A stretch of 64,000 nucleotides of DNA from an uncultured Nitrososphaeraceae archaeon (GTDB lineage Archaea; Thermoproteota; Nitrososphaeria; Nitrososphaerales; Nitrososphaeraceae), in the NCBI GenBank assembly GCA_963825865.1, contig CAWGVG010000062.1, positions 96,001 through 160,000 of the forward strand, written 5' to 3'. Positions 1-64,000 of the stretch are shown in pieces (position 1 is the stretch's first letter; the number at the start of each line of letters is the position of its first letter). The notes beneath the pieces were generated by a model. That model was not told the origin of the DNA, did no database searches, and worked only from the letters and a program-made list of their open reading frames with translations. The position numbers were made by a program, and so were the translations under genes.

Positions 1-844
1 CCAAATCCTTCGATATCCAATCACAGTACCTAATTGTATTGCTGATGCCCCTGCGAGCATAAACTCTACAGCATCTTCCCAAGTGAATATTCCACCACAT
101 CCAATTACCGGAATGCGACATTTTTAGAAATTTCAAAAACACATCTGACGCCTATGGGTTTTACTCGATTTGCCTGACAGTCCACCAATTTTATTACTCA
201 GCACCGGGCATTCCAGTTTCAAGTTGATAGTCATGGCACGAATTGTATTGATTGCAGTAATCGCATCAGCTCCTGCATCTTTTGCAACCCTTGCAATTTC
301 AAGCTAGGTCTACATTTCCAAGGCCAACTTTAACAATCAACCGGCTTAGTGTATTAGACTTTATAGTCTTTACAATCTTGGTTACCATATCAGGATCATC
401 TCCAACCTCCATGCCCATTTTGGCTACATGTGGACATGATAGATTAATTTCATAACCAAGAATATTCAGGTCATCAAATTTATTTATCATTGATGGAAAA
501 TCGTCATGAGATGAACCAACCAAACTGACTATAATCGGAACATATTGGTTATTCGCGATTTCCTTCGAAAATGCATCTGCTCCCGGGTTTGCAAGACCCA
601 CAGCATTCAGATAACTACCACCTTCCAAAGAGACAACAGTAGGATTTCTATAACCCTCTATGGGCTTGATACTAATTGATTTGCTCACTATCGCTCCAAC
701 CTCTGCGTTATAAAGCCTATTGAAAATATCCTGAGAAATACCTAAAAAACCAGAAGCAAGCATAGTGGGATTACGAAGCTTTATGCCTGCAAGACTTACA
801 GAGAGGAATTCATCATGTGCCTGTGGCTGTTGCCTCCTTTTCAA
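1..844 (-). CDS. pyrD: Dihydroorotate dehydrogenase (catalytic subunit); apparent frameshift near 300, runs off the window start
   Basis: [21 protein letters not shown] and YEINLSCPH motifs in ORF 299-844; the C-terminal [30 protein letters not shown] reads in another frame in 1-120. Confidence 0.92.
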
Positions 845-1116
845 TCTTCAACGCATCCCCCAGAACTTGGGAACATGTTAATGAAGCATCTAGGATTCAT
901 TCTCTCGAACAAACTGCTTTTTATCTGTAATTTATTTAATCGGTCGTTATCTTTCAAAGAATTATTGAATTCATTTATCATATGTAAAAAAGGAAGGTTA
1001 TTGTTATTAACGTTGATTGTTATGCTCTTTGCATGCAGTAAGACAGAGTCCCTATTGATCATTAGATCTTTCGGAATTCTTAACGCCGGTATATTGGCCA
1101 TACGGAACGTAAACAT
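841..1116 (-). CDS. Hypothetical protein, possibly extending to about 1240 through an indel
   Basis: ORF overlaps the pyrD start (ATGA-type coupling); no family recognised. Confidence 0.4.
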   Translation of the reverse strand: MFTFRMANIPALRIPKDLMINRDSVLLHAKSITINVNNNNLPFLHMINEFNNSLKDNDRLNKLQIKSSLFERMNPRCFINMFPSSGGCVED

Positions 1117-1433
1117 CGTTCCATATTAGTCCCTTTGTAAGTGAAAATTTGTTACATCCAGTTTCAATCATATCCAAACTAATGACCTTATTTTCACTTG
1201 TAATTACTTTCTTGCCAAATCAGTTTTTATATTTAGGCATTTTCTAATAAATAAATAAATAAAATTATTCAGGAAATATCATGTAAGATAAGCAGACAAA
1301 TCTTATCAATAAAAAGAGGAATCAGGAGAGAAGGATGTCCTAAATATCAAACTAATAGAGAAACAAAATTACCTAGGTCAGACAATATAAGATTACTCTA
1401 CATACAATACATTATCTAATTGTGCAAATTTAG

Positions 1434-2505
1434 CTAAAACCTATTTATTACTGACCTAAAACCACAATATTTTTCGGTAGCTAACATTGCTTCCTTTATG
1501 TTATTAAGTGAATATCTCTGACTAACTATCCTTGATAGATTGACTTTTTTATCTACTACAAGTCGAACAGCTTTTTGAAGCATAGTGGGTGTAGAGCTAA
1601 AGCTACCAGTAATGGAAATTTGATTATAATGAAGCCAATTGGGATTTAATGGAATACTTTTGTCATTCGGCATACCTGCAAATATATTAATTTTTGAGTT
1701 CTTACTTGCGATTTTTATTGCTAAACTTAAAGCTATAGGATTACTTGTAGCAATTATGACAATATTAGCACCAATTCCATGTGTGAAGTCTAAAATCTTA
1801 TACATTGTCTCATTACTATCACTACCAATTACCGTGCGATCTGCTCCCATAGATTTTGCTTTTTGTATTCTTGCTGGGATTTTGCCAACCAGAATGGTTT
1901 TCGCCCCATATAATTTTTTTGATAACTGAAGATGAAGCAATCCTATCGGTCCGTCTCCTATTATAACAACCGAGCTTTCTTTTGTAACTGCACCGATATG
2001 AAAAAAACCGTTTAAACAGCAAGCTAATGGTTCAAGCAAAGCTGCCTCTTTCGCTACTTAGAGTATCTGGTATCGAGATTAGACCGCCGATGCGGAGAAT
2101 TTCTTCTGGTATCTTAACGTATTCTGCAAAACCTCCATCAATAGTCGATCCTATTTCCCTTAGATTTATACAGAGATTGTATTGTTTATTATGGCAGTAT
2201 TCACAGATTAAGCAAGGTATTATGGGTGAAACAGCTACTCTTGTACCAGCTTTGATCACTTTTCCCTTAGCCATAGTTATCGTTTCCATGCTTTCACCAC
2301 AAAGTTCATGTCCTAATATTATAGGGGGTGTAACTTTCTGATGTCCATTTCTAAATACTCTTGCATCATATCCGCATATTGCACATGCTTTTACTCTTAA
2401 TATAACGCCTTTTTTATCAGGCTTTGAAAATGGTATGTCTCCTATGGCTATGTTATTCGGACTATAAAACACAGCAGCATGCATCTTTTTTGGAGGTGAA
2501 AACAA
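1434..2505 (-). CDS. Zinc-dependent alcohol/polyol dehydrogenase (threonine/iditol dehydrogenase-like), frameshift near 2035
   Basis: CAICGYD, ILGHE and the CxxCxxC...C structural Zn loop in 2032-2505; Rossmann GDGPIG in 1434-2039. Confidence 0.88.
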
Positions 2506-3158
2506 CTAGGTAAGGTAGTTTATTCGACAAATGTAAAAAGGATTATGCTGCCTTTCAATAGCGATAACAAGGATAGGGTAGAGGGCATAAAGATCTTCTA
2601 GGATAATATTTTTGGTATCTAAAGAGATTTGAAACTAAAAAGTGGCTTGGAATTGAACATTTTGTATGTATTTTTGTAATCTAAAAGAAGCAATAAGAAA
2701 ACCGTTGGCAATAGATGCCAAAGAGTCGTAAGACTAAGTATGTGTTGCTAAGCCATAGAAAAAGATGCTGCCTACAGCTAATTTATTCATGGAATATGAC
2801 AGTCACAAGTTATAGGACCTGTAAATACACTCTAGCAGATAATAATTGTAATGAGTAAGACAGAAAAAACATATTAATAGATCAGAACACAGAAGTACTA
2901 TTGAAAAAAACTTGTTCTGGACAAGCTTTCATAATAATTGGGCTCCTCGGCGAGGAATGAAAATAATATTAATAATGTATGGACCGAGGTATTTTATATC
3001 TGTTAAGTTTTCTGGTAGCAGCTGGAGAAAGGGGATTTAGTTTGAATGAACTTGAAAAGCTAGTCGTCTTCTTTCATCATACATTTCATCATATGTATAA
3101 TTTCTCTAGACAATCTTTGAGCTTTACATGTATGCCATAGACCGTTATTCTAAAGACT

Positions 3159-3989
3159 ATGAAACTCGCCTTTAGTACTAACGCATTCAAAAAATATTCC
3201 TTAGTAGAATCGATCAAAGCAATTGCAGATATAGGTTACGATGCAATAGAAATACTCTGTGATATTCCACACGCCTATCCGCCTAATTTTACAGGGAAAA
3301 AAATTCAAACAGTTAGAGAACTTATATCAAAATTCAATATTCAAATTTCTAATCTAAATGCATTTACACTCTATGCTATTACAGACCTTTATCATCCATC
3401 TTGGATAGAAAATAATGAACATCTAAGAGAATTACGTATTCAACACACTATTAACTGCATACAACTAGCAAAAAAGATTGGCTCCAAGAACCTCTCAACT
3501 GAACCTGGTGGACCCGTTGATAGAAATAGCAGCAACTATGTGAGAAAACTTAAACTCTTCATTGATGGACTGGCTAGGGCAGCGCTGATTGCGGAAGAAG
3601 AGGAAGTAATGCTTCTTGTAGAACCTGAGCCTAACCTCCTGTTAGAAAACTCTAGACAGTTTCTGAACTTTATCAAAGATGTAAATTCTGATTCTGTCAG
3701 ACTTAACTTTGATATCGGGCATTTTTATTGCGTAAGAGAAGATCCCGTAAAGATGATTTATGAATTGTCAGATTATATCGAGCATTTTCATCTTGCTGAT
3801 ATTGCTGATAATAGGATACATAATCATCTAATACCTGGACAAGGAGCCATTGATTTCCGGTCAGTTTTTAAGGCAATAGACAAAATCGGATATAAGGGAT
3901 TTGTAACGGTTGAACTGTACCTGTACCAAGATAATCCAGTATATGCAGCAAATACGGCATACAAATATCTCAAGGATATTATTGTATAA
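3159..3989 (+). CDS. Sugar phosphate isomerase/epimerase (xylose-isomerase-like TIM barrel)
   Basis: LLVEPEP, NFDIGH, HFHLAD, HLIPGQGAIDF and GYKGFVTVE motifs. Confidence 0.85.
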   Translation: MKLAFSTNAFKKYSLVESIKAIADIGYDAIEILCDIPHAYPPNFTGKKIQTVRELISKFNIQISNLNAFTLYAITDLYHPSWIENNEHLRELRIQHTINCIQLAKKIGSKNLSTEPGGPVDRNSSNYVRKLKLFIDGLARAALIAEEEEVMLLVEPEPNLLLENSRQFLNFIKDVNSDSVRLNFDIGHFYCVREDPVKMIYELSDYIEHFHLADIADNRIHNHLIPGQGAIDFRSVFKAIDKIGYKGFVTVELYLYQDNPVYAANTAYKYLKDIIV

Positions 3990-4082
3990 ATCTTGTAACA
4001 TGACGATCTCACTAGTTAATATGTTACACTGGAAAAGCAATAATAACACCTGCAGTTTGTGTTAAAATGCGGATAGTTTTAA

Positions 4083-4646
4083 ATGCCAAATCGGAAAGTG
4101 AAGGAAGATAAGCCAAGGAAAAAGCTTAGAATGAAACAGATTCTATTACCTCCAATTGCGGCAGGTGTTGCTACACTTATAGGTTTAGTTATAATGCATT
4201 TTGTTCCACCTCCTGCCATACTTGGTACATGTTTAAAGCCTGACAGCGTGGATGCATTCAACGTCTATCCTAGAATTGAGATTATTGTGGACAAGCAGCC
4301 AAAACTGCTCCCTAGCGATATTGGAAAGCAGCCAAAAAACGGCGGAGAATGTCTGCGCGTAATACATACTGATAAAATTGGCAACGTGTTTCACATACAA
4401 TATTTAAGGCCAATTCGACTATCGATGGAAGATTTTATGAAAATATATTCTTATGATAATAGGACAATAACCGTAATAGATAATTCATCAGGGAGTTCAG
4501 AAAGGCAAATCTTAACACTTAGAAACTATGATATTCAATATTCGTACTTCTCTGAAAAAGGGGAATTTACAAAAGTAGAAAATCCATCGAAGATACCTCC
4601 TTTTACAAATAACTTGGTTGCTAGATTGAATTTAACCTCCAAATAG
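4083..4646 (+). CDS. Membrane-anchored hypothetical protein
   Basis: 187 aa ORF with a basic N-terminus followed by one hydrophobic segment. Confidence 0.7.
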   Translation: MPNRKVKEDKPRKKLRMKQILLPPIAAGVATLIGLVIMHFVPPPAILGTCLKPDSVDAFNVYPRIEIIVDKQPKLLPSDIGKQPKNGGECLRVIHTDKIGNVFHIQYLRPIRLSMEDFMKIYSYDNRTITVIDNSSGSSERQILTLRNYDIQYSYFSEKGEFTKVENPSKIPPFTNNLVARLNLTSK

Positions 4647-4675
4647 ATATAAATAGAGAGGATTTTGCTCTTGAT

Positions 4676-5710
4676 TTGATCATTTTGGCAAGGAAATCTG
4701 CCGCAATTATTCGAGGCGATGGAACGGGACCAGAACTTGTGAAGGCAATGATCAAAGTTTTGAGGATATGTAATACTAAGATCGAATTGATTCCATGCGA
4801 TGCAGGATCTGAATGGTGGCAAAAAGTAAACGGAACGTCCTATATTTCTCCAGAGGTTTGGAAGTTACTTGAAGACAGTGATGCCTGTTTTAAAGGACCT
4901 ACTACTACAATTCCCGTTCCAAATGCTCCTCGCAGTGTTGCAGTAAGTATTAGACAAAAGTTTGAATTATATGCCAATATACGGCCTATTAAAACTTATA
5001 GGAATTCTGAAAAACAGTTAAACTTTGTCTGTGTACGTGAAGCAACTGAAGGCTTGTATGCCGGAATTGAATTCAAAATCAGCGACGACTCAGCTATTGC
5101 AATTCGTAAGATAACTAGAAAGGGATGTGAAAGAGTTGTCAAAAAAGGATTCCAAGTTGCAAAAGATATGGACATTAAGAAAATTTTTGCAATTACAAAA
5201 AGAAATATCTTAAAAGAAACAGATGGAATATTCTGGGCATCCGTGGAAAAGACGCAAAAAGAGTTCAAAAATATCGAGATTGAGGAATATTATATTGACA
5301 ATATGACACAACAGATTGTCAAGAATCCAGAGAGATTCAATAACAGTATCTTGCTTAGCACCAATTTATTCATGGATATAATTTCAGAATGCGCATCAGG
5401 ACATGCTGGTTCTATAGGAAATATATACTCTGGCAATTATGGGGATGCTTACGCAATGTTTGAACCTGCACATGGTAGTGCTCCAAAATACGCTGGTAAG
5501 AATAAGGTAAATCCTGTTGCGACCATTTTATCAGGCGCATGGATGGTAGAATACCTTGGGGAGGAACACATTTCTAGGGCAATCTTTAAAGCTACAGAAG
5601 ATGTTATCAACGAAAACAAATACGTTACCTACGATCTAGGTGGTAATGCTACTCTCTCTCAAATGGCGGATCGAATAGCAACAAGGGCAGACGAATTATT
5701 GAAAAAGTAA
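4676..5710 (+). CDS. Isocitrate/isopropylmalate dehydrogenase family protein
   Basis: GDGTGPE, YANIRP, RENTEG-like REATEGLY, NLFMDIISE and FEPAHGSAPKYAG. Confidence 0.93.
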   Translation: MIILARKSAAIIRGDGTGPELVKAMIKVLRICNTKIELIPCDAGSEWWQKVNGTSYISPEVWKLLEDSDACFKGPTTTIPVPNAPRSVAVSIRQKFELYANIRPIKTYRNSEKQLNFVCVREATEGLYAGIEFKISDDSAIAIRKITRKGCERVVKKGFQVAKDMDIKKIFAITKRNILKETDGIFWASVEKTQKEFKNIEIEEYYIDNMTQQIVKNPERFNNSILLSTNLFMDIISECASGHAGSIGNIYSGNYGDAYAMFEPAHGSAPKYAGKNKVNPVATILSGAWMVEYLGEEHISRAIFKATEDVINENKYVTYDLGGNATLSQMADRIATRADELLKK

Positions 5711-5718
5711 CCTCTTTA

Positions 5719-6243
5719 TCATTTAAAACTTAACTCGAGTATCGAGAGAGTTTCAAAAAATAACTTCTTTTCCCTTATTGTCCTTCTCTTTAATTTCATT
5801 TCTATTATTAACTCATCTATTTTCGAAATGTTTGATAAAGTTGAAATTACTATTAACATTTTACCATTTTGACTCAAAACTGAAACAGCAGATTTTATGA
5901 GATGTAACGTTGTTTCTATACCAGAAGAACCACCATGTATTGCCGGTTCCTTTTTTTTATCGTCCTCATCTGGTAAGTAAGGCGGATTGGTAACAATCAA
6001 GTCAAATCTAAATCGAAAAACAGAGGCTGCATCACAACAAGCGAGCATAGCATTGTTTGGCAGATTATCTTTGCAGTATTTTAGCGATTCGAAACTAATG
6101 TCAGTTCCAGCGACAATTTTAAAATTTTCATAAAGAGTTTTTAGAACAATTCCTGATCCAACCCCAATTTCTAATGCGGAGTTGCCCCTGTATTCTTCAA
6201 CGGAGTCTCTCATAAGAAAACTATCATCGGATGGCAGATACAA
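5719..6243 (-). CDS. HemK/PrmC-like N5-glutamine methyltransferase
   Basis: YLPSDDS N-terminus, LEIGVGSG SAM motif and NPPY. Confidence 0.88.
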   Translation of the reverse strand: MYLPSDDSFLMRDSVEEYRGNSALEIGVGSGIVLKTLYENFKIVAGTDISFESLKYCKDNLPNNAMLACCDAASVFRFRFDLIVTNPPYLPDEDDKKKEPAIHGGSSGIETTLHLIKSAVSVLSQNGKMLIVISTLSNISKIDELIIEMKLKRRTIREKKLFFETLSILELSFK

Positions 6244-6502
6244 TGTCTATTCAATTGTATTTATGATAGTTAGTAAGATATAGTTTCTTCATGATTATTT
6301 ACCATTGGCAGTTGTTGGAATTGTATGATTTTTGGACAAATAGAATAATTAAAAAGTTGAGAAGTCTAGGGTTATAATGATTGGAATTTTATCAGCATAA
6401 ATGATGGTATTCCACTCATGCTACATGTATTGACTTGAATGTTAAAAACTCCATGATAATTAATTGTATATATATAATATATATATATGCTGTTACTTAT
6501 CA

Positions 6503-7246
6503 TTATAACGATGGGTTGAATTTTTCAATTTCTATCAAGTCAGCTAATTCTATTAACACTCCTGAGTTTAACTCGTCTATTCTTGTGCCACCAAAGTTAG
6601 ATTTAATACCAAATTTCTTTGCCACTGATGATGCTTTCTTATTTCTTTGAGAAAATATATAGTTCAAATTCCTGATAGTTCTCCTTGTTATTCGCTGATA
6701 TCGCGGAATTAATTTTATAACTACGGATTCGACAGAAGGCTCAGGATCAAACGCTTCTTTATTTACGCTAAATAATTTCTGTAAAGTGAAACAATGCTGA
6801 GCTACAACTGAGATTGCACGATAATTTTTTTCTCCGGGCTTAGCTTGCAATTTATCAGCGAATTCTCTTTGTATCATAAGTATAGCTCTATCGAATTTCT
6901 GTGATGTTAACCAATGAAAAGCATCTTTACTTTTAGAATAAGGAAGATTCGATATAAAGACATCAAATTTAAGGTCGAGTGTTTTAAAAAGATCCACATT
7001 TAATAACTGCAAGTTTGATAAAGTAAAAACTTGTTTTCTTGCTCTTGCGAATAATACTTTGTCGATTTCAAATGAAATTACTGACTTGGCATATTTACAA
7101 AGTTCATACGTTAAAATCCCATTTCCGGTGCCTCCTTCACAAACGATTTCATTTTCACTAATTTGAGATGCTTCAATAACTTTTGCAAGAATTTTAATAT
7201 CTATAAGCATATGCTGGCCAAGAGATCTTCTCTTTGACCATTTCAT
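6503..7246 (-). CDS. rsmA: 16S rRNA dimethyladenosine transferase KsgA/RsmA
   Basis: LGQHML, EGGTGNG, SNLPY, MIQREFA and FDPEPSVES. Confidence 0.93.
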   Translation of the reverse strand: MKWSKRRSLGQHMLIDIKILAKVIEASQISENEIVCEGGTGNGILTYELCKYAKSVISFEIDKVLFARARKQVFTLSNLQLLNVDLFKTLDLKFDVFISNLPYSKSKDAFHWLTSQKFDRAILMIQREFADKLQAKPGEKNYRAISVVAQHCFTLQKLFSVNKEAFDPEPSVESVVIKLIPRYQRITRRTIRNLNYIFSQRNKKASSVAKKFGIKSNFGGTRIDELNSGVLIELADLIEIEKFNPSL

Positions 7247-7857
7247 TTTCTGACAAAGAGGTTCATTCTAGCTTCGCCAGATATTTCATCGATAATCCTT
7301 TTTGCAATCAGTTTCGCAAGATCTCGTAATCCCACTCTGTTCTGAATGTCTACAAACGATTCAAACTTTTTCTTTTCCCGTTCCTTAATTATAGTCATCA
7401 TATATGTTTTTCCTATGCCGGGAATCAATTCGAGAGCATGGATTCTCGGTGTGATTGGCTGTGCCACATTAACATAAGACACAAATCGCTTCTCATTTCT
7501 AATCACTGTTTTTTCCACGATGTTTGTGAGTTCATTTTTTGCAGTCTGAGATATATCATTGTATTCAAGTCTACCAAGGACACTCGTTACTTTATCGCGA
7601 CCCTCTCTTCCAATATATACGCGCTCTCCAACTTCAAAATTCATATTTTGAACACCAAGTAACTCTAACAAGGTTAGCCGTTCTTCACCAATAGCCTGAA
7701 TGATAATGCCTTCTCTTCCTCTTACTGTAGTTGATTTTCCTCTTTGCAGGAAATCTAGGACATAAGCATATTCCTCATATTTTCTCTGAGATTGTTCTAG
7801 CCCAGAGCTTGGCTCCGTAGTTCTATCACCCTGGTAGTGTTGCGGCGATGATGGCAA
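7243..7857 (-). CDS. DUF655 putative RNA-binding protein
   Basis: EEYAYVLD, QAIGE, HALELIPGIGK; conserved archaeal rpl21e-rpoF-DUF655-ksgA synteny. Confidence 0.9.
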   Translation of the reverse strand: MPSSPQHYQGDRTTEPSSGLEQSQRKYEEYAYVLDFLQRGKSTTVRGREGIIIQAIGEERLTLLELLGVQNMNFEVGERVYIGREGRDKVTSVLGRLEYNDISQTAKNELTNIVEKTVIRNEKRFVSYVNVAQPITPRIHALELIPGIGKTYMMTIIKEREKKKFESFVDIQNRVGLRDLAKLIAKRIIDEISGEARMNLFVRK

Positions 7858-7897
7858 TACTTATTCTTCCTGCATAATATATTGACTTGCTTTTTAT

Positions 7898-8230
7898 TTA
7901 ACTTTCAGCATTCATTTGAAGTATATTTATCATTTTTTCGAGCGTAGCAGTAAGAATAAGTTTTTTCCATCCAAATGTAAATGCTCTCAATTCTTCCAAA
8001 GACGTAGGCATTATATTTACAACCTCAACTGCTTCTTCTTCTTTTAATTCGCATTGCTGAATTAGCTGTTTTACCATTTTTTGAGCCATCTTCGAATTCG
8101 TCTTTGCAAATTTTCCGACATAGTCAAATGTCCATCTCTGGATCTGATCCATGTCATCTGGCTTGACTCGTTCTAATATTTCCTTCACCTCTGGTAATGT
8201 AATTACTTCTTTCTTGATGATATCTGTCAC
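7898..8230 (-). CDS. rpoF: DNA-directed RNA polymerase subunit Rpo4 (F)
   Basis: 110 aa, ITLPEVKEIL...VVNIMPTSLEELR; conserved synteny. Confidence 0.9.
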   Translation of the reverse strand: MTDIIKKEVITLPEVKEILERVKPDDMDQIQRWTFDYVGKFAKTNSKMAQKMVKQLIQQCELKEEEAVEVVNIMPTSLEELRAFTFGWKKLILTATLEKMINILQMNAES

Positions 8231-8529
8231 TCTGCATTAACCTTCTCTCTAACTAATGGCTTGATATGGTTAAGCCTAGTTTGCAAAATCTTTTGCTTTT
8301 CACCAACCATTATTACTACCTTTAAGGTTCTTCTTCCCACCTCTTTAATAACTCCTACTTTGCCTTGAAATCTTCTGTGAGGGGTTGTTTTATGTTCTCT
8401 TGGATCTACATCCACGATAACCTTGTCACCAATTTTGTAATCAATTAGCAGGTATGATAAGCCCCTTGCGACGTTATCTTTTGTCATAATGGAACGAGCC
8501 TTTCTTCGAGTACCATGCGATTGTGGCAT
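8227..8529 (-). CDS. rpl21e: 50S ribosomal protein L21e
   Basis: SHGTRRKAR and PHRRFQGKVG motifs. Confidence 0.95.
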   Translation of the reverse strand: MPQSHGTRRKARSIMTKDNVARGLSYLLIDYKIGDKVIVDVDPREHKTTPHRRFQGKVGVIKEVGRRTLKVVIMVGEKQKILQTRLNHIKPLVREKVNAE

Positions 8530-8561
8530 GAGGAACCACTACTTAATGGCTTAATTTAATA

Positions 8562-9566
8562 TTATCTAATCGTTCGGGTACCTGGTTCATATGGGTCCGC
8601 AACCCCTTGTTCAGATAACATAAAAAGTACTTCTCTTTCTGGGTGGCAGGGGCTGTCAACCATTCTTGCAATCCGGTTCTTTCCAGAGCGTTTTAGATAT
8701 ACTCTATAAGTGCTAGTATGCGCCACAACGTGGCCGCCAGTTGGTTTAAATGCATCGCCAAATATTGCATCAGGAGACGATTGAATTTGATTAGTTGCCA
8801 AAACTGCCACAGCATAAGTTTCAGCAATTCTTACTAACATGTGCATAAATTTATTGAGTCGTTGTTGTCTTTCTGATAATGTAGCTCTTCCAAGATATTC
8901 AGATCTATAGAGGGCTACCGCAGAATCTACTATCAGTAATTTCACGTTATTGGCATCAATAATAGGTCCAATTTCTTCAATAATCAATTCCTGATGGGCG
9001 CTATTGTATACTTTTGCAACTATGATGTGTTCAAGTGCAGAGTCCGGATCCAGATTTCTTGCCAAGGCAATCGAGACTATTCTTTCAGGTCTAAAGGTAT
9101 TTTCCGTATCAATATATAGCGCCTTACTAGTTATTCCGTCGTTGGACTTCTTTTGCTGAACCATTATACATAAAGTATGACAGAGCTGAGTCTTACCTGT
9201 TCCATACTCACCGTAGATTTCTGTGACTGCCCTTGTCTCTATCCCTCCATCAAAAAGATCATTCAAGTTTTTTGATCCTGTGGAAATCCGTTCTTCTTTC
9301 TTTCTTTTGTCATAAAGCTTCGTAGCCGTAATAAAGCTTTTATCAATAATTCCTAGCTCTTCGAGCCTAACTCTTGCCTTGTTGCAAAGATATACAGCCT
9401 TATCCATTTCCATGCCGGTAGTTTCTGAAATGGCCACTGGTCCTCTTACAACTAAATCTTTAATTGATTTGAATCCAGATTCTTCTAAACGGTCTTTTGT
9501 GGCTAATCCAATTTCCTCGATACTATCTATATCTAATGTTCTACTAAGGTCATTATCTTCTGCCAA
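8562..9566 (-). CDS. radA: DNA repair and recombination protein RadA (or close paralogue)
   Basis: N-terminal HhH domain, Walker A GEYGTGKT, YIDTENTFRPER, LLIVDS and GGHVVAH. Confidence 0.92.
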   Translation of the reverse strand: MAEDNDLSRTLDIDSIEEIGLATKDRLEESGFKSIKDLVVRGPVAISETTGMEMDKAVYLCNKARVRLEELGIIDKSFITATKLYDKRKKEERISTGSKNLNDLFDGGIETRAVTEIYGEYGTGKTQLCHTLCIMVQQKKSNDGITSKALYIDTENTFRPERIVSIALARNLDPDSALEHIIVAKVYNSAHQELIIEEIGPIIDANNVKLLIVDSAVALYRSEYLGRATLSERQQRLNKFMHMLVRIAETYAVAVLATNQIQSSPDAIFGDAFKPTGGHVVAHTSTYRVYLKRSGKNRIARMVDSPCHPEREVLFMLSEQGVADPYEPGTRTIR

Positions 9567-9979
9567 TGTTCATTAATCCAACTGATCTGGCTACTAATTA
9601 GTTTTAAGTAAGTCCATTATTGATATCCTATTCAAAATTGTTGAATCATGCATAATTAAAATTATATGGAATCTGTTTGTATTTAATCGAAGAAAAAATA
9701 TATTTTGCAATCTTAAGTATAAGTCAATCAATCAATCATAGTCTGTGTTCCATAGCATAGTTGTTATATTGCCACAGGTTTAGATTACTTGTTCTGATTC
9801 TGCTTTTTCATTCTTCATTTTGCTGCTAATAAATGATAGAAATGAGTTGGAGGCTGTGCTCATATATGTAGTAATAATTTCTATAACCTACTATTACTAT
9901 GCTATAATGCTCTTTCAAGATGCAACAATTAAATAAAGAAAATTATCCCTGTTCCTTGACTGAAACCCTGGTGTTATGA

Positions 9980-10649
9980 ATGATAGTTGACCTGAATCTT
10001 GAGGGAAAAGATGTAGTGGTTATCGGTGGTGGAACAGAAGGTGTTAGAAAAGTCCGTGGCCTATTAGGTCAGAATTGTAAAATTACCCTTATAAGCAATC
10101 GTTTGAATCGTTATCTTACGGATTTAGGAAAGCAAGGGCAAATTGAAATCGTGAAAAGAAAGATAAAGGATGCAAGCATACTTGATAATTACAAAAATTC
10201 TTTTTTGGTTTTAGCTCGTTACTGATGATAAAATACTAAATCGTAAGCTTGTAGAAAAAGGACGTTCTATGGGTTCCTTTGTATATGCGGCAGATTATCC
10301 CCTTTTTAGCGACTTTTCGTATGCCTCAATTATTAATATCGAGGGAATTATGCAAATTGCAATTTCTACTTCAGGCAGGAGCCCAATTATGGCTCGAAAG
10401 ATAAGGATTAAGGTAGAGCGGATATTGTGCAGAATTATCAAAAAATCAGACATTGAAAATACAAAGTTGCAGGATTTCGCACGTACTGCCGCAAAACCAA
10501 GTATAAAAACCGTAGAAGAAAGAAAAGAATTTTTATATTCCTTGATGCATAATGTAGACATACAGAATCTTATCAAGGAAGATAGGGTTGACGATGCTAA
10601 AACCGTAACACTCGAACTCTTGCATAAATGGAAGAAAGAGAGACAATAA
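9980..10649 (+). CDS. Precorrin-2 dehydrogenase/sirohydrochlorin ferrochelatase (SirC/CysG N-terminal type), frameshift near 10220
   Basis: VVIGGGTEG Rossmann motif, then IAISTSGRSP in the second frame; upstream of hemA. Confidence 0.87.
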
Positions 10650-11942
10650 ATGACAATGTCTATCGTTGCACAGTCTTTACAGGTAATTAATGCTAGGGTA
10701 ACCTACAGAAACGCCCCAATTCATCTTCTTGAAAGATTCACTTTCAAAGATCTTGATAGCTCCTACAAGACATTTTTAGAAAAAGCAGGCTTGAAAGAAT
10801 GTGTCATCATACAGACATGCAACAGAGTTGAAGTTTTCGCGGCCAGTAAGCATTTAGATGAACAAAAATTACTGGAAGAATGGGGTTCTGCAGTTGGATT
10901 ATCCAATAAAGAGTTTACAAATATTGTCGAAATTGATAAAGATAAAGATGTTGTACTGCATCTGTTAAAACTAGCATCAGGATTGGATTCATTAGTCGTT
11001 GGCGAAGATCAAGTACTCGGACAGATAAAACGAGCGTTTGAATTCTCTCGTAAAAATCGTTATGTCGGTCCTAATCTTTCGATAATATTTGACAGAGCAC
11101 TTAAAGTTGGAAGCAGGATCAGAACAAATACGGCTCTAAACAAAGGCAGCGTTTCAATTGGATCAATAGCGGTAAATTTGGCAGAAAGATACTTTGACAA
11201 TTTGAAAAATAGACGTGTTATGCTCATTGGTTCGGGGGAAGGAGCAAGCCTTATTGCAAAATCATTGAAACAACGTAATGTAAATTTTATGATCACAAGC
11301 AGGACATTTGAAAGGGCTAAATCATTTGCAGATACAGTGGCAGGTAACCCCATTCCATTTGAAAATGCAGTTGAAAATTTCGGCCATGTTGATTTAATTT
11401 TTGTTTCTACTACTGCCCCCTATTATCTGATTACACATGATCGAATTGAAAAAGCTATGGGTAGTCGAGAAGAAGGAATGATGATCTTTGACCTTTCAAA
11501 TCCCAGAACTGTAGAAGAAAAGGTTGCAATAATCAAGAAAGTCAAATTGATAAATATGGATCAGATTGCAGAGATTGTAGAAAAGAACATAAGAGCTCGT
11601 AAGAGTGAGATCCAATCCGCAGAGAAAATAATTGATGATGAAATCAACTCAGTAGATACTATCCTAAAGAGAAAGAAGGCCGAGCCAATAGTGGTTTCCG
11701 TGTTCAAGAATGTAGATATCATTAGAGATCGTGAATTGAAAAAGGCACTTTCTATGCTCGGAAAGAAAATAGGACCTGAAGAGTCTAAAACAATCGAACA
11801 ACTTTCACATGCTATTGTGGAAGGAATTCTTTCTACTCCAATGAATAACCTTAGAAAGGAAATAGAAGTATGTAATGGAAATGAAGAAGAGATAATGAAG
11901 ATGGCAGCAAAGTTGTTCAAATATGAAGACAAACACCAGTAG
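10650..11942 (+). CDS. hemA: Glutamyl-tRNA reductase
   Basis: TCNRVE, SGLDSLVVGEDQVLGQ and DLSNPR. Confidence 0.96.
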   Translation: MTMSIVAQSLQVINARVTYRNAPIHLLERFTFKDLDSSYKTFLEKAGLKECVIIQTCNRVEVFAASKHLDEQKLLEEWGSAVGLSNKEFTNIVEIDKDKDVVLHLLKLASGLDSLVVGEDQVLGQIKRAFEFSRKNRYVGPNLSIIFDRALKVGSRIRTNTALNKGSVSIGSIAVNLAERYFDNLKNRRVMLIGSGEGASLIAKSLKQRNVNFMITSRTFERAKSFADTVAGNPIPFENAVENFGHVDLIFVSTTAPYYLITHDRIEKAMGSREEGMMIFDLSNPRTVEEKVAIIKKVKLINMDQIAEIVEKNIRARKSEIQSAEKIIDDEINSVDTILKRKKAEPIVVSVFKNVDIIRDRELKKALSMLGKKIGPEESKTIEQLSHAIVEGILSTPMNNLRKEIEVCNGNEEEIMKMAAKLFKYEDKHQ

Positions 11943-12933
11943 GAGAGATAATACCTCGGCCTTTCCAGCTGTTAGATTAAGGCGTTTAAGACGAAATGAT
12001 GCAATACGTGACCTTCTGCAGGAAGTTCATCTTTCAGTTAAGGATTTAATTTGCCCATTGTTTATTCAAGAAGGAATCAAAAAACATCAACCTATTGAAT
12101 CAATGCCTGCAATTCAAAGAATGCCGCTTTCTAAAACTATTGAAGAGGTACAAGCACTTTCTGACCTTGGTATTAGAGCAATTATTCTGTTTGGCGTCCC
12201 ATCTTTTAAAGATGATAAAGCAACTTCTGCGTTTAATGATAATGGAATCGTGCAACAATCAACTGAATTAATACGCAAACACTTCGGAGATAAAATTGCC
12301 ATTATTACAGACGTCTGTCTATGCCAATATACTTCACATGGTCATTGTGGAATTGTATTGGATAAAAAAGTAGATAATGATATTAGCATTAATACACTAG
12401 CAAAAGTTGCTGTAAGCCACGCAAGAGCAGGTGCAGATATAGTTGCTCCATCAGCTATGATGGATGGGCAAATAAGAGCTATCCGTGAAGGTTTGGATGA
12501 AGCTAGATTTAGTGATATTGCAATAATTGGATATTCTGCAAAACATGCATCTCCATTATATGCACCCTTTAGAGATGCCGCTCATTCTACTCCTGAATTT
12601 GGTGACAGAAGGACATATCAACTGCCATTTACCAATGCTAGAGACGCAATGCGAGAAATAGAAATGGATATCGATGAAGGTGTGGACATTATCATGATTA
12701 AACCTGCCATTGCATACCTAGATCTGATTTATCAGGCAAAAAAGAATACTAATTTGCCAATTTCTGCATATAGTGTTTCAGGGGAATATGCACTGATTAA
12801 GGCAGCCGCTATGGAGGGGTGGATTGATGAAGATGCTGTAATGACAGAATTCCTGACATCTATCAAAAGAGCAGGTGCAGATATGATAATCACATACCAC
12901 GCAAAGAAAATGGCTGAATTACTCAATGAATAA
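11923..12933 (+). CDS. hemB: Porphobilinogen synthase (ALA dehydratase)
   Basis: DVCLCQYTSHGHCG, APSAMMDG, MIKP and AYSVSGEY. Confidence 0.97.
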   Translation: MKTNTSRRDNTSAFPAVRLRRLRRNDAIRDLLQEVHLSVKDLICPLFIQEGIKKHQPIESMPAIQRMPLSKTIEEVQALSDLGIRAIILFGVPSFKDDKATSAFNDNGIVQQSTELIRKHFGDKIAIITDVCLCQYTSHGHCGIVLDKKVDNDISINTLAKVAVSHARAGADIVAPSAMMDGQIRAIREGLDEARFSDIAIIGYSAKHASPLYAPFRDAAHSTPEFGDRRTYQLPFTNARDAMREIEMDIDEGVDIIMIKPAIAYLDLIYQAKKNTNLPISAYSVSGEYALIKAAAMEGWIDEDAVMTEFLTSIKRAGADMIITYHAKKMAELLNE

Positions 12934-13491
12934 GTTATTGTTTGTGCCCGTTATATACGTAAATAGTTTTTCTCTTCTCTGCTGACAACCCAATTTCAAA
13001 GAATTCGCAGATGGATAATATCCTTGCTGTTAGATTGAGAATTTAAAGATTTCCTTGCTGTCATCCTGACTTAAAAACTGTTAGAAGTAAACAGGGCCCA
13101 AGGTAGATTCCAATAGTACTATTACTCCGTAGATAAAGAGGTTACTTATAATTTATTTTTAATAGAGTTATTAAATTAACTAATAACTACCTCCTACACA
13201 ATACAAATATAAGAATAATCAAACGTATTGTTCCCATAGGATTAAACTCTGCAAAATTGAGTCAGAATTGATTCACATTCCACCGGATTGCTTCAATCTA
13301 ACTGAAATCCCTTTCCTACACTATGTGATCGGTAATTAGTGAACTTCGACCATGTGATTTTTAAAAAGTAAAGCCGCCAAATAATAGGTAGTTATCATAT
13401 CATTTGAAGGAGAGATACCTTTTTCAGGCAAGTTGTTTAGATTGTATAATGCAATTTAAATAACTTCATCTGTTATAATAGATCGACAGTA

Positions 13492-13836
13492 ATGAAAAAA
13501 GATTCTATAGTTTCAAGAATTGAAGCCTCGCAAGACGGCAGCCCTTATGTGTATATTACATTTAGTGATCCCAATGACTACAAACCAGGAGGAGAAAAGC
13601 AGCAGCAAAATCCTTTTGGTCCCAATGTCATGGCATTCACATCTCCAGAGGATTTGATGAAAAATTTACCTAAGGCTATGGGAAACATTTCTAAAATGAT
13701 GGGTGGTGGAGGTGGTATAATCACTGATTCACCTACTTTTAAAATGAGTATGAAAGAGTATGAGGATATGAACATAAAAGTTGGTGATAAAGTCACGTTA
13801 GAAATTAAAAAATCAGATAGCGGTAGTGGAATATAG
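13492..13836 (+). CDS. Conserved thaumarchaeal hypothetical protein
   Basis: 114 aa ORF with a TATA-like sequence upstream; resembles a Nitrososphaeria-specific family. Confidence 0.7.
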   Translation: MKKDSIVSRIEASQDGSPYVYITFSDPNDYKPGGEKQQQNPFGPNVMAFTSPEDLMKNLPKAMGNISKMMGGGGGIITDSPTFKMSMKEYEDMNIKVGDKVTLEIKKSDSGSGI

Positions 13837-14197
13837 GGCTAATAGAAGTTACTACTATATACATAAAGCTGATGACCTGACAAGGTCATTACTACCAAGC
13901 CTTATTCCCTTTTTTTATATATCAATACCTGACCGTATGTACATGTCACATGTTTGTCAGCGATAGCATAATCATATAAATTATTACTGCCCACTTGCAG
14001 CCTGCATCTTTCGGATTAGTTGATACATATTGTTATGACATTGACATTCACAAATTCTTGTGGTTTTTGAACCATCGATAATTTCTATTTTATCGCCTTC
14101 GCATAAACCGTGCTCGTTTTGGATACACTTTTCTGATTTATCCACTATCTACAATAACCAACGAACTATTATAAATAATAATTACCTGTGTTAGCAT

Positions 14198-14449
14198 ATG
14201 GGAAAAAACGAACCGGAACAACAACAAGGAATGGCATCAGCAACTCAGTGGGCAGATCTTATCGGACAGCTTTTCGATAGACTAACAGGAAAAGGAGCGG
14301 TAATATCATATAGTTTTAAAAACTTGGAAGTAGACATTCCAAAAGCAGCAGGTCCACAAGGGCAGACATTGGGTAGTGCTAAATGGGTGGTTAATGGTGA
14401 GTTAGTCATAAAAGCTCAAGCTCAGACATCCAGTGAAATAGGGAGATAA
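14198..14449 (+). CDS. Hypothetical protein
   Basis: 83 aa ORF with protein-like composition and an AT-rich promoter region. Confidence 0.65.
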   Translation: MGKNEPEQQQGMASATQWADLIGQLFDRLTGKGAVISYSFKNLEVDIPKAAGPQGQTLGSAKWVVNGELVIKAQAQTSSEIGR

Positions 14450-14464
14450 ATAACAAAGAATAGA

Positions 14465-15507
14465 ATCTCTTGCGTAATTAGCAGCTATAGTCTAACACCC
14501 TACTTGTTTTAGCCGTCTTCTTAGATTGAAATGCTGTCAGACTGTATAACTCTGAAGTTCAGGAGACCGGATATTATATCAGATACGTTATTGTACTTCC
14601 TTAATCTGTTTCTAAATTTAGTACCCATTATTCCAAACTTTTTGATCTTACATATGGTATGTTCTACTATGATCCTTAGCCTAGAATGATTCTTGTTGTA
14701 AGTTCTTTCATCACATGAAAGCAATGTACCCTTTTTCTTTTTGATACGAAGTACAGACTTTACAGTGGGAAAGTCCTTTTCAATGCCAAGATAACCAAGA
14801 ATCAACTATGTTTTCAACTTGTGATGGAGTTATAGAATGATTGTGTTTGTAAATGTCATAATCATGTTTTCTTCCACTTCTGTGACCTGTCTTATGCAGT
14901 ATCAATCCTTCACTGTTTACCATCAATTGTGTCTTGACAGTATGTTTCTTCTTTCTACCTGAATAGTAACTCTTCCTTCTTCTTTTGTTCTTAGGTCTTG
15001 GAATTTCTTGTTCTGTAGAGTCTATGAAAGCCTTGAATCCAGGAAAGTACTCTTCTACTTCATCTATAGTTCTTAATCTCCTAGTACGTTTGTATATCTT
15101 CTTTGGCAATGGAATACACTCCTTGATAAGTGGTTCCATCATTGATATATCTCTACAAACATTGCTTTGATCAAGGTCAAACAGAAATCCTGATAATGTA
15201 TATGTAATGTATAATCTGTAGTATACTAGAAGCATAACGAATCTTTCTTTAACTTTAAGCTTAAATGGTCTACCAGCACCTATATCCCGTATTCTCGTCC
15301 TTGATAGAAGACGTCTTCTTTCGTGCTCTTCGTAGTTATGTTCAATTTCGTTACAAATGGATTCAAATTCAGATACAGTTACTCCGGTAAATGACCTGAA
15401 TATCAAAGGTTTCTTACATAATTTGCTATAGGACATCAAAGAGCTTGTCAGATAGATATCCTATGTGAAGAGGAATATAGCTCTAAGCTTCTAATTACAC
15501 AAGAGAT
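14465..15507. mobile_element. IS5-family-like insertion sequence with 22-bp terminal inverted repeats
   Basis: ATCTCTTGCGTAATTAGCAGCT (14465-14486) versus the reverse complement of 15486-15507, ATCTCTTGTGTAATTAGAAGCT (20/22 match), flanking a DDE transposase. Confidence 0.85.
14521..15439 (-). CDS. Transposase (HTH_Tnp_4 plus DDE_Tnp_4-like), frameshift near 14790
   Basis: FRSFTG, GRPFKL, IDSTEQ, YSGRKKKHTVK, D-x-GY and RIIVEHTI motifs. Confidence 0.88.
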
Positions 15508-16157
15508 CTAGTATACCAATTCCGATCCTTGAGGTGAAATACAGAAGAAGTAGAGATTACAAAGAAAGGTCGGATCGGAATCAGTATATATGGGTTTCTT
15601 CTCGTTAATCTCTAAATCTCTCGGATAGATATGGACACACAAAATAATAAACTTTTCAGATGATAGTTTGTTTGCATCCTTCGAAAAGTCATTTCTAAAT
15701 AATGTTGCATTCGAATCTCTTACTATTTCTCTAATTAAAAATATTATTACTATCAGATGTTCTTCCTCCGGCTCCATCTTTGATTTGTCAGTATTATCAG
15801 ATTCAAAATGTATTTGGAATGCTATTGGGTGGCCATTATCAGTTACTTGTATTGTTGTGTTTGCTGATTGTGAAGAGATAATAGAAACATTACTTAAATA
15901 CTAACACCTCGGTATATAAATGAATTAGCAGAAGAATTAGCCCATGATGCAGAAACAACTGTTCCTATAATCAATAAAAATGTTCCTACGATTAAAACGT
16001 TGTAACATAACCTAATGCTACCAGATAGGTTGTTGTTGTTGATTGATGATTGTAAATGCTGCCTCTACATTAAGGCCATTCCTTAACAGCCAGCCAGTAA
16101 ATCGCTTTTTATGCAATGTCCCGGCTGCTATCTTCCTCTTTCTGTAAATTACTATCG

Positions 16158-16547
16158 TCAACCGTCAATATGCGATAAGATTTTTGTCTGCATCTGAGAC
16201 TTAGAAGTAGCTCCAACAAAGCCGTCCACATTATTGCCATTCTTGAAAATAGCTATGGTGGGTATGCTCCGTATTCCAACAGCATTTGCAATTCTAGGAT
16301 TTTCATCCACATTCACCTTTCCAAACACAACCTTTCCGGAAAGTTCGCGTGCAAGTTGTTCTATTATCGGAGATACCATTCTGCAAGGACCACACCAAGG
16401 CGCCCAAAAATCAACTACCAATAGAGGATATTTATTTACAGATTCAGCAAAGTTAGCGTCTGTTACTATAATAGGAGTATCAATTACCACTACCTTAGCA
16501 TTACTACTATTATTATTCCTAGCTAAATCGTTCATCTTTTTTGCCAT
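16158..16547 (-). CDS. trxA: Thioredoxin
   Basis: VVDFWAPWCGPC active site and SIPT. Confidence 0.93.
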   Translation of the reverse strand: MAKKMNDLARNNNSSNAKVVVIDTPIIVTDANFAESVNKYPLLVVDFWAPWCGPCRMVSPIIEQLARELSGKVVFGKVNVDENPRIANAVGIRSIPTIAIFKNGNNVDGFVGATSKSQMQTKILSHIDG

Positions 16548-16570
16548 AATATTACTTGGTTCATCATCCC

Positions 16571-17574
16571 GCGTAGATATTACTTGGTATAATGGAAATC
16601 AGAGGCAAAATAATTTTGTGATATCTGTTTCAAATGACGGCACTGCTTTTACGAATGTATTTACTGGGAAGAGTAGTGGAACAACTTTATCATCAGAGAA
16701 ATACAATTTACCTGCAAATACAGTTGGCCGATACGTAAGAATTACAGTCAATGGAAATACTCAAAATAACTATGCAAGCATAACAGAAATTGATGTTTAT
16801 GGAAGTAGTGGAGGTGCAGATACAACACCGCCAACAGTTGTCAGTACAAATCCAACTAACAACGCCACAGCAGTTCCAGTCAATGCATCTATAACTGCAA
16901 CATTTAGCGAACCAGTAAATAGTTCAACTATTACTGCTACTACTTTTACATTAAAGAGTGAAAACACTACTACCACTCCTGCTACCACCAAAAATGTTGT
17001 AGGTACAGTGTCTCTAAGTTCAGATGGCAAAACTGCTAGCTTTAAACCATCCTCAAACTTAGCCTTTTCTACCAAGCATATCGCTACAATTACTACAGGA
17101 GTAAAAGATCTTGCAGGTAATGCAATGACATTGCCTAAATCATGGTCATTTACTACTACTGCTGCTGCAGCCAACACCTGTACTAATCTTGCAATCAGTG
17201 ATGTCATAGCCAGCGGCAATGATTCTTCTGTTAATCTACCAAAAAATACCATAGATAACAACCTCAATACAAGGTGGTCAAACCTTGGTATTGGTTCATG
17301 GATAAGGCTTGACCTGGGCATACAGAAGGTTATCTGCAGCGTAGATATTGCTTGGTATAATGGAAATCAGAGGCAAAATAATTTTGTGATATCTGTTTCA
17401 AATGACGGAAGTACTTTTACGAATGTATTTACTGGGAAGAGTAGTGGAACAACTTTATCATCAGAGAAATACAATTTACCTGCAAATACAGTTGGCCGAT
17501 ACGTAAGAATTACAGTCAATGGAAATACTCAAAATAACTATGCAAGCATAACAGAAATTGATGTTTATGGAAGT
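16571..17574 (+). repeat. 236-bp direct repeat (16571-16806 and 17339-17574), about 4 mismatches
   Basis: Manual alignment, offset 768 bp; encodes the duplicated discoidin half-domain. Confidence 0.9.
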
Positions 17575-18619
17575 GGCATAAGCACACCACAGCCACCTAT
17601 CGCAGATAAAAGTTACGACATTAATGTCAGTAATAAAATATTTTCCACTTACACCACAGGGAACAGTCGATGTTGATGTAACAGGAGAAACAACTCTTCA
17701 AGGAGTAAGTTATGAACACATTAGGCAGAAAACTATAGACATAACTGATAACTTAGTAGCAAGCTTAGAGAAAGCATCTACTTATCTTGGCTATAAAGAT
17801 TCTTTTGCAAAACCTGCCCTTCGTTATCACATTTTTGATACGATAGAGCATAAAGAACCAGTTCCAATTGCACCAAGACCTGGAAATCCGATAATTAATT
17901 ACAACGGAATAATGCTGGCACATGATATTTGTAATTATGTAGACAACAAAAATGTAAGGGAGGTATGGCTATTTGCATATCAAGGATTCCCTACTATAAA
18001 ATTGGTGGTTATGGAATCAAAAATGTCAGGACCTTTTGGAGACATAAGTAATCCTGGTGGAATAGATGATATGCCCCATTGTAAGCATACGTATATAGTA
18101 TACACGTTCAGTTATGGTAGAACTACAGCTGAAGCAGTAGAAGTCTGGGGCCACCAGTTAGAACATGAATTTAGTGCTATTAACCTTGATCTCTTTAGAA
18201 ACAAATTTCAAGGACTACCACATCCTGCCAATAAGACTGAAAATCCTGAAATGATTCCTGGCAGATGTGGTAGTGTTCACAATCCACCTAATGCAATACA
18301 TGAATATGACAGATGGAATTTAAGTTCATGGCCATCGGATTGTCTAGATTGGAATCCGGATGGTTTAGGAAAACTATCACAAATTAGCTGTCAAAATTGG
18401 GGCTGTGTTTTTCCAACTTGTGAAGTATATTTGTTTGACTTCTGGTGTAAACAATCTGACGCTAACCAGCCTCAACTTAAATATAATATATGGAACTCGC
18501 AGAATATGCCAGGCATAAACAACACGAAAACTTATCAAGGCCAACCTCTCAGAAGCTGGTGGGATGTATATGGTGATTTTGACAATGTTATGGCAAACAG
18601 CAGAAGGTTGACTAGATAG
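16571..18619 (+). CDS. 5'-truncated surface protein: partial F5/8C (discoidin) + Ig-like (Big_5) + F5/8C + putative zincin-like domain; frameshift near 17630
   Basis: RYVRITVNG...ASITEIDVYG discoidin repeats; DTTPPTVVSTNP...ITATFSEP...GVKDLAGN Ig-like domain; downstream ORF contains GHQLEH. Confidence 0.75.
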
Positions 18620-19338
18620 TTTTGTCTTGCAGTATCTATAGAAGCTAGCTCTATCTCACTGGCTATTAGATAAATAAAGAATAAATCATAACAATATGTT
18701 AATAAGGAAACTTATAAAATATGAAATCAATACTAATAGATTATTTGTTGTAATTGTAGTAGCAGTAGCATTAGTGATGATGTCTGCAACCATTCGTTCA
18801 TCTATGCAACAAAGCAGCAGGCAACCATTTAAAAGAATAAAATGTAAATTATTGTAAACCAATATTGGGAATTATTGTCTCATGTATCTAACTATAGGAA
18901 TATTTACAATAATAATAGCATATTTTGTATGATTTTAATCATATTTGTTTATTATGCATAATAATATATTGTTAGCATTCTTTATATATAAAAATTAGTT
19001 ATAGTCTTTATGATGCCTTGTCAACCATTAAAAAATATACAATATTCAACTATCCTAATGGAATAGTAAATGCTCAAGTTGCAGCAATAGCTTTTGCACA
19101 TACTATCATAAAATGTATATTTTTTGGAATAGTAGCAGTTACCGCTATTACAATAGTATCATTTGAAGTATTCCCATTGACAGCGGTTCCTTTAGTTACA
19201 ATAAGAAGAGAAGTACAGAATGTTGTTGCTCCTACTATTGACAATATTATTTATGGAAAATTAGAAGATGAGCATACTATAGGGTTAGTACCAACAACAA
19301 CAACAGTAGCAGCAGTATTTAAACAAACAATAAATAAT

Positions 19339-19947
19339 ATGGAATATTTTCAATCATCTAAAAATAATAATGATGATGATAATAATAAACTTGTTCATCA
19401 AGGTTTTAGAATAAAAAAAGTTGTTATTACCATGTTAGATGTAGAGGCTAAGAAAAAAGGTATCTCATTAAGTAATCTGGTCAATAAAATATTAGAAAAT
19501 CATGTTACGTGTGATATGTATTTTGAAGAATTAGGATTTATTCTGGTAAGCAAAGATTTTCTCCGAAAGGTGTTTGGTAGAATAAAAGAAGAGGAAGATG
19601 TACAAAATTATCTTATTGACGACAGCAGAGAACTTGGCCTAATAGCGGCTAAGGAATACATACCTTACTTTTATTCTGAATCCAATGATGATACTCTTGT
19701 TCAATTTCTAGACAAATGGTTTTGTAAGTTTCAATGTCATCAGCATAGAGTAGATAATGATAATAATTATAATAATCGACAACACCATTATTTTATAGTT
19801 AACCATGATATAAACATGAATTTCTCAATTGCTTTGAAAGCATTCCTAGAAGCATTAATTGAACCAATAATCAAAAGACCTGTTAAATTTAATAATCTTA
19901 CACCAAATACAATTTCATTTTCATTTGAAACGTTACCAAACTGTTGA
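19339..19947 (+). CDS. Thaumarchaeal ribbon-helix-helix-type regulator family protein (probable start at 19339)
   Basis: GFRIKKVVITMLDVEAKKKGISLSNLVNKIL RHH-like motif, followed by an effector-like domain. Confidence 0.6.
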   Translation: MEYFQSSKNNNDDDNNKLVHQGFRIKKVVITMLDVEAKKKGISLSNLVNKILENHVTCDMYFEELGFILVSKDFLRKVFGRIKEEEDVQNYLIDDSRELGLIAAKEYIPYFYSESNDDTLVQFLDKWFCKFQCHQHRVDNDNNYNNRQHHYFIVNHDINMNFSIALKAFLEALIEPIIKRPVKFNNLTPNTISFSFETLPNC

Positions 19948-20478
19948 ACAATGTTTTCATGGATCTGGCAGACATAAAAAATAGATTTTCTTGCAGTCTC
20001 TGCTTTACAAGTGCCGCTGTAGTCGATGGTGATATCAGGTTTGTTTCCTTTCTTGTTGCCTAAGCAGGAAAATTGAAAGCCATAGTAATTTGAGAAGGAG
20101 AATGTTGAAAGCTTGAGCACAAGAATTGAAAAGCGGCGAAGGAGCAAAATAGCAGTGAAAAGCTAAAAAAAACACTTGTGAAATGGCTTATGCTCGAGAT
20201 AGCAAAAACACCAATATGTGTGTCTTACAATTTTAATAAACAATGATTTGACAGAGCAGTACTTAGTTAGTGGTTGCCCGAACTTGGTTGACCGTGTTCA
20301 TCACTTCTGTTAGGTTGCCTGTTTGCACTACCTGATGGATGAATAAAACTTGTAGCGACGTAATACTCAATTCTTATGATTGGTTACAAGTATCGAATCT
20401 TGGAAATACCTTACAACTACTCCAGACTAGGTTATCTGTTTTTGTATTTTTATATCTCTTATAGCATTGCTGAAATTT

Positions 20479-20952
20479 CTATTTGGTTTCTTCAGTTTTA
20501 TTATCACTTTCCTCGTCTTTATTTTGGTTATTTTTCTCAAGGTCTTTTCTTCTTGCTTCAATAATTTCATTAATCTCATAAGCTTTTTTCTTAAACTCCT
20601 CAGCATCTTTCATAGCCTTATTGAGTTGCTGATTTAATTCATCTTGGAGCGATTCTGTTTCCTTTATACGTTTACTTAATTCTATAATATTTTTTATATT
20701 TTGGTTTATTCCACTTTCTAATGAGAATATTTTATTCCTCATCATAACAAAAAATTCTGCATAATTCAGTGTAGTTTTTTGAAGGTGATGTATATCCGAA
20801 AATACGCGTTCTAACATCATCTTTACTTTGAAATCACCATACGTGATTGATGTATAATATTCATGAGCATCTTTATTCTGTGAATCATAATTTTCTTGGT
20901 TGGTTTTTCGCATATTTTCAACTTGTTTTTTATATCCATCATCAAAACTCAT
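20479..20952 (-). CDS. Hypothetical coiled-coil protein
   Basis: 157 aa charged, helical ORF. Confidence 0.6.
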   Translation of the reverse strand: MSFDDGYKKQVENMRKTNQENYDSQNKDAHEYYTSITYGDFKVKMMLERVFSDIHHLQKTTLNYAEFFVMMRNKIFSLESGINQNIKNIIELSKRIKETESLQDELNQQLNKAMKDAEEFKKKAYEINEIIEARRKDLEKNNQNKDEESDNKTEETK

Positions 20953-21629
20953 TTCATTTTCAACCTGCTTGTTGTTGGATCCACAATTCTACAGCCTCCT
21001 CCAATGCTACGCTGATAGTCCCTTTTTTCATCCCCTTGTTATCTGCTGCTGCCTATATTTTAGATAAACTGAAGTCAGAAAATCAGCAATTGTATCGCAA
21101 ATTAAGGCTAAATGTTGTATGTGACAAAAAATGTGCGCGAGTTACCAGGAAAATATTATTTCAAGAGGAGTGCTCACATGCTCAAACTAATCGGGGGGTG
21201 GTAGATTAGCTTTCCGGTGTGGTGTATACTGTCCTTGTTGTTCCACAAAACTCAGGACACGGCCTAGAGATAACAAATGGCGTGCTAAACTGTTAATCGG
21301 AATCACAAGACATTAACTAACTCCATTGGCGGTAGTTTGTTTATTTTCTTTAGACCAGTTAGAATGGTTATGGTTCCAATTTGGTTTATACCCTTCTTTT
21401 AATAATAATATTTTCTTACATTTCTTAATCATTTAATCAAAATGTAATGTATTGTATTTGTATTTTTATATATACATTAGTCGTTATTCTTTTAGAAGCT
21501 ATACGCAAAGCGAAAAGAATCAAAATATTTCATGGCATTGAAGATGTAATAAATACAGAACTACAATTCTTCTCTAATGCATGAATTGATACTTGTATGA
21601 ATAACAACACCCCTGAGCAGAACAGTGTG

Positions 21630-21995
21630 TTAATTAGAGACAAGATTCCATGTTATTCTTCTATCATCTATTTCTATATTTGTCACAGGATCCACTGATG
21701 ATTCTATTACAATTTCTTGACCAACTTTATCTTCTATATACTCTTGAAAGTCTTTGATATCGTAAAACTCTCTATATGGTCTTCCTGATTCGAAAAGTCC
21801 GTTTATGTGTGTGTTAGTAGTATTATCATCGTGTACTTTTTTAGATGTTGAAAAATCTACAGGTGTTTTAAATGCAATTCCTATAATATAGTCTATAAAC
21901 CAAACGTCTTGGTCTTCTATTATATATGCATACTCTGCATTAGCAGCGTTACCAGTAGTAGCAGCAGATCTATCAGAATCTCTGTTTTGACTCAT
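21630..21995 (-). CDS. Hypothetical protein
   Basis: 121 aa acidic ORF. Confidence 0.55.
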   Translation of the reverse strand: MSQNRDSDRSAATTGNAANAEYAYIIEDQDVWFIDYIIGIAFKTPVDFSTSKKVHDDNTTNTHINGLFESGRPYREFYDIKDFQEYIEDKVGQEIVIESSVDPVTNIEIDDRRITWNLVSN

Positions 21996-22318
21996 CCTAG
22001 TATACTAGAGATACAATGATTAAATGCTTATCATAATCTTCTTTTCGTATACTAATATTAATAAACAGGTCCTAGGATCAATATGCATCTGAGCCATATT
22101 TAGAACATTACCGTTTTCAGCAGAGCCATATATGAGGATACCTCTGGCGTCTTTGTGTGATAAGCTGACGCTCATTTTTGCTATTTTCAGTTGTTTGCAT
22201 AACAGGGTTGGGTTCTGTATTTCTTGAGCTCGTTATAGTTATACTCTTTATCGGGCTTTATTGTTAACTTATCGGGTCGTCCAACTGCCTGTTAACTGTT
22301 GGGTCATAAATCTGTAGT

Positions 22319-22504
22319 TTAACCTTTTGGTTGACGACTTTTATCAGCATAATCCCAAAGCTCTTTGGTACATTTCTCACACAGATCCATACTTTCAGAT
22401 AAATTGCTAATGTATCCAAATGCCTTATCAGTGGTTTCATCTATTTTTCCACATCTATCACATTTGAAAATTTTAGCCATTTTTGACATATCTATGACGT
22501 TCAA
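22319..22504 (-). CDS. Small zinc-finger protein (CxxC...CxxC)
   Basis: FKCDRCGK...DLCEKC. Confidence 0.65.
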   Translation of the reverse strand: MNVIDMSKMAKIFKCDRCGKIDETTDKAFGYISNLSESMDLCEKCTKELWDYADKSRQPKG

Positions 22505-22670
22505 ACTGAAAAGGATATCTATAAGAATAGTCGCCTCTTCCTCGGTTTAAAAAGCTGTAAAAAAGAATCAGATAGTCAGATATTATATACTTCTTTTATA
22601 TCTAATTTTTCGATTATATGATCCAGAAGGCAGTTTACTATCGCTTTATATTCTAAACTATTGGTTAACT

Positions 22671-22955
22671 CTAAGGCGAGTTAGCCGTTATTCCACCAGC
22701 ACTAGCGGATGCTCCCCCAGGACCAGCACTAGCTGTGGCACTGACACTTGCAGAATCATTTGTTGATGTAAAGTTTCTGCTTAAATCGCTAAACAAATTA
22801 TAGGAAATATTATGCTGTCCAGTCTCATTGTCATTACCCTGTTTGTTTAATGTAAAATTATTGGCAAGTACATAGTTAGATGATAATACATTTGAGAATG
22901 ATGTAAATATAACTATCATAAAAGTTATACTCAAGCATACTCGCAAACTTATCAT
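22671..22955 (-). CDS. Small secreted protein
   Basis: Signal-peptide-like N-terminus and an Ala/Ser/Gly-rich tail. Confidence 0.55.
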   Translation of the reverse strand: MISLRVCLSITFMIVIFTSFSNVLSSNYVLANNFTLNKQGNDNETGQHNISYNLFSDLSRNFTSTNDSASVSATASAGPGGASASAGGITANSP

Positions 22956-23192
22956 ATGACTCAGATATCTAACTGAGAAAGTAATGGTCTATTCGTAATA
23001 TAAATCCTATGTAAATAAATTTCGGATTTAAAATATTTACATAATCTATGAATACGACTCATATAAAGATTTTAAAAATACAAGAATTCTGAGAAAATCT
23101 GACCATCTAACAATCTAAGACGAATTCTAATAGCTGTTAGCAACGTAGATATATTTCAGAATATCTTATAAACATTCTTCTATGTTTGGAGA

Positions 23193-24863
23193 GTGGATAA
23201 AACGTTGAATACATTCTTCTTAGTAATTATAATCTTAATCACATTTATGTCCCAATTCTCCTCTTTGATCATACCTCTTCATGCACAAACAGTTGCAAAA
23301 GAACATGGCGCCAATGATAATAGTAATTTAGCGAGTATCGATATCAATTCTGGAATCAAAGTAGCTAGTTATCCTATAGGTGTTGCAGTCAATCCTTCGA
23401 CAAATAAAATATATGTGACAAATGAATATTCTAATACTGTATCTATAATAGATGTAAATACAGACAAAGTTGACGGAACTATTAATGTAGGAAGTTTTCC
23501 ATATGGGATAGGTTTTAACCCTCTCAATAACAGAATATATGTAAGTAATAGAGGCAATGGAACTGTCCCTGGTACTGTCTCTATTATAGACGGCTCAACC
23601 AATAGCCCAATCGCTAATGCCTCTGTGGGGAAGAGTCCTTTAGGTGTTGCAGTCAATCCTTCGAATAGTTTCATATATGTAACTAATTTGGACTCTGGTA
23701 CAGTTTCAAAAATAGATGGCATAAATAATAATTTGAAAAGTACAATAAAAGTAGGTACTGGGCCCTATGGCATTGCAGTCAATCCTATCAGTAATAAAAT
23801 ATATGTAACTAATATTGGAGATAACACAGTTTCTGTTATAAATGGTACAACTGACCAGTTGGTTAGTACAATAAAACAACTACCTACTGGTATTAAACCA
23901 GCAGGTATAGCAATTAATACTTCTACTAATAGGATGTATGTGACTGATCTTAAATCTGGATCTGTTTTTATTATAGATACTTTAACAGATAAGCCAGTCA
24001 ACACTATAAAGGTAGGAAAAATTCCTGCTGGTTTAGAAGTAAATCCTATCAGTAATAAAATATATGTAACTAATATTGGAGATAACACAGTTTCTGTTAT
24101 AGACGGCAAAAAGAATCAAACTATAAACACCATAGCAGTGAATCCAATTTTAAAGGCAAATTTCAAAGACAACGATCCTTTAAAAAATTTACCAGTTAAC
24201 GTCGGATTTCCAGATATTACAAGTTTTGTATCAATCGATCCGGCTACTAATATGGTGTATGTAACAAATACTGCATCCAACACTATTTCAATGATAGACG
24301 GGAATAAGGATGCTGGAGCAGTAAGATTGAATTTCAATATTAATCCGCCTAATTCTGGTGATGTAGAATGCGACGGAGTAAAGAATTTAGAAGGAAATTC
24401 TACATTATATACTAGAGGACAGGTCATTCGATGTGTAGCTAATCCAAATCGTGCATATAGTTTTGATTCTTGGTCTAATATAGCCAACAATTTAAATAAT
24501 CCATTGACTGTTCAGATTTCACAAATTGGAACGCTCACTGCTAACTTTGTTCCAACATATCCTCCAGAAACATATTTCTTTATAATATTGGGAGTTATAG
24601 GCGCTGTGCCAATATTTTTGGGATGGCTTAATAGAGAGAGGCAAAGACATCGCCTCACTAGATACTTGACAAGGATTGAAACCACACATGATAGACTCTT
24701 TGAAGGCAACAAACAGGACTATGTTATGCAGCTACAACAGATAAGTAAGGAAATACTAGATTTATTTAAAAGAGGGAAAATATCTGATTCATATTACAAT
24801 ATTTTATATAGAAAGGCCATGGATTACATATCTTTGGCTTACAGCAGTGACAGAAATACCTAG
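23193..24863 (+). CDS. YncE/YVTN-type beta-propeller surface protein with a C-terminal transmembrane helix
   Basis: Repeated PxGVAVNPxxNKIYVTN...VSVID units; an identical 60-bp repeat at 23781-23840 and 24042-24101; TM segment near the C-terminus. Confidence 0.88.
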   Translation: MDKTLNTFFLVIIILITFMSQFSSLIIPLHAQTVAKEHGANDNSNLASIDINSGIKVASYPIGVAVNPSTNKIYVTNEYSNTVSIIDVNTDKVDGTINVGSFPYGIGFNPLNNRIYVSNRGNGTVPGTVSIIDGSTNSPIANASVGKSPLGVAVNPSNSFIYVTNLDSGTVSKIDGINNNLKSTIKVGTGPYGIAVNPISNKIYVTNIGDNTVSVINGTTDQLVSTIKQLPTGIKPAGIAINTSTNRMYVTDLKSGSVFIIDTLTDKPVNTIKVGKIPAGLEVNPISNKIYVTNIGDNTVSVIDGKKNQTINTIAVNPILKANFKDNDPLKNLPVNVGFPDITSFVSIDPATNMVYVTNTASNTISMIDGNKDAGAVRLNFNINPPNSGDVECDGVKNLEGNSTLYTRGQVIRCVANPNRAYSFDSWSNIANNLNNPLTVQISQIGTLTANFVPTYPPETYFFIILGVIGAVPIFLGWLNRERQRHRLTRYLTRIETTHDRLFEGNKQDYVMQLQQISKEILDLFKRGKISDSYYNILYRKAMDYISLAYSSDRNT

Positions 24864-25289
24864 GAGTCTGCTTCTCTTGTCCAGATATGTTTCTTAGGAT
24901 TATTGCTACCAATAATTGGTAACTTACTTATTCCGAATATGCTACACACCAATCTGAGAGTTCATTTTTCTAGCCTGTTAAATTGTCAAGAAATAACTCT
25001 TGATGCAAACAAGAATAGAACCATGACTGATAACAATTTATACTGCTGAGTCTGAGCTTCCGGTAATAGACGAGATATAGCTACATTGTTGTGTTGTTAT
25101 TCACTTTGACCTATTATTTCACTTGTTTTATTATCAGCAGTTTATTTTCTATTGGTTTTTTAATAAAGCAATTTATATTGGATAATGGGAAGGTCTATGT
25201 ACTCTTTTACGCTGCTCGCTAATTTCTACTCAGCCACAATGTTCAACAAATTGTATATATATACTTAATATTTATCAAATATATTACTA

Positions 25290-26509
25290 TTGCCAGAGCA
25301 TAAAGTAAGCTCAAAGATTGCAGTTGTTATTCTTGCTATAGTGGTAGGTGTTATACTAGTAGCGTATTTACCAAATTCATCTTTTAGTCAAGTATCATCG
25401 CCATTTCTTCCAGGAAGTCACAGAAATGCTGCAATAATAATAATAATAATAATAATAGCAATCACACAATTATACATGGCAATAATAATAATAATAATAA
25501 TAAAACATTAAGCTCTCAAGCAGGCAATCTATATTCATATTCTCTAAATAAAAAAGTAATAAACACAGCAAAACCAAAATCATTAGCATCACAAACAAAG
25601 ACTATAGAAGTTACAGCAAACCTTTCTCAGAAAGGGTTAGACAAATTCGGTATAAAGGAAATATATCTAACCAAGAAGGGTGGTAGAGAATGGTATATCA
25701 ATATGGCTGATCCAGGAAATGATCCTATATTTTCTACTGGATTTAGTCAGACCCTCATCAAACAAAATAGCAGTAGTAGTAATACCAATGACAGTCGTGA
25801 TAATGGTAATAATAATAATAATAATAATAATGGTACTAGTTGGAACAGTACTAGTTATTGGCGCATTACTAATCCGCAAGTTAGAATGCATGTTACTACT
25901 CCTCCAGGTTCTGCTCAATGGAAAAATGTAGAGATAACTGGATATGTTAAAGTAAATGCGACAAACATTACTGGAGCCCATCATCACCAGAAAGATATAC
26001 CCAATCATATTGCATGGCTTGCCAGAAGTGGCGTACATACTGACAACGCCCCATGTAATGGCACAGATCTGTCAGGTGGAATACGCGATGATGGTAGTGT
26101 GGGGTGGAAAAAAGAGATATGGTTTACAGGCGGTTATACAAATGAATCTGCTCAAGCCAAACCTACGGATTCAATAGTTGGCAGGTGGATTGGTTGGAAA
26201 GCTGTAGTGTATAACATAAACAATGAGACAGCAGTAAAAATGGAGTCATACCTAGACGATAAGAATAACAACCATTGGGTAAAAGTAACAAACCTTACGG
26301 ATAGCGGTGGATGGAATGCTGATACTTCTGACAAGAAATTCTATAAAGCTAATTGTGGTAAACCCAAAGACTACGTAATAACAAGTTCTGGCCCTATGGT
26401 AATCTTCAGAGCAGATAACATGATATTGGATTTTAAGAACCTTAGTGTTAGGGAGATTGAGCCTCCTCCTCTTCCTACTCATACTCATAAGCAGTACTAT
26501 ACTCAATAA
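25290..26509 (+). CDS. Secreted thaumarchaeal protein with poly-Asn linkers and a Trp-rich beta-sandwich-like domain; frameshift near 25430
   Basis: Signal peptide in the 25290 ORF; the poly-Asn frame continues through GLDKFGIKEIYLTKKGGREW into ORF 25703-26509. Confidence 0.7.
25433..25831 (+). repeat. Three (AAT)7-8 microsatellites (25433-25456, 25481-25501, 25808-25831)
   Basis: Directly visible trinucleotide runs encoding poly-Asn. Confidence 0.9.
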
Positions 26510-26760
26510 CATAAGTTCATAGACTTCTAGAGAGAGATACTTGACTATATCCAGATTGAACCGTTTTGTTCTATAATACTCTGCAATAGCCTTCTTCAAA
26601 TCAGTAAGTCGTGGATAGTATTTTGATACTAACAGATCATGCTTTCCCTGTCTTCAACATTCTTCTATTGCATTGAATTCAGGAGATCCCTTAGGAAAAT
26701 ATACAACCCTTAGCATGTTATTTCTCTCTTTTAGGTATGCTCTTACCATCTTACACCGCC
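26500..26760 (-). mobile_element. IS630-family transposase 3' remnant
   Basis: YFPKGSPEFNAIEEC*RQGK (a stop replaces the W of the PxxSPELNPIExxW motif)...DLKKAIAEYYRTKRFNLDI. Confidence 0.8.
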
Positions 26761-27084
26761 ATATCTCTTCTCCCGATAGGGGGCATGAATCTCTACCGTT
26801 TATCTTTGTCAGAGTAATGTGGTTACAAAATACCTTCCTTTGAAAAAGTTTTCTCTCTTCAACTCTATCGAAGATTAACGTACTTTGGTTTAAGGCCAGC
26901 TTGTTTTCTGTTTCAGCAAACACTATCGGTTCATCATCTGTCTTAGTTATACAGATTTTAATGTAGTGTGAACCTTTTCCATGCTGTCTGAAGCGGATTG
27001 TAAAACATGTTTAGCCGTTACAAAGTCCACTGCATGAAGGTCAGATTGTGATTGAATGTCTACAAAAAAACCTGTTCCGAGAGG

Positions 27085-27353
27085 GATAACTCCATGATTT
27101 TTTCTTCAAAAATTCGTATTGTTCAATGTAAGCAAATGTAGCTTCTCGTACTTACAAACCAATATGTGCAGATTCAAGAATCTTTTTTGGTTGACCTGTT
27201 TGAGGATCTATCACATACTGTCCTGTTCTTGGGTCTAAAAGATATTCCTGGCTTAAGTGCTTTTGCTTGAAGAAAATCATAAACTTCGTCATTAACTCTG
27301 AAACCAACTGGTGTCAGTTTGTTTTTCTTAGGCTTAGTGTTAGGTGTTGACAT
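27085..27353 (-). pseudogene. Putative ribbon-helix-helix DNA-binding protein (one frameshift and one stop; absent from the ORF track)
   Basis: Manual translation from ATG 27353: MSTPNTKPKKNKLTPVGFRVNDEVYDFLQAKAL / QEYLLDPRTGQYVIDPQTGQPKKILESAHIGL*VREATFAYIEQY. Confidence 0.5.
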
Positions 27354-27819
27354 TTATCACTTTATCACTTATCACGCAAGGTAAATCCGGATTCTTTTTA
27401 AGGCTGAGCATAAAATGCCCTAAAGCGCGAACCAAATGGACCTCAATTGGTATTAATTGGTTCTGACAATGTTTTTTTATGAAAGAAATTCTTCCAGTGC
27501 TGCCTTTATACACTATCTTATATTTTTTGATTTTATAAAAACTATGTATAGAACTGGGGAAAACTGGCAAAAAACAAACTTTTTCTGGTTGACTTTTTCC
27601 GGAAAATTTTGTTATCACTTTATAGAATGTTATCACTAACCAAGGTTCTTATCACAAATACCGGGACTTATCACGCAAATCATGCCTTATCACGAAAACA
27701 CGTCTTACCACCTAGGGTATGAGTTATCACTCTGAAAATTTTTATCACTCTTATCACTCTTATCACGTCCGTTAACTTTATCACAGAAAAATCTTATGTG
27801 ATAATGTAAATCTTATCAC
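27354..27819 (+). repeat. TTATCAC heptamer array (iteron- or centromere-like)
   Basis: 14 exact direct copies at 27354, 27362, 27369, 27612, 27630, 27649, 27668, 27687, 27724, 27742, 27751, 27760, 27778 and 27813; TTACCAC at 27705; an inverted copy at 27798. Confidence 0.9.
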
Positions 27820-28299
27820 GGATCTCATCTTTTTTTGTGATATAAGGCATAAGCAATGATTCAAAGTGCGGTAAATGAGTATTGGAAACTAATAGCAATT
27901 GATTCACTTGAAAGTTCTATCAATGCAGAAAGACTGTCAGATGCAGAACAGCCTGTATTAGCATAGCTATGTAATGCTCAGTAAAGTAATCTTGTGATGA
28001 TATGTACTGTTGTTGTCCTCCATACATAAAGGATGCAGGATAATGAGTTGTCCCCGGTAAAGAGACATTATTATTATAAATTAAAGAACTTTCCTCGTAA
28101 CTGCTTATCGCAGCAAAGGCTATGTTTATTGCCTGATTATGTATCTACAGGTAATAATATTAACAATTAGTATTGATGAATCTGTTCTATTCATGATGTT
28201 ACCGCACAAAACATTGATCAGGATTTAATAATAATGTCACCATTTTGGTGTATTGGTCAAGGATATTTTTATATATAGATAGGAACTGACATTAAAAAT

Positions 28300-28623
28300 G
28301 TGCTGCAAATAATAGCTTTAATCTTTATTGTATTCCTTATGGTGATTAACACTTATAGTGTATACGCCCCCGGATATCCTCCCCCTATTCCACCAAAAAT
28401 CTACCAAAAGCCATCTTCAGGGCTTTCCCAATTAGTAAATAAGACCTTGACAAATAGTACGAATAATACTAACGTTACAGTACCATCCTCCGGGATTTAC
28501 CAATTAGAAAGATGTGTACAAGGCAACTCATCTTATGCCATGTTTAAATCATGTTTAGCATCATTGTCGACAAACAACCGAACAGACATAGGCCATTTGA
28601 CTAATCAATCAGCATCACATTGA
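28300..28623 (+). CDS. Small secreted hypothetical protein
   Basis: Signal peptide, Pro-rich segment and a Cys pair. Confidence 0.55.
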   Translation: MLQIIALIFIVFLMVINTYSVYAPGYPPPIPPKIYQKPSSGLSQLVNKTLTNSTNNTNVTVPSSGIYQLERCVQGNSSYAMFKSCLASLSTNNRTDIGHLTNQSASH

Positions 28624-28795
28624 AAACCTGCGCGTACTAGGCTCCAGCGATTTAGATGCAAGCCGGTAACTTCTAGAATTAAAATATAGATATAGACTAT
28701 ATGCAACTGCGGCTGGGTCTGTCCTAATACGTTTCATGCTATCCATCATGACTAAGGGCCTATCCCAAAATTATCCTCCTGTAATAGAACCTGGC

Positions 28796-28915
28796 GCGAG
28801 GCGCCATGAATTTCAGACTGACCATGGGTACAAAACTCAATGTGAAATTGCCGGAATGAAGCCAATAAATATAGAAATATTAATGGGGCATTCAGTAGGC
28901 ATCTCTGACTCGTAC
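28796..28915 (+). pseudogene. Tyrosine recombinase/integrase C-terminal remnant
   Basis: RRHEFQTDHG-YKTQCEIAGMKPINIEILMGHSVGISDSY matches the box II LMGH...Y region; the HxxR arginine is deleted. Confidence 0.7.
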
Positions 28916-29130
28916 ACACATCACAAATAGGATAACCAAGGTAAAACAATCCGCGATATAGCAAAAGAGGTTAGAATGTCATTCAGGGACATAGTATCTA
29001 TTTTGAATAAGGCTGATAACATCAAAACAGCGAATTTTACAAATCTTGATCCTCCCTCGATTATGACGTTACGGTTGAACACTTGAAAGAAAATCCTATA
29101 GAGAAATTGTATTTGATCACTCTGGTATAT

Positions 29131-29998
29131 TTATGTTATTTTATCATCATTATTTTTATTAGTTAAAAATCTGCGCATTATATCAAATACTACAGATGGT
29201 TTCTCAGAAAACGGTGCATGACCTGTATTTTCTACCATTTGAAGTTTGCTGTGTTTTTTGAGTAGTTCATGAAACTTTTCAGAATGTGCAACTGGTATTA
29301 GCTTATCAGCAGCACCACATATGATCAGAGTTGGTATATTCTCAATCCTTTGTAATTCTGATGATTCAATATGTGTTTTTGTACTATTTTCAAAAGCTGA
29401 TTTAAATGCATATTTCGCCCCTGTCAAGTTAATTCTTTTGATAAAACCGTCAACAATAGTAGGATGGAGTAACGCTGGATTTCCAAGCATCTGTTCGAAT
29501 ACATTTTTTACACTTTCAAATGTTGGATTTAATGCAGCATTAAGGTATTGTTCAAGTAGGGGTGTTGGTTCCTTGAGCATTCCAGAAGGGTCTATGAGAA
29601 TAAGCTTTTCTATCAGATCTTGACCTTCTATGGCTACTTTTGGCTATATATCCTCCAAGTGAATGACCTACTATTATTGTTTTGCAACTATCATCATCGC
29701 TATCATCATCATTTCTCCAAATTTGCTTACAATCAATGAAGTCTCTAATGAATTTGCTAAAATACTCTATTGTGTAGTCTAGTGTTACGGGTTTATCACT
29801 ACCACCAAAACCTATGAGGTCAACGGCTACTATTGGATGGAAATATCTGGATAAAGCATCAGGGATATCCAACCATCTATCCGATGATGATCCGAGACCA
29901 TGGATAAATAAAATATTTTTCTTTTTCGAACTATTGCGTTTTTCAGATTTCAGATACCTTATCTCGAAATCATTTAGCATTACTTTATTCTCCTTCAC
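29131..29998 (-). CDS. Alpha/beta hydrolase, frameshift near 29640
   Basis: FIHGLGSS, DLIGFGGSDKP, GHSLGG, GAADKLIP and GHAPF. Confidence 0.88.
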
Positions 29999-30237
29999 TT
30001 ATTCCACCTAATGGTACGTCGGGTCTCTTGCTGCTATAAATATTTGACGATTGGGTACAAGGAGGAAGTTAAGGCGAAAGAACTATAGCCTCGGAGGTAC
30101 CTCTCCGTTCTATAGTCATAGTTGAACGCGAGAGGACATCTGCTGAAATACTTCGTTTAATGTTTCATTGGTGACTCGGCCGTTAGGAGTATGATCAAAT
30201 CCCTCTTTGTGTCAAGCATTAGCCACTAAGCTTAAAG

Positions 30238-31644
30238 CTAGGCGCCGACTGTTCTGTCATCCTTTTTTCCTCTAGTCTCGCTAATCACCAACTCTAAATA
30301 TTGTATAACTTCGTTATCATCTAACATTGAAGATTCTACTGCTGTTTCTTTTTCCATAGAATCTGCGTGTTTATGGATTAGTTTTACAACCTTTCCTATA
30401 ATCTCTGCGTTCTCTTGTGCATTACCTAAAGTATCTAGCAGAGCATACTCCTTTGCATATTTTCTGGCTAAATGACGCAATTCTGCATCTTGGGCCACTG
30501 ACAGCGCGACAGAGTATATTCCTATGCTAAAAAGAAAAGAAGCAAGCACAACAAAGGCACGTTGGATTGCTCCAAAGGGTGGATAAGAATTGTTGGTTAT
30601 CCAGTTATTGGTCGTTGGAGAAATTAAAATGGTTGAAAATGCTGCTATAATCAAATAGTTAATGATCTTACGAGAAGAGGTAATTTGCCGTCCAAGAGTT
30701 TTTGCTACTAAAATATATGCAAAAGCTATTACAAAATCAGCTACAACCCATCCTGCGGTACCTATTACCCTAAAGATAAGGAAGCTGGGGTCCATATATA
30801 CAAATTCACTTGCAGTTGACTTTAATAATTGAGGAGCAAATATCCCAAATAAAAAAAGTACAGGTGGTAAAATTATAAGTGTCCAAAATGTTGCTCTTCC
30901 TATCTGATCCTTAAAATAACGAAGGAAATATGCAACAGCAACTGTTTCTGCGATAGCAATAGCAGTAACTTGAGGGACAAGAAACCCATAGAGATGAATC
31001 ACAAGTTCTATTCTAGATAAGTGTCTGCTTGCCATAGAATTGCTAGAGTGGAAATTTGGATCTATGGAGGGTGGTCTTGAAAAGACTAATTCCTTTGTAT
31101 CAAATGCAGTAGTAACTGTCACGCTGATGCAAAGGAGCATCGATGATACAGCAAATGCCAATATCATGATATTGTGTCGTTTATTGACACTCGACTTGAA
31201 CCATGACAAGAATTTGTAAGTGCGAAAACCAAAGAACAAGATGGCTACTGCACTTATTAAGACAATTAGAATCAGCAGGTAAGTGCTATATTGTGAAAAT
31301 AACACCATTTCAACAATGATAGCTCCAAAGATGACTAAAAGTGCATAAAGAAAAATAGGTGTTGCCTTGTACAGCCTATTAAAAAACGAAGGAGCCTCAA
31401 GGTTTTTGCGCAATGCAACCATATAATCTCTAAGGGCATACAGACCTGCAAAAAATACAGTGATACTCATTGTTATAAATAATATTACACCAAAAGAAGA
31501 ATTAAGAGGCTTTCCCAAAACGTCAAGAAAGGTGCCAAAGATTACATCGGTAATTATTATGGCCCAAGCAATAAACGTCATCAAATAAGTTTTTTTGTTG
31601 ATGATACTTGTAGTGACTATCAACGGTATTTTTGTAGTCGACAC
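30238..31644 (-). CDS. Polytopic membrane protein of a thaumarchaeal hypothetical family
   Basis: About 10 hydrophobic segments and a charged C-terminal tail. Confidence 0.75.
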   Translation of the reverse strand: MSTTKIPLIVTTSIINKKTYLMTFIAWAIIITDVIFGTFLDVLGKPLNSSFGVILFITMSITVFFAGLYALRDYMVALRKNLEAPSFFNRLYKATPIFLYALLVIFGAIIVEMVLFSQYSTYLLILIVLISAVAILFFGFRTYKFLSWFKSSVNKRHNIMILAFAVSSMLLCISVTVTTAFDTKELVFSRPPSIDPNFHSSNSMASRHLSRIELVIHLYGFLVPQVTAIAIAETVAVAYFLRYFKDQIGRATFWTLIILPPVLFLFGIFAPQLLKSTASEFVYMDPSFLIFRVIGTAGWVVADFVIAFAYILVAKTLGRQITSSRKIINYLIIAAFSTILISPTTNNWITNNSYPPFGAIQRAFVVLASFLFSIGIYSVALSVAQDAELRHLARKYAKEYALLDTLGNAQENAEIIGKVVKLIHKHADSMEKETAVESSMLDDNEVIQYLELVISETRGKKDDRTVGA

Positions 31645-31671
31645 GTCATTATATACTCTCCTATATGCGTT

Positions 31672-31860
31672 TCAGCAAATTGCCCGTGAAAATGTCACGT
31701 TATCGATATCAAAAGATATGTCTTTTGAAACAAGGGGTAGTTCTTGTCGTTGTTGCTGTTGTGCTATTGCAGCCTGATTTTGGTTTAATAACATTAATGA
31801 GCTAAGAAAAAATACGCCGGTAGCAACAATAAGAATGGTAAGAGACATTATTGCTGTCAT
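31672..31860 (-). pseudogene. Truncated N-terminus of a secreted protein (probably an alpha/beta hydrolase)
   Basis: Signal peptide followed by QQQ and SFDIDNVTFS, then an abrupt stop. Confidence 0.4.
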
Positions 31861-31914
31861 ATACAATGAAAGATGAAACGAAGAAGAATTACCTTTTTTT
31901 TCATTCATTGCGAA

Positions 31915-32993
31915 ATCTAAGCAGCATTGGTATCTAGTCGTCTTGTCGTTAACTGCATCAATATATTTGGAGAAAATCAGCCAGGGATTATCGAAATGTC
32001 CTACTTGCTTTGCAATGTTGCTAAAGGGGACTTGAGCTTTGCCAGCTGCCTTTTCCAAATCAGAAACAAATTCCTTTTGTACTATTACATCATTTCTTGT
32101 TCCAAGTCTAGTAAGATGGCCAGCAACAATTGTGTCAAAGTCATAGTTGTTTAAGGCTATATCATGATGCTTTGATAAAACCTGCTGTATCTTTAGCTAT
32201 TGCTAAATATGGAAATGGAACCCATCCTGGAAATATGATATCTACTAGCATGAGCACCTTTTGCTTTGGAGCATACATAAAGATATTTCCAGGTAGATGA
32301 TTAACGCCATAGTAGTCTAACTCTAGGGACTGATTTCCAATCTGCAATGTGTAGTTCTTGGTAAAAGTCATTGTAGGTATTGGAGGGACCATGGAAGCAT
32401 TTTTGGCTACACTTTTGGCTCTTTGTAACTCAGCTGCAGTTTCTTGTTGAGCTATAAAAGTAGCATTCTTTGGGAATATTCCAGCATCACCAATATGGTC
32501 TAAATGAGCATGGCTATATATCACAAAAGTAACCGGCTTGGTTGTCACTTCTGCTATGGCTTTAAGATAATTCTTGCCAATGGTTGGAGGAGCATCAACT
32601 GCTACAACACCTTTGTCTGTTACCATAAACATAGTCTGGTATGCTCCATCAGTTAGCCAATAAAGACCACCACGAATTTGTTGGACTAGATATCCTTTTG
32701 CAGGTATTTTTGGTCCAATTGCAGCTGCAGGTAATACTGGGCCTATACTATTTGTGTTATTGTTTGAGTCTTTTGCTACATTTGCCATAAGCAACGATGT
32801 GAATGCATCTATGTCAAGGACATGGCTGTTATGGCTACTACTACTAGTACCTACCAGCGCTCATCCTGGAGATATGATCATAACTAGGACTTTAGTTTGG
32901 AGTTTCTTTTTGTGCTTTTCCTGCTCCTATAACAGTTCCAAATATGATAACAGACACTAATCCAATTAGCATCAGCAAAAGACTCAACTTCAT
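31915..32993 (-). CDS. Secreted MBL-fold metallo-hydrolase, frameshifted and probably C-terminally truncated
   Basis: YSHAHLDHIG, VDAPP and LVDIIFPGW; continues after an indel near 32165 as HDIALNNYDFDTIVAGHLTR. Confidence 0.8.
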
Positions 32994-33616
32994 ATAGTTA
33001 TAAAGAAATACAAATATAGGATTTAACTATTTTCTCTTTGTTTTAGCGTTTTATCAGGCATCTATATCATAAGTTCAATCTCATGGTCTATTCTAGTCCT
33101 TTGATAGACCTGTGGCCAATATTACATAACAGCCTAATTTATAACCGTCATGATTTTATAAGAACGTCTATTGTTTCCTCCATGTAAGAGGGGAAAAATG
33201 ATGTAATGACTGATATTGAACCTGATGTAGGTGAACCCCTTAACTACAAGGGATTCATGAAGAACATTCTAAATTCTCCTGTGGTTGTATGAAATACGGG
33301 GGCGAGGGATGAACTGAAATCAGCACAACAAAAATAAACCCTATGATTTTTCAAAATGTGAGAACTCCTTATCTGAGGCCAGGCAATATTATTTGTTGCT
33401 ATGGTAGTAAATCGATACTGAAGAAGATGTGTTACATTCTATCATATTGGATGGCAAAGAACTATCAAATGCTATATCAAATGGAATCCTTTGCAATTTC
33501 TGACCAGCATACTTTGAAGGCAACAATGAGTTTGAATTGTAGAACTAATATAAAGATCTATAATTTCACGTTCTTCGTAGGTCATGAAAATATGCCGTGT
33601 AAGGTGGACGGCTCGA

Positions 33617-34438
33617 TTATGATTTACAATTATGCTGATATACAAGGTCTGTTTTTGTTTTTGTAGCGTGTGAATCTACAATATTATCTCTTTGCAATGA
33701 CTGATAAAATGCACCAGCACCTAAAATAAGAGAATGTGAATATTCTTCTAACAACATTTTTTTTGCTTCGTCCTGCTCCTTTGCTCCATAGTTATATGTG
33801 AATTCTACAATCATAGGCGTATTTTCTTCAGCTGACGAATACCATAGATTAAGATATACCTTAACAGTCTTGTCCCCTGCAAATGTGATCTTTCCAATCT
33901 CGGATGAAATTTCTATTGCTTCAAAATTATTTACTTTGCTGAGCGTTTCTTCAGCATCAATTCTTAAGTCAAGTCCCGGAAAGACAGATACTAGGTCTTT
34001 GATCGTATTAAAGTGTGGTTTTTGTTCATCCTTAAGGGATGCTGAAAGAGAAAACTTACTAATGAAAGGTGTAATTATATCCTCCTCGAACTTGATTTCG
34101 ATACCTTTTGCAGAACTCGAAGATTCATATGAAGCAGAGACATATCTGTCCGGGTGTCTACATTTCAATGTGACATCATATTCATCTGATTTCTTCTCTT
34201 TTCTTATTCTAAGCAGGAAATTATTATTGCAGTAGAGTTCATATGCATCCGTATCTAAATACCATGTCCTCCTTTCTTTTTCTTCAACATCTCTCTTGAA
34301 TTTTCCACCCTGTTTTTCAATTAAACTCTCCATAATGGTTGAGACTTCCTTTATTCCTTTCTCTCTATCCTTGAATTGATTAGTATCCAACATAATCTTG
34401 AACTCACGAGAGTTCAGGGGACGATTAGAGTGAGCCAT
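33617..34438 (-). CDS. CYTH/triphosphate-tunnel-like protein
   Basis: N-terminal REFK, YLDT, LLRIRK, VTLK and KFEED motifs in the typical CYTH order. Confidence 0.65.
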   Translation of the reverse strand: MAHSNRPLNSREFKIMLDTNQFKDREKGIKEVSTIMESLIEKQGGKFKRDVEEKERRTWYLDTDAYELYCNNNFLLRIRKEKKSDEYDVTLKCRHPDRYVSASYESSSSAKGIEIKFEEDIITPFISKFSLSASLKDEQKPHFNTIKDLVSVFPGLDLRIDAEETLSKVNNFEAIEISSEIGKITFAGDKTVKVYLNLWYSSAEENTPMIVEFTYNYGAKEQDEAKKMLLEEYSHSLILGAGAFYQSLQRDNIVDSHATKTKTDLVYQHNCKS

Positions 34439-34733
34439 ATCACGATGTTAACCTCGTTGTTTTCAATATACAATGCTATATAAATGGATTTTTTACGCTA
34501 TTAGATAATCTCTTATATCATATAACATTATTTTTAAAAAAACTAATCAATTAATATAGTCTGTAGCTTAATTCCATAATATAATTCCATTTCAATGTAT
34601 GATTCTGATTAGCAATTGTTTATTGTAATTTAATAGATATATTGTTCTAATACATACAGAGAAAAGTCAATCAATATACGCAATATAATACTATAATAAT
34701 CTTAAACAATCTGCTATCAAAAACCTTTTAGCT

Positions 34734-35018
34734 ATGGGTATAGTATATTCTACTAGTATGACTGGTAGTACTAATGTTGCTACAATGGATATGACTGTGA
34801 AGATAGGAATCACCCTGCCCAAATCAACTATACTAAAGATCGACCAAATGCGTGGCGATATCCCTAGGAGCAGGTATATCAGAAGGACAATTGAGAGATA
34901 TCTTGGTAGTAGCAAAGACATATTGACAACAAAGCAGCGGCAGCAACCAAAAATAGGAGGAGCTGGCATTGAGAGTAATATTATGCCATTTGTAAGTACT
35001 GGATGGACATCTGCATAA
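34734..35018 (+). CDS. CopG/RHH family DNA-binding protein
   Basis: VKIGITLPKSTILKIDQMRGDIPRSRYIRRTIERYL. Confidence 0.75.
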   Translation: MGIVYSTSMTGSTNVATMDMTVKIGITLPKSTILKIDQMRGDIPRSRYIRRTIERYLGSSKDILTTKQRQQPKIGGAGIESNIMPFVSTGWTSA

Positions 35019-35493
35019 TATTTTATGTTGCCGTACTTATCAAACAAATACTTGACATTTTGCGTTTCAGGTTAAGATAACGCCGCTGTTCCTCTAAAAG
35101 TCTCACACATGTTAGTTTTTTTTATCTTGTCTATCCATAACGCTGATTGTAAATCTTACATTAACTACAGCACATTCTGGGTTGGCTAACGCACAGCAGC
35201 AGAATAATACATCAATGCAACCTCAAGGAACACGGGTTGTACACATTAAAGTTGAATATGTTATCTTAAGTCAACTAGACTCTTGCACTTGTATTTTTAG
35301 TGTTTAATGCATTTACAATCATGTGATGCCTATAATGCTGGTATGCTCCTCCAGCAAATCCAATCTCTTCATTTTTCTCTTTTTTGATTTTTTATCAGGC
35401 CTACCTGTTTTTTAAATTATTATTATTAGAATCTTGCTCGCTGTAAGATATGCATTAACTAATAATTTACTAGTTAATACAATATATTTAATA

Positions 35494-36975
35494 TCATGGC
35501 TTTTTAAATGGCGTTTTTGGGAACGTGATCTTGATTGGATGTCTAAATGCCGAATGGATCAAAACTAGTTCGCCTTTGTTTAATCTAACAATGTTCATTT
35601 TAGTACTTTCGTCTATCATATTATAAGGAGCAGTTGATAACTCAGATAAGCCAACCTTTGCAGTTATATGCATTCCTGTATTTTCATGCAAAGCGTAATC
35701 CACAGTACTCTTTGAACTGTTGTATACCTCTTGATCTACCAGTAAACAAAGTCTTCATTATTTGTTCTGCTACCGTATTCATTCTACCGGCTTGTCTAGA
35801 TTTTGGTAGGAACCTATTGATTTCATCTATGAAAATCAACAGATACTTTGGCTTTTTACTTCTTTTACTGTTGTCTGCTACCATCATCTAAATTGACGGT
35901 CTCTGCCCTTAGAGAATACATTTCATCAATGCTTTTCATAACGTCTCCTATGACAAATGCCTGTTGTTAAAGCTCAGAAAGCATCGCTATATCTATTACA
36001 AAAACATCGCCTGACCTTATCTGCTTAATTTCTTTCCCGAGATATGTACTAGTTACTTTCTTATCGATAAATAGAGACGACCTTCTGAAGCACTGAACAT
36101 ATCCTTGAAACTGTAAAAGAGAAGACTTGTGTGTAATTATTTCTCCAGGATAGCCTTTGAAGTTAAATAGATCTGTCCAGGTCTCTACTACATTTTCCTC
36201 ATTTCCTTTTCTCTCTTCAGAGATAGCATTAGCATTTTTATTTTTTTTAATAGGCCAAAACTCATAAATGTAATTTACAATCGAAGATAGATTATAATGG
36301 GGATCATATATTTCCGAAAATAAAAGTTCCAACCGGTCATATACATCTACTAATTCATAGGAGTAAGTTTTCGCATTCTCTGGAATATGTATTGAATTGG
36401 GTTTTCCATCTCTGCCTCTTGGAAGAAAATAAGTTATATTTTCGAAGGGCTCTAATTGTAGGTTGAGAATGTCAAATATCTCTTCATTTTTCTTTTTGTT
36501 CTCTTCATCTCCTCTACCATGTATGTGCAGCAAATCTGCCTCTTTTGTATTGAAAATTACTAATGCAAACTCTTCATGATATTCTTTGAGTTTTTGATAT
36601 ACGGATTGTAAGAGAAAGAGCAGGTAAGATGTTTTAGCATTTCCTGAAATTCCTGATGCATTTACGTGTGTAGTGTCTGGTCCTACTAAATATGAAATAT
36701 CTAGATAAACAGGGATCTGTAGACGATTACTCATCTCTATTATTCCTGCAGGAATCGGGTAGGCCATCTCTGGAATTCCTAAAGCAAACATTACTTCTTC
36801 TACATTAGCAAACCTTACAGATTTCCCTAATTTAACTGGCATTCCTGTCGACGTACTTTTTAGGCTTCCTTCCTTAAACTCAGAGTTGGCCATAACCGAG
36901 ACTCTTGCTATATTTACTCCGTATTGGCGAGCATATTGCATAGCACTAGTTGTTGAATTGTTTGTCGACGTTTCA
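35494..36975 (-). pseudogene. HerA/FtsK-like (DUF87) ATPase, fragmented and 5'-truncated at the IS6 junction
   Basis: HVNASGISGNAKTSY Walker-A-like motif, IFNTK, FVIDIA, IFIDEINRF Walker B and GRSRG across three ORFs. Confidence 0.75.
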
Positions 36976-36979
36976 TTTT

Positions 36980-38322
36980 TGATATTCTGGAGAACCGACG
37001 AATTGTTTTTGAAAATAAAAGGCAATATGAAATACCTTTACGCTCTAATGGATGACGAAACAAGATTTTGGATTGCACAGCCGGTCGCCGATACCAAATA
37101 TACGGCTAACATAAATCCATTATTTAAAAACGGAAAACATATAGCTGGAAAGCGACCCAACACTTTGATTAGTGATGGAGCACGCTAATTTCAATGATGC
37201 CTTTAACAAGGAATTTTACACCAATTCTAATCCGAAAACTAGGCATATCAGACACATTCGATTACAAGGAGACCACAACAATAACAAGATGGAACGGTTC
37301 AATGGCGAGGTCAGAGATAGGGAAAAAGTTATGAGAGGACTAAAGAAAAAAGACACTCCAATATTGACAGGTTATCAAATATTTCACAATTATGTTAGAC
37401 CACATATGGGGTTAAACGGAGAAACACCTGCTGAAAGATGTGGAATTAAGATTGGGGGGAACGATAAATGGTTGACGTTAATTCAAAATGCAGAGAAAAA
37501 TACCGAATAGAGCTAATGTTAGAATATCATAAATTAATATTCATAGTAATTAAATATCGATTGATTTTTAGCTACATTTCCTATGGATTGGAGAAAAATA
37601 GTAGCGGGTCTTTTCATCGTTTTGGCCATAGTTATACTTTTACTTGGTGTTCATTCGAATTTGTGGACATTTCATGATGTTGCACCGTATATTGTTTCAG
37701 GACTGGTAGGTGGTATTCCTACAGCAGTATTCTTTATACTCAGAACAAGTACGATTATCAGAAAAACAAACAATATCGAGGCGACGCAAGAACAGAAAAA
37801 TGTAACACCGAATTTAGAATATGATAGAATAATACTTAGAACAGGCAACAGTAAAAGCCATGGAGGAGAATATCTTTATTCTAGTTATTTTCTGGAAATT
37901 ATTAATACAATACCAAACACTCTTGCTCATGAATGTGAAACATTCATTGAACTGCAGAATACGGACATAAAACATATTAATGCATACTGGGACAAGGATA
38001 ATTCAGAGATAACCTCTATAGGTCAAAAAGAACTTGTAAAACTATTTACAATTTCAAAATTTAAAGATGAGAATAACAATATTACTACAAACTTAATTTT
38101 TTACAAGAAAACCTCCGACGGATATATATCCGATATACCAAATGAATGGGATGATAATATGAATAAAAAACTCGTAGTCCAGATACAATCCTCAGATGCA
38201 AAATATCCGTTTGGTGATGAGATTTTTAAAAAGACATTATTGGAGATTACATATGAGACAATAGACGAATAATAACCGACGCTTTTTTACAACTTTTTAC
38301 CCGACGGAGACTTTACAGAACC
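36980..38322 (+). mobile_element. IS6-family element, 5'-truncated, with a passenger gene inside the right end
   Basis: Transposase motifs WRTDELFLKI, LISDG and NNKMERFNG (36980-37510, frameshift near 37185); GACTTTACAGAACC at 38309-38322 is the reverse complement of GGTTCTGTAAAGTC, an IS6-like terminus. Confidence 0.7.
37583..38272 (+). CDS. Membrane-anchored hypothetical protein (possible IS passenger)
   Basis: Two N-terminal TM segments followed by a soluble domain. Confidence 0.7.
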   Translation: MDWRKIVAGLFIVLAIVILLLGVHSNLWTFHDVAPYIVSGLVGGIPTAVFFILRTSTIIRKTNNIEATQEQKNVTPNLEYDRIILRTGNSKSHGGEYLYSSYFLEIINTIPNTLAHECETFIELQNTDIKHINAYWDKDNSEITSIGQKELVKLFTISKFKDENNNITTNLIFYKKTSDGYISDIPNEWDDNMNKKLVVQIQSSDAKYPFGDEIFKKTLLEITYETIDE

Positions 38323-38944
38323 CGGCTGAGTCAACGGTCAGGTCCTGCGCGCCAATGGCGGCTTTGCATAATGCCTTTCAATAGATCTACTTCAAGAAAA
38401 GCTGAACGCCCAAGGATAATAGCGCTCGACCCTTACAAACTTAAAGCTACCAACAGAAGTAAAAAAATTATGAACAAACTTGAAGTATTGCCGGTTATTG
38501 GAGCCTTCTCCCTTTTCTTGTTCTATTATCTGTTGTATACTCATGCATTACGTTAACACCGATCGACATGCCGTTGCGTTGATTTTGAAACCTGCCATTT
38601 AAAGGGAACCTGGCTCACTAATTGAAGACGAATATAAAAAGATACAAGTATCGAACGGGCTGCGTTCATTTAGCGATAAATCTAGTTAAAGACACATCAC
38701 ACACTTTAAATGGTCAAATTCAAAGAAGCAGACCGTTTCCAAATATTTTTACTATGTATCAAGTCTATACTTTTCAGGATCGAACGACATTAACAGCTTA
38801 TGAATATGTACGATATGGCAATTGGGTTGCAATTAACAAGGGTTAATATTTTCTCCTGCCAAGTACGTAGGACATATAGTTCTAACTATAACTACATGAA
38901 CTCTATTCAGAACTAAAATATTCATCTACATACAACCGGATACG

Positions 38945-40076
38945 ATGTATAAATATAGTATAAAATCCATGATGCTAGGATTAACTACAGCCATTTTGCT
39001 TACAAGTGTAATTGCAGTAAGCATGTCTGTAAAGTCCTTTGCACAAGCCCTTCCAGGACAACTTCAAAGTTCAAGTGGTCAAACAACTATCAATGGAGCA
39101 GGTTCAACGTTTGTCTTTCCATTAATGGATACTTGGCGTGTTGAATATCAGAAAGTTAAGCCAGATGTAAACATTAACTATCAGTCAATCGGAAGTGGTG
39201 GTGGAATTAAACAATTTACAGCTAAAACGGTAGATTTCGGCGCCACTGATGCTCCTCTTTCAACACAAGAGCAGCAAAATGCTCAAGGTGCAGTACCATA
39301 TCCCAGTTACAATAGGTTCAGTTGTTGTGGCTTATAATCTTCCAAGTCTTCCAAACAAAGGACTAAAACTTACAGGACCAGTCATTGCAGATATATTCCT
39401 AGGTAAAATCAAAAAATGGAATGATCCCCAAATCCAGTCTATAAATCCTGGTCAATCTTTACCTTCTAAGGATATCGTAGTTGTTCATAGAGCAGACGGT
39501 TCAGGTACAACTTTTGTTTGGAGTGATTATCTTTCCAAGATAAGCTCACAATGGAATTCAACAGTAGGAAAAGGAAAGTCAGTACAGTGGCCAACTGGGA
39601 TAGGTGCACCAGGTAACGAAGGTGTTGCAAATGCAATAAAGGGTACGGCTAATACAATAGGCTATATCGAATTATCTTATGCATTAACCACTAAAATGCC
39701 ATACGCTTTTATACAAAACAAAGCGGGTAAATTCACAGAACCATCGTTAGATTCGACAAAGTCAGCAGTCAGTGCTTCGGCACCTCAGCTTCCAAAAGGG
39801 GATGGCTCATGGGCCTCTGTGTCTATGGTAGACGCACCTGGCGATGCTTCATATCCAATTGCTAGCTTCGTCTATGTATTGCTATATAAAGAATTGAGTA
39901 CCGATCCTGGTATTGATGAGACAAAAGCACAGGCTCTTACAGGCTTCTTCTCATGGGCCATTACAGATGGACAAAAATTAGCGCCGAACCTAGCATATGT
40001 CCCTTTGCCTGACCAAGTAGTTAAACTTGACCAAGATACAATCAAATCGTTGACATTTAAGGGAAAGCCACTTTAG
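38945..40076 (+). CDS. pstS: Phosphate ABC transporter substrate-binding protein, frameshift near 39295
   Basis: INGAGSTF, YQSIGSGGG, DFGATD, HRADGSGTT and YPIAS. Confidence 0.95.
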
Positions 40077-40350
40077 GTCAAAGATACAGGAAAGCTGATT
40101 CTTTTTTTTATTTTTCACCTGACCCTACAATTATATAGATGGTATATACCGGCGGTTTTCTTTTTATGCTGAAAAAAGATAAATAATAATTTTCTGTCTT
40201 ATACCTGTTAAAATCGTGTCCCAAACAATAGATTATCTAAATTTGTAACTACATTTATCCAAATAATAAAGTAACAAAAGATGAAAAAGGAAACTAACAA
40301 CTAAACAGAAGCTAAAGTGCTCACATATCTAGAAGGGATAATAATTATGG

Positions 40351-41010
40351 TCAGCGTCTTGGACTTGAACTTCCAGTTACAATGTAGACTACAGAGTCTG
40401 CAATATAACATGCATGATCTGAAATTCGCTCCAAATATCGGAGTATAAGAGATGAGCATATATAACACCTGAGATCTTTAACTTTTTCATTTGGGTTTTC
40501 TTCTTCTTGTGTAATGATGGCATCATGAATGTATTTTCTATAATGTGTATCCACGATATTATCCATCTCGTATAACCTTTGTGATGCATCTTTATCCCGT
40601 GATCGTAACGCTTCTAGACTTAGAAGTATCATTTCTCTGACTGTTTTTGACATTTCTAGTACAGCAGATTTATCACATTCAGATACAGAGCCTATTGTTT
40701 CAAGTATTTCTGCAATATCATAAGCATATCTGCCAAATCTGGAAAATCCATAAGCAATCTCCATGCAAGATTTGATAAATCTAAGGTCAGTAGCTACCGG
40801 TTGATAAAGGGCTATTAATTCTATCGCAAGATCTGATACTTCGTCTTGCAATATTCTGAGTCTTTCGGACCAATCAAAGATCTGTTTTTTTACATGGGTA
40901 CTTTGCTCATAAGATTCTATTGCGGCAAATACTGAATTCTCCGATAACTTTGACATATCCATAATTATATTACGAATACGATCAATGCCAAGATCTAAAA
41001 GGCGAGTCAA
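40351..41010 (-). CDS. phoU: Phosphate signalling protein PhoU
   Basis: IALYQPVATDLR and LERISDHA; last gene of the pstCAB run. Confidence 0.92.
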   Translation of the reverse strand: MTRLLDLGIDRIRNIIMDMSKLSENSVFAAIESYEQSTHVKKQIFDWSERLRILQDEVSDLAIELIALYQPVATDLRFIKSCMEIAYGFSRFGRYAYDIAEILETIGSVSECDKSAVLEMSKTVREMILLSLEALRSRDKDASQRLYEMDNIVDTHYRKYIHDAIITQEEENPNEKVKDLRCYICSSLILRYLERISDHACYIADSVVYIVTGSSSPRR

Positions 41011-41061
41011 CTAAGCAACACTATAATTCCAATCTATTATTATGCAAATTAAAATGCACGC

Positions 41062-41916
41062 TTACCCGAATTTACCTGATATGTAACGCTCGGTTAGTTC
41101 TTTTTGAGGATTTTCAAATATTTGTTTCGTTGGCCCGTATTCGACTAATTCACCCAAATACATAAAAGCAGTACAGTCTGAAATTCTAGCTGCCTGCTGC
41201 ATATTATGTGTTACAGTAATTATAGTTAGTTCACTTTTCAATCTATACACAAGTTCCTCAATTTTCGAGGTTGCTAAAGGATCCAATGCTGAGGTCGGTT
41301 CATCCATGAGCAATACTTCAGGTTGCATTGCAAGTGCCCTTGCAATACACAGACGTTGTTGCTGACCTCCAGATAATCCCATTCCCGGTTTATCAAGTTC
41401 ATTTTTTACTTCATCCCATAAACCCGCACCTTCCAGACTTTCTCTAACTACATCGCTAATCAATTTCTTATCTCTTACGCCGTTAAGTTTCAACCCTGCT
41501 GCTACATTGTCGTAGATACTCATAGTAGGAAATGGATTTGGTTTTTGAAAAACCATACCAATACGTCTTTTTATAATTACAGGATCTATGCCTTTATCGT
41601 ATATATCGATATCATCAACAACAACATGGCCTTTTGCAGTAGCACCCGGAGTCATCTCATGCATACGATTTAAACAACGAATAAGTGTTGTTTTACCGCA
41701 TCCTGAAGGGCCTATAATTGCAGCTGAAGTATTTGGCTTTATGTCCAAATCTATACTCTTTAGTGCCTGTTTGGTCCCAAACCACGCGTCAAGGTTTCTG
41801 ATCGATACTTTGTATCGTTGCTCTTCTTCTTCTCCTCTAAGATCGCGATTATCGTCAAGAACCTTTTTTGAAGCCTTTTGCAAGGATATATCACGCAATT
41901 TGTTGTCTGTTGTCAA
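41062..41916 (-). CDS. pstB: Phosphate ABC transporter ATPase
   Basis: [32 protein letters not shown] and DEPTSALDP. Confidence 0.97.
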
Positions 41917-41981
41917 GCAACTTGATTTAATGGTATGAATAATTATACATTGTCTAAATAGATGGCATAGATCTATATAGG

Positions 41982-42924
41982 TTAGATGTGGGATGTTTTG
42001 ACGTTAAATCCCTTGCGTTGAGCAAGAAATTTTAGGATCGCACTTAACAATACGACAATAATCATAAGTATCAATGCTCGCTCCCCATCCTTGAGAATGA
42101 GCTGATTCATAGGGTTGTGAGGCTAATCTCCATATTCTTAGCGGTAGAGCGTCAATAGGCTTAGTAAAGCTTGTAAAGAACAAACTCGTACCAAGAATGG
42201 TCATAATTAAAGGCGCAGTTTCACCAGCGATCCTTGATATAGCCAGTACAATACCTGTAAGAACTCCACTTTTGGCACTTTTCATAACTATCGAGAACGT
42301 TACTCTAAATTTTGAGATTCCAAGCGAGTAACCAGCCTCTCGAAGTGAATTTGGCACTATTTTGATCGTTTCTTCAGTAATTCTCACTACGATCGGCATC
42401 ATGATTATCGAAAGGGAGAAAGCACCTGCCAAAACTGAAAATGAGCCTAGCGCAAGAACAATTGTTAGATATCCAACTATACCAATTACTACAGAAGGTA
42501 AGCCTGTAAGAACATCGTTGAATAATCTTACTGCAGTTGGAAGCAGCCCATTACTTGAAGCAAACTCCGATAAATATATCCCGGTAAGTACTCCTATTGG
42601 AACTGCAATTAACGATGCCAACCCAACAACAATCAATGTTCCTTGAATAGCAGGAGCAATACCACCTATTGCTGACCCTATAGCGCCTGGAGGTTGAATC
42701 AATAATTGTATGCTAATTGCCGAGCTGCCATTCTTTATTACCTCTAGTAATATACTGCCCAAAGGGATTATAGCAACTAAAACGCAAAGTATTGCAAAAC
42801 CACTTACGATTTTATCCATTAACCTGCGCTTATAGGACTGCCTTAAGATTATGTTCTGAATTTTCTGTTTCTTATTGTTATCATTACTATTGTTAGTACT
42901 GGAGTTTAATTCATTTCGATGCAT
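41982..42924 (-). CDS. pstA: Phosphate ABC transporter permease; an indel near 42075 moves the true stop to about 41982
   Basis: [17 protein letters not shown] and RIAGETAPL. Confidence 0.93.
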
Positions 42925-42928
42925 ATGT

Positions 42929-43935
42929 TTATTCTCTTCCTCCAGGACTAACCTTCACCATCCTAGAGACCAATATACGCGCGCCAATATTGATTCCCAT
43001 TGTTAAAATGAGCAGAACCGCTCCAAGACCAATTAAAGCTGAAAGTTGTAAATTTGACGATGCTTCGTTAAATTCGTTAGCAATTAAACTTGCCAATGAT
43101 TGACCTTGAGAAAATAACGAGTTAGGAATAGGAGCTATCCCTATGGTATTTCCAATGATCATTGTAACCAATATAGTTTCACCTACAGCTCTACCTAATC
43201 CCAGAATTGCAGCTCCTAATAATCCAGACTTCGCATACGGAAATATAGCTATTCTCACAGTCTCCCAGCGGGTTGCCCCTAAACTATACGCAGCTTCTCT
43301 CTGGGTATCTGGCACCGCCTTTATTACTTCGCGAGAAATTGATGACACAATCGGTATAATCATAATAGCCAAGACTATTCCAGCCGTGAAGACATCCAGG
43401 CCAAATGGAGTTGTACCAAAAAAAGGAATCGACCCTCCAAAAGCGTTGTACAAAGGCATTTCAATCAAATCTCTGACCCAGAATCTAAATACAAATAGCG
43501 CCCACAGACCGTAAATTATGCTTGGCACGGGCAGCTAGCAATTCTACAATAAAAGATAACGGTGTACTAACCCTTGCGGGTACCATTTCTGATAAAAAAA
43601 TGGCAATTCCAAGGCTTACTGGAACCCCTATTGCCATCGCTATAGCTGAGCTAACCAGAGTTCCAATAATATAGGGTAACGCACCGTAAGATTCACGACC
43701 TTCTACCGAATTCCAGTCATTACCAGTTAAAAATTTAAGAAAGCCTTCTTTTAAAAATATGTCTTTGGACCCATTTCCTACTGAAAAAGCTACAAGTCCA
43801 ACCATAAGTAAAGTATAACATGCCGCCCCGATTACTATGATGCGAAAGATTTTGTCTCCCCTTCGTTTTCCTTGACGAAGAAACGAAAAAGAGGAACTTT
43901 TCCTTCTCTGCTGCTTATCCGCTTGGCCGATGATA
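42929..43935 (-). CDS. pstC: Phosphate ABC transporter permease, frameshift near 43530 (start approximate)
   Basis: YGALPYIIGTL, PSIIYGLW and LGRAVGET. Confidence 0.92.
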
Positions 43936-44220
43936 CAAACACCTATTGTAAATAAAAGATGTGAATAAGTCGTTATATTACGCTTACATATAGTGATAAC
44001 ATAGATCACGTTAGTCTATATAGACAAACCTGGTAAAAGAACCGATTTCCACGCAACACCGCTCTTTTAACTGCTTGATAGTCAATTTACAATTTACATT
44101 TTTTTCATATTATATATATTAAATAATTAAATTATCATTTATACAAAAATCTTATCTCATAATAACTAAACTTTTTAGTAGAGTTAAAGTAATATAACAA
44201 AGACAATAATAATTTCTTCT

Positions 44221-44745
44221 ATGGAATTATTCATTCTTCGGCATGGTGAAGCAGGTAAAAGGGTCTCCTCTGGAAATAAAGACTCTGCAAGACCACTTAC
44301 AGTTACAGGTCAAAAAGAGGTTGCAGATATAGCAGCATCACTCAAAGACCTAGGTGTTAAATTTGATCTTATAATCACAAGTCCACTAAAACGAGCACAT
44401 CAAACTGCGGCAATAGTAGCCAAGAAGCTTCAAAATGAAAAGAAAATGGAAGATTGGGACGAATTAAAACCTGAAGTCAAACCGCTGGAGCTTTATCATA
44501 AATTATCCTCATCACCACAATTCAAACCACAATCGTCCGTACTTGTTGTAGGACATGAGCCTTATCTTAGTAAGATGATAAGTGAGATTATAGCTGATGC
44601 AAATGGCGATGGTGGTTCTGTCCACATAGCTCTCAAGAAAGCAGGACTGGCAAGAATTAGGGTAACTTCTAATTCTAATTCTAAGATGCAAGGCGAATTA
44701 AAATGGTTACTTACTCCAAGACATATGAAGAATATGTTAAAATGA
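44221..44745 (+). CDS. sixA: Phosphohistidine phosphatase SixA
   Basis: LRHGEA, RPLT, SPLKRAHQTA and VGHEP. Confidence 0.9.
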   Translation: MELFILRHGEAGKRVSSGNKDSARPLTVTGQKEVADIAASLKDLGVKFDLIITSPLKRAHQTAAIVAKKLQNEKKMEDWDELKPEVKPLELYHKLSSSPQFKPQSSVLVVGHEPYLSKMISEIIADANGDGGSVHIALKKAGLARIRVTSNSNSKMQGELKWLLTPRHMKNMLK

Positions 44746-44886
44746 ATTCTATATGAAGAATATAACAATAAGAATTCTATATGAAATACATATTAACAGA
44801 TTTAATAAAAGTATACGAATTATATAAAATGTCCTGACAAGTGAAATTAAAACTGCCTTTATTACTAACAGGAAGGGTAGCTCAAT

Positions 44887-46441
44887 TTGAAAGTATCAGT
44901 TGTAGACCTTGGCTTCAATTCTGTTAAATTAGTTAATTACTATGCGAACAAGGATAATTCCTACAATGCCTATGAGCAAGACAGCGTAAAAGTCAAACTT
45001 GGCGAAAAATTAAATGAGACTGGATGCCTTGGAAGCGAATCTATCCAGCGCACAATTAATTGTTTGAAATTGTTTCGGGATATAATTGGTTTTCAATCCA
45101 TAAAACACGTACTAGCCGTTGCTACGAGTGCGGTAAGAGAGGCAGGAAATAAAGAGGACTTCCTCAAAAAAGTCTATGAAGAGACAGGATTTCGATTTAG
45201 AGTATTATCTGGTAAAGAAGAAGCACTATACTCATATGCAGGTGCATTAAAGTCAACATGCATTCCAACTGCGCTTTTTTTTGATTTAGGTGGCGGAAGT
45301 CTGGAAATAGTATACACAGAAAATTACAGTATTAAGAAATTTATATCGTTACCACTAGGTGCATTAAGGCTATCACAAACTTATGGTAGAACTGATGGCA
45401 GTTTTACTAAGAAAAATTATTCTAGGATGAAATCATACATACTCGAAGTTCTTCCTACTAGAAAAGAACTTGACATGAGTCCTGATACCACAATTGTTGG
45501 TGTTGGTGGTACATTACGAGCCATCGCCCGGTACGATCAAGAAATCAGAAGCTACGCGCTCAACAAAATTCACAATTACAGGATGGATTACGAATCTATC
45601 GATTCAATTAATACAGGTTTTTGTAAAATGAGAGCAAATGATATAGCTAAGATTGATGCTATTGGTAACAACAGAGCAGAAGCTATCACTGCTGGTTCAT
45701 GTATTATCAATATGCTAATGCAGAAATTTCGATTCCAAAGGGTAATTATAAGTGCTAGAGGTTTAAGAGAAGGAATTATTTCAGCATTCTTGGAATCACC
45801 CAATACATACTGTACAGAAAATATCAACCAAGATCAAATTCAGAATTCTGTTATACTCTCTTGTAAACAGCCAATCGTTCAAAAGCCTATCTATGCTTTC
45901 ATAAATGCTTTGATTTCTATTGGCTTGGTTAAGGAACGGGAGTACGAAATCATAGTTCATGCGATAAAGCAACTGTCAAAAATGTCCCCCGCTAGCAATT
46001 TACACAATATGTTTTACATGATCATTGATGAAGACAGTTCGCACCTTAGTCACAGTGAGCAATTGGTTCTGGCTTTATCCATGATATATACACGAAAAAC
46101 AAAGACTGCAAATTCATTGTTTTCAAGATACAGATCAATATTGCAACCACAAAATAGGAAATCTATTGAAAAAATTGCAGACATGCATTAGCCTTTCAGA
46201 AATTCTAGGAAGAAATAATTCCAAAATCAAATTAACAGCACCCAATGGGATGAAAATTGTCATGAGTATTATACCAGGAAAAGAGAATCCACTGCCCATG
46301 ATTTTGTTAGAAAATGCATTAAAAAACTTTGAAATTGCCTTTGGCGTTTCAATTGATTATTCGATATCTGTTCTCAATCTAGAAAAGCAGCAACAACAAA
46401 ATCATGTTTATTTTACAATGCCTAAAGAAATAACCACCTAG
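44887..46441 (+). CDS. ppx: Ppx/GppA family exopolyphosphatase, frameshift near 46185
   Basis: VDLGFNS, ATSAVREAGN, SGKEEA, DLGGGSLE, LPLGALR and GLREG. Confidence 0.92.
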
Positions 46442-46714
46442 AAGAGCTAATTTTAGAAGATGAGAAAATATATCTCATTAAGGCATAAAAAAACTCGTTG
46501 TAATTGAGTGTGCTATGTTATCTCATAAATTTGGGGCTTCTGTCAAGTCTTCGTCGGATACTTGCTTTTTAATATCTCTTACTGGTAATTTTTTTCCTTG
46601 AAACTGTTCATATAAGCATGGCTGGTACTTATTAATCAACTCAAGTAATCTGTTTGTATTGGGTAACGATCAATTGACGTTATTGGTAGAGTGTTAGTTT
46701 GCATTCTCATATCA

Positions 46715-47470
46715 TCAGAATTGTTGTTTTTTGTTTGCTCGTTTGTTAGATGTCAACATAACTTTTTGTCTGAGAGATTGATGATATTGTTTAGGTGAAA
46801 GTATGTCTCTAATCTTTTGCCTAACTAATCGTTGTTGGTCTTCAATTCCAGTTGTACCGTCTATGACTGTAAAAGCTTCAGATTGAATCATAGAGTCATA
46901 CTGATCAATGATCCTGCTTTGAAAAATTCTATAACTATCGTAAGGGTCATTGCTTAAATTCAAATCCATGCCTGCCTCATAATACTTTAATTTAGGTCTA
47001 CCCATCATTATCCTTTCAATTGCAATATCAACTGGAACCCTAAAATAAAATACTATGTTAGGCTTTAATGCAAAATCATAAATATTGCGAACCAACTTAG
47101 GGCTGCAACCTCTGACTACATCTCTAGCATATGCAGTATACACATATCTATCAGCTAGTACAATATAACCAGCACGAAGTAGCGGGAAAATATTTCTTTC
47201 ATATCTATCTGCAAAATCAGTAGCATGTAAAAGACTAAATGTAGTTGGTGTGAGCCGACCCTTCTTCTTACCTTTCGATGTTATCTCTTTTACTATTTCA
47301 GAGGAATTCCATTCAGTCTTAAAAACTGGTAAACCTTCTGATAATAACCATTTATCAAGCAGATGAATCTGTGTTGATTTTCCAAATCCGTCTATCCCTT
47401 CTACTACAATAAGCTTACCTTTTACTTCAAGCTTTTTGTTATGCAGCATTGAGATACCTTCCTTCGTCAT
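46715..47470 (-). CDS. Thymidylate-kinase-fold protein 1 (intact P-loop); candidate polyphosphate kinase subunit
   Basis: VEGIDGFGKST, LHATDFADR, LADRY and YYEAGMD; convergent with ppx. Confidence 0.85.
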   Translation of the reverse strand: MTKEGISMLHNKKLEVKGKLIVVEGIDGFGKSTQIHLLDKWLLSEGLPVFKTEWNSSEIVKEITSKGKKKGRLTPTTFSLLHATDFADRYERNIFPLLRAGYIVLADRYVYTAYARDVVRGCSPKLVRNIYDFALKPNIVFYFRVPVDIAIERIMMGRPKLKYYEAGMDLNLSNDPYDSYRIFQSRIIDQYDSMIQSEAFTVIDGTTGIEDQQRLVRQKIRDILSPKQYHQSLRQKVMLTSNKRANKKQQF

Positions 47471-48202
47471 CCTGCTTCTGTCCTATATTCATCATTGCAT
47501 TTTATATTAATAATGGTTAGTGTGACAGAAATGGTATTATTAACTTATCAGAAGCAACTTGTTTTTTATTATTTACCCACGCTATCTTATTTCAATGTTT
47601 TTGTGTTTAAAGGCTCTATATAGAAATAATCTATATGAGATTGATAGTTTAAACACCATGCTGTATTGTATGAGGTTTGGGTTACAGGCTGTTCAATGAG
47701 TGATTTAAAAATAAAGGAAGCATTTACGTTACATTCAATGGTTTAACAATCAAGTAATGCTGTATTAAAAGCGGAGGGCTTTGTATCAGATGAAGGTTCT
47801 GAAGTTGAAAAGCGTTCCCCCTAAAGCCAGTCTACTGCAGCAACTGCAAGGAGGCTAATCTCAAAAATGCCAAGTGATGTTCAAAGTGCGACATGCACAA
47901 GACCATACAATCATGGAAGTGATGCAGCACTAGATAATAAAAACAAGCACATTTCGTGTGGGAAATCACCAGTAATCAATCATCTTTGAAGGTCACTGTC
48001 TTATTACAGCAAGATTTAGTCTTTTTATTCGCTCCATTATCCACACTATAATTTAATACCGCGTTCCAAATGTGACTTTAATATTTGACTAAATAGAAGA
48101 AGATTGTTGTTATTAAGAACATATGAAAAGAACAAGGAGAAGCGATGTGTCTAATAATAGGTTTTAGCTTACTGTTTAAGCAGTGTTTTGCCTTGGCGCC
48201 AG

Positions 48203-48553
48203 TTAGCGAGGACTATAATATATTATTACTACTCCTACTCGTACAATAAAGGATCCAATGATTTCATATCTGCCTGGCTTCTTTTTGTCTATCAATACTC
48301 CCCAGAGAATAGAGAAAACTATGAATATTCCACCATATGCTGCATAAGTTCGGTGGAAATGGGACGGTTGAAAAGTTGGATTTATCCCGTATACAAACAA
48401 TATAAAGCCGCCAATAATCATTAAAATCCAACTCATATCTTCTCTTAACCATAGCCAAACAAGATACCCACCACCGATTTCACACAGTTTTGCAAGAAAA
48501 AATAGGAATAAACTAATTGAAATATCCTTGATATTACTGTTCGATGGCGACAC
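48203..48553 (-). CDS. YnfA family (UPF0060) small membrane protein
   Basis: CEIGGGYLVWLWLR and RTYAAYGGIF. Confidence 0.88.
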   Translation of the reverse strand: MSPSNSNIKDISISLFLFFLAKLCEIGGGYLVWLWLREDMSWILMIIGGFILFVYGINPTFQPSHFHRTYAAYGGIFIVFSILWGVLIDKKKPGRYEIIGSFIVRVGVVIIYYSPR

Positions 48554-48980
48554 TAGTTGCGAAAGCCATTACTATAAAAATCTGACTAAGGCTTTGAATT
48601 CCAAACTACTCTTTGGTGAATTCCTTTGAATCCTCCAAAGTTATACTATTGAATGGAGTTATAGTTTTATTATTATTATTGGTTATTATTTAACTAATTT
48701 TTCCTCTTCTTTTTTTTGTTTTTCTATAGGCCTCCGGGGCTACGTTTTTCGTTTTTCCTTACCTCTCTTTGTAATTAATTTTCTTAATTTTGCGGTCTCT
48801 TTCATCAGCGTATCTGCATCATAACCATTAAAATCACAGAATTTTTTATCTTGAATTACTGGCAATTCTTCGCTGCTCCTGTAGTTCTTCTACCTCCTCT
48901 TCCTTTTGTTTCCATAATTACACTTACTTTACCTAATTTCCCTTGACAACTTAAATAGTTTCTTTTGTAAACAATAATAT

Positions 48981-49776
48981 ATGCGAGAACAGCAGATTAA
49001 AGAAAGGGTAAAAAAAAGATATGGCAAGATAGCGTTAACAGGTAATAATTCTGAATGTTGTTGTAAAGTGGTGTATCACAAGAAGAATGTGCTAGTGAAA
49101 ATGGTTAATCACCAATGCAATCTGTGAAAGTCTATTGGTTATGACACTACGGATATAGAATCCATTCCTGAAAGTTCCATACTTGGAGTCGGATGTGGTG
49201 CACCTACAAAATTTTCTGATATCAGACAAGGAGAAACTGTTGTAGATTTAGGTTCAGGAGCAGGAATTGACGTATTTTTGGCGGCTAATAGGGTTGGAGA
49301 GTCAGGCAAAGTAATCGGTATTGACATGACAGATGAAATGTTAGAAAAGGCAAGTAAAAATGCAAAGGATAATGACTATACGACAAATGTAGAATTTCGC
49401 AAAGGAGATATTGAAAAAAGAATTCCTGTTGAAGATAATACTGTGGATTTAGTTATAAGCAATTGTGTTATCAATTTGACTACTGATAAAGTAAACACGT
49501 TCAAAGAAATCTACAGAGTATTGAAAAACGATGGAGGTAGAATGATAATTTCGGATTTGGTTACTGAAGAGAGGTAAAGATAGAAATTCAGTTAATCCAG
49601 AAAAATGGTGTAGTTGTATTGATGGCGCATTAACAAAAGAGAATTACTTGCAGAGCATAAGATCTGCAGGATTTAAAAATGTAAACGTGCTGGAAGAAAA
49701 GTCATATATCGAACCCGATGCGGTAGATGGAGGAAGAAAAATTTCTAGTTTAATGATAAAAGCAGTCAAGGATTAA
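48981..49776 (+). CDS. arsM: Arsenite S-adenosylmethyltransferase, several indels
   Basis: YGKIA...CC, LGVGCGAP, VVDLGSGAGID, ISNCVINL and WCSCIDGA read across frames. Confidence 0.85.
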
Positions 49777-49801
49777 TGAAGGTTCATTATGAAGTTCTTA
49801 T

Positions 49802-50236
49802 TTGGTAGACAAATCAAACAAACAAGCTGAACAGGAGAAAGAAAAGACTGTTCTATTTGTATGTGTAGAAAACGCAGGAAGAAGCCAAATGGCAGAGGGT
49901 TTCTTTAGGAAATATGCCCCAAGAGGTTATTCAGCCATAAGTGCAGGAACAAAACCAGCAGGAGAAATCAACCCACTTGCCATACAAGTAATGAAAGAAC
50001 TTAGTATTGACATTAGCAAACAAAAGCCTAAGATAATTACGGAAGACATGATAAAAAATTCGACTGTGAGGGTAAATATGGGATGTATGGACAAGGAATC
50101 ATGCCCTACATTATTCATTCACAACGTGTAAATTGAATGGGGAATCGAAGATCCTAAAGGCAAGTCATTGGAGAAGATAAGAGAAATTAGAGATATTATT
50201 GAACAAAGGGTAAGGCAACTTGCCACAGTTGTGTAA
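49802..50236 (+). CDS. arsC: Arsenate reductase (thioredoxin-coupled, LMW-PTPase fold), frameshift near 50128
   Basis: LFVCVENAGRSQMAE, SAGT, MGC...CP and WGIEDP. Confidence 0.9.
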
Positions 50237-50917
50237 AGATAGCCCGCAGATTAAGTTCTAATCAAAAGAAGTTTATAGCCGAAGTTATTGGCACGTTTAT
50301 TATTCAGTTGTGTTTTCCACTGGCTCTGTAGTTATAGATGCTAAAGTAAATAGAAGATTAGGAGTTCCGTTTATTGCATTTGCTCCATTTGTAGGTGTTG
50401 CAACGACAGTTTATCTTTTTGGAAAAATCTCTATGGCTCAGTTCAATCCTGCTGTTACAGTCGGGTTTATGATTACAAAACATATTATTACAAGGATTCA
50501 ATTAGTATACTACTTTACGGCAGAGATAATAGGTGCATTATTTGGGAGTTTATTTGTAAAATATTTCATAGGTAATACAGCCAATTTAGGCGCTAATTCA
50601 CCAAATTATAGTTTTCCAATACCTGTAATTTTTGGAATTGAGGTTATAGCATCTGCTTTCCTCATGTCTGTGATCTTGATTGCTGTCTATATGAAGGGAC
50701 TAAAAGGTTTTGGCGGAATTGCAATAGGAGGAATAGTTGGTCTGGACATATTCTTCTTCTCATCTATCTCTGGTGCTTCAATGAATCCTGCTAGGTCATT
50801 GGCTCCTGCATTGCTTTCTGGATCTATGGAGGAATTTATGGCTTTACTGGTAGTGCAACTTTTGTTGGAACTTCAATTGTTGCATTAATATTCAGAAGAA
50901 AATTTGTTCATGTTTAA
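50234..50917 (+). CDS. Aquaporin/MIP channel (likely arsenite efflux), with indels
   Basis: FIAEVIGTF, FNPAVT and SGASMNPARS; directly after arsC. Confidence 0.85.
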
Positions 50918-51248
50918 CAAGTATCTTATTAATTTATCATAGTGTTTGTTCAGCGGATATCCCGTTTGAGTTTTTTAAATAACTCTTCTCCACATATCCA
51001 AGGAAACGGACCTAACATAATTAGCGACTAAAAGGCTTGTTATGGATAATACAATAGCCTTAAAGAATACAATATCAGCAAATGATGCCAACAAGGTTAT
51101 GTTATAGTAACACAGAATATAATTATTGAACATCATAGATCAACAATTTAATGCGTCTTTGATGTAATTCAATATAATGGTTTAAAATTATAGCAAGGTC
51201 CGCAATAAATCAAATATATTATAATAACAAAATGCTTGTTAGAATTTC

Positions 51249-51792
51249 ATGAAGAACAACACAACTTTAATAATCGTCGCAACAGCGATTATGATATCCG
51301 CATTTATGGTGACAGCAGTTGTATGGCATCAGCAACAAACGCAAGCCATGATGGAGTCTAAGAGTCGCTCCATATCATGTGTAGACAATCAGCCATGTCA
51401 TACTTCAAGTGAACAGATTCAAGTACACCTTCTCCAACACTAGCACCTTCTCCGGCATCAATATTAATGCCCCATTCATCAACATCAACATCTACACCTT
51501 CTCCAGCATCATCAAAATTACATCACCATAACTTCCATACTCTTCGACAATGACTACGAGCCACCCTTCAGCGTTGAATTCAACACAAGCACCTTCTCCA
51601 GCATCAATATTAATGCCCCATTCATCAACATCAACATCTACACCTTCTCCAGCATCATCAAAATTACATCACCATAACTTCCATCACTCGACAATGACTA
51701 CGAGCCACCCTTCAGCGTTGAATTCAACTGAGAGCCTATCCGACGATTATCGTTCTATAGCCAATGAGCTATCTAATTTAACGAGCAGCTGA
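51249..51792 (+). CDS. Secreted Ser/Thr/Pro/His-rich repeat protein, frameshifted
   Basis: Signal peptide plus CVDNQPC, followed by tandem repeat units. Confidence 0.55.
51442..51728 (+). repeat. Tandem duplication of about 144 bp (51442-51584 and 51588-51728)
   Basis: Near-identical units beginning AGCACCTTCTCC and ending GTTGAATTCAAC. Confidence 0.88.
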
Positions 51793-52012
51793 AACAACGA
51801 GCCTCTACAACTAGCTAAACATAGCAATGTAAGATAGCTTTCATATTTTTCATGTCTTGCATTCAATTTTCTAAATCCGTTATGTCATAAGTTGGCTCTT
51901 TCTCCAACACAACCCATATTGTGGTATTAGCGCGTCGTATGATTAATTTTTGTATAGTGATCCTCTTTTTTTTTATTTGGCTCTCAACTATGTCTATATA
52001 TGTATGATTCCA

Positions 52013-52536
52013 TCACTTGGTGTTACCAACCATAGCATTAGCTGTTAAAGTATCAGTAGCATTACTCAGAACAATTCTCTCTCCAAATGTCTGTCCGTTA
52101 TCGTTACTTGCTCTGAACGCTGGCTCTTTTATTCCATCCTTTTCATTTACTTCCCACCACGATACGTATACGTTACTTTCCTCTGCTCTTATTGATGGAT
52201 CGACTGAATCAAATTTAGTCGAATTGCTTAGATTAATTTTTGGACCAAATGTCTTGCCGTCATCGCTAGATGCTCTAAACATTATTTCAAAGTTTCCTCC
52301 AGTTTTATTACTTGACCAGGTTATGTAGACATTGTTTCCAGATGTAGATATGGGTGCCAAAAATAAAGGATACAACATTGCACAGCTTTTTGTACAGTAG
52401 CAGAGCCTGTTAATTGTGAAGGTAGTGGAGTCATAGCACCGTACACATTGGTCATTTGTAAAATTACTAAAAATAATGCCATGGATACAGATAGACTTAC
52501 GCTAACAATTATGGTTCTGTACCTTAACCTTAACAT
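52013..52536 (-). CDS. Secreted BNR/Asp-box (sialidase-like) repeat protein, frameshift near 52370
   Basis: Signal peptide; FRASSDDGKTFG and FRASNDNGQTFG Asp-boxes. Confidence 0.75.
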
Positions 52537-53849
52537 TTTCCTCCTATGCTGAGAAATAAGAGTTATAAGAGTTCATAAGTTGGTCTTGGATCACCTGTTA
52601 CTCATCCATTTGCTACGTTATAAGAGCTAGCCCCGTTAACCGGGGTTGCTCCATGTGTATGACCCAAAACAAGATTAATAACACCAGGCGTAGATGGATC
52701 AAAGGTAGTACCTGAAAAAATTATCGCTCATTGCATAGTGCTGAGCACAGTTCAATAACGCAGTCACAGTATTACGATCATAATAACCCATAACCTGCTT
52801 GAGGCGGTCAGGATCTCATCTAAATCCACATTGCTTTGGATTTGGAGATGTGTATTTTACGAACTTATCCATCAAGCCTCCATTAGTTGCATTCTGTCCT
52901 TCATAGAGACATATAGATTAGATACTTCTATATTGATATCAAGCTTTCATTTTCGATATGCCTTTCTTTTCCAAATTGCTTTCCAAAAGTGCGAGACAAT
53001 GGATGAAATGGCACAAAATTGGCAGTCTGAGTTTTCGCAAATAATAAGGAAAGTAGTAGGATTAGCAATATTACGATTCGTAGGAAGTCCAATATCTAAA
53101 GGAGATGAGAAACGATATGAAACAATATTTCGGAAAATATTGGAAAAACAACTAGAACCACAAGAAGCAGACAATTTCTAAAAGAACTGGAACAGAAATA
53201 TCCTAAAAGTTAGAGACGTGCACTTTAGCGGAGATGTGGATATAATAGATACAACATGCGAATTAGCACAAGTGGCGCATATAGCAATAACTGCAATTAT
53301 ATTGGCAAGAAAGAACAAGAAAGGTTAGTTGGTCAAAGAAACCAGCTAAAGTAAATAAACAAGACTGCAAAACAGTATAGATCTGTTTTTAGGATCATTG
53401 TTACGCATAATTGGTAAAAATTATTCCAAATTGCTATTCAGGGACAGCAGTAGCGGCATAAGAAGAAGCTAACAACAGGCTACCAAACATGGTTTTCCTG
53501 TTTGGTAATTGAAGTGAGGTAATTGCCCTATTCATTAAGATCAGCCAAGTCTCAGCTGTCTGGAAATTCTAATGTTTTTACTGTCAACTTTTAGGAAAGT
53601 ATGTCACAGAAACAGACGATAGACATAGTCGTGCCTCCTATCGAGGGAGGGATGAAAGAAAAGGCTATGCCAACGTATAAGCAAGTCTCTTGCTATCATA
53701 CACTAATTGGGAAAATCAGTTTGGAAATAGGATTAGCGAAGACAATGAAAATGTGGATTTTCGTTATTAGCGATCCTTTATATAAAAAACGGCTGCATCC
53801 ATTGTATATTCTAGACGAACAATGAAATGCATGGCGATATATTGCATTA

Positions 53850-54203
53850 TTACTGTAACTTTAGTCCTATAGCCCTATCAATTATTTTCGAATGATCAGC
53901 TTGTACCTCGGTTGTTATATACAAAACATGATTATCGTCCAACGGCATAGTAATGCGCTTAATCTTTTCATATTCAGCTAATACGTATTTTCCTTTTCCA
54001 ATCTTTGGTGCAAGTTGGCTACGCGTCTTCCAAGCGTTAATAGCCAGTTCAAGTGATTTTTTACTCTCTTCTGGTGTGAGCAAGTTCTTTACGCCTTGCC
54101 TATGTTCTGAATACATTATTTTGCCATTTAGATCACAGATTGTCACCAGTCTAATGTTTGGGTCACTGTTCATGATTTCTTCATAAATGCGTTTATAATC
54201 CAT
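53850..54203 (-). CDS. Thaumarchaeal roadblock/longin-like small protein
   Basis: IRLVTICDLNGK...IGKGKYVLAEYEKIKRITMP. Confidence 0.7.
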   Translation of the reverse strand: MDYKRIYEEIMNSDPNIRLVTICDLNGKIMYSEHRQGVKNLLTPEESKKSLELAINAWKTRSQLAPKIGKGKYVLAEYEKIKRITMPLDDNHVLYITTEVQADHSKIIDRAIGLKLQ

Positions 54204-54398
54204 TATCTAGGTATGTATGTAGCGAACTTAATAAGATTTTTCGAAAACGACTCAATAAACATGGCATCTTTTGCTTCTTGTTATGTTTGGTACTAAACCA
54301 TAATGCAAGCGATGTAAACCCAAGGATATGCAAATTATAACTTAACTAACTCTCATATCATAAACTACATGCCTAGAAAATATGCATAGCTAACTACA

Positions 54399-54931
54399 TC
54401 AATGTTTATTGCATCTTTCAATCGCCTTGGAGATACTTTTCTTTGCAACTTCTTTACCTTCCCATCTTATTACTTTGACATATTTTCCCTTTTCTAAGTC
54501 TTTGTGATGCTCGATGAAATGCTTGATCTGGTTGAGTATATGCTCTTCAATACTATCGATATCTCTAACAGTTGAAAAACTTGGATCTAATTTTGTATTA
54601 GGTACTGCAATGATCTTTGAATCCTGTCCTTCTTGGTCTTCAGTTAACAATATTCCAACTGGACGGGCACGAATCACCGACATTGGTATCTACAGGATCA
54701 TCTCCCAGTACGAATACATCTAAAGGATCTCCATCTTCTTCTTTAGTATTAGGAATAAAGCCGTAATTACAAGGATAAAACATTGCAGTGGATAATTTTC
54801 TATCTACAAATATTCTCTCCGCTTTCGACATCTATTTCATATTTGATGTTACTATCCTTTGGTATCTCTACTATAACATTAAATTCATCAGAACGATTTT
54901 TGTCTGAATTCAGTTTGTTTATGACAGTCAT
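54399..54931 (-). CDS. ppa: Inorganic pyrophosphatase (family I), two indels
   Basis: [30 protein letters not shown] and DSKII. Confidence 0.92.
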
Positions 54932-55253
54932 TTCTTATCAATAAAAGTCAAACACATATCTAAAATATATATTATATCCAAAAAAAGCTGTTATAAAGAA
55001 ATCCATATTATGGATACAGAACTGTGTGAAGTTATGAGGTACTTGTAGGATTTATTCAAAGATTCATTGAATGAATTTAGGGCTTAATATTTTGCTACTC
55101 AATTCTTGGGCACATCATTGTATTCCATTTAAATATCGCAGACAATTGGTCAGAGGAAACACAAAATCAGTCATCTAGAGATACCTGGAAAAATTCCACG
55201 ATCAAAATGATTTCCATCTCATACTCTCAATCGAGCTGCGTAGTATATACACA

Positions 55254-56082
55254 TCAGGCTAAGGACCAAATTTGATTTAAGAAATTCTCCTTAGGATTAG
55301 AGAGGTTACCCTTGCAAAATTGAATGAATTCTTCATATTTATGATTTCTTTCTTCAATTTCATCATCAAGAATATAATGAACTGCTCTTGGATTTCTAAT
55401 CCTTTTTAGATAGGCTATAGTAATATCTTCGTCATGTATTGATCCTAGCATATCTTGTATCTCTTCCAATTCGGTTATCATTCTTTGTATTTCCTTGTTT
55501 TGATCAGGCAGTAACTCCAACAAATACCTCAATTTTTTACAATCCTTTCTCATTTCGTGCAATTCTCCTACCTTTTTACTATTTGTAAGTACCGATTGGA
55601 AAATTTAGCTCTATTCTGTCGCTAAATCTACCTACTATATTTTTAAACCTCTGTTGTAATTTTTTCCCAGGTATGTCCTCTTCATCGATCTTGGGTGATT
55701 TATCTTTTAACGACAATGCAACATTCCTAGCTTTTCTAATTTTTGTATCTCTTCTTTTTTCTAAAGATCTGGTTAGTTCCGCATATATCGAATCTGAAGA
55801 ATATTTTTTTAACTTTCCGTAAATTATATCATAATCTCTAATTTGGCTATTTATTTTAAAAAGCCGTTTGCTTGCTGTAATGTAATTAGATACTCTAGTC
55901 CTTTTACGAACTTTCTTTGGTAATGATCTAAAGGAAGCATCCAGTTTTCTAATAGCTGTCCTAATGTCATGTATGTTATCCTCATTTGGATCAGCGAGGT
56001 AGTTATTGACTCTATTATCTACCTTTTGTATATTTTCTTGGAGTTTTGTTACAAAGGGTTTAGTAGAAATTGAGAATGTCAT
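55254..56082 (-). CDS. CHAD domain (polyphosphate-binding) protein, frameshift near 55590
   Basis: IHDIRTAIRKL, RDYDI, HEMRKDCKKLRYLLE and QDMLGSIHD. Confidence 0.9.
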
Positions 56083-56180
56083 AATAGTCTTTTGCAGGTG
56101 TTACCTATGTATATGTATTGGTCCACATTGATTTGTCTTCTTTCAACGAATAATTATTTTTACTCAGTTTTTGATTATCA

Positions 56181-56723
56181 TCATAACTTTGTTTGGAGAG
56201 TGGAGAATGTTGATGATAATCTGTTGTACATCTTAAGCAACATCTCTCGGCTCAATACCATTATTAATTTTCCTTTAGTATCAGAGTTTAGTGCTTCCCA
56301 TCGCCTAATAAATAAATTCACCTGTGATAAAGTACAAGTTTGCATCGACCGGACTTCTCCTGTCAACATCTCTATCAACTCTTCTAGGCCAGGATTATGT
56401 CCAACTACGAGTACTATTCTACAGTCATCGGAGATGCGACGCAAGACTTCCATATATGCTTCCGGGCCGGCCTGGTAAAAGGAACTGGTCAAAGTGATCT
56501 CCCCTTTGTAGCCACAGACCTTAGCGACGGCTTCCGCTGTGGAGAGAGCTCGCATTGCTGTGGAGCTTAGGATCATATCCGGGATCAGATTCTTGTATCG
56601 CAACAGTTTACCCATGTAAGGTGCATCACGTTTGCCGCGCTTATTGAGAGGACGGTCGTGGTCTACCAATTCGAGATGTTTCCAGCTTGACTTCGCATGG
56701 CGAAGGATGAGTAATGTTTTCAT
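56181..56723 (-). CDS. SixA-like histidine phosphatase, second copy
   Basis: LRHAKSSW, DHDRPLNKRG, SSTAMRA and VGHNP. Confidence 0.9.
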   Translation of the reverse strand: MKTLLILRHAKSSWKHLELVDHDRPLNKRGKRDAPYMGKLLRYKNLIPDMILSSTAMRALSTAEAVAKVCGYKGEITLTSSFYQAGPEAYMEVLRRISDDCRIVLVVGHNPGLEELIEMLTGEVRSMQTCTLSQVNLFIRRWEALNSDTKGKLIMVLSREMLLKMYNRLSSTFSTLQTKL

Positions 56724-56798
56724 CTACAATCTTTATATCACCTAGAATATAGTTTGCTCGTAAATTTTTCCTATATAGATAAACCTGCCTGTAGATCT

Positions 56799-57050
56799 CT
56801 AATTTGGTTTTGAATCTATTACTATTTCACAAATATCGTCCTTTGTTATAGTGATAAGGTAAATATTGTTACTGGAACACAAAGGGCAAGAATGAATATG
56901 GCATCTTCTATTTTGTTTTTCTGAGAACTTAAAAATGGTTGCATTCCAAAAACATGTTTCACAAATTACGAACTGGCAGTCAATATTGTCGTATGTCCAA
57001 CTTTGAACCAATGAAGAATTACTAGAAAAGGAAGAGGTAACAGAATGCAT
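56799..57050 (-). CDS. Small Cys-rich zinc-ribbon protein (CExCFW...CPxC family)
   Basis: QFVICETCFWNATIFK...CPLC. Confidence 0.7.
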   Translation of the reverse strand: MHSVTSSFSSNSSLVQSWTYDNIDCQFVICETCFWNATIFKFSEKQNRRCHIHSCPLCSSNNIYLITITKDDICEIVIDSKPN

Positions 57051-57734
57051 CTATTTACTTTATTTAAAAATGTGTATATACTCATTGTCGAATGTGATCT
57101 TATAGATATTCTTAATCTATATTGAGATAAGCTAGTACTATACCGATTATTATTAGGCTTCTAACAAAGGCAAAAATATGCTAACGATCATTCTTCTCAT
57201 ATTTTTATTAGGCTCATCTTGAATTTGCGTTTTACAGATTACTAGCTTAAATGTTCCTCGATAATGTCTTAGGATCTGCGTAAGAACCAATTTGGGGCTA
57301 TGGGTATGACAACATGAAAAAGGAGTCATCGTCATATTGGCTGAATTACATTATAAATGAGAAAATCGAATAATCGAAATTTTTGAACAAATACATTTTG
57401 AAATTCATGATTTATGGATAGGTGTCAAATAGTTGTTGGCTGATTTAACAGTCCATTTGTAGATATAATGGGAGTCCTACGAACTATCGCGAGACGCCAG
57501 TTTTTGAAGAATAAATTATATAGACTTAATATGGCTATCATTTTGAATCTAAGCACCCGTACTCTTATCCTGGGTCACGTATATCTCAAAAAATATGCTC
57601 AGAATTGGAAGCAAAAGAGATGCTCTCCTGGAAAACCACTTTATCTAATGTGTGATGCCTGAAAAGAAAAGAAGACGGATTGAAGAAATTATTATGTTTA
57701 TTTTTACTTTCATTACTGATAGAGCAATTGTCCG

Positions 57735-57962
57735 TTACTTTGTAGCATTGCCAGAGCTTGTCATGTTACCGCCACCGGAAGATGTGGTATTGACGCCACC
57801 ACCTGCTAGTGCGTTACTACCGCCACCAGCCATGCTTTGATTGCCCTGAGCCAATGCGGGAGTGGTTGGAAATAATCCTATAGCAACAGCTGCTGTTATC
57901 ACTAATGCGATTGTTGCAAAGGTAGCTATTGTTGTTTTTCTTCTATACATCATGGAAAACAT
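57735..57962 (-). CDS. Small secreted Gly-rich protein
   Basis: Signal peptide ending ALA-Q and GGG repeats. Confidence 0.6.
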   Translation of the reverse strand: MFSMMYRRKTTIATFATIALVITAAVAIGLFPTTPALAQGNQSMAGGGSNALAGGGVNTTSSGGGNMTSSGNATK

Positions 57963-58391
57963 AGTGGAAATCAGTAATATGCTACTGTATTAGAAGCTAA
58001 TCTAAGGAATGTATATAGTGGTATTGATATAACAGGAATCAAAATTATCTAAATATTTCCTTATCAGAAAATGGCACTTAAGTTAATTTTTTGATATATC
58101 AGTAGTTTTCGCATGGCGATGGCAAAATGGAAAGTGTAGCTGAACTAACAGAGAAGTTCATGCGCTATATAGCGGATTAAATGGATATAAATATATCTAA
58201 CTCATTTTCTGTTATCAGAAGCTTATCAAAAAATTATCTCTATTATTCTCTTGTTACGATTTTTGTATAGAGTTCCTTATTAAAATTTAATGATAAAGAA
58301 ATTAAGAAAAAACTGGTTTAAAAATAAATGTAATAGATAACCAATGATGTTTCTATCGTTGTCATCTGTCTATGATTAACCAAAAAAGAAG

Positions 58392-58635
58392 CGCATGTCT
58401 ACCATGTTAGTGATATCTCCATATGCAAAAGTAAACTTTGTTTACCACCAAATTACAGATCAGACATCTATACTGCGATGTCTGGGATGAATACATCTAT
58501 ACTGAAGATAACTGGAATCTGGGCAGAATCGGAGATCAGTCATTTGATGAAAAATCCGGCTTGCTTACGAAGATGTTGATTTTATCAGCAACAGAAATTT
58601 AGCAGATAAGCTCTTGTTGGATTCTTCAACTGGAT
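58392..58635 (+). pseudogene. Phosphoesterase (phospholipase C/acid phosphatase AcpA family) C-terminal remnant
   Basis: MLVISPYAKVNFVYHQITDQTSILR...EDNWNLGRIGDQSFD read across frames. Confidence 0.65.
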
Positions 58636-58810
58636 TGGAGATATTAATCTCAGACGTATTGAATACCTAAGGATTATACTCCATACTTAGAATATCTTTG
58701 GAGACAAAATTATGCTTTTATATCTAAAAGGTAATATGGCACTATATATCATATCTCTATATACCTCATTTAGATTAAAGTTCTATACAAGAGTATTTCT
58801 ACACACACAG

Positions 58811-59187
58811 ATGGCAGAAATTTCCTTTAACAGAGACAAATATATAGATTCACAAAATGACTTACAAAGCATATTTATAGAATCCTTACAATTTAACGAG
58901 AAACTATTTAGAGCATTCTCAGAAGCCTATTCAACATACATAAAGACAATTCTTTATACCAATAATCTTGTAAAAGGTTTACCAGAAACAGAAACGATTC
59001 TAAAAAGTAGAATAGGAAATATATTTGATGAAAGATTTAGAGAAAAAGATTTCGTTACTACCCTCGCGGATACTGTGGCAAGATATTCAGAATTGATCCA
59101 TCTGGACATGTTGGCCTAATAATGGGTCAGCATGCTCATAAGGAAATCTGGCCTAAGGTAGGTAGTTGGTTGAAAGATCGATTATAA
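58811..59187 (+). pseudogene. PHA synthase-like gene remnant with a large internal deletion
   Basis: A helical N-terminal part joined to SGHVGLIMGQHAHKEIWPKVGSWLKDRL*, typical of a class III PhaC C-terminus. Confidence 0.55.
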
Positions 59188-60248
59188 TTATTGCTTTAGT
59201 CAATCTTCGAATTCCATTTCTAATGCAAATCGTTCTTCAGTTACTGAGCCTCGCAACCTTCTGACTGATTTATTAGCTAATCTTTACAACTTGGGTTGTT
59301 CTGACAAACTATTGATGAGGCTCTATACAAATATAAATAAACCCTTCCTATTAAGGCCATCATCTTCGCAAAACATAGTAGTAGATATTTCTTTTAGTTT
59401 AGTGAAAGAAGCAAAGAAGAAAGAACGGTGGTATCAAATACCTAGTGAAGTTTAAATATTATTGTTTAGTTTATTCTAGCTATTCCGGGTTCTTTTGCTA
59501 TCTTTGTTCCCTCTATAGCCCCACGATAGAATTATTATCTATCAAAGTATCTTCCTCTTTTAGAAGTTTGCCATCATCTGACATTTCAAGAGTGAAGTTT
59601 CCAGTATTTTTTGAGTGACTCTTCAATTATCCTTGTTTGCCAAAGCTGTTAACCCAGGCATGCATGAAATCGTTGAAGGTTGATGGTGTGGCCCCATAGC
59701 AAGGCAGGGTACAATGTATATTTCTGAGGAGCTATTGGGGTTTCCAATCAACCTAAAGGTTGAAGTCTGCAAATTCAATCGGCCCATCTCAGAACAAAAG
59801 CCTATCGAAAATGAAATAAGAAGTATACTTAATGTCAATATAGGATCTAATGATCTACATATTTGCTGTTGATAATATTGGGTACTAGAAAAAATCCAAA
59901 AAAAATGATGAAGGCGATGTATTGTTAATTATTCTTTTTGAAATAGCAATAAGTCATGTCGAAAAATATCGCTACTGGCTAATTATATGTATGGCACGAA
60001 CGTTAAGAATTGATAGGATTGAGTCAAAACTAGCTACTGCTAAAAGCAGAGTATTATATAGATCCGAAGCATATTTAATAACGTCTTTTTCGTTTGATTA
60101 TACACGTCGGCTTGCTGCTACGCTAGATCTTTGTCAATAGATACTATAGATCTATAGATTTACCATACGATATCGAGTTAAAACAGTGGACTAAGGATTA
60201 TCATCGCGTTAGCTACAACTGCGAGATAAATCTAAGAGATATCAACAA

Positions 60249-60998
60249 ATGAGTAAAAAACAACAAAAACCACACTCAGAGATAAGACAAACCAATGCTC
60301 GACCACTGGAATATTATGGCCAAGGTATTCCTTATTTGCAGAATGCCGAAATCAAAGGCCGCCTAATCATTATAGAAGGACCTGATTCTTCAGGAAGAAG
60401 TACACAAGTTACAATGATAACTTCAAAACTGGAGGCAGATGGTCATGCTGTCTTGAACACCGGCCTCAGACGATCGGAACTTATAGGAGAGGGTATACTC
60501 GAGGCAAAAAGGAATTTTTGTACTGGAAAAAGGACATTGAGTTTATTTTATGCTCGCAGATTTTGCTGATCAGCTTGAAAATAAAATAATACCTGCTTTG
60601 CAGGCAGGCTATATTATACTTTCTGACAGATATATCTATACGCTATTGGCAAGAGACGCTGTCAGAAGGATAGGCAGAAGATGGTCCCATAATCTATTTG
60701 GTTTTGCCGTCAAGCCAGATCTAGTCTTTTATCTTGATGTAGATCCAACCGAGCTATAGACACAGGGTCTTGCAAAAGAAGTCATCATTAGATTATTACG
60801 AGTCCGGTGTAAGATTCTGGACTTTCAGAAGATATGTTAGAATCATTCTTGATATACCAACGAATGATTGCAAAGGAATTTCATAGAATGCAGAAACGAT
60901 ATGGTATTATGCCAATAAATGGAAATCGTCCTATTGCAGAAATCAACGCAGACTTGCAAAATAAAATCGATGCAATTTCTTCTGAGATGACGCACTAA
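60249..60998 (+). CDS. Thymidylate-kinase-fold protein 2 (degenerate P-loop), several indels; candidate non-catalytic partner subunit
   Basis: IEGPDSSGRSTQ (K to R), DFADQLE, LSDRYIYT and DYYESG. Confidence 0.82.
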
Positions 60999-61048
60999 CA
61001 ACAAAAAAGAAGCTTTAATCCTCCAAGCTCTAAAAGAGGGATAATAAA

Positions 61049-61408
61049 TCACACCCGGTTATCAGCTGGAAGTAGTTTGGCGGAGGTACTAGCCTGAAGT
61101 CCAGATAATACAGCACGAGCATCTTGTAGTGACAAGCTATAAATCGGTGGTCCTCTCTTCTGTTGGAGATTCTCCAGAAAGGCTCGAGTATTCGGTTCTA
61201 ATCCAGTATAAGGATATGTGCCTGGAGTAAATTGTGTGCCCAAACCATATGCTACTTGAGTATTGCTGTTAATCATAATGCTAGCCGCTAGAGTTATCAA
61301 AGATATAATAATTACGCCTCCAGACATAGATGTTGCAGACCATGGATTTGGGATTAGAGGAGTTACTTTGAAAGCTGAGTTTCTAACTTCAAGTATTTCG
61401 TCAGACAC
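61049..61408 (-). pseudogene. N-terminal fragment of a secreted lipase/esterase (alpha/beta hydrolase)
   Basis: LEPNTRAFLE...GPPIYSLSLQDARAVLSGLQ cap domain, then a stop. Confidence 0.5.
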
Positions 61409-61989
61409 AATCTAGTCACAGTTTTTGGATTGATTTATACCTAATTAGGTCAAATTCAAAACCACCATCAGCATATTCTTGTAGTTGTTCTTGCTGTTTA
61501 CATTGCTTAATTATTACACTTACAGTTCCAGCGCCTATTTGATTACCTTTGGCAATTTGATCTCTAGAAACTCCATTGAGCCATTGCTTAATGACCCGTC
61601 TTATTGTGCTCCCAATGATACTACGTATTAATTATATAACCCACACATAAAAATAGCGTGTATTGATCAATACTTGAATAATCAGATGAAAATATCAGAG
61701 TTGGCCGAATGAATGAATCGGTCTAGGCGAGCACAAAAGCTATCTGACGGCTATCTGACCAATAGGATTACAATAAATTCAAAACATGAAGCCAAGAAAC
61801 ATTATCTGTTAACAACCATTCTTTACATCCCACTTTAATATTCTGCTTCCTCAAATCGAAATATACATGATAATTTTTTATGGATAAAATGTTCTATGTG
61901 AAGCTTTTTATGACATAATCCTCGCGGATCAATCTGTCCAACCAATGGCGTCTACCCACCAAAGCCAATATTACTTGCAATTAGTGTAT

Positions 61990-62095
61990 TTCACTCAGGC
62001 TAGGATTCCTACAATAACATCCTCACTTCCAAAAGGAGTACGTTACATGGCAGCTGATTCTGGATATGACAACTACTAACTATATGATTTGTGCA
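61990..62095 (+). pseudogene. DDE transposase fragment
   Basis: TITSSLPKGVRYMAADSGYD motif followed by a stop. Confidence 0.4.
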
Positions 62096-62419
62096 TATGT
62101 ATATTGGTGTCTAGCTTTCACTTGCGATAAGTATTTCTTTTGCGGGGTCAAATTGTAAAGTGACAGCCACTCTGGGTTGATGGTAATCCGGATAGAGACT
62201 CTTCCAAATTCTTCCTCAAGGATGCCATCAACATTCTACCTTCATCTTCGACAACTAGATACTGTCTATATAATTTGGCATCATTAAAAAATTAGGGAAT
62301 AATCGGGGTGCAAGTTTATAGGGCACCAATTAAATGGCTATATAGTCTATATAGTGCGTATAGATTTATATGATCATATTTCACAATGTATATATTTACT
62401 CTAGGTCGCTATAGATTTA

Positions 62420-63509
62420 TTGAGTTCTGTCTCAGGCAGTGGTGAAGTACGTAAAATACAATTCACAGGTAGATCAACATACATCATATCCTTGCCGAAA
62501 AGATGGATGGAGGAAATGCATCTAAAGTCTGGAGATCCAGTCGATATTGTTCGTGAGGCGAACAATACCTTGTCTATAATGCATCATAACGAGAGGACCT
62601 CTAATTTAGTTAATGAAGCAACTGCAATAGTATTATATGATGATAGTGTTGATTCTCTCAAGCGTAAAATAATATCAGTATATCTCGCTGGTTATAATAT
62701 CATGCATTTAAAATCAAAAACTGGACGAATAAATCCTGCTCAGCGTGATGCAGTTAGAGAAGTTGTTCGCAGGAATTTGGTAGGAACAGAAATAATAGCT
62801 GATTCATCAGATGAAATTACTATTCAGGTGTTGCTCACTCTCCCAGAACTTTCAGTCAATACTGCAGTTCGAAGAATGTTTTTGATTGCATCTTCTATGC
62901 ATAAAGATGCCATGAGTTCATTAGCAGAACTAAACCACGAATTAGCAAAAGAAGTATTAAAATCAGACGACGAAGTAGATAGATTCAGTCTTTACATTTT
63001 AAGAAACCTTGTTATGGCAACACAGAATGAGAGATATACTTCGAGAAATAGGATTAAAGAGTCCAGCTGACTGTTTGAGTTATCGTGTTGCAGTAAAAAG
63101 CATAGAACGGATAGCAGACCATTCATATGGAATTGCTGATAAATGTTTAAAGATAAAAGAAAAAATACCAAAAGATGTCTACCAGAAAATAGAAAAAATG
63201 AGTATTCTATCGTTGGGCGCCCTTAGTGATTCGGTAGAAGCATTCTTACGAAGAGATTATGTTATGGCAGATAGCGTTGTAAATAAAGCAAAAAGTATAC
63301 GTTCATTAGAAAATGATATAATCGCATTTATAAACAAAGAAGAAGATAAGACCATTCGCATTGAACCCGTTAACACGGATATCAGGCTGATTTTGGAGGA
63401 TATACGAAGAACAGCCGAACATGCAAGCGACATTGCAGAAGCGGCAATGAATCAGACGATAGGAGAAGTTATTACAGTGGAGAAGCGACATATTAGTTAT
63501 GCCTTATAA
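62420..63509 (+). CDS. AbrB-PhoU phosphate uptake regulator, frameshift near 63030
   Basis: RKIQFTGRSTYIISLPKRW AbrB-type domain followed by two PhoU repeats (DDEVDR, IERIADH, RRTAEHASDIAE). Confidence 0.9.
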
Positions 63510-63530
63510 ATTTATGCAATGGCTGCTAAG

Positions 63531-63812
63531 CTAACTATTAGTGTAGTTTGATTTTGAAAATTTCATCTCCAACCCACCTTTGAGTCCTAGTGACAATTCA
63601 TAGATTTCATTTACTGTCAGAGGGATGAGAGAAATATTTCTGTCGAAACATACCGGACATACATCTAAATCTCTGGTGCCCTTTTGCGCTTTTGATTTGA
63701 AAATGCTTGCACTCCAAAAACATGATTCGCATAGTGCAAATTGATGGCCAGTACGATTGTTTAAATTTGAATCTTGAACAAGCGAGTTATTAATCGAACA
63801 CATTATTGTCAT
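63531..63812 (-). CDS. Small Cys-rich zinc-ribbon protein (CExCFW...CPxC family), paralogue of 56799-57050
   Basis: QFALCESCFWSASIFK...CPVC...NISLIP. Confidence 0.72.
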   Translation of the reverse strand: MTIMCSINNSLVQDSNLNNRTGHQFALCESCFWSASIFKSKAQKGTRDLDVCPVCFDRNISLIPLTVNEIYELSLGLKGGLEMKFSKSNYTNS

Positions 63813-64000
63813 TTTATTTTAAAATTTTTTTTATAAAGCCATTACCCAATGTAAATCTATAGAGTATAAGGGACTATATCCAACTCATAGTTGTTGTTAT
63901 TTTAAATTCAATACCTTTCGTTTTTAGGTTTTCGTAGAGTTAATAATTGTTGAAAAACAATTTATCTTGAAAGACGGATTCAGGATCCGAAACTAACAAT

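Follow-up and report, generated by a model that had tools for sequence, protein, structure and literature searches.

What do two genes with a thymidylate-kinase (dTMPK) fold do amid the phosphate genes of an ammonia-oxidizing archaeon? The window analysed here, a 64,000-nucleotide stretch of a contig (C62) from an uncultured Nitrososphaeraceae archaeon, carries one such gene with an intact P-loop, TMK1, and one with a degenerate P-loop, TMK2. The original prediction took them for the catalytic and regulatory subunits of a polyphosphate (polyP) kinase, pointing to a heteromeric enzyme of this kind, PPK3, reported in Sulfolobus acidocaldarius. That enzyme is indeed published (PMC12995831, JBC 2026): Saci_2019 (cPPK3) and Saci_2020 (rPPK3) form an α2β2 tetramer that transfers phosphate reversibly between polyP and ADP/ATP, with ATP formation from polyP favoured. 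The tree, the match to structure 2plr/5h70, the synteny and a separate tmk all fit the prediction, and TMK1 and TMK2 are probably the cPPK3 and rPPK3 of a PPK3-type kinase in a soil Nitrososphaeraceae ammonia oxidizer. The idea is not new, because the same article already puts PPK3 in the Nitrososphaeraceae, which it names as a main holder; the locus is an added member of the published family and not a new system. Its value is as a sequence-based confirmation that a widespread soil ammonia oxidizer carries a PPK3 system.

Encoded on the minus strand at 46715-47470 is TMK1, a single intact open reading frame (ORF) of 251 amino acids with the Walker A motif GIDGFGKST and a DRX motif reading DRY. 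Its best match in the PDB is 2plr/5h70 (204 bits, E 2.4e-59, 207 residues), a chain identified in PMC12995831 as the S. tokodaii cPPK3 homologue STK_15430; the runner-up, a canonical Tmk, reaches 46 bits. The motif GxDGxGKS is present in all 32 catalytic (c) sequences compared. Invariant in an alignment of 20 c sequences are the Walker lysine K31, the DRX arginine R108 and the lysine run K68, K69 and K70, along with R89, R116, R120, R153 and K162; TMK1 has the intact P-loop, the DRX arginine and conserved positive residues as expected for polyP in a cPPK3. It is 67-81% identical to the cPPK3 of related Nitrososphaeraceae.

A careful tree of 32 sequences (IQ-TREE) sets a PPK3 clade apart from canonical Tmk (100/100) and divides it into a c clade (97/94), uniting the Nitrososphaerales set (f1/f2) with the Sulfolobus-type comparison set (f20), and an r clade (98/93). 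TMK1 falls within the nine f1/f2 c sequences (98/95) and the read-through of TMK2 within the r set (98/98), neither of them with canonical Tmk; a quick tree of all 73 sequences has the same topology, with an SH-aLRT of 100 for the PPK3 clade. The genome encodes paralogues of the two types, c and r, the latter frame-broken in the window and with a stop at codon 170 remaining. By homology with the f20 pairs, to which c is 43-49% and r 25-30% identical, the Nitrososphaerales proteins would function as a PPK3.

TMK2, on the plus strand at 60249-60998, carries the predicted degenerate P-loop, GPDSSGRST, and keeps its DRX motif as DRY. An intact rPPK3 from a relative again matches 2plr/5h70 best (131 bits; the next Tmk scores 50 bits). 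The published account describes rPPK3s as having the DRX arginine replaced, a rule that fails for the window copy and for the Nitrososphaerales branch as a whole: D-R-Y is found in 24 of 26 f1/f2 r sequences, one of the rows having no motif found, and the conserved change of this branch is instead a Gly-Arg-Ser (GRS) Walker A, present in all 25 readable r sequences (one truncated row has no Walker A). The f20 type shows the opposite arrangement, with the DRX arginine changed to glycine (D-G-Y in 5/5) and the Walker lysine mostly kept (4/5). The r subunit here further differs from S. acidocaldarius PPK3 by an N-terminal extension of about 45 amino acids. This GRS/DRX pattern bears on annotation rules and on the choice of residues for mutation.

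A regulatory subunit that retains the DRX arginine may differ in kind from the dead Sulfolobus subunit. Rather than being inert, it could bind polyP or nucleotide and serve as a sensor or as a second active site, in which case the enzyme would work unlike that of S. acidocaldarius, and the arginine and GRS Walker A conserved across the f1/f2 r sequences would fit such a role. We consider this unlikely. Exchange of the Walker A lysine for arginine usually cripples phosphoryl transfer, the stretch corresponding to the invariant K68-K70 of c varies in r, and in the tree r forms one monophyletic clade together with the inactive Sulfolobus type. Equally tentative, and to be regarded with doubt, is a broader scenario in which the Nitrososphaerales r became 'regulatory' by a route other than that of the Sulfolobaceae (Walker A lysine to arginine, DRX arginine kept), perhaps as an energy-charge sensor or slow second active site, in a pair that tolerates unlinking (13 kb here, 200 kb in genome G038) and usually shares its genome with PPK2. 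If true, two polyP-dependent kinases would divide labour in soil ammonia oxidizers.

Of the two dTMPK-fold genes predicted, TMK1 stands as one ORF, but TMK2 does not. Its sequence is distributed over segments 60249-60569, 60550-60759, ~60760-60830 and 60834-60998 (frames 0, 1, 2 and 0), with breaks at about 60555, 60759, 60812 and 60973. These four breaks, an in-frame TAG, the unlinking of the gene from cPPK3 and the presence of PPK2 in the same genome could all be taken to mean that rPPK3 is a genuine pseudogene, decayed after the operon was split, with cPPK3 acting alone (weakly) or PPK2 taking over. Such decay is very unlikely. The extra base is absent at 60555, 60812 and 60973 from the contigs of all four runs compared (X1, X2, X3 and X6, soil metagenomes from four independent studies) and at 60759 from those of three of the four. 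With the listed indels applied, TMK2 becomes a 245-codon frame that aligns end to end with the rPPK3 of relatives, and the read-through is 78-80% identical to their intact proteins over the whole length; one stop survives, the TAG at 60757-60759 (codon 170), where relatives have M, V or I. The comparison with independent contigs also contains 516 substitutions.

Frame breaks of this kind run through the assembly. Matches in at least two frames of the source genome, on many contigs, were obtained for 31 of 89 ORFs of relatives, as against 0 of 74 when relatives were compared with each other, and split over two frames are also CHAD, ppa, the PPX tail, AbrB-PhoU, pstS, pstC and PPK2. Because the breaks are genome-wide, a pattern that suits assembly error better than decay, those in rPPK3 most likely stem from indel errors of assembly, as do those in CHAD, ppa, the PPX tail and PhoU. 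The apparent pseudogenes of the window are then a matter of assembly quality and not of biology.

That TMK1 and TMK2 should simply be nucleotide-monophosphate (dTMP) kinase paralogues without polyP activity is scarcely credible: the family models do match both (TIGR00041/PF02223), TMK1 scoring 76.5 bits with Pfam Thymidylate_kin and, marginally above the cut-off of 83.25, 84.1 bits with NCBIfam TIGR00041, but we reject a canonical identity since the tree places both in the PPK3 clade with f20 pairs of the published operon layout, they show conserved linkage with PPX, SixA and CHAD, their context is polyP and not nucleotide metabolism, a better canonical tmk lies on contig C3, and the Sulfolobus pair is described as lacking a dTMPK role while a third paralogue has dTMPK activity (PMC12995831). 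Automatic annotation would still name the catalytic subunit dTMP kinase; an rPPK3 from a relative stays below the TIGR00041 cut-off at 80.8 bits. PPK2, likewise a P-loop kinase acting on polyP, was also discarded as an identity, TMK1 and the pieces of TMK2 having no PF03976 match at E ≤ 0.01.

Searches of the source genome (4.98 Mb, 81.76% complete) located the housekeeping tmk at C3:51239-51775 (107 bits over the full PF02223 model and 103.4 bits with TIGR00041) and a PPK2 at C2:45711-46509 (217 bits, split over two frames). The prediction had also leaned on the lack of PPK1 and PPK2: neither is found within the 64-kb window, but the argument fails at the level of the genome because PPK2 is present. 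With a housekeeping tmk and PPK2 in the genome, PPK3 is not the sole candidate polyP kinase, and as PPK2 accompanies cPPK3 in 34 of the 43 family genomes holding the latter, PPK3 by itself is not a sufficient guide to their polyP physiology. A CYTH gene proposed near the locus did not materialize, PF01928 having no match anywhere in the genome at E ≤ 0.001.

The surrounding ppx, CHAD, two sixA, ppa and pst/phoU genes were all located in the window by Pfam or by tblastn of the genes of a relative, L032, onto C62 (window position is the C62 coordinate minus 96000). The pst block comprises pstS (about 39008-40073, plus strand, two frames), followed on the minus strand by phoU (40372-41010), pstB (41065-41811), pstA (42073-42870) and pstC (42932-43928, two frames); the Pfam domains of the L032 counterparts are PBP_like_2, two BPD_transp_1, ABC_tran and PhoU. 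Next on the plus strand are a SixA-type histidine phosphatase (44221-44745, His_Phos_1 52.6 bits), whose counterpart adjoins PPX both in relatives and at each of the five f20 loci, and the exopolyphosphatase PPX (44887-46441, Ppx-GppA 187 bits). The PPX ORF (44887-46191, 434 amino acids) lacks the C-terminal tail, which lies in another frame at 46166-46372: PPX proteins of relatives (458-519 amino acids) align in frame 1 up to 46179, beyond which residues 426-495 of G054 PPX align in frame 2.

Between the two subunit genes, at 48203-50888, are genes unrelated to polyP, assigned by Pfam as YnfA/UPF0060 (48203-48553, minus), a piece of an ArsM-like methyltransferase (49278-49577, plus), an LMWP/ArsC-type phosphatase (49802-50131, plus) and an MIP channel (50310-50888, plus); contigs of three of the four runs join position 48532 to 50992. 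Beyond them, on the minus strand, is an inorganic pyrophosphatase (54399-54831) in two frames, 54399-54683 and 54640-54831, which match the Pyrophosphatase profile with 80.6 bits (positions 66-152) and 59.8 bits (18-64). It is followed on the same strand by a CHAD-domain protein (55254-56100; CHAD 30.7 and 42.3 bits), split near 55594-55604 so that the intact 287-residue G013 orthologue aligns with 56100-55594 in one frame and with 55601-55257 in another, and by a second SixA-type phosphatase (56181-56723, His_Phos_1 34.3 bits). On the far side of rPPK3 is an AbrB/MazE-PhoU phosphate regulator (62420-63509, plus, two frames), whose intact 364-residue G013 orthologue (PhoU 77 bits, MazE_antitoxin 40.9 bits) matches 62429-63034 and 63036-63488. 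The window thus has the PPX, SixA, CHAD and Pst genes of a PPK3 neighbourhood.

cPPK3 and rPPK3 are on opposite strands with 12.8 kb between them, the separation of about 13 kb originally noted, and do not form one operon. Among 60 related family genomes, 43 have a c orthologue, and 36 of these 43 have r as its immediate neighbour, encoded on the same strand; other split cases are G013 (3.3 kb), G038 and G059 (different contig). Linkage of the homologues to PPX, SixA and CHAD is conserved in other genomes, as the prediction would have it: PPX lies within 10 kb in 15 of the 19 loci examined, and all five f20 loci have the order SixA-PPX-c-r, the same as in the saci_2017-2020 operon. Each of the predicted PPK3 operons carries both c and r, according to PMC12995831.

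Like the S. acidocaldarius enzyme, the window pair consists of a dTMPK-fold paralogue in which P-loop and DRX motif are intact and a second, degenerate one, with SixA, PPX and CHAD as partner genes, a separate canonical tmk and common c and r clades; unlike it, the pair is unlinked, whereas the Sulfolobus c and r genes overlap in one operon (PMC12995831), and its genome also has PPK2. Motifs and neighbours are shared with the predicted PPK3 operons of other Nitrososphaeraceae (PMC12995831; G001-G060), to whose r the window copy is about 72-80% identical; c and r are mostly adjacent there, whereas here they are split and r is frame-broken in the assembly. An ancestral order SixA-PPX-cPPK3-rPPK3(-CHAD) appears to have been broken up in the source genome, leaving cPPK3 facing PPX and rPPK3 on the opposite strand some 13 kb off; the interval contains arsenic-type and unknown genes. 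By homology with the S. acidocaldarius enzyme, the two proteins would form a heteromer that moves phosphate reversibly between polyP and ADP/ATP, within a putative phosphate module comprising PPX, two SixA-type phosphatases, CHAD, pyrophosphatase, the pst transporter and PhoU regulators.

Consistent with a heteromer is a complex predicted from the window cPPK3 and, standing in for r, the rPPK3 of G052, which scored 0.66 against 0.00 for the best control, although this score may stem from resemblance to solved Tmk homodimers. Of the solved complexes, 58 of 80 reach this mark, against 2 of 110 mismatched pairs. At least 93% of contacts are shared between the runs with the stand-in, and the partner pLDDT is at least 84. 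The modelled interface is formed by helices, comprising c residues 59-92 and 121-133, and is presumably the Tmk dimer face.

The two thymidylate-kinase-fold genes of the window belong, judging from their sequences, to the known and recently published PPK3 family of heteromeric archaeal polyphosphate kinases, and the interpretation as such is already in print. As described in that report (JBC 2026, PMC12995831), PPK3 of Sulfolobus acidocaldarius is a heteromer of Saci_2019 (catalytic subunit, cPPK3) and Saci_2020 (regulatory subunit, rPPK3), once annotated as dTMP kinases, whose genes share an operon with SixA, PPX and CHAD; most members of the family come from Nitrososphaeraceae and Sulfolobaceae, and PDB entries 2plr and 5h70 represent the S. 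tokodaii cPPK3 homologue. The original prediction had described the Sulfolobus enzyme with two 'dTMP kinase' subunits correctly. TMK1 (46715-47470, minus strand) is an intact ORF of 251 aa carrying GIDGFGKST, with a Pfam Thymidylate_kin score of 76.5 bits, and matches 2plr/5h70 with 204 bits against 46 bits for the best canonical Tmk. TMK2 (60249-60998, plus strand) carries the expected GPDSSGRST, yet is spread over several ORF pieces with no single ORF; an intact rPPK3 from a relative matches 2plr/5h70 with 131 bits, the next match having 50 bits.

In a careful tree built from 32 of the 73 rows, both genes fall into a PPK3 clade (100/100), TMK1 within the catalytic clade, which joins the window's own family and its sister family with the family showing the published operon layout (97/94), and the TMK2 read-through within the regulatory clade (98/93). 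The 41 rows left out are mostly near-duplicates from the window's family; also outside the careful tree are two long rows (L051 and L053) and the genome's own tmk on contig C3. The same placement is given by a quick tree that covers all 73 rows. The separate housekeeping tmk that had been sought is this C3 gene (107 bits with Pfam, 103.4 bits with TIGR00041), which has an end branch of 9.07 in the quick tree; as it is absent from the careful tree, its canonical nature rests on the two profile scores and the quick tree. Among 151 sampled genomes of the phylum, catalytic-plus-regulatory pairs occur in only three families, namely the window's own, its sister family (3 of 19 genomes) and the family with the published layout (5 of 5), at whose loci the order SixA-PPX-cPPK3-rPPK3 equals that of the published operon; the remaining genomes with a match have a single one of canonical type, except for one genome with two. 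The structural matches, the tree clades, this gene order and the separate tmk support the assignment of the pair as putative subunits of a PPK3-type polyphosphate kinase. The catalytic subunit itself scores 84.1 bits with the dTMP kinase equivalog TIGR00041 of NCBIfam (cut-off 83.25), so annotation pipelines would call it a dTMP kinase, and no PPK3 model is among its NCBIfam matches.

Most of the polyphosphate neighbourhood that had been proposed is present on the contig. A pstS/phoU/pstB/pstA/pstC block (approximately 39008-43928) is followed by a first SixA-type phosphatase (44221-44745), PPX (44887-46191) and cPPK3, and further along lie the pyrophosphatase ppa (54399-54831), CHAD (55254-56082), a second SixA-type gene (56181-56723), rPPK3 and, downstream of it, an AbrB-PhoU gene (62420-63509). 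The CYTH gene proposed nearby was dropped, the gene downstream of rPPK3 being AbrB-PhoU and a profile search giving no PF01928 match anywhere in the genome, which is 81.76% complete. Between the two subunit genes are YnfA, ArsM-like, ArsC-type and MIP genes, unknown ORFs, ppa, CHAD and the second SixA. The arsenic-type set (ArsM-like methyltransferase, LMWP/ArsC-type phosphatase and MIP channel), together with YnfA, occupies 48203-50888, between cPPK3 and ppa/CHAD. Further along, a tandem duplication (51435-51728; two copies with 98-100% identity, repeating about every 146 nt) lies within a low-complexity ORF rich in Ser, Thr, Pro and His (51550-51792). Across 43000-64000, no structured RNA was matched in Rfam at gathering thresholds.

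At the sequence level, orthology, a conserved neighbourhood, intact catalytic motifs in cPPK3 and conserved degenerate motifs in rPPK3 are established. By analogy with the Sulfolobus enzyme, the two subunits would form a heteromer that moves phosphate between polyphosphate and ADP/ATP, favouring ATP formation from polyphosphate; PPX would degrade the polymer, CHAD would bind it, and the pst/PhoU genes would supply and regulate phosphate. A structure model of the window's cPPK3 with rPPK3 from a relative (G052) has a score of 0.66, the best control scoring 0.00; 58 of 80 solved complexes attained that mark, as did 2 of 110 mismatched pairs. Across runs, 93% or more of the contacts coincide, and partner pLDDT is 84 or higher. 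As support for binding the model is suggestive rather than demonstrative, and its score may stem from resemblance to solved Tmk dimers.

The regulatory subunit of the Nitrososphaerales has a different degenerate motif, which is worth recording. Its Walker A reads Gly-Arg-Ser in all 25 readable regulatory rows from the window's family and its sister family, and its DRX motif is D-R-Y in 24 of all 26 regulatory rows from these two families and in the window copy. Rows from the family with the published layout have D-G-Y in 5 of 5 and keep the Walker lysine in 4 of 5. The main text of PMC12995831 describes the DRX arginine as replaced in rPPK3s; this rule fits the latter type, whereas the Nitrososphaerales branch keeps the arginine.

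The rPPK3 gene of the window is broken into pieces: it reads in frame 0 over 60249-60569, in frame 1 over 60550-60759, in frame 2 for a short segment ending at about 60830, and again in frame 0 over 60834-60998. Parts of 54000-61200 were found in twenty public runs from nine studies of soil and rhizosphere metagenomes, and contigs from four runs, each of a different study, were aligned over 44000-63600; for the RNA runs X19 and X20 the shares are small (0.09 and 0.06). One base fewer is present at 60555, 60812 and 60973 in the contigs of all four runs and at 60759 in those of three, and a compensating pair occurs at 60519/60523. The bases missing from the independent contigs coincide with the window's frame jumps, and the inserted bases lie outside homopolymers. 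Applying the six listed changes by script yields a frame of 245 codons that aligns end to end, C-terminus included, with the intact rPPK3 of relatives. That rPPK3 is a true pseudogene is improbable: an in-frame TAG at codon 170 (60757-60759; M, V or I in relatives) does persist after the listed indels, this codon lying outside the 40 substitutions listed, of 516 in total, for the independent contigs, but the four studies' contigs lack the extra bases and frame breaks are spread throughout the genome. Two-frame splits also affect CHAD, ppa, the PPX tail and AbrB-PhoU. Among relatives' ORFs that are 200 aa or longer and whose top match reaches 50% identity and 60% coverage, 31 of 89 match the genome in two or more frames, a count of queries rather than genes, several matching the same gene, against 0 of 74 between relatives. 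These breaks are distributed over many contigs, including C22, C45, C2, C15, C46, C21, C14, C26, C23 and C62, the last being that of the window. We therefore consider it very probable that the assembly (4.98 Mb, 62 contigs, about 35% GC) is rich in indel errors and that the organism itself carries intact genes. Stop-to-stop ORFs of 150 aa or more cover only 48% of the genome, and this fraction is likewise low in related low-GC genomes (0.30-0.58).

A cPPK3 orthologue is found in 43 of 60 related family genomes, and in 36 of these rPPK3 is its immediate same-strand neighbour (35 of 42 without G034, an unpublished genome with an adjacent pair and PPK2). The window departs from this arrangement, with cPPK3 facing the PPX end and rPPK3 on the opposite strand at a distance of 12.8 kb, as the predicted distance of about 13 kb had it. 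The genes are also separated in three other genomes, by 3.3 kb in G013, by 200 kb in G038 and by location on different contigs in G059; in four genomes holding cPPK3, rPPK3 was not found with the query used, cPPK3 being at a contig edge in two and partial in a third. In G038 (contig C10, loci L034 and L035), cPPK3 stands alone and rPPK3 stays with CHAD, PPX, SixA and pst. This split gene order is worth keeping on record, as are the frequent co-occurrence of PPK2 and the assembly's low quality with respect to indels. Neither end of the 13-kb stretch shows convincing inverted or direct repeats; the best candidate arms measure 18-29 nt with 72-88% complementarity, and none of them lies at 46.5 or 60.2 kb. 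Contigs from three of the four runs join 48532 to 50992, with short sides of 42 letters, and the arsenic-type block may vary between strains. Contigs of run X6 diverge from the window on the left side of 46513 (with 616 unlike letters) and again around 61088-61120, and a related strain may have another arrangement downstream of both subunit genes. With sides of only 25-42 letters, these joints and loose ends are no more than a hint of strain-level differences in arrangement.

The argument from missing PPK1 and PPK2 fails for this genome. Profile search gave no PF02503 (PPK1) match, in a genome 81.76% complete, so that absence is not established; PPK2 is present on contig C2 (45711-46509, 217 bits, with a two-frame split near 45860). 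PPK2 occurs in 39 of 60 family genomes and in 34 of the 43 cPPK3 holders (33 of 42 without G034). In a complete related genome (G001), the PPK2 match at C1:1770500-1771177 contains one TAG and one TAA and, by its sequence, may be a pseudogene. In G013, PPK2 adjoins CHAD and the PPK3 genes, and rPPK3, SixA, PPX, cPPK3, CHAD, PPK2 and AbrB-PhoU all lie within 11 kb (contig C52, 8469-19738, locus L028).
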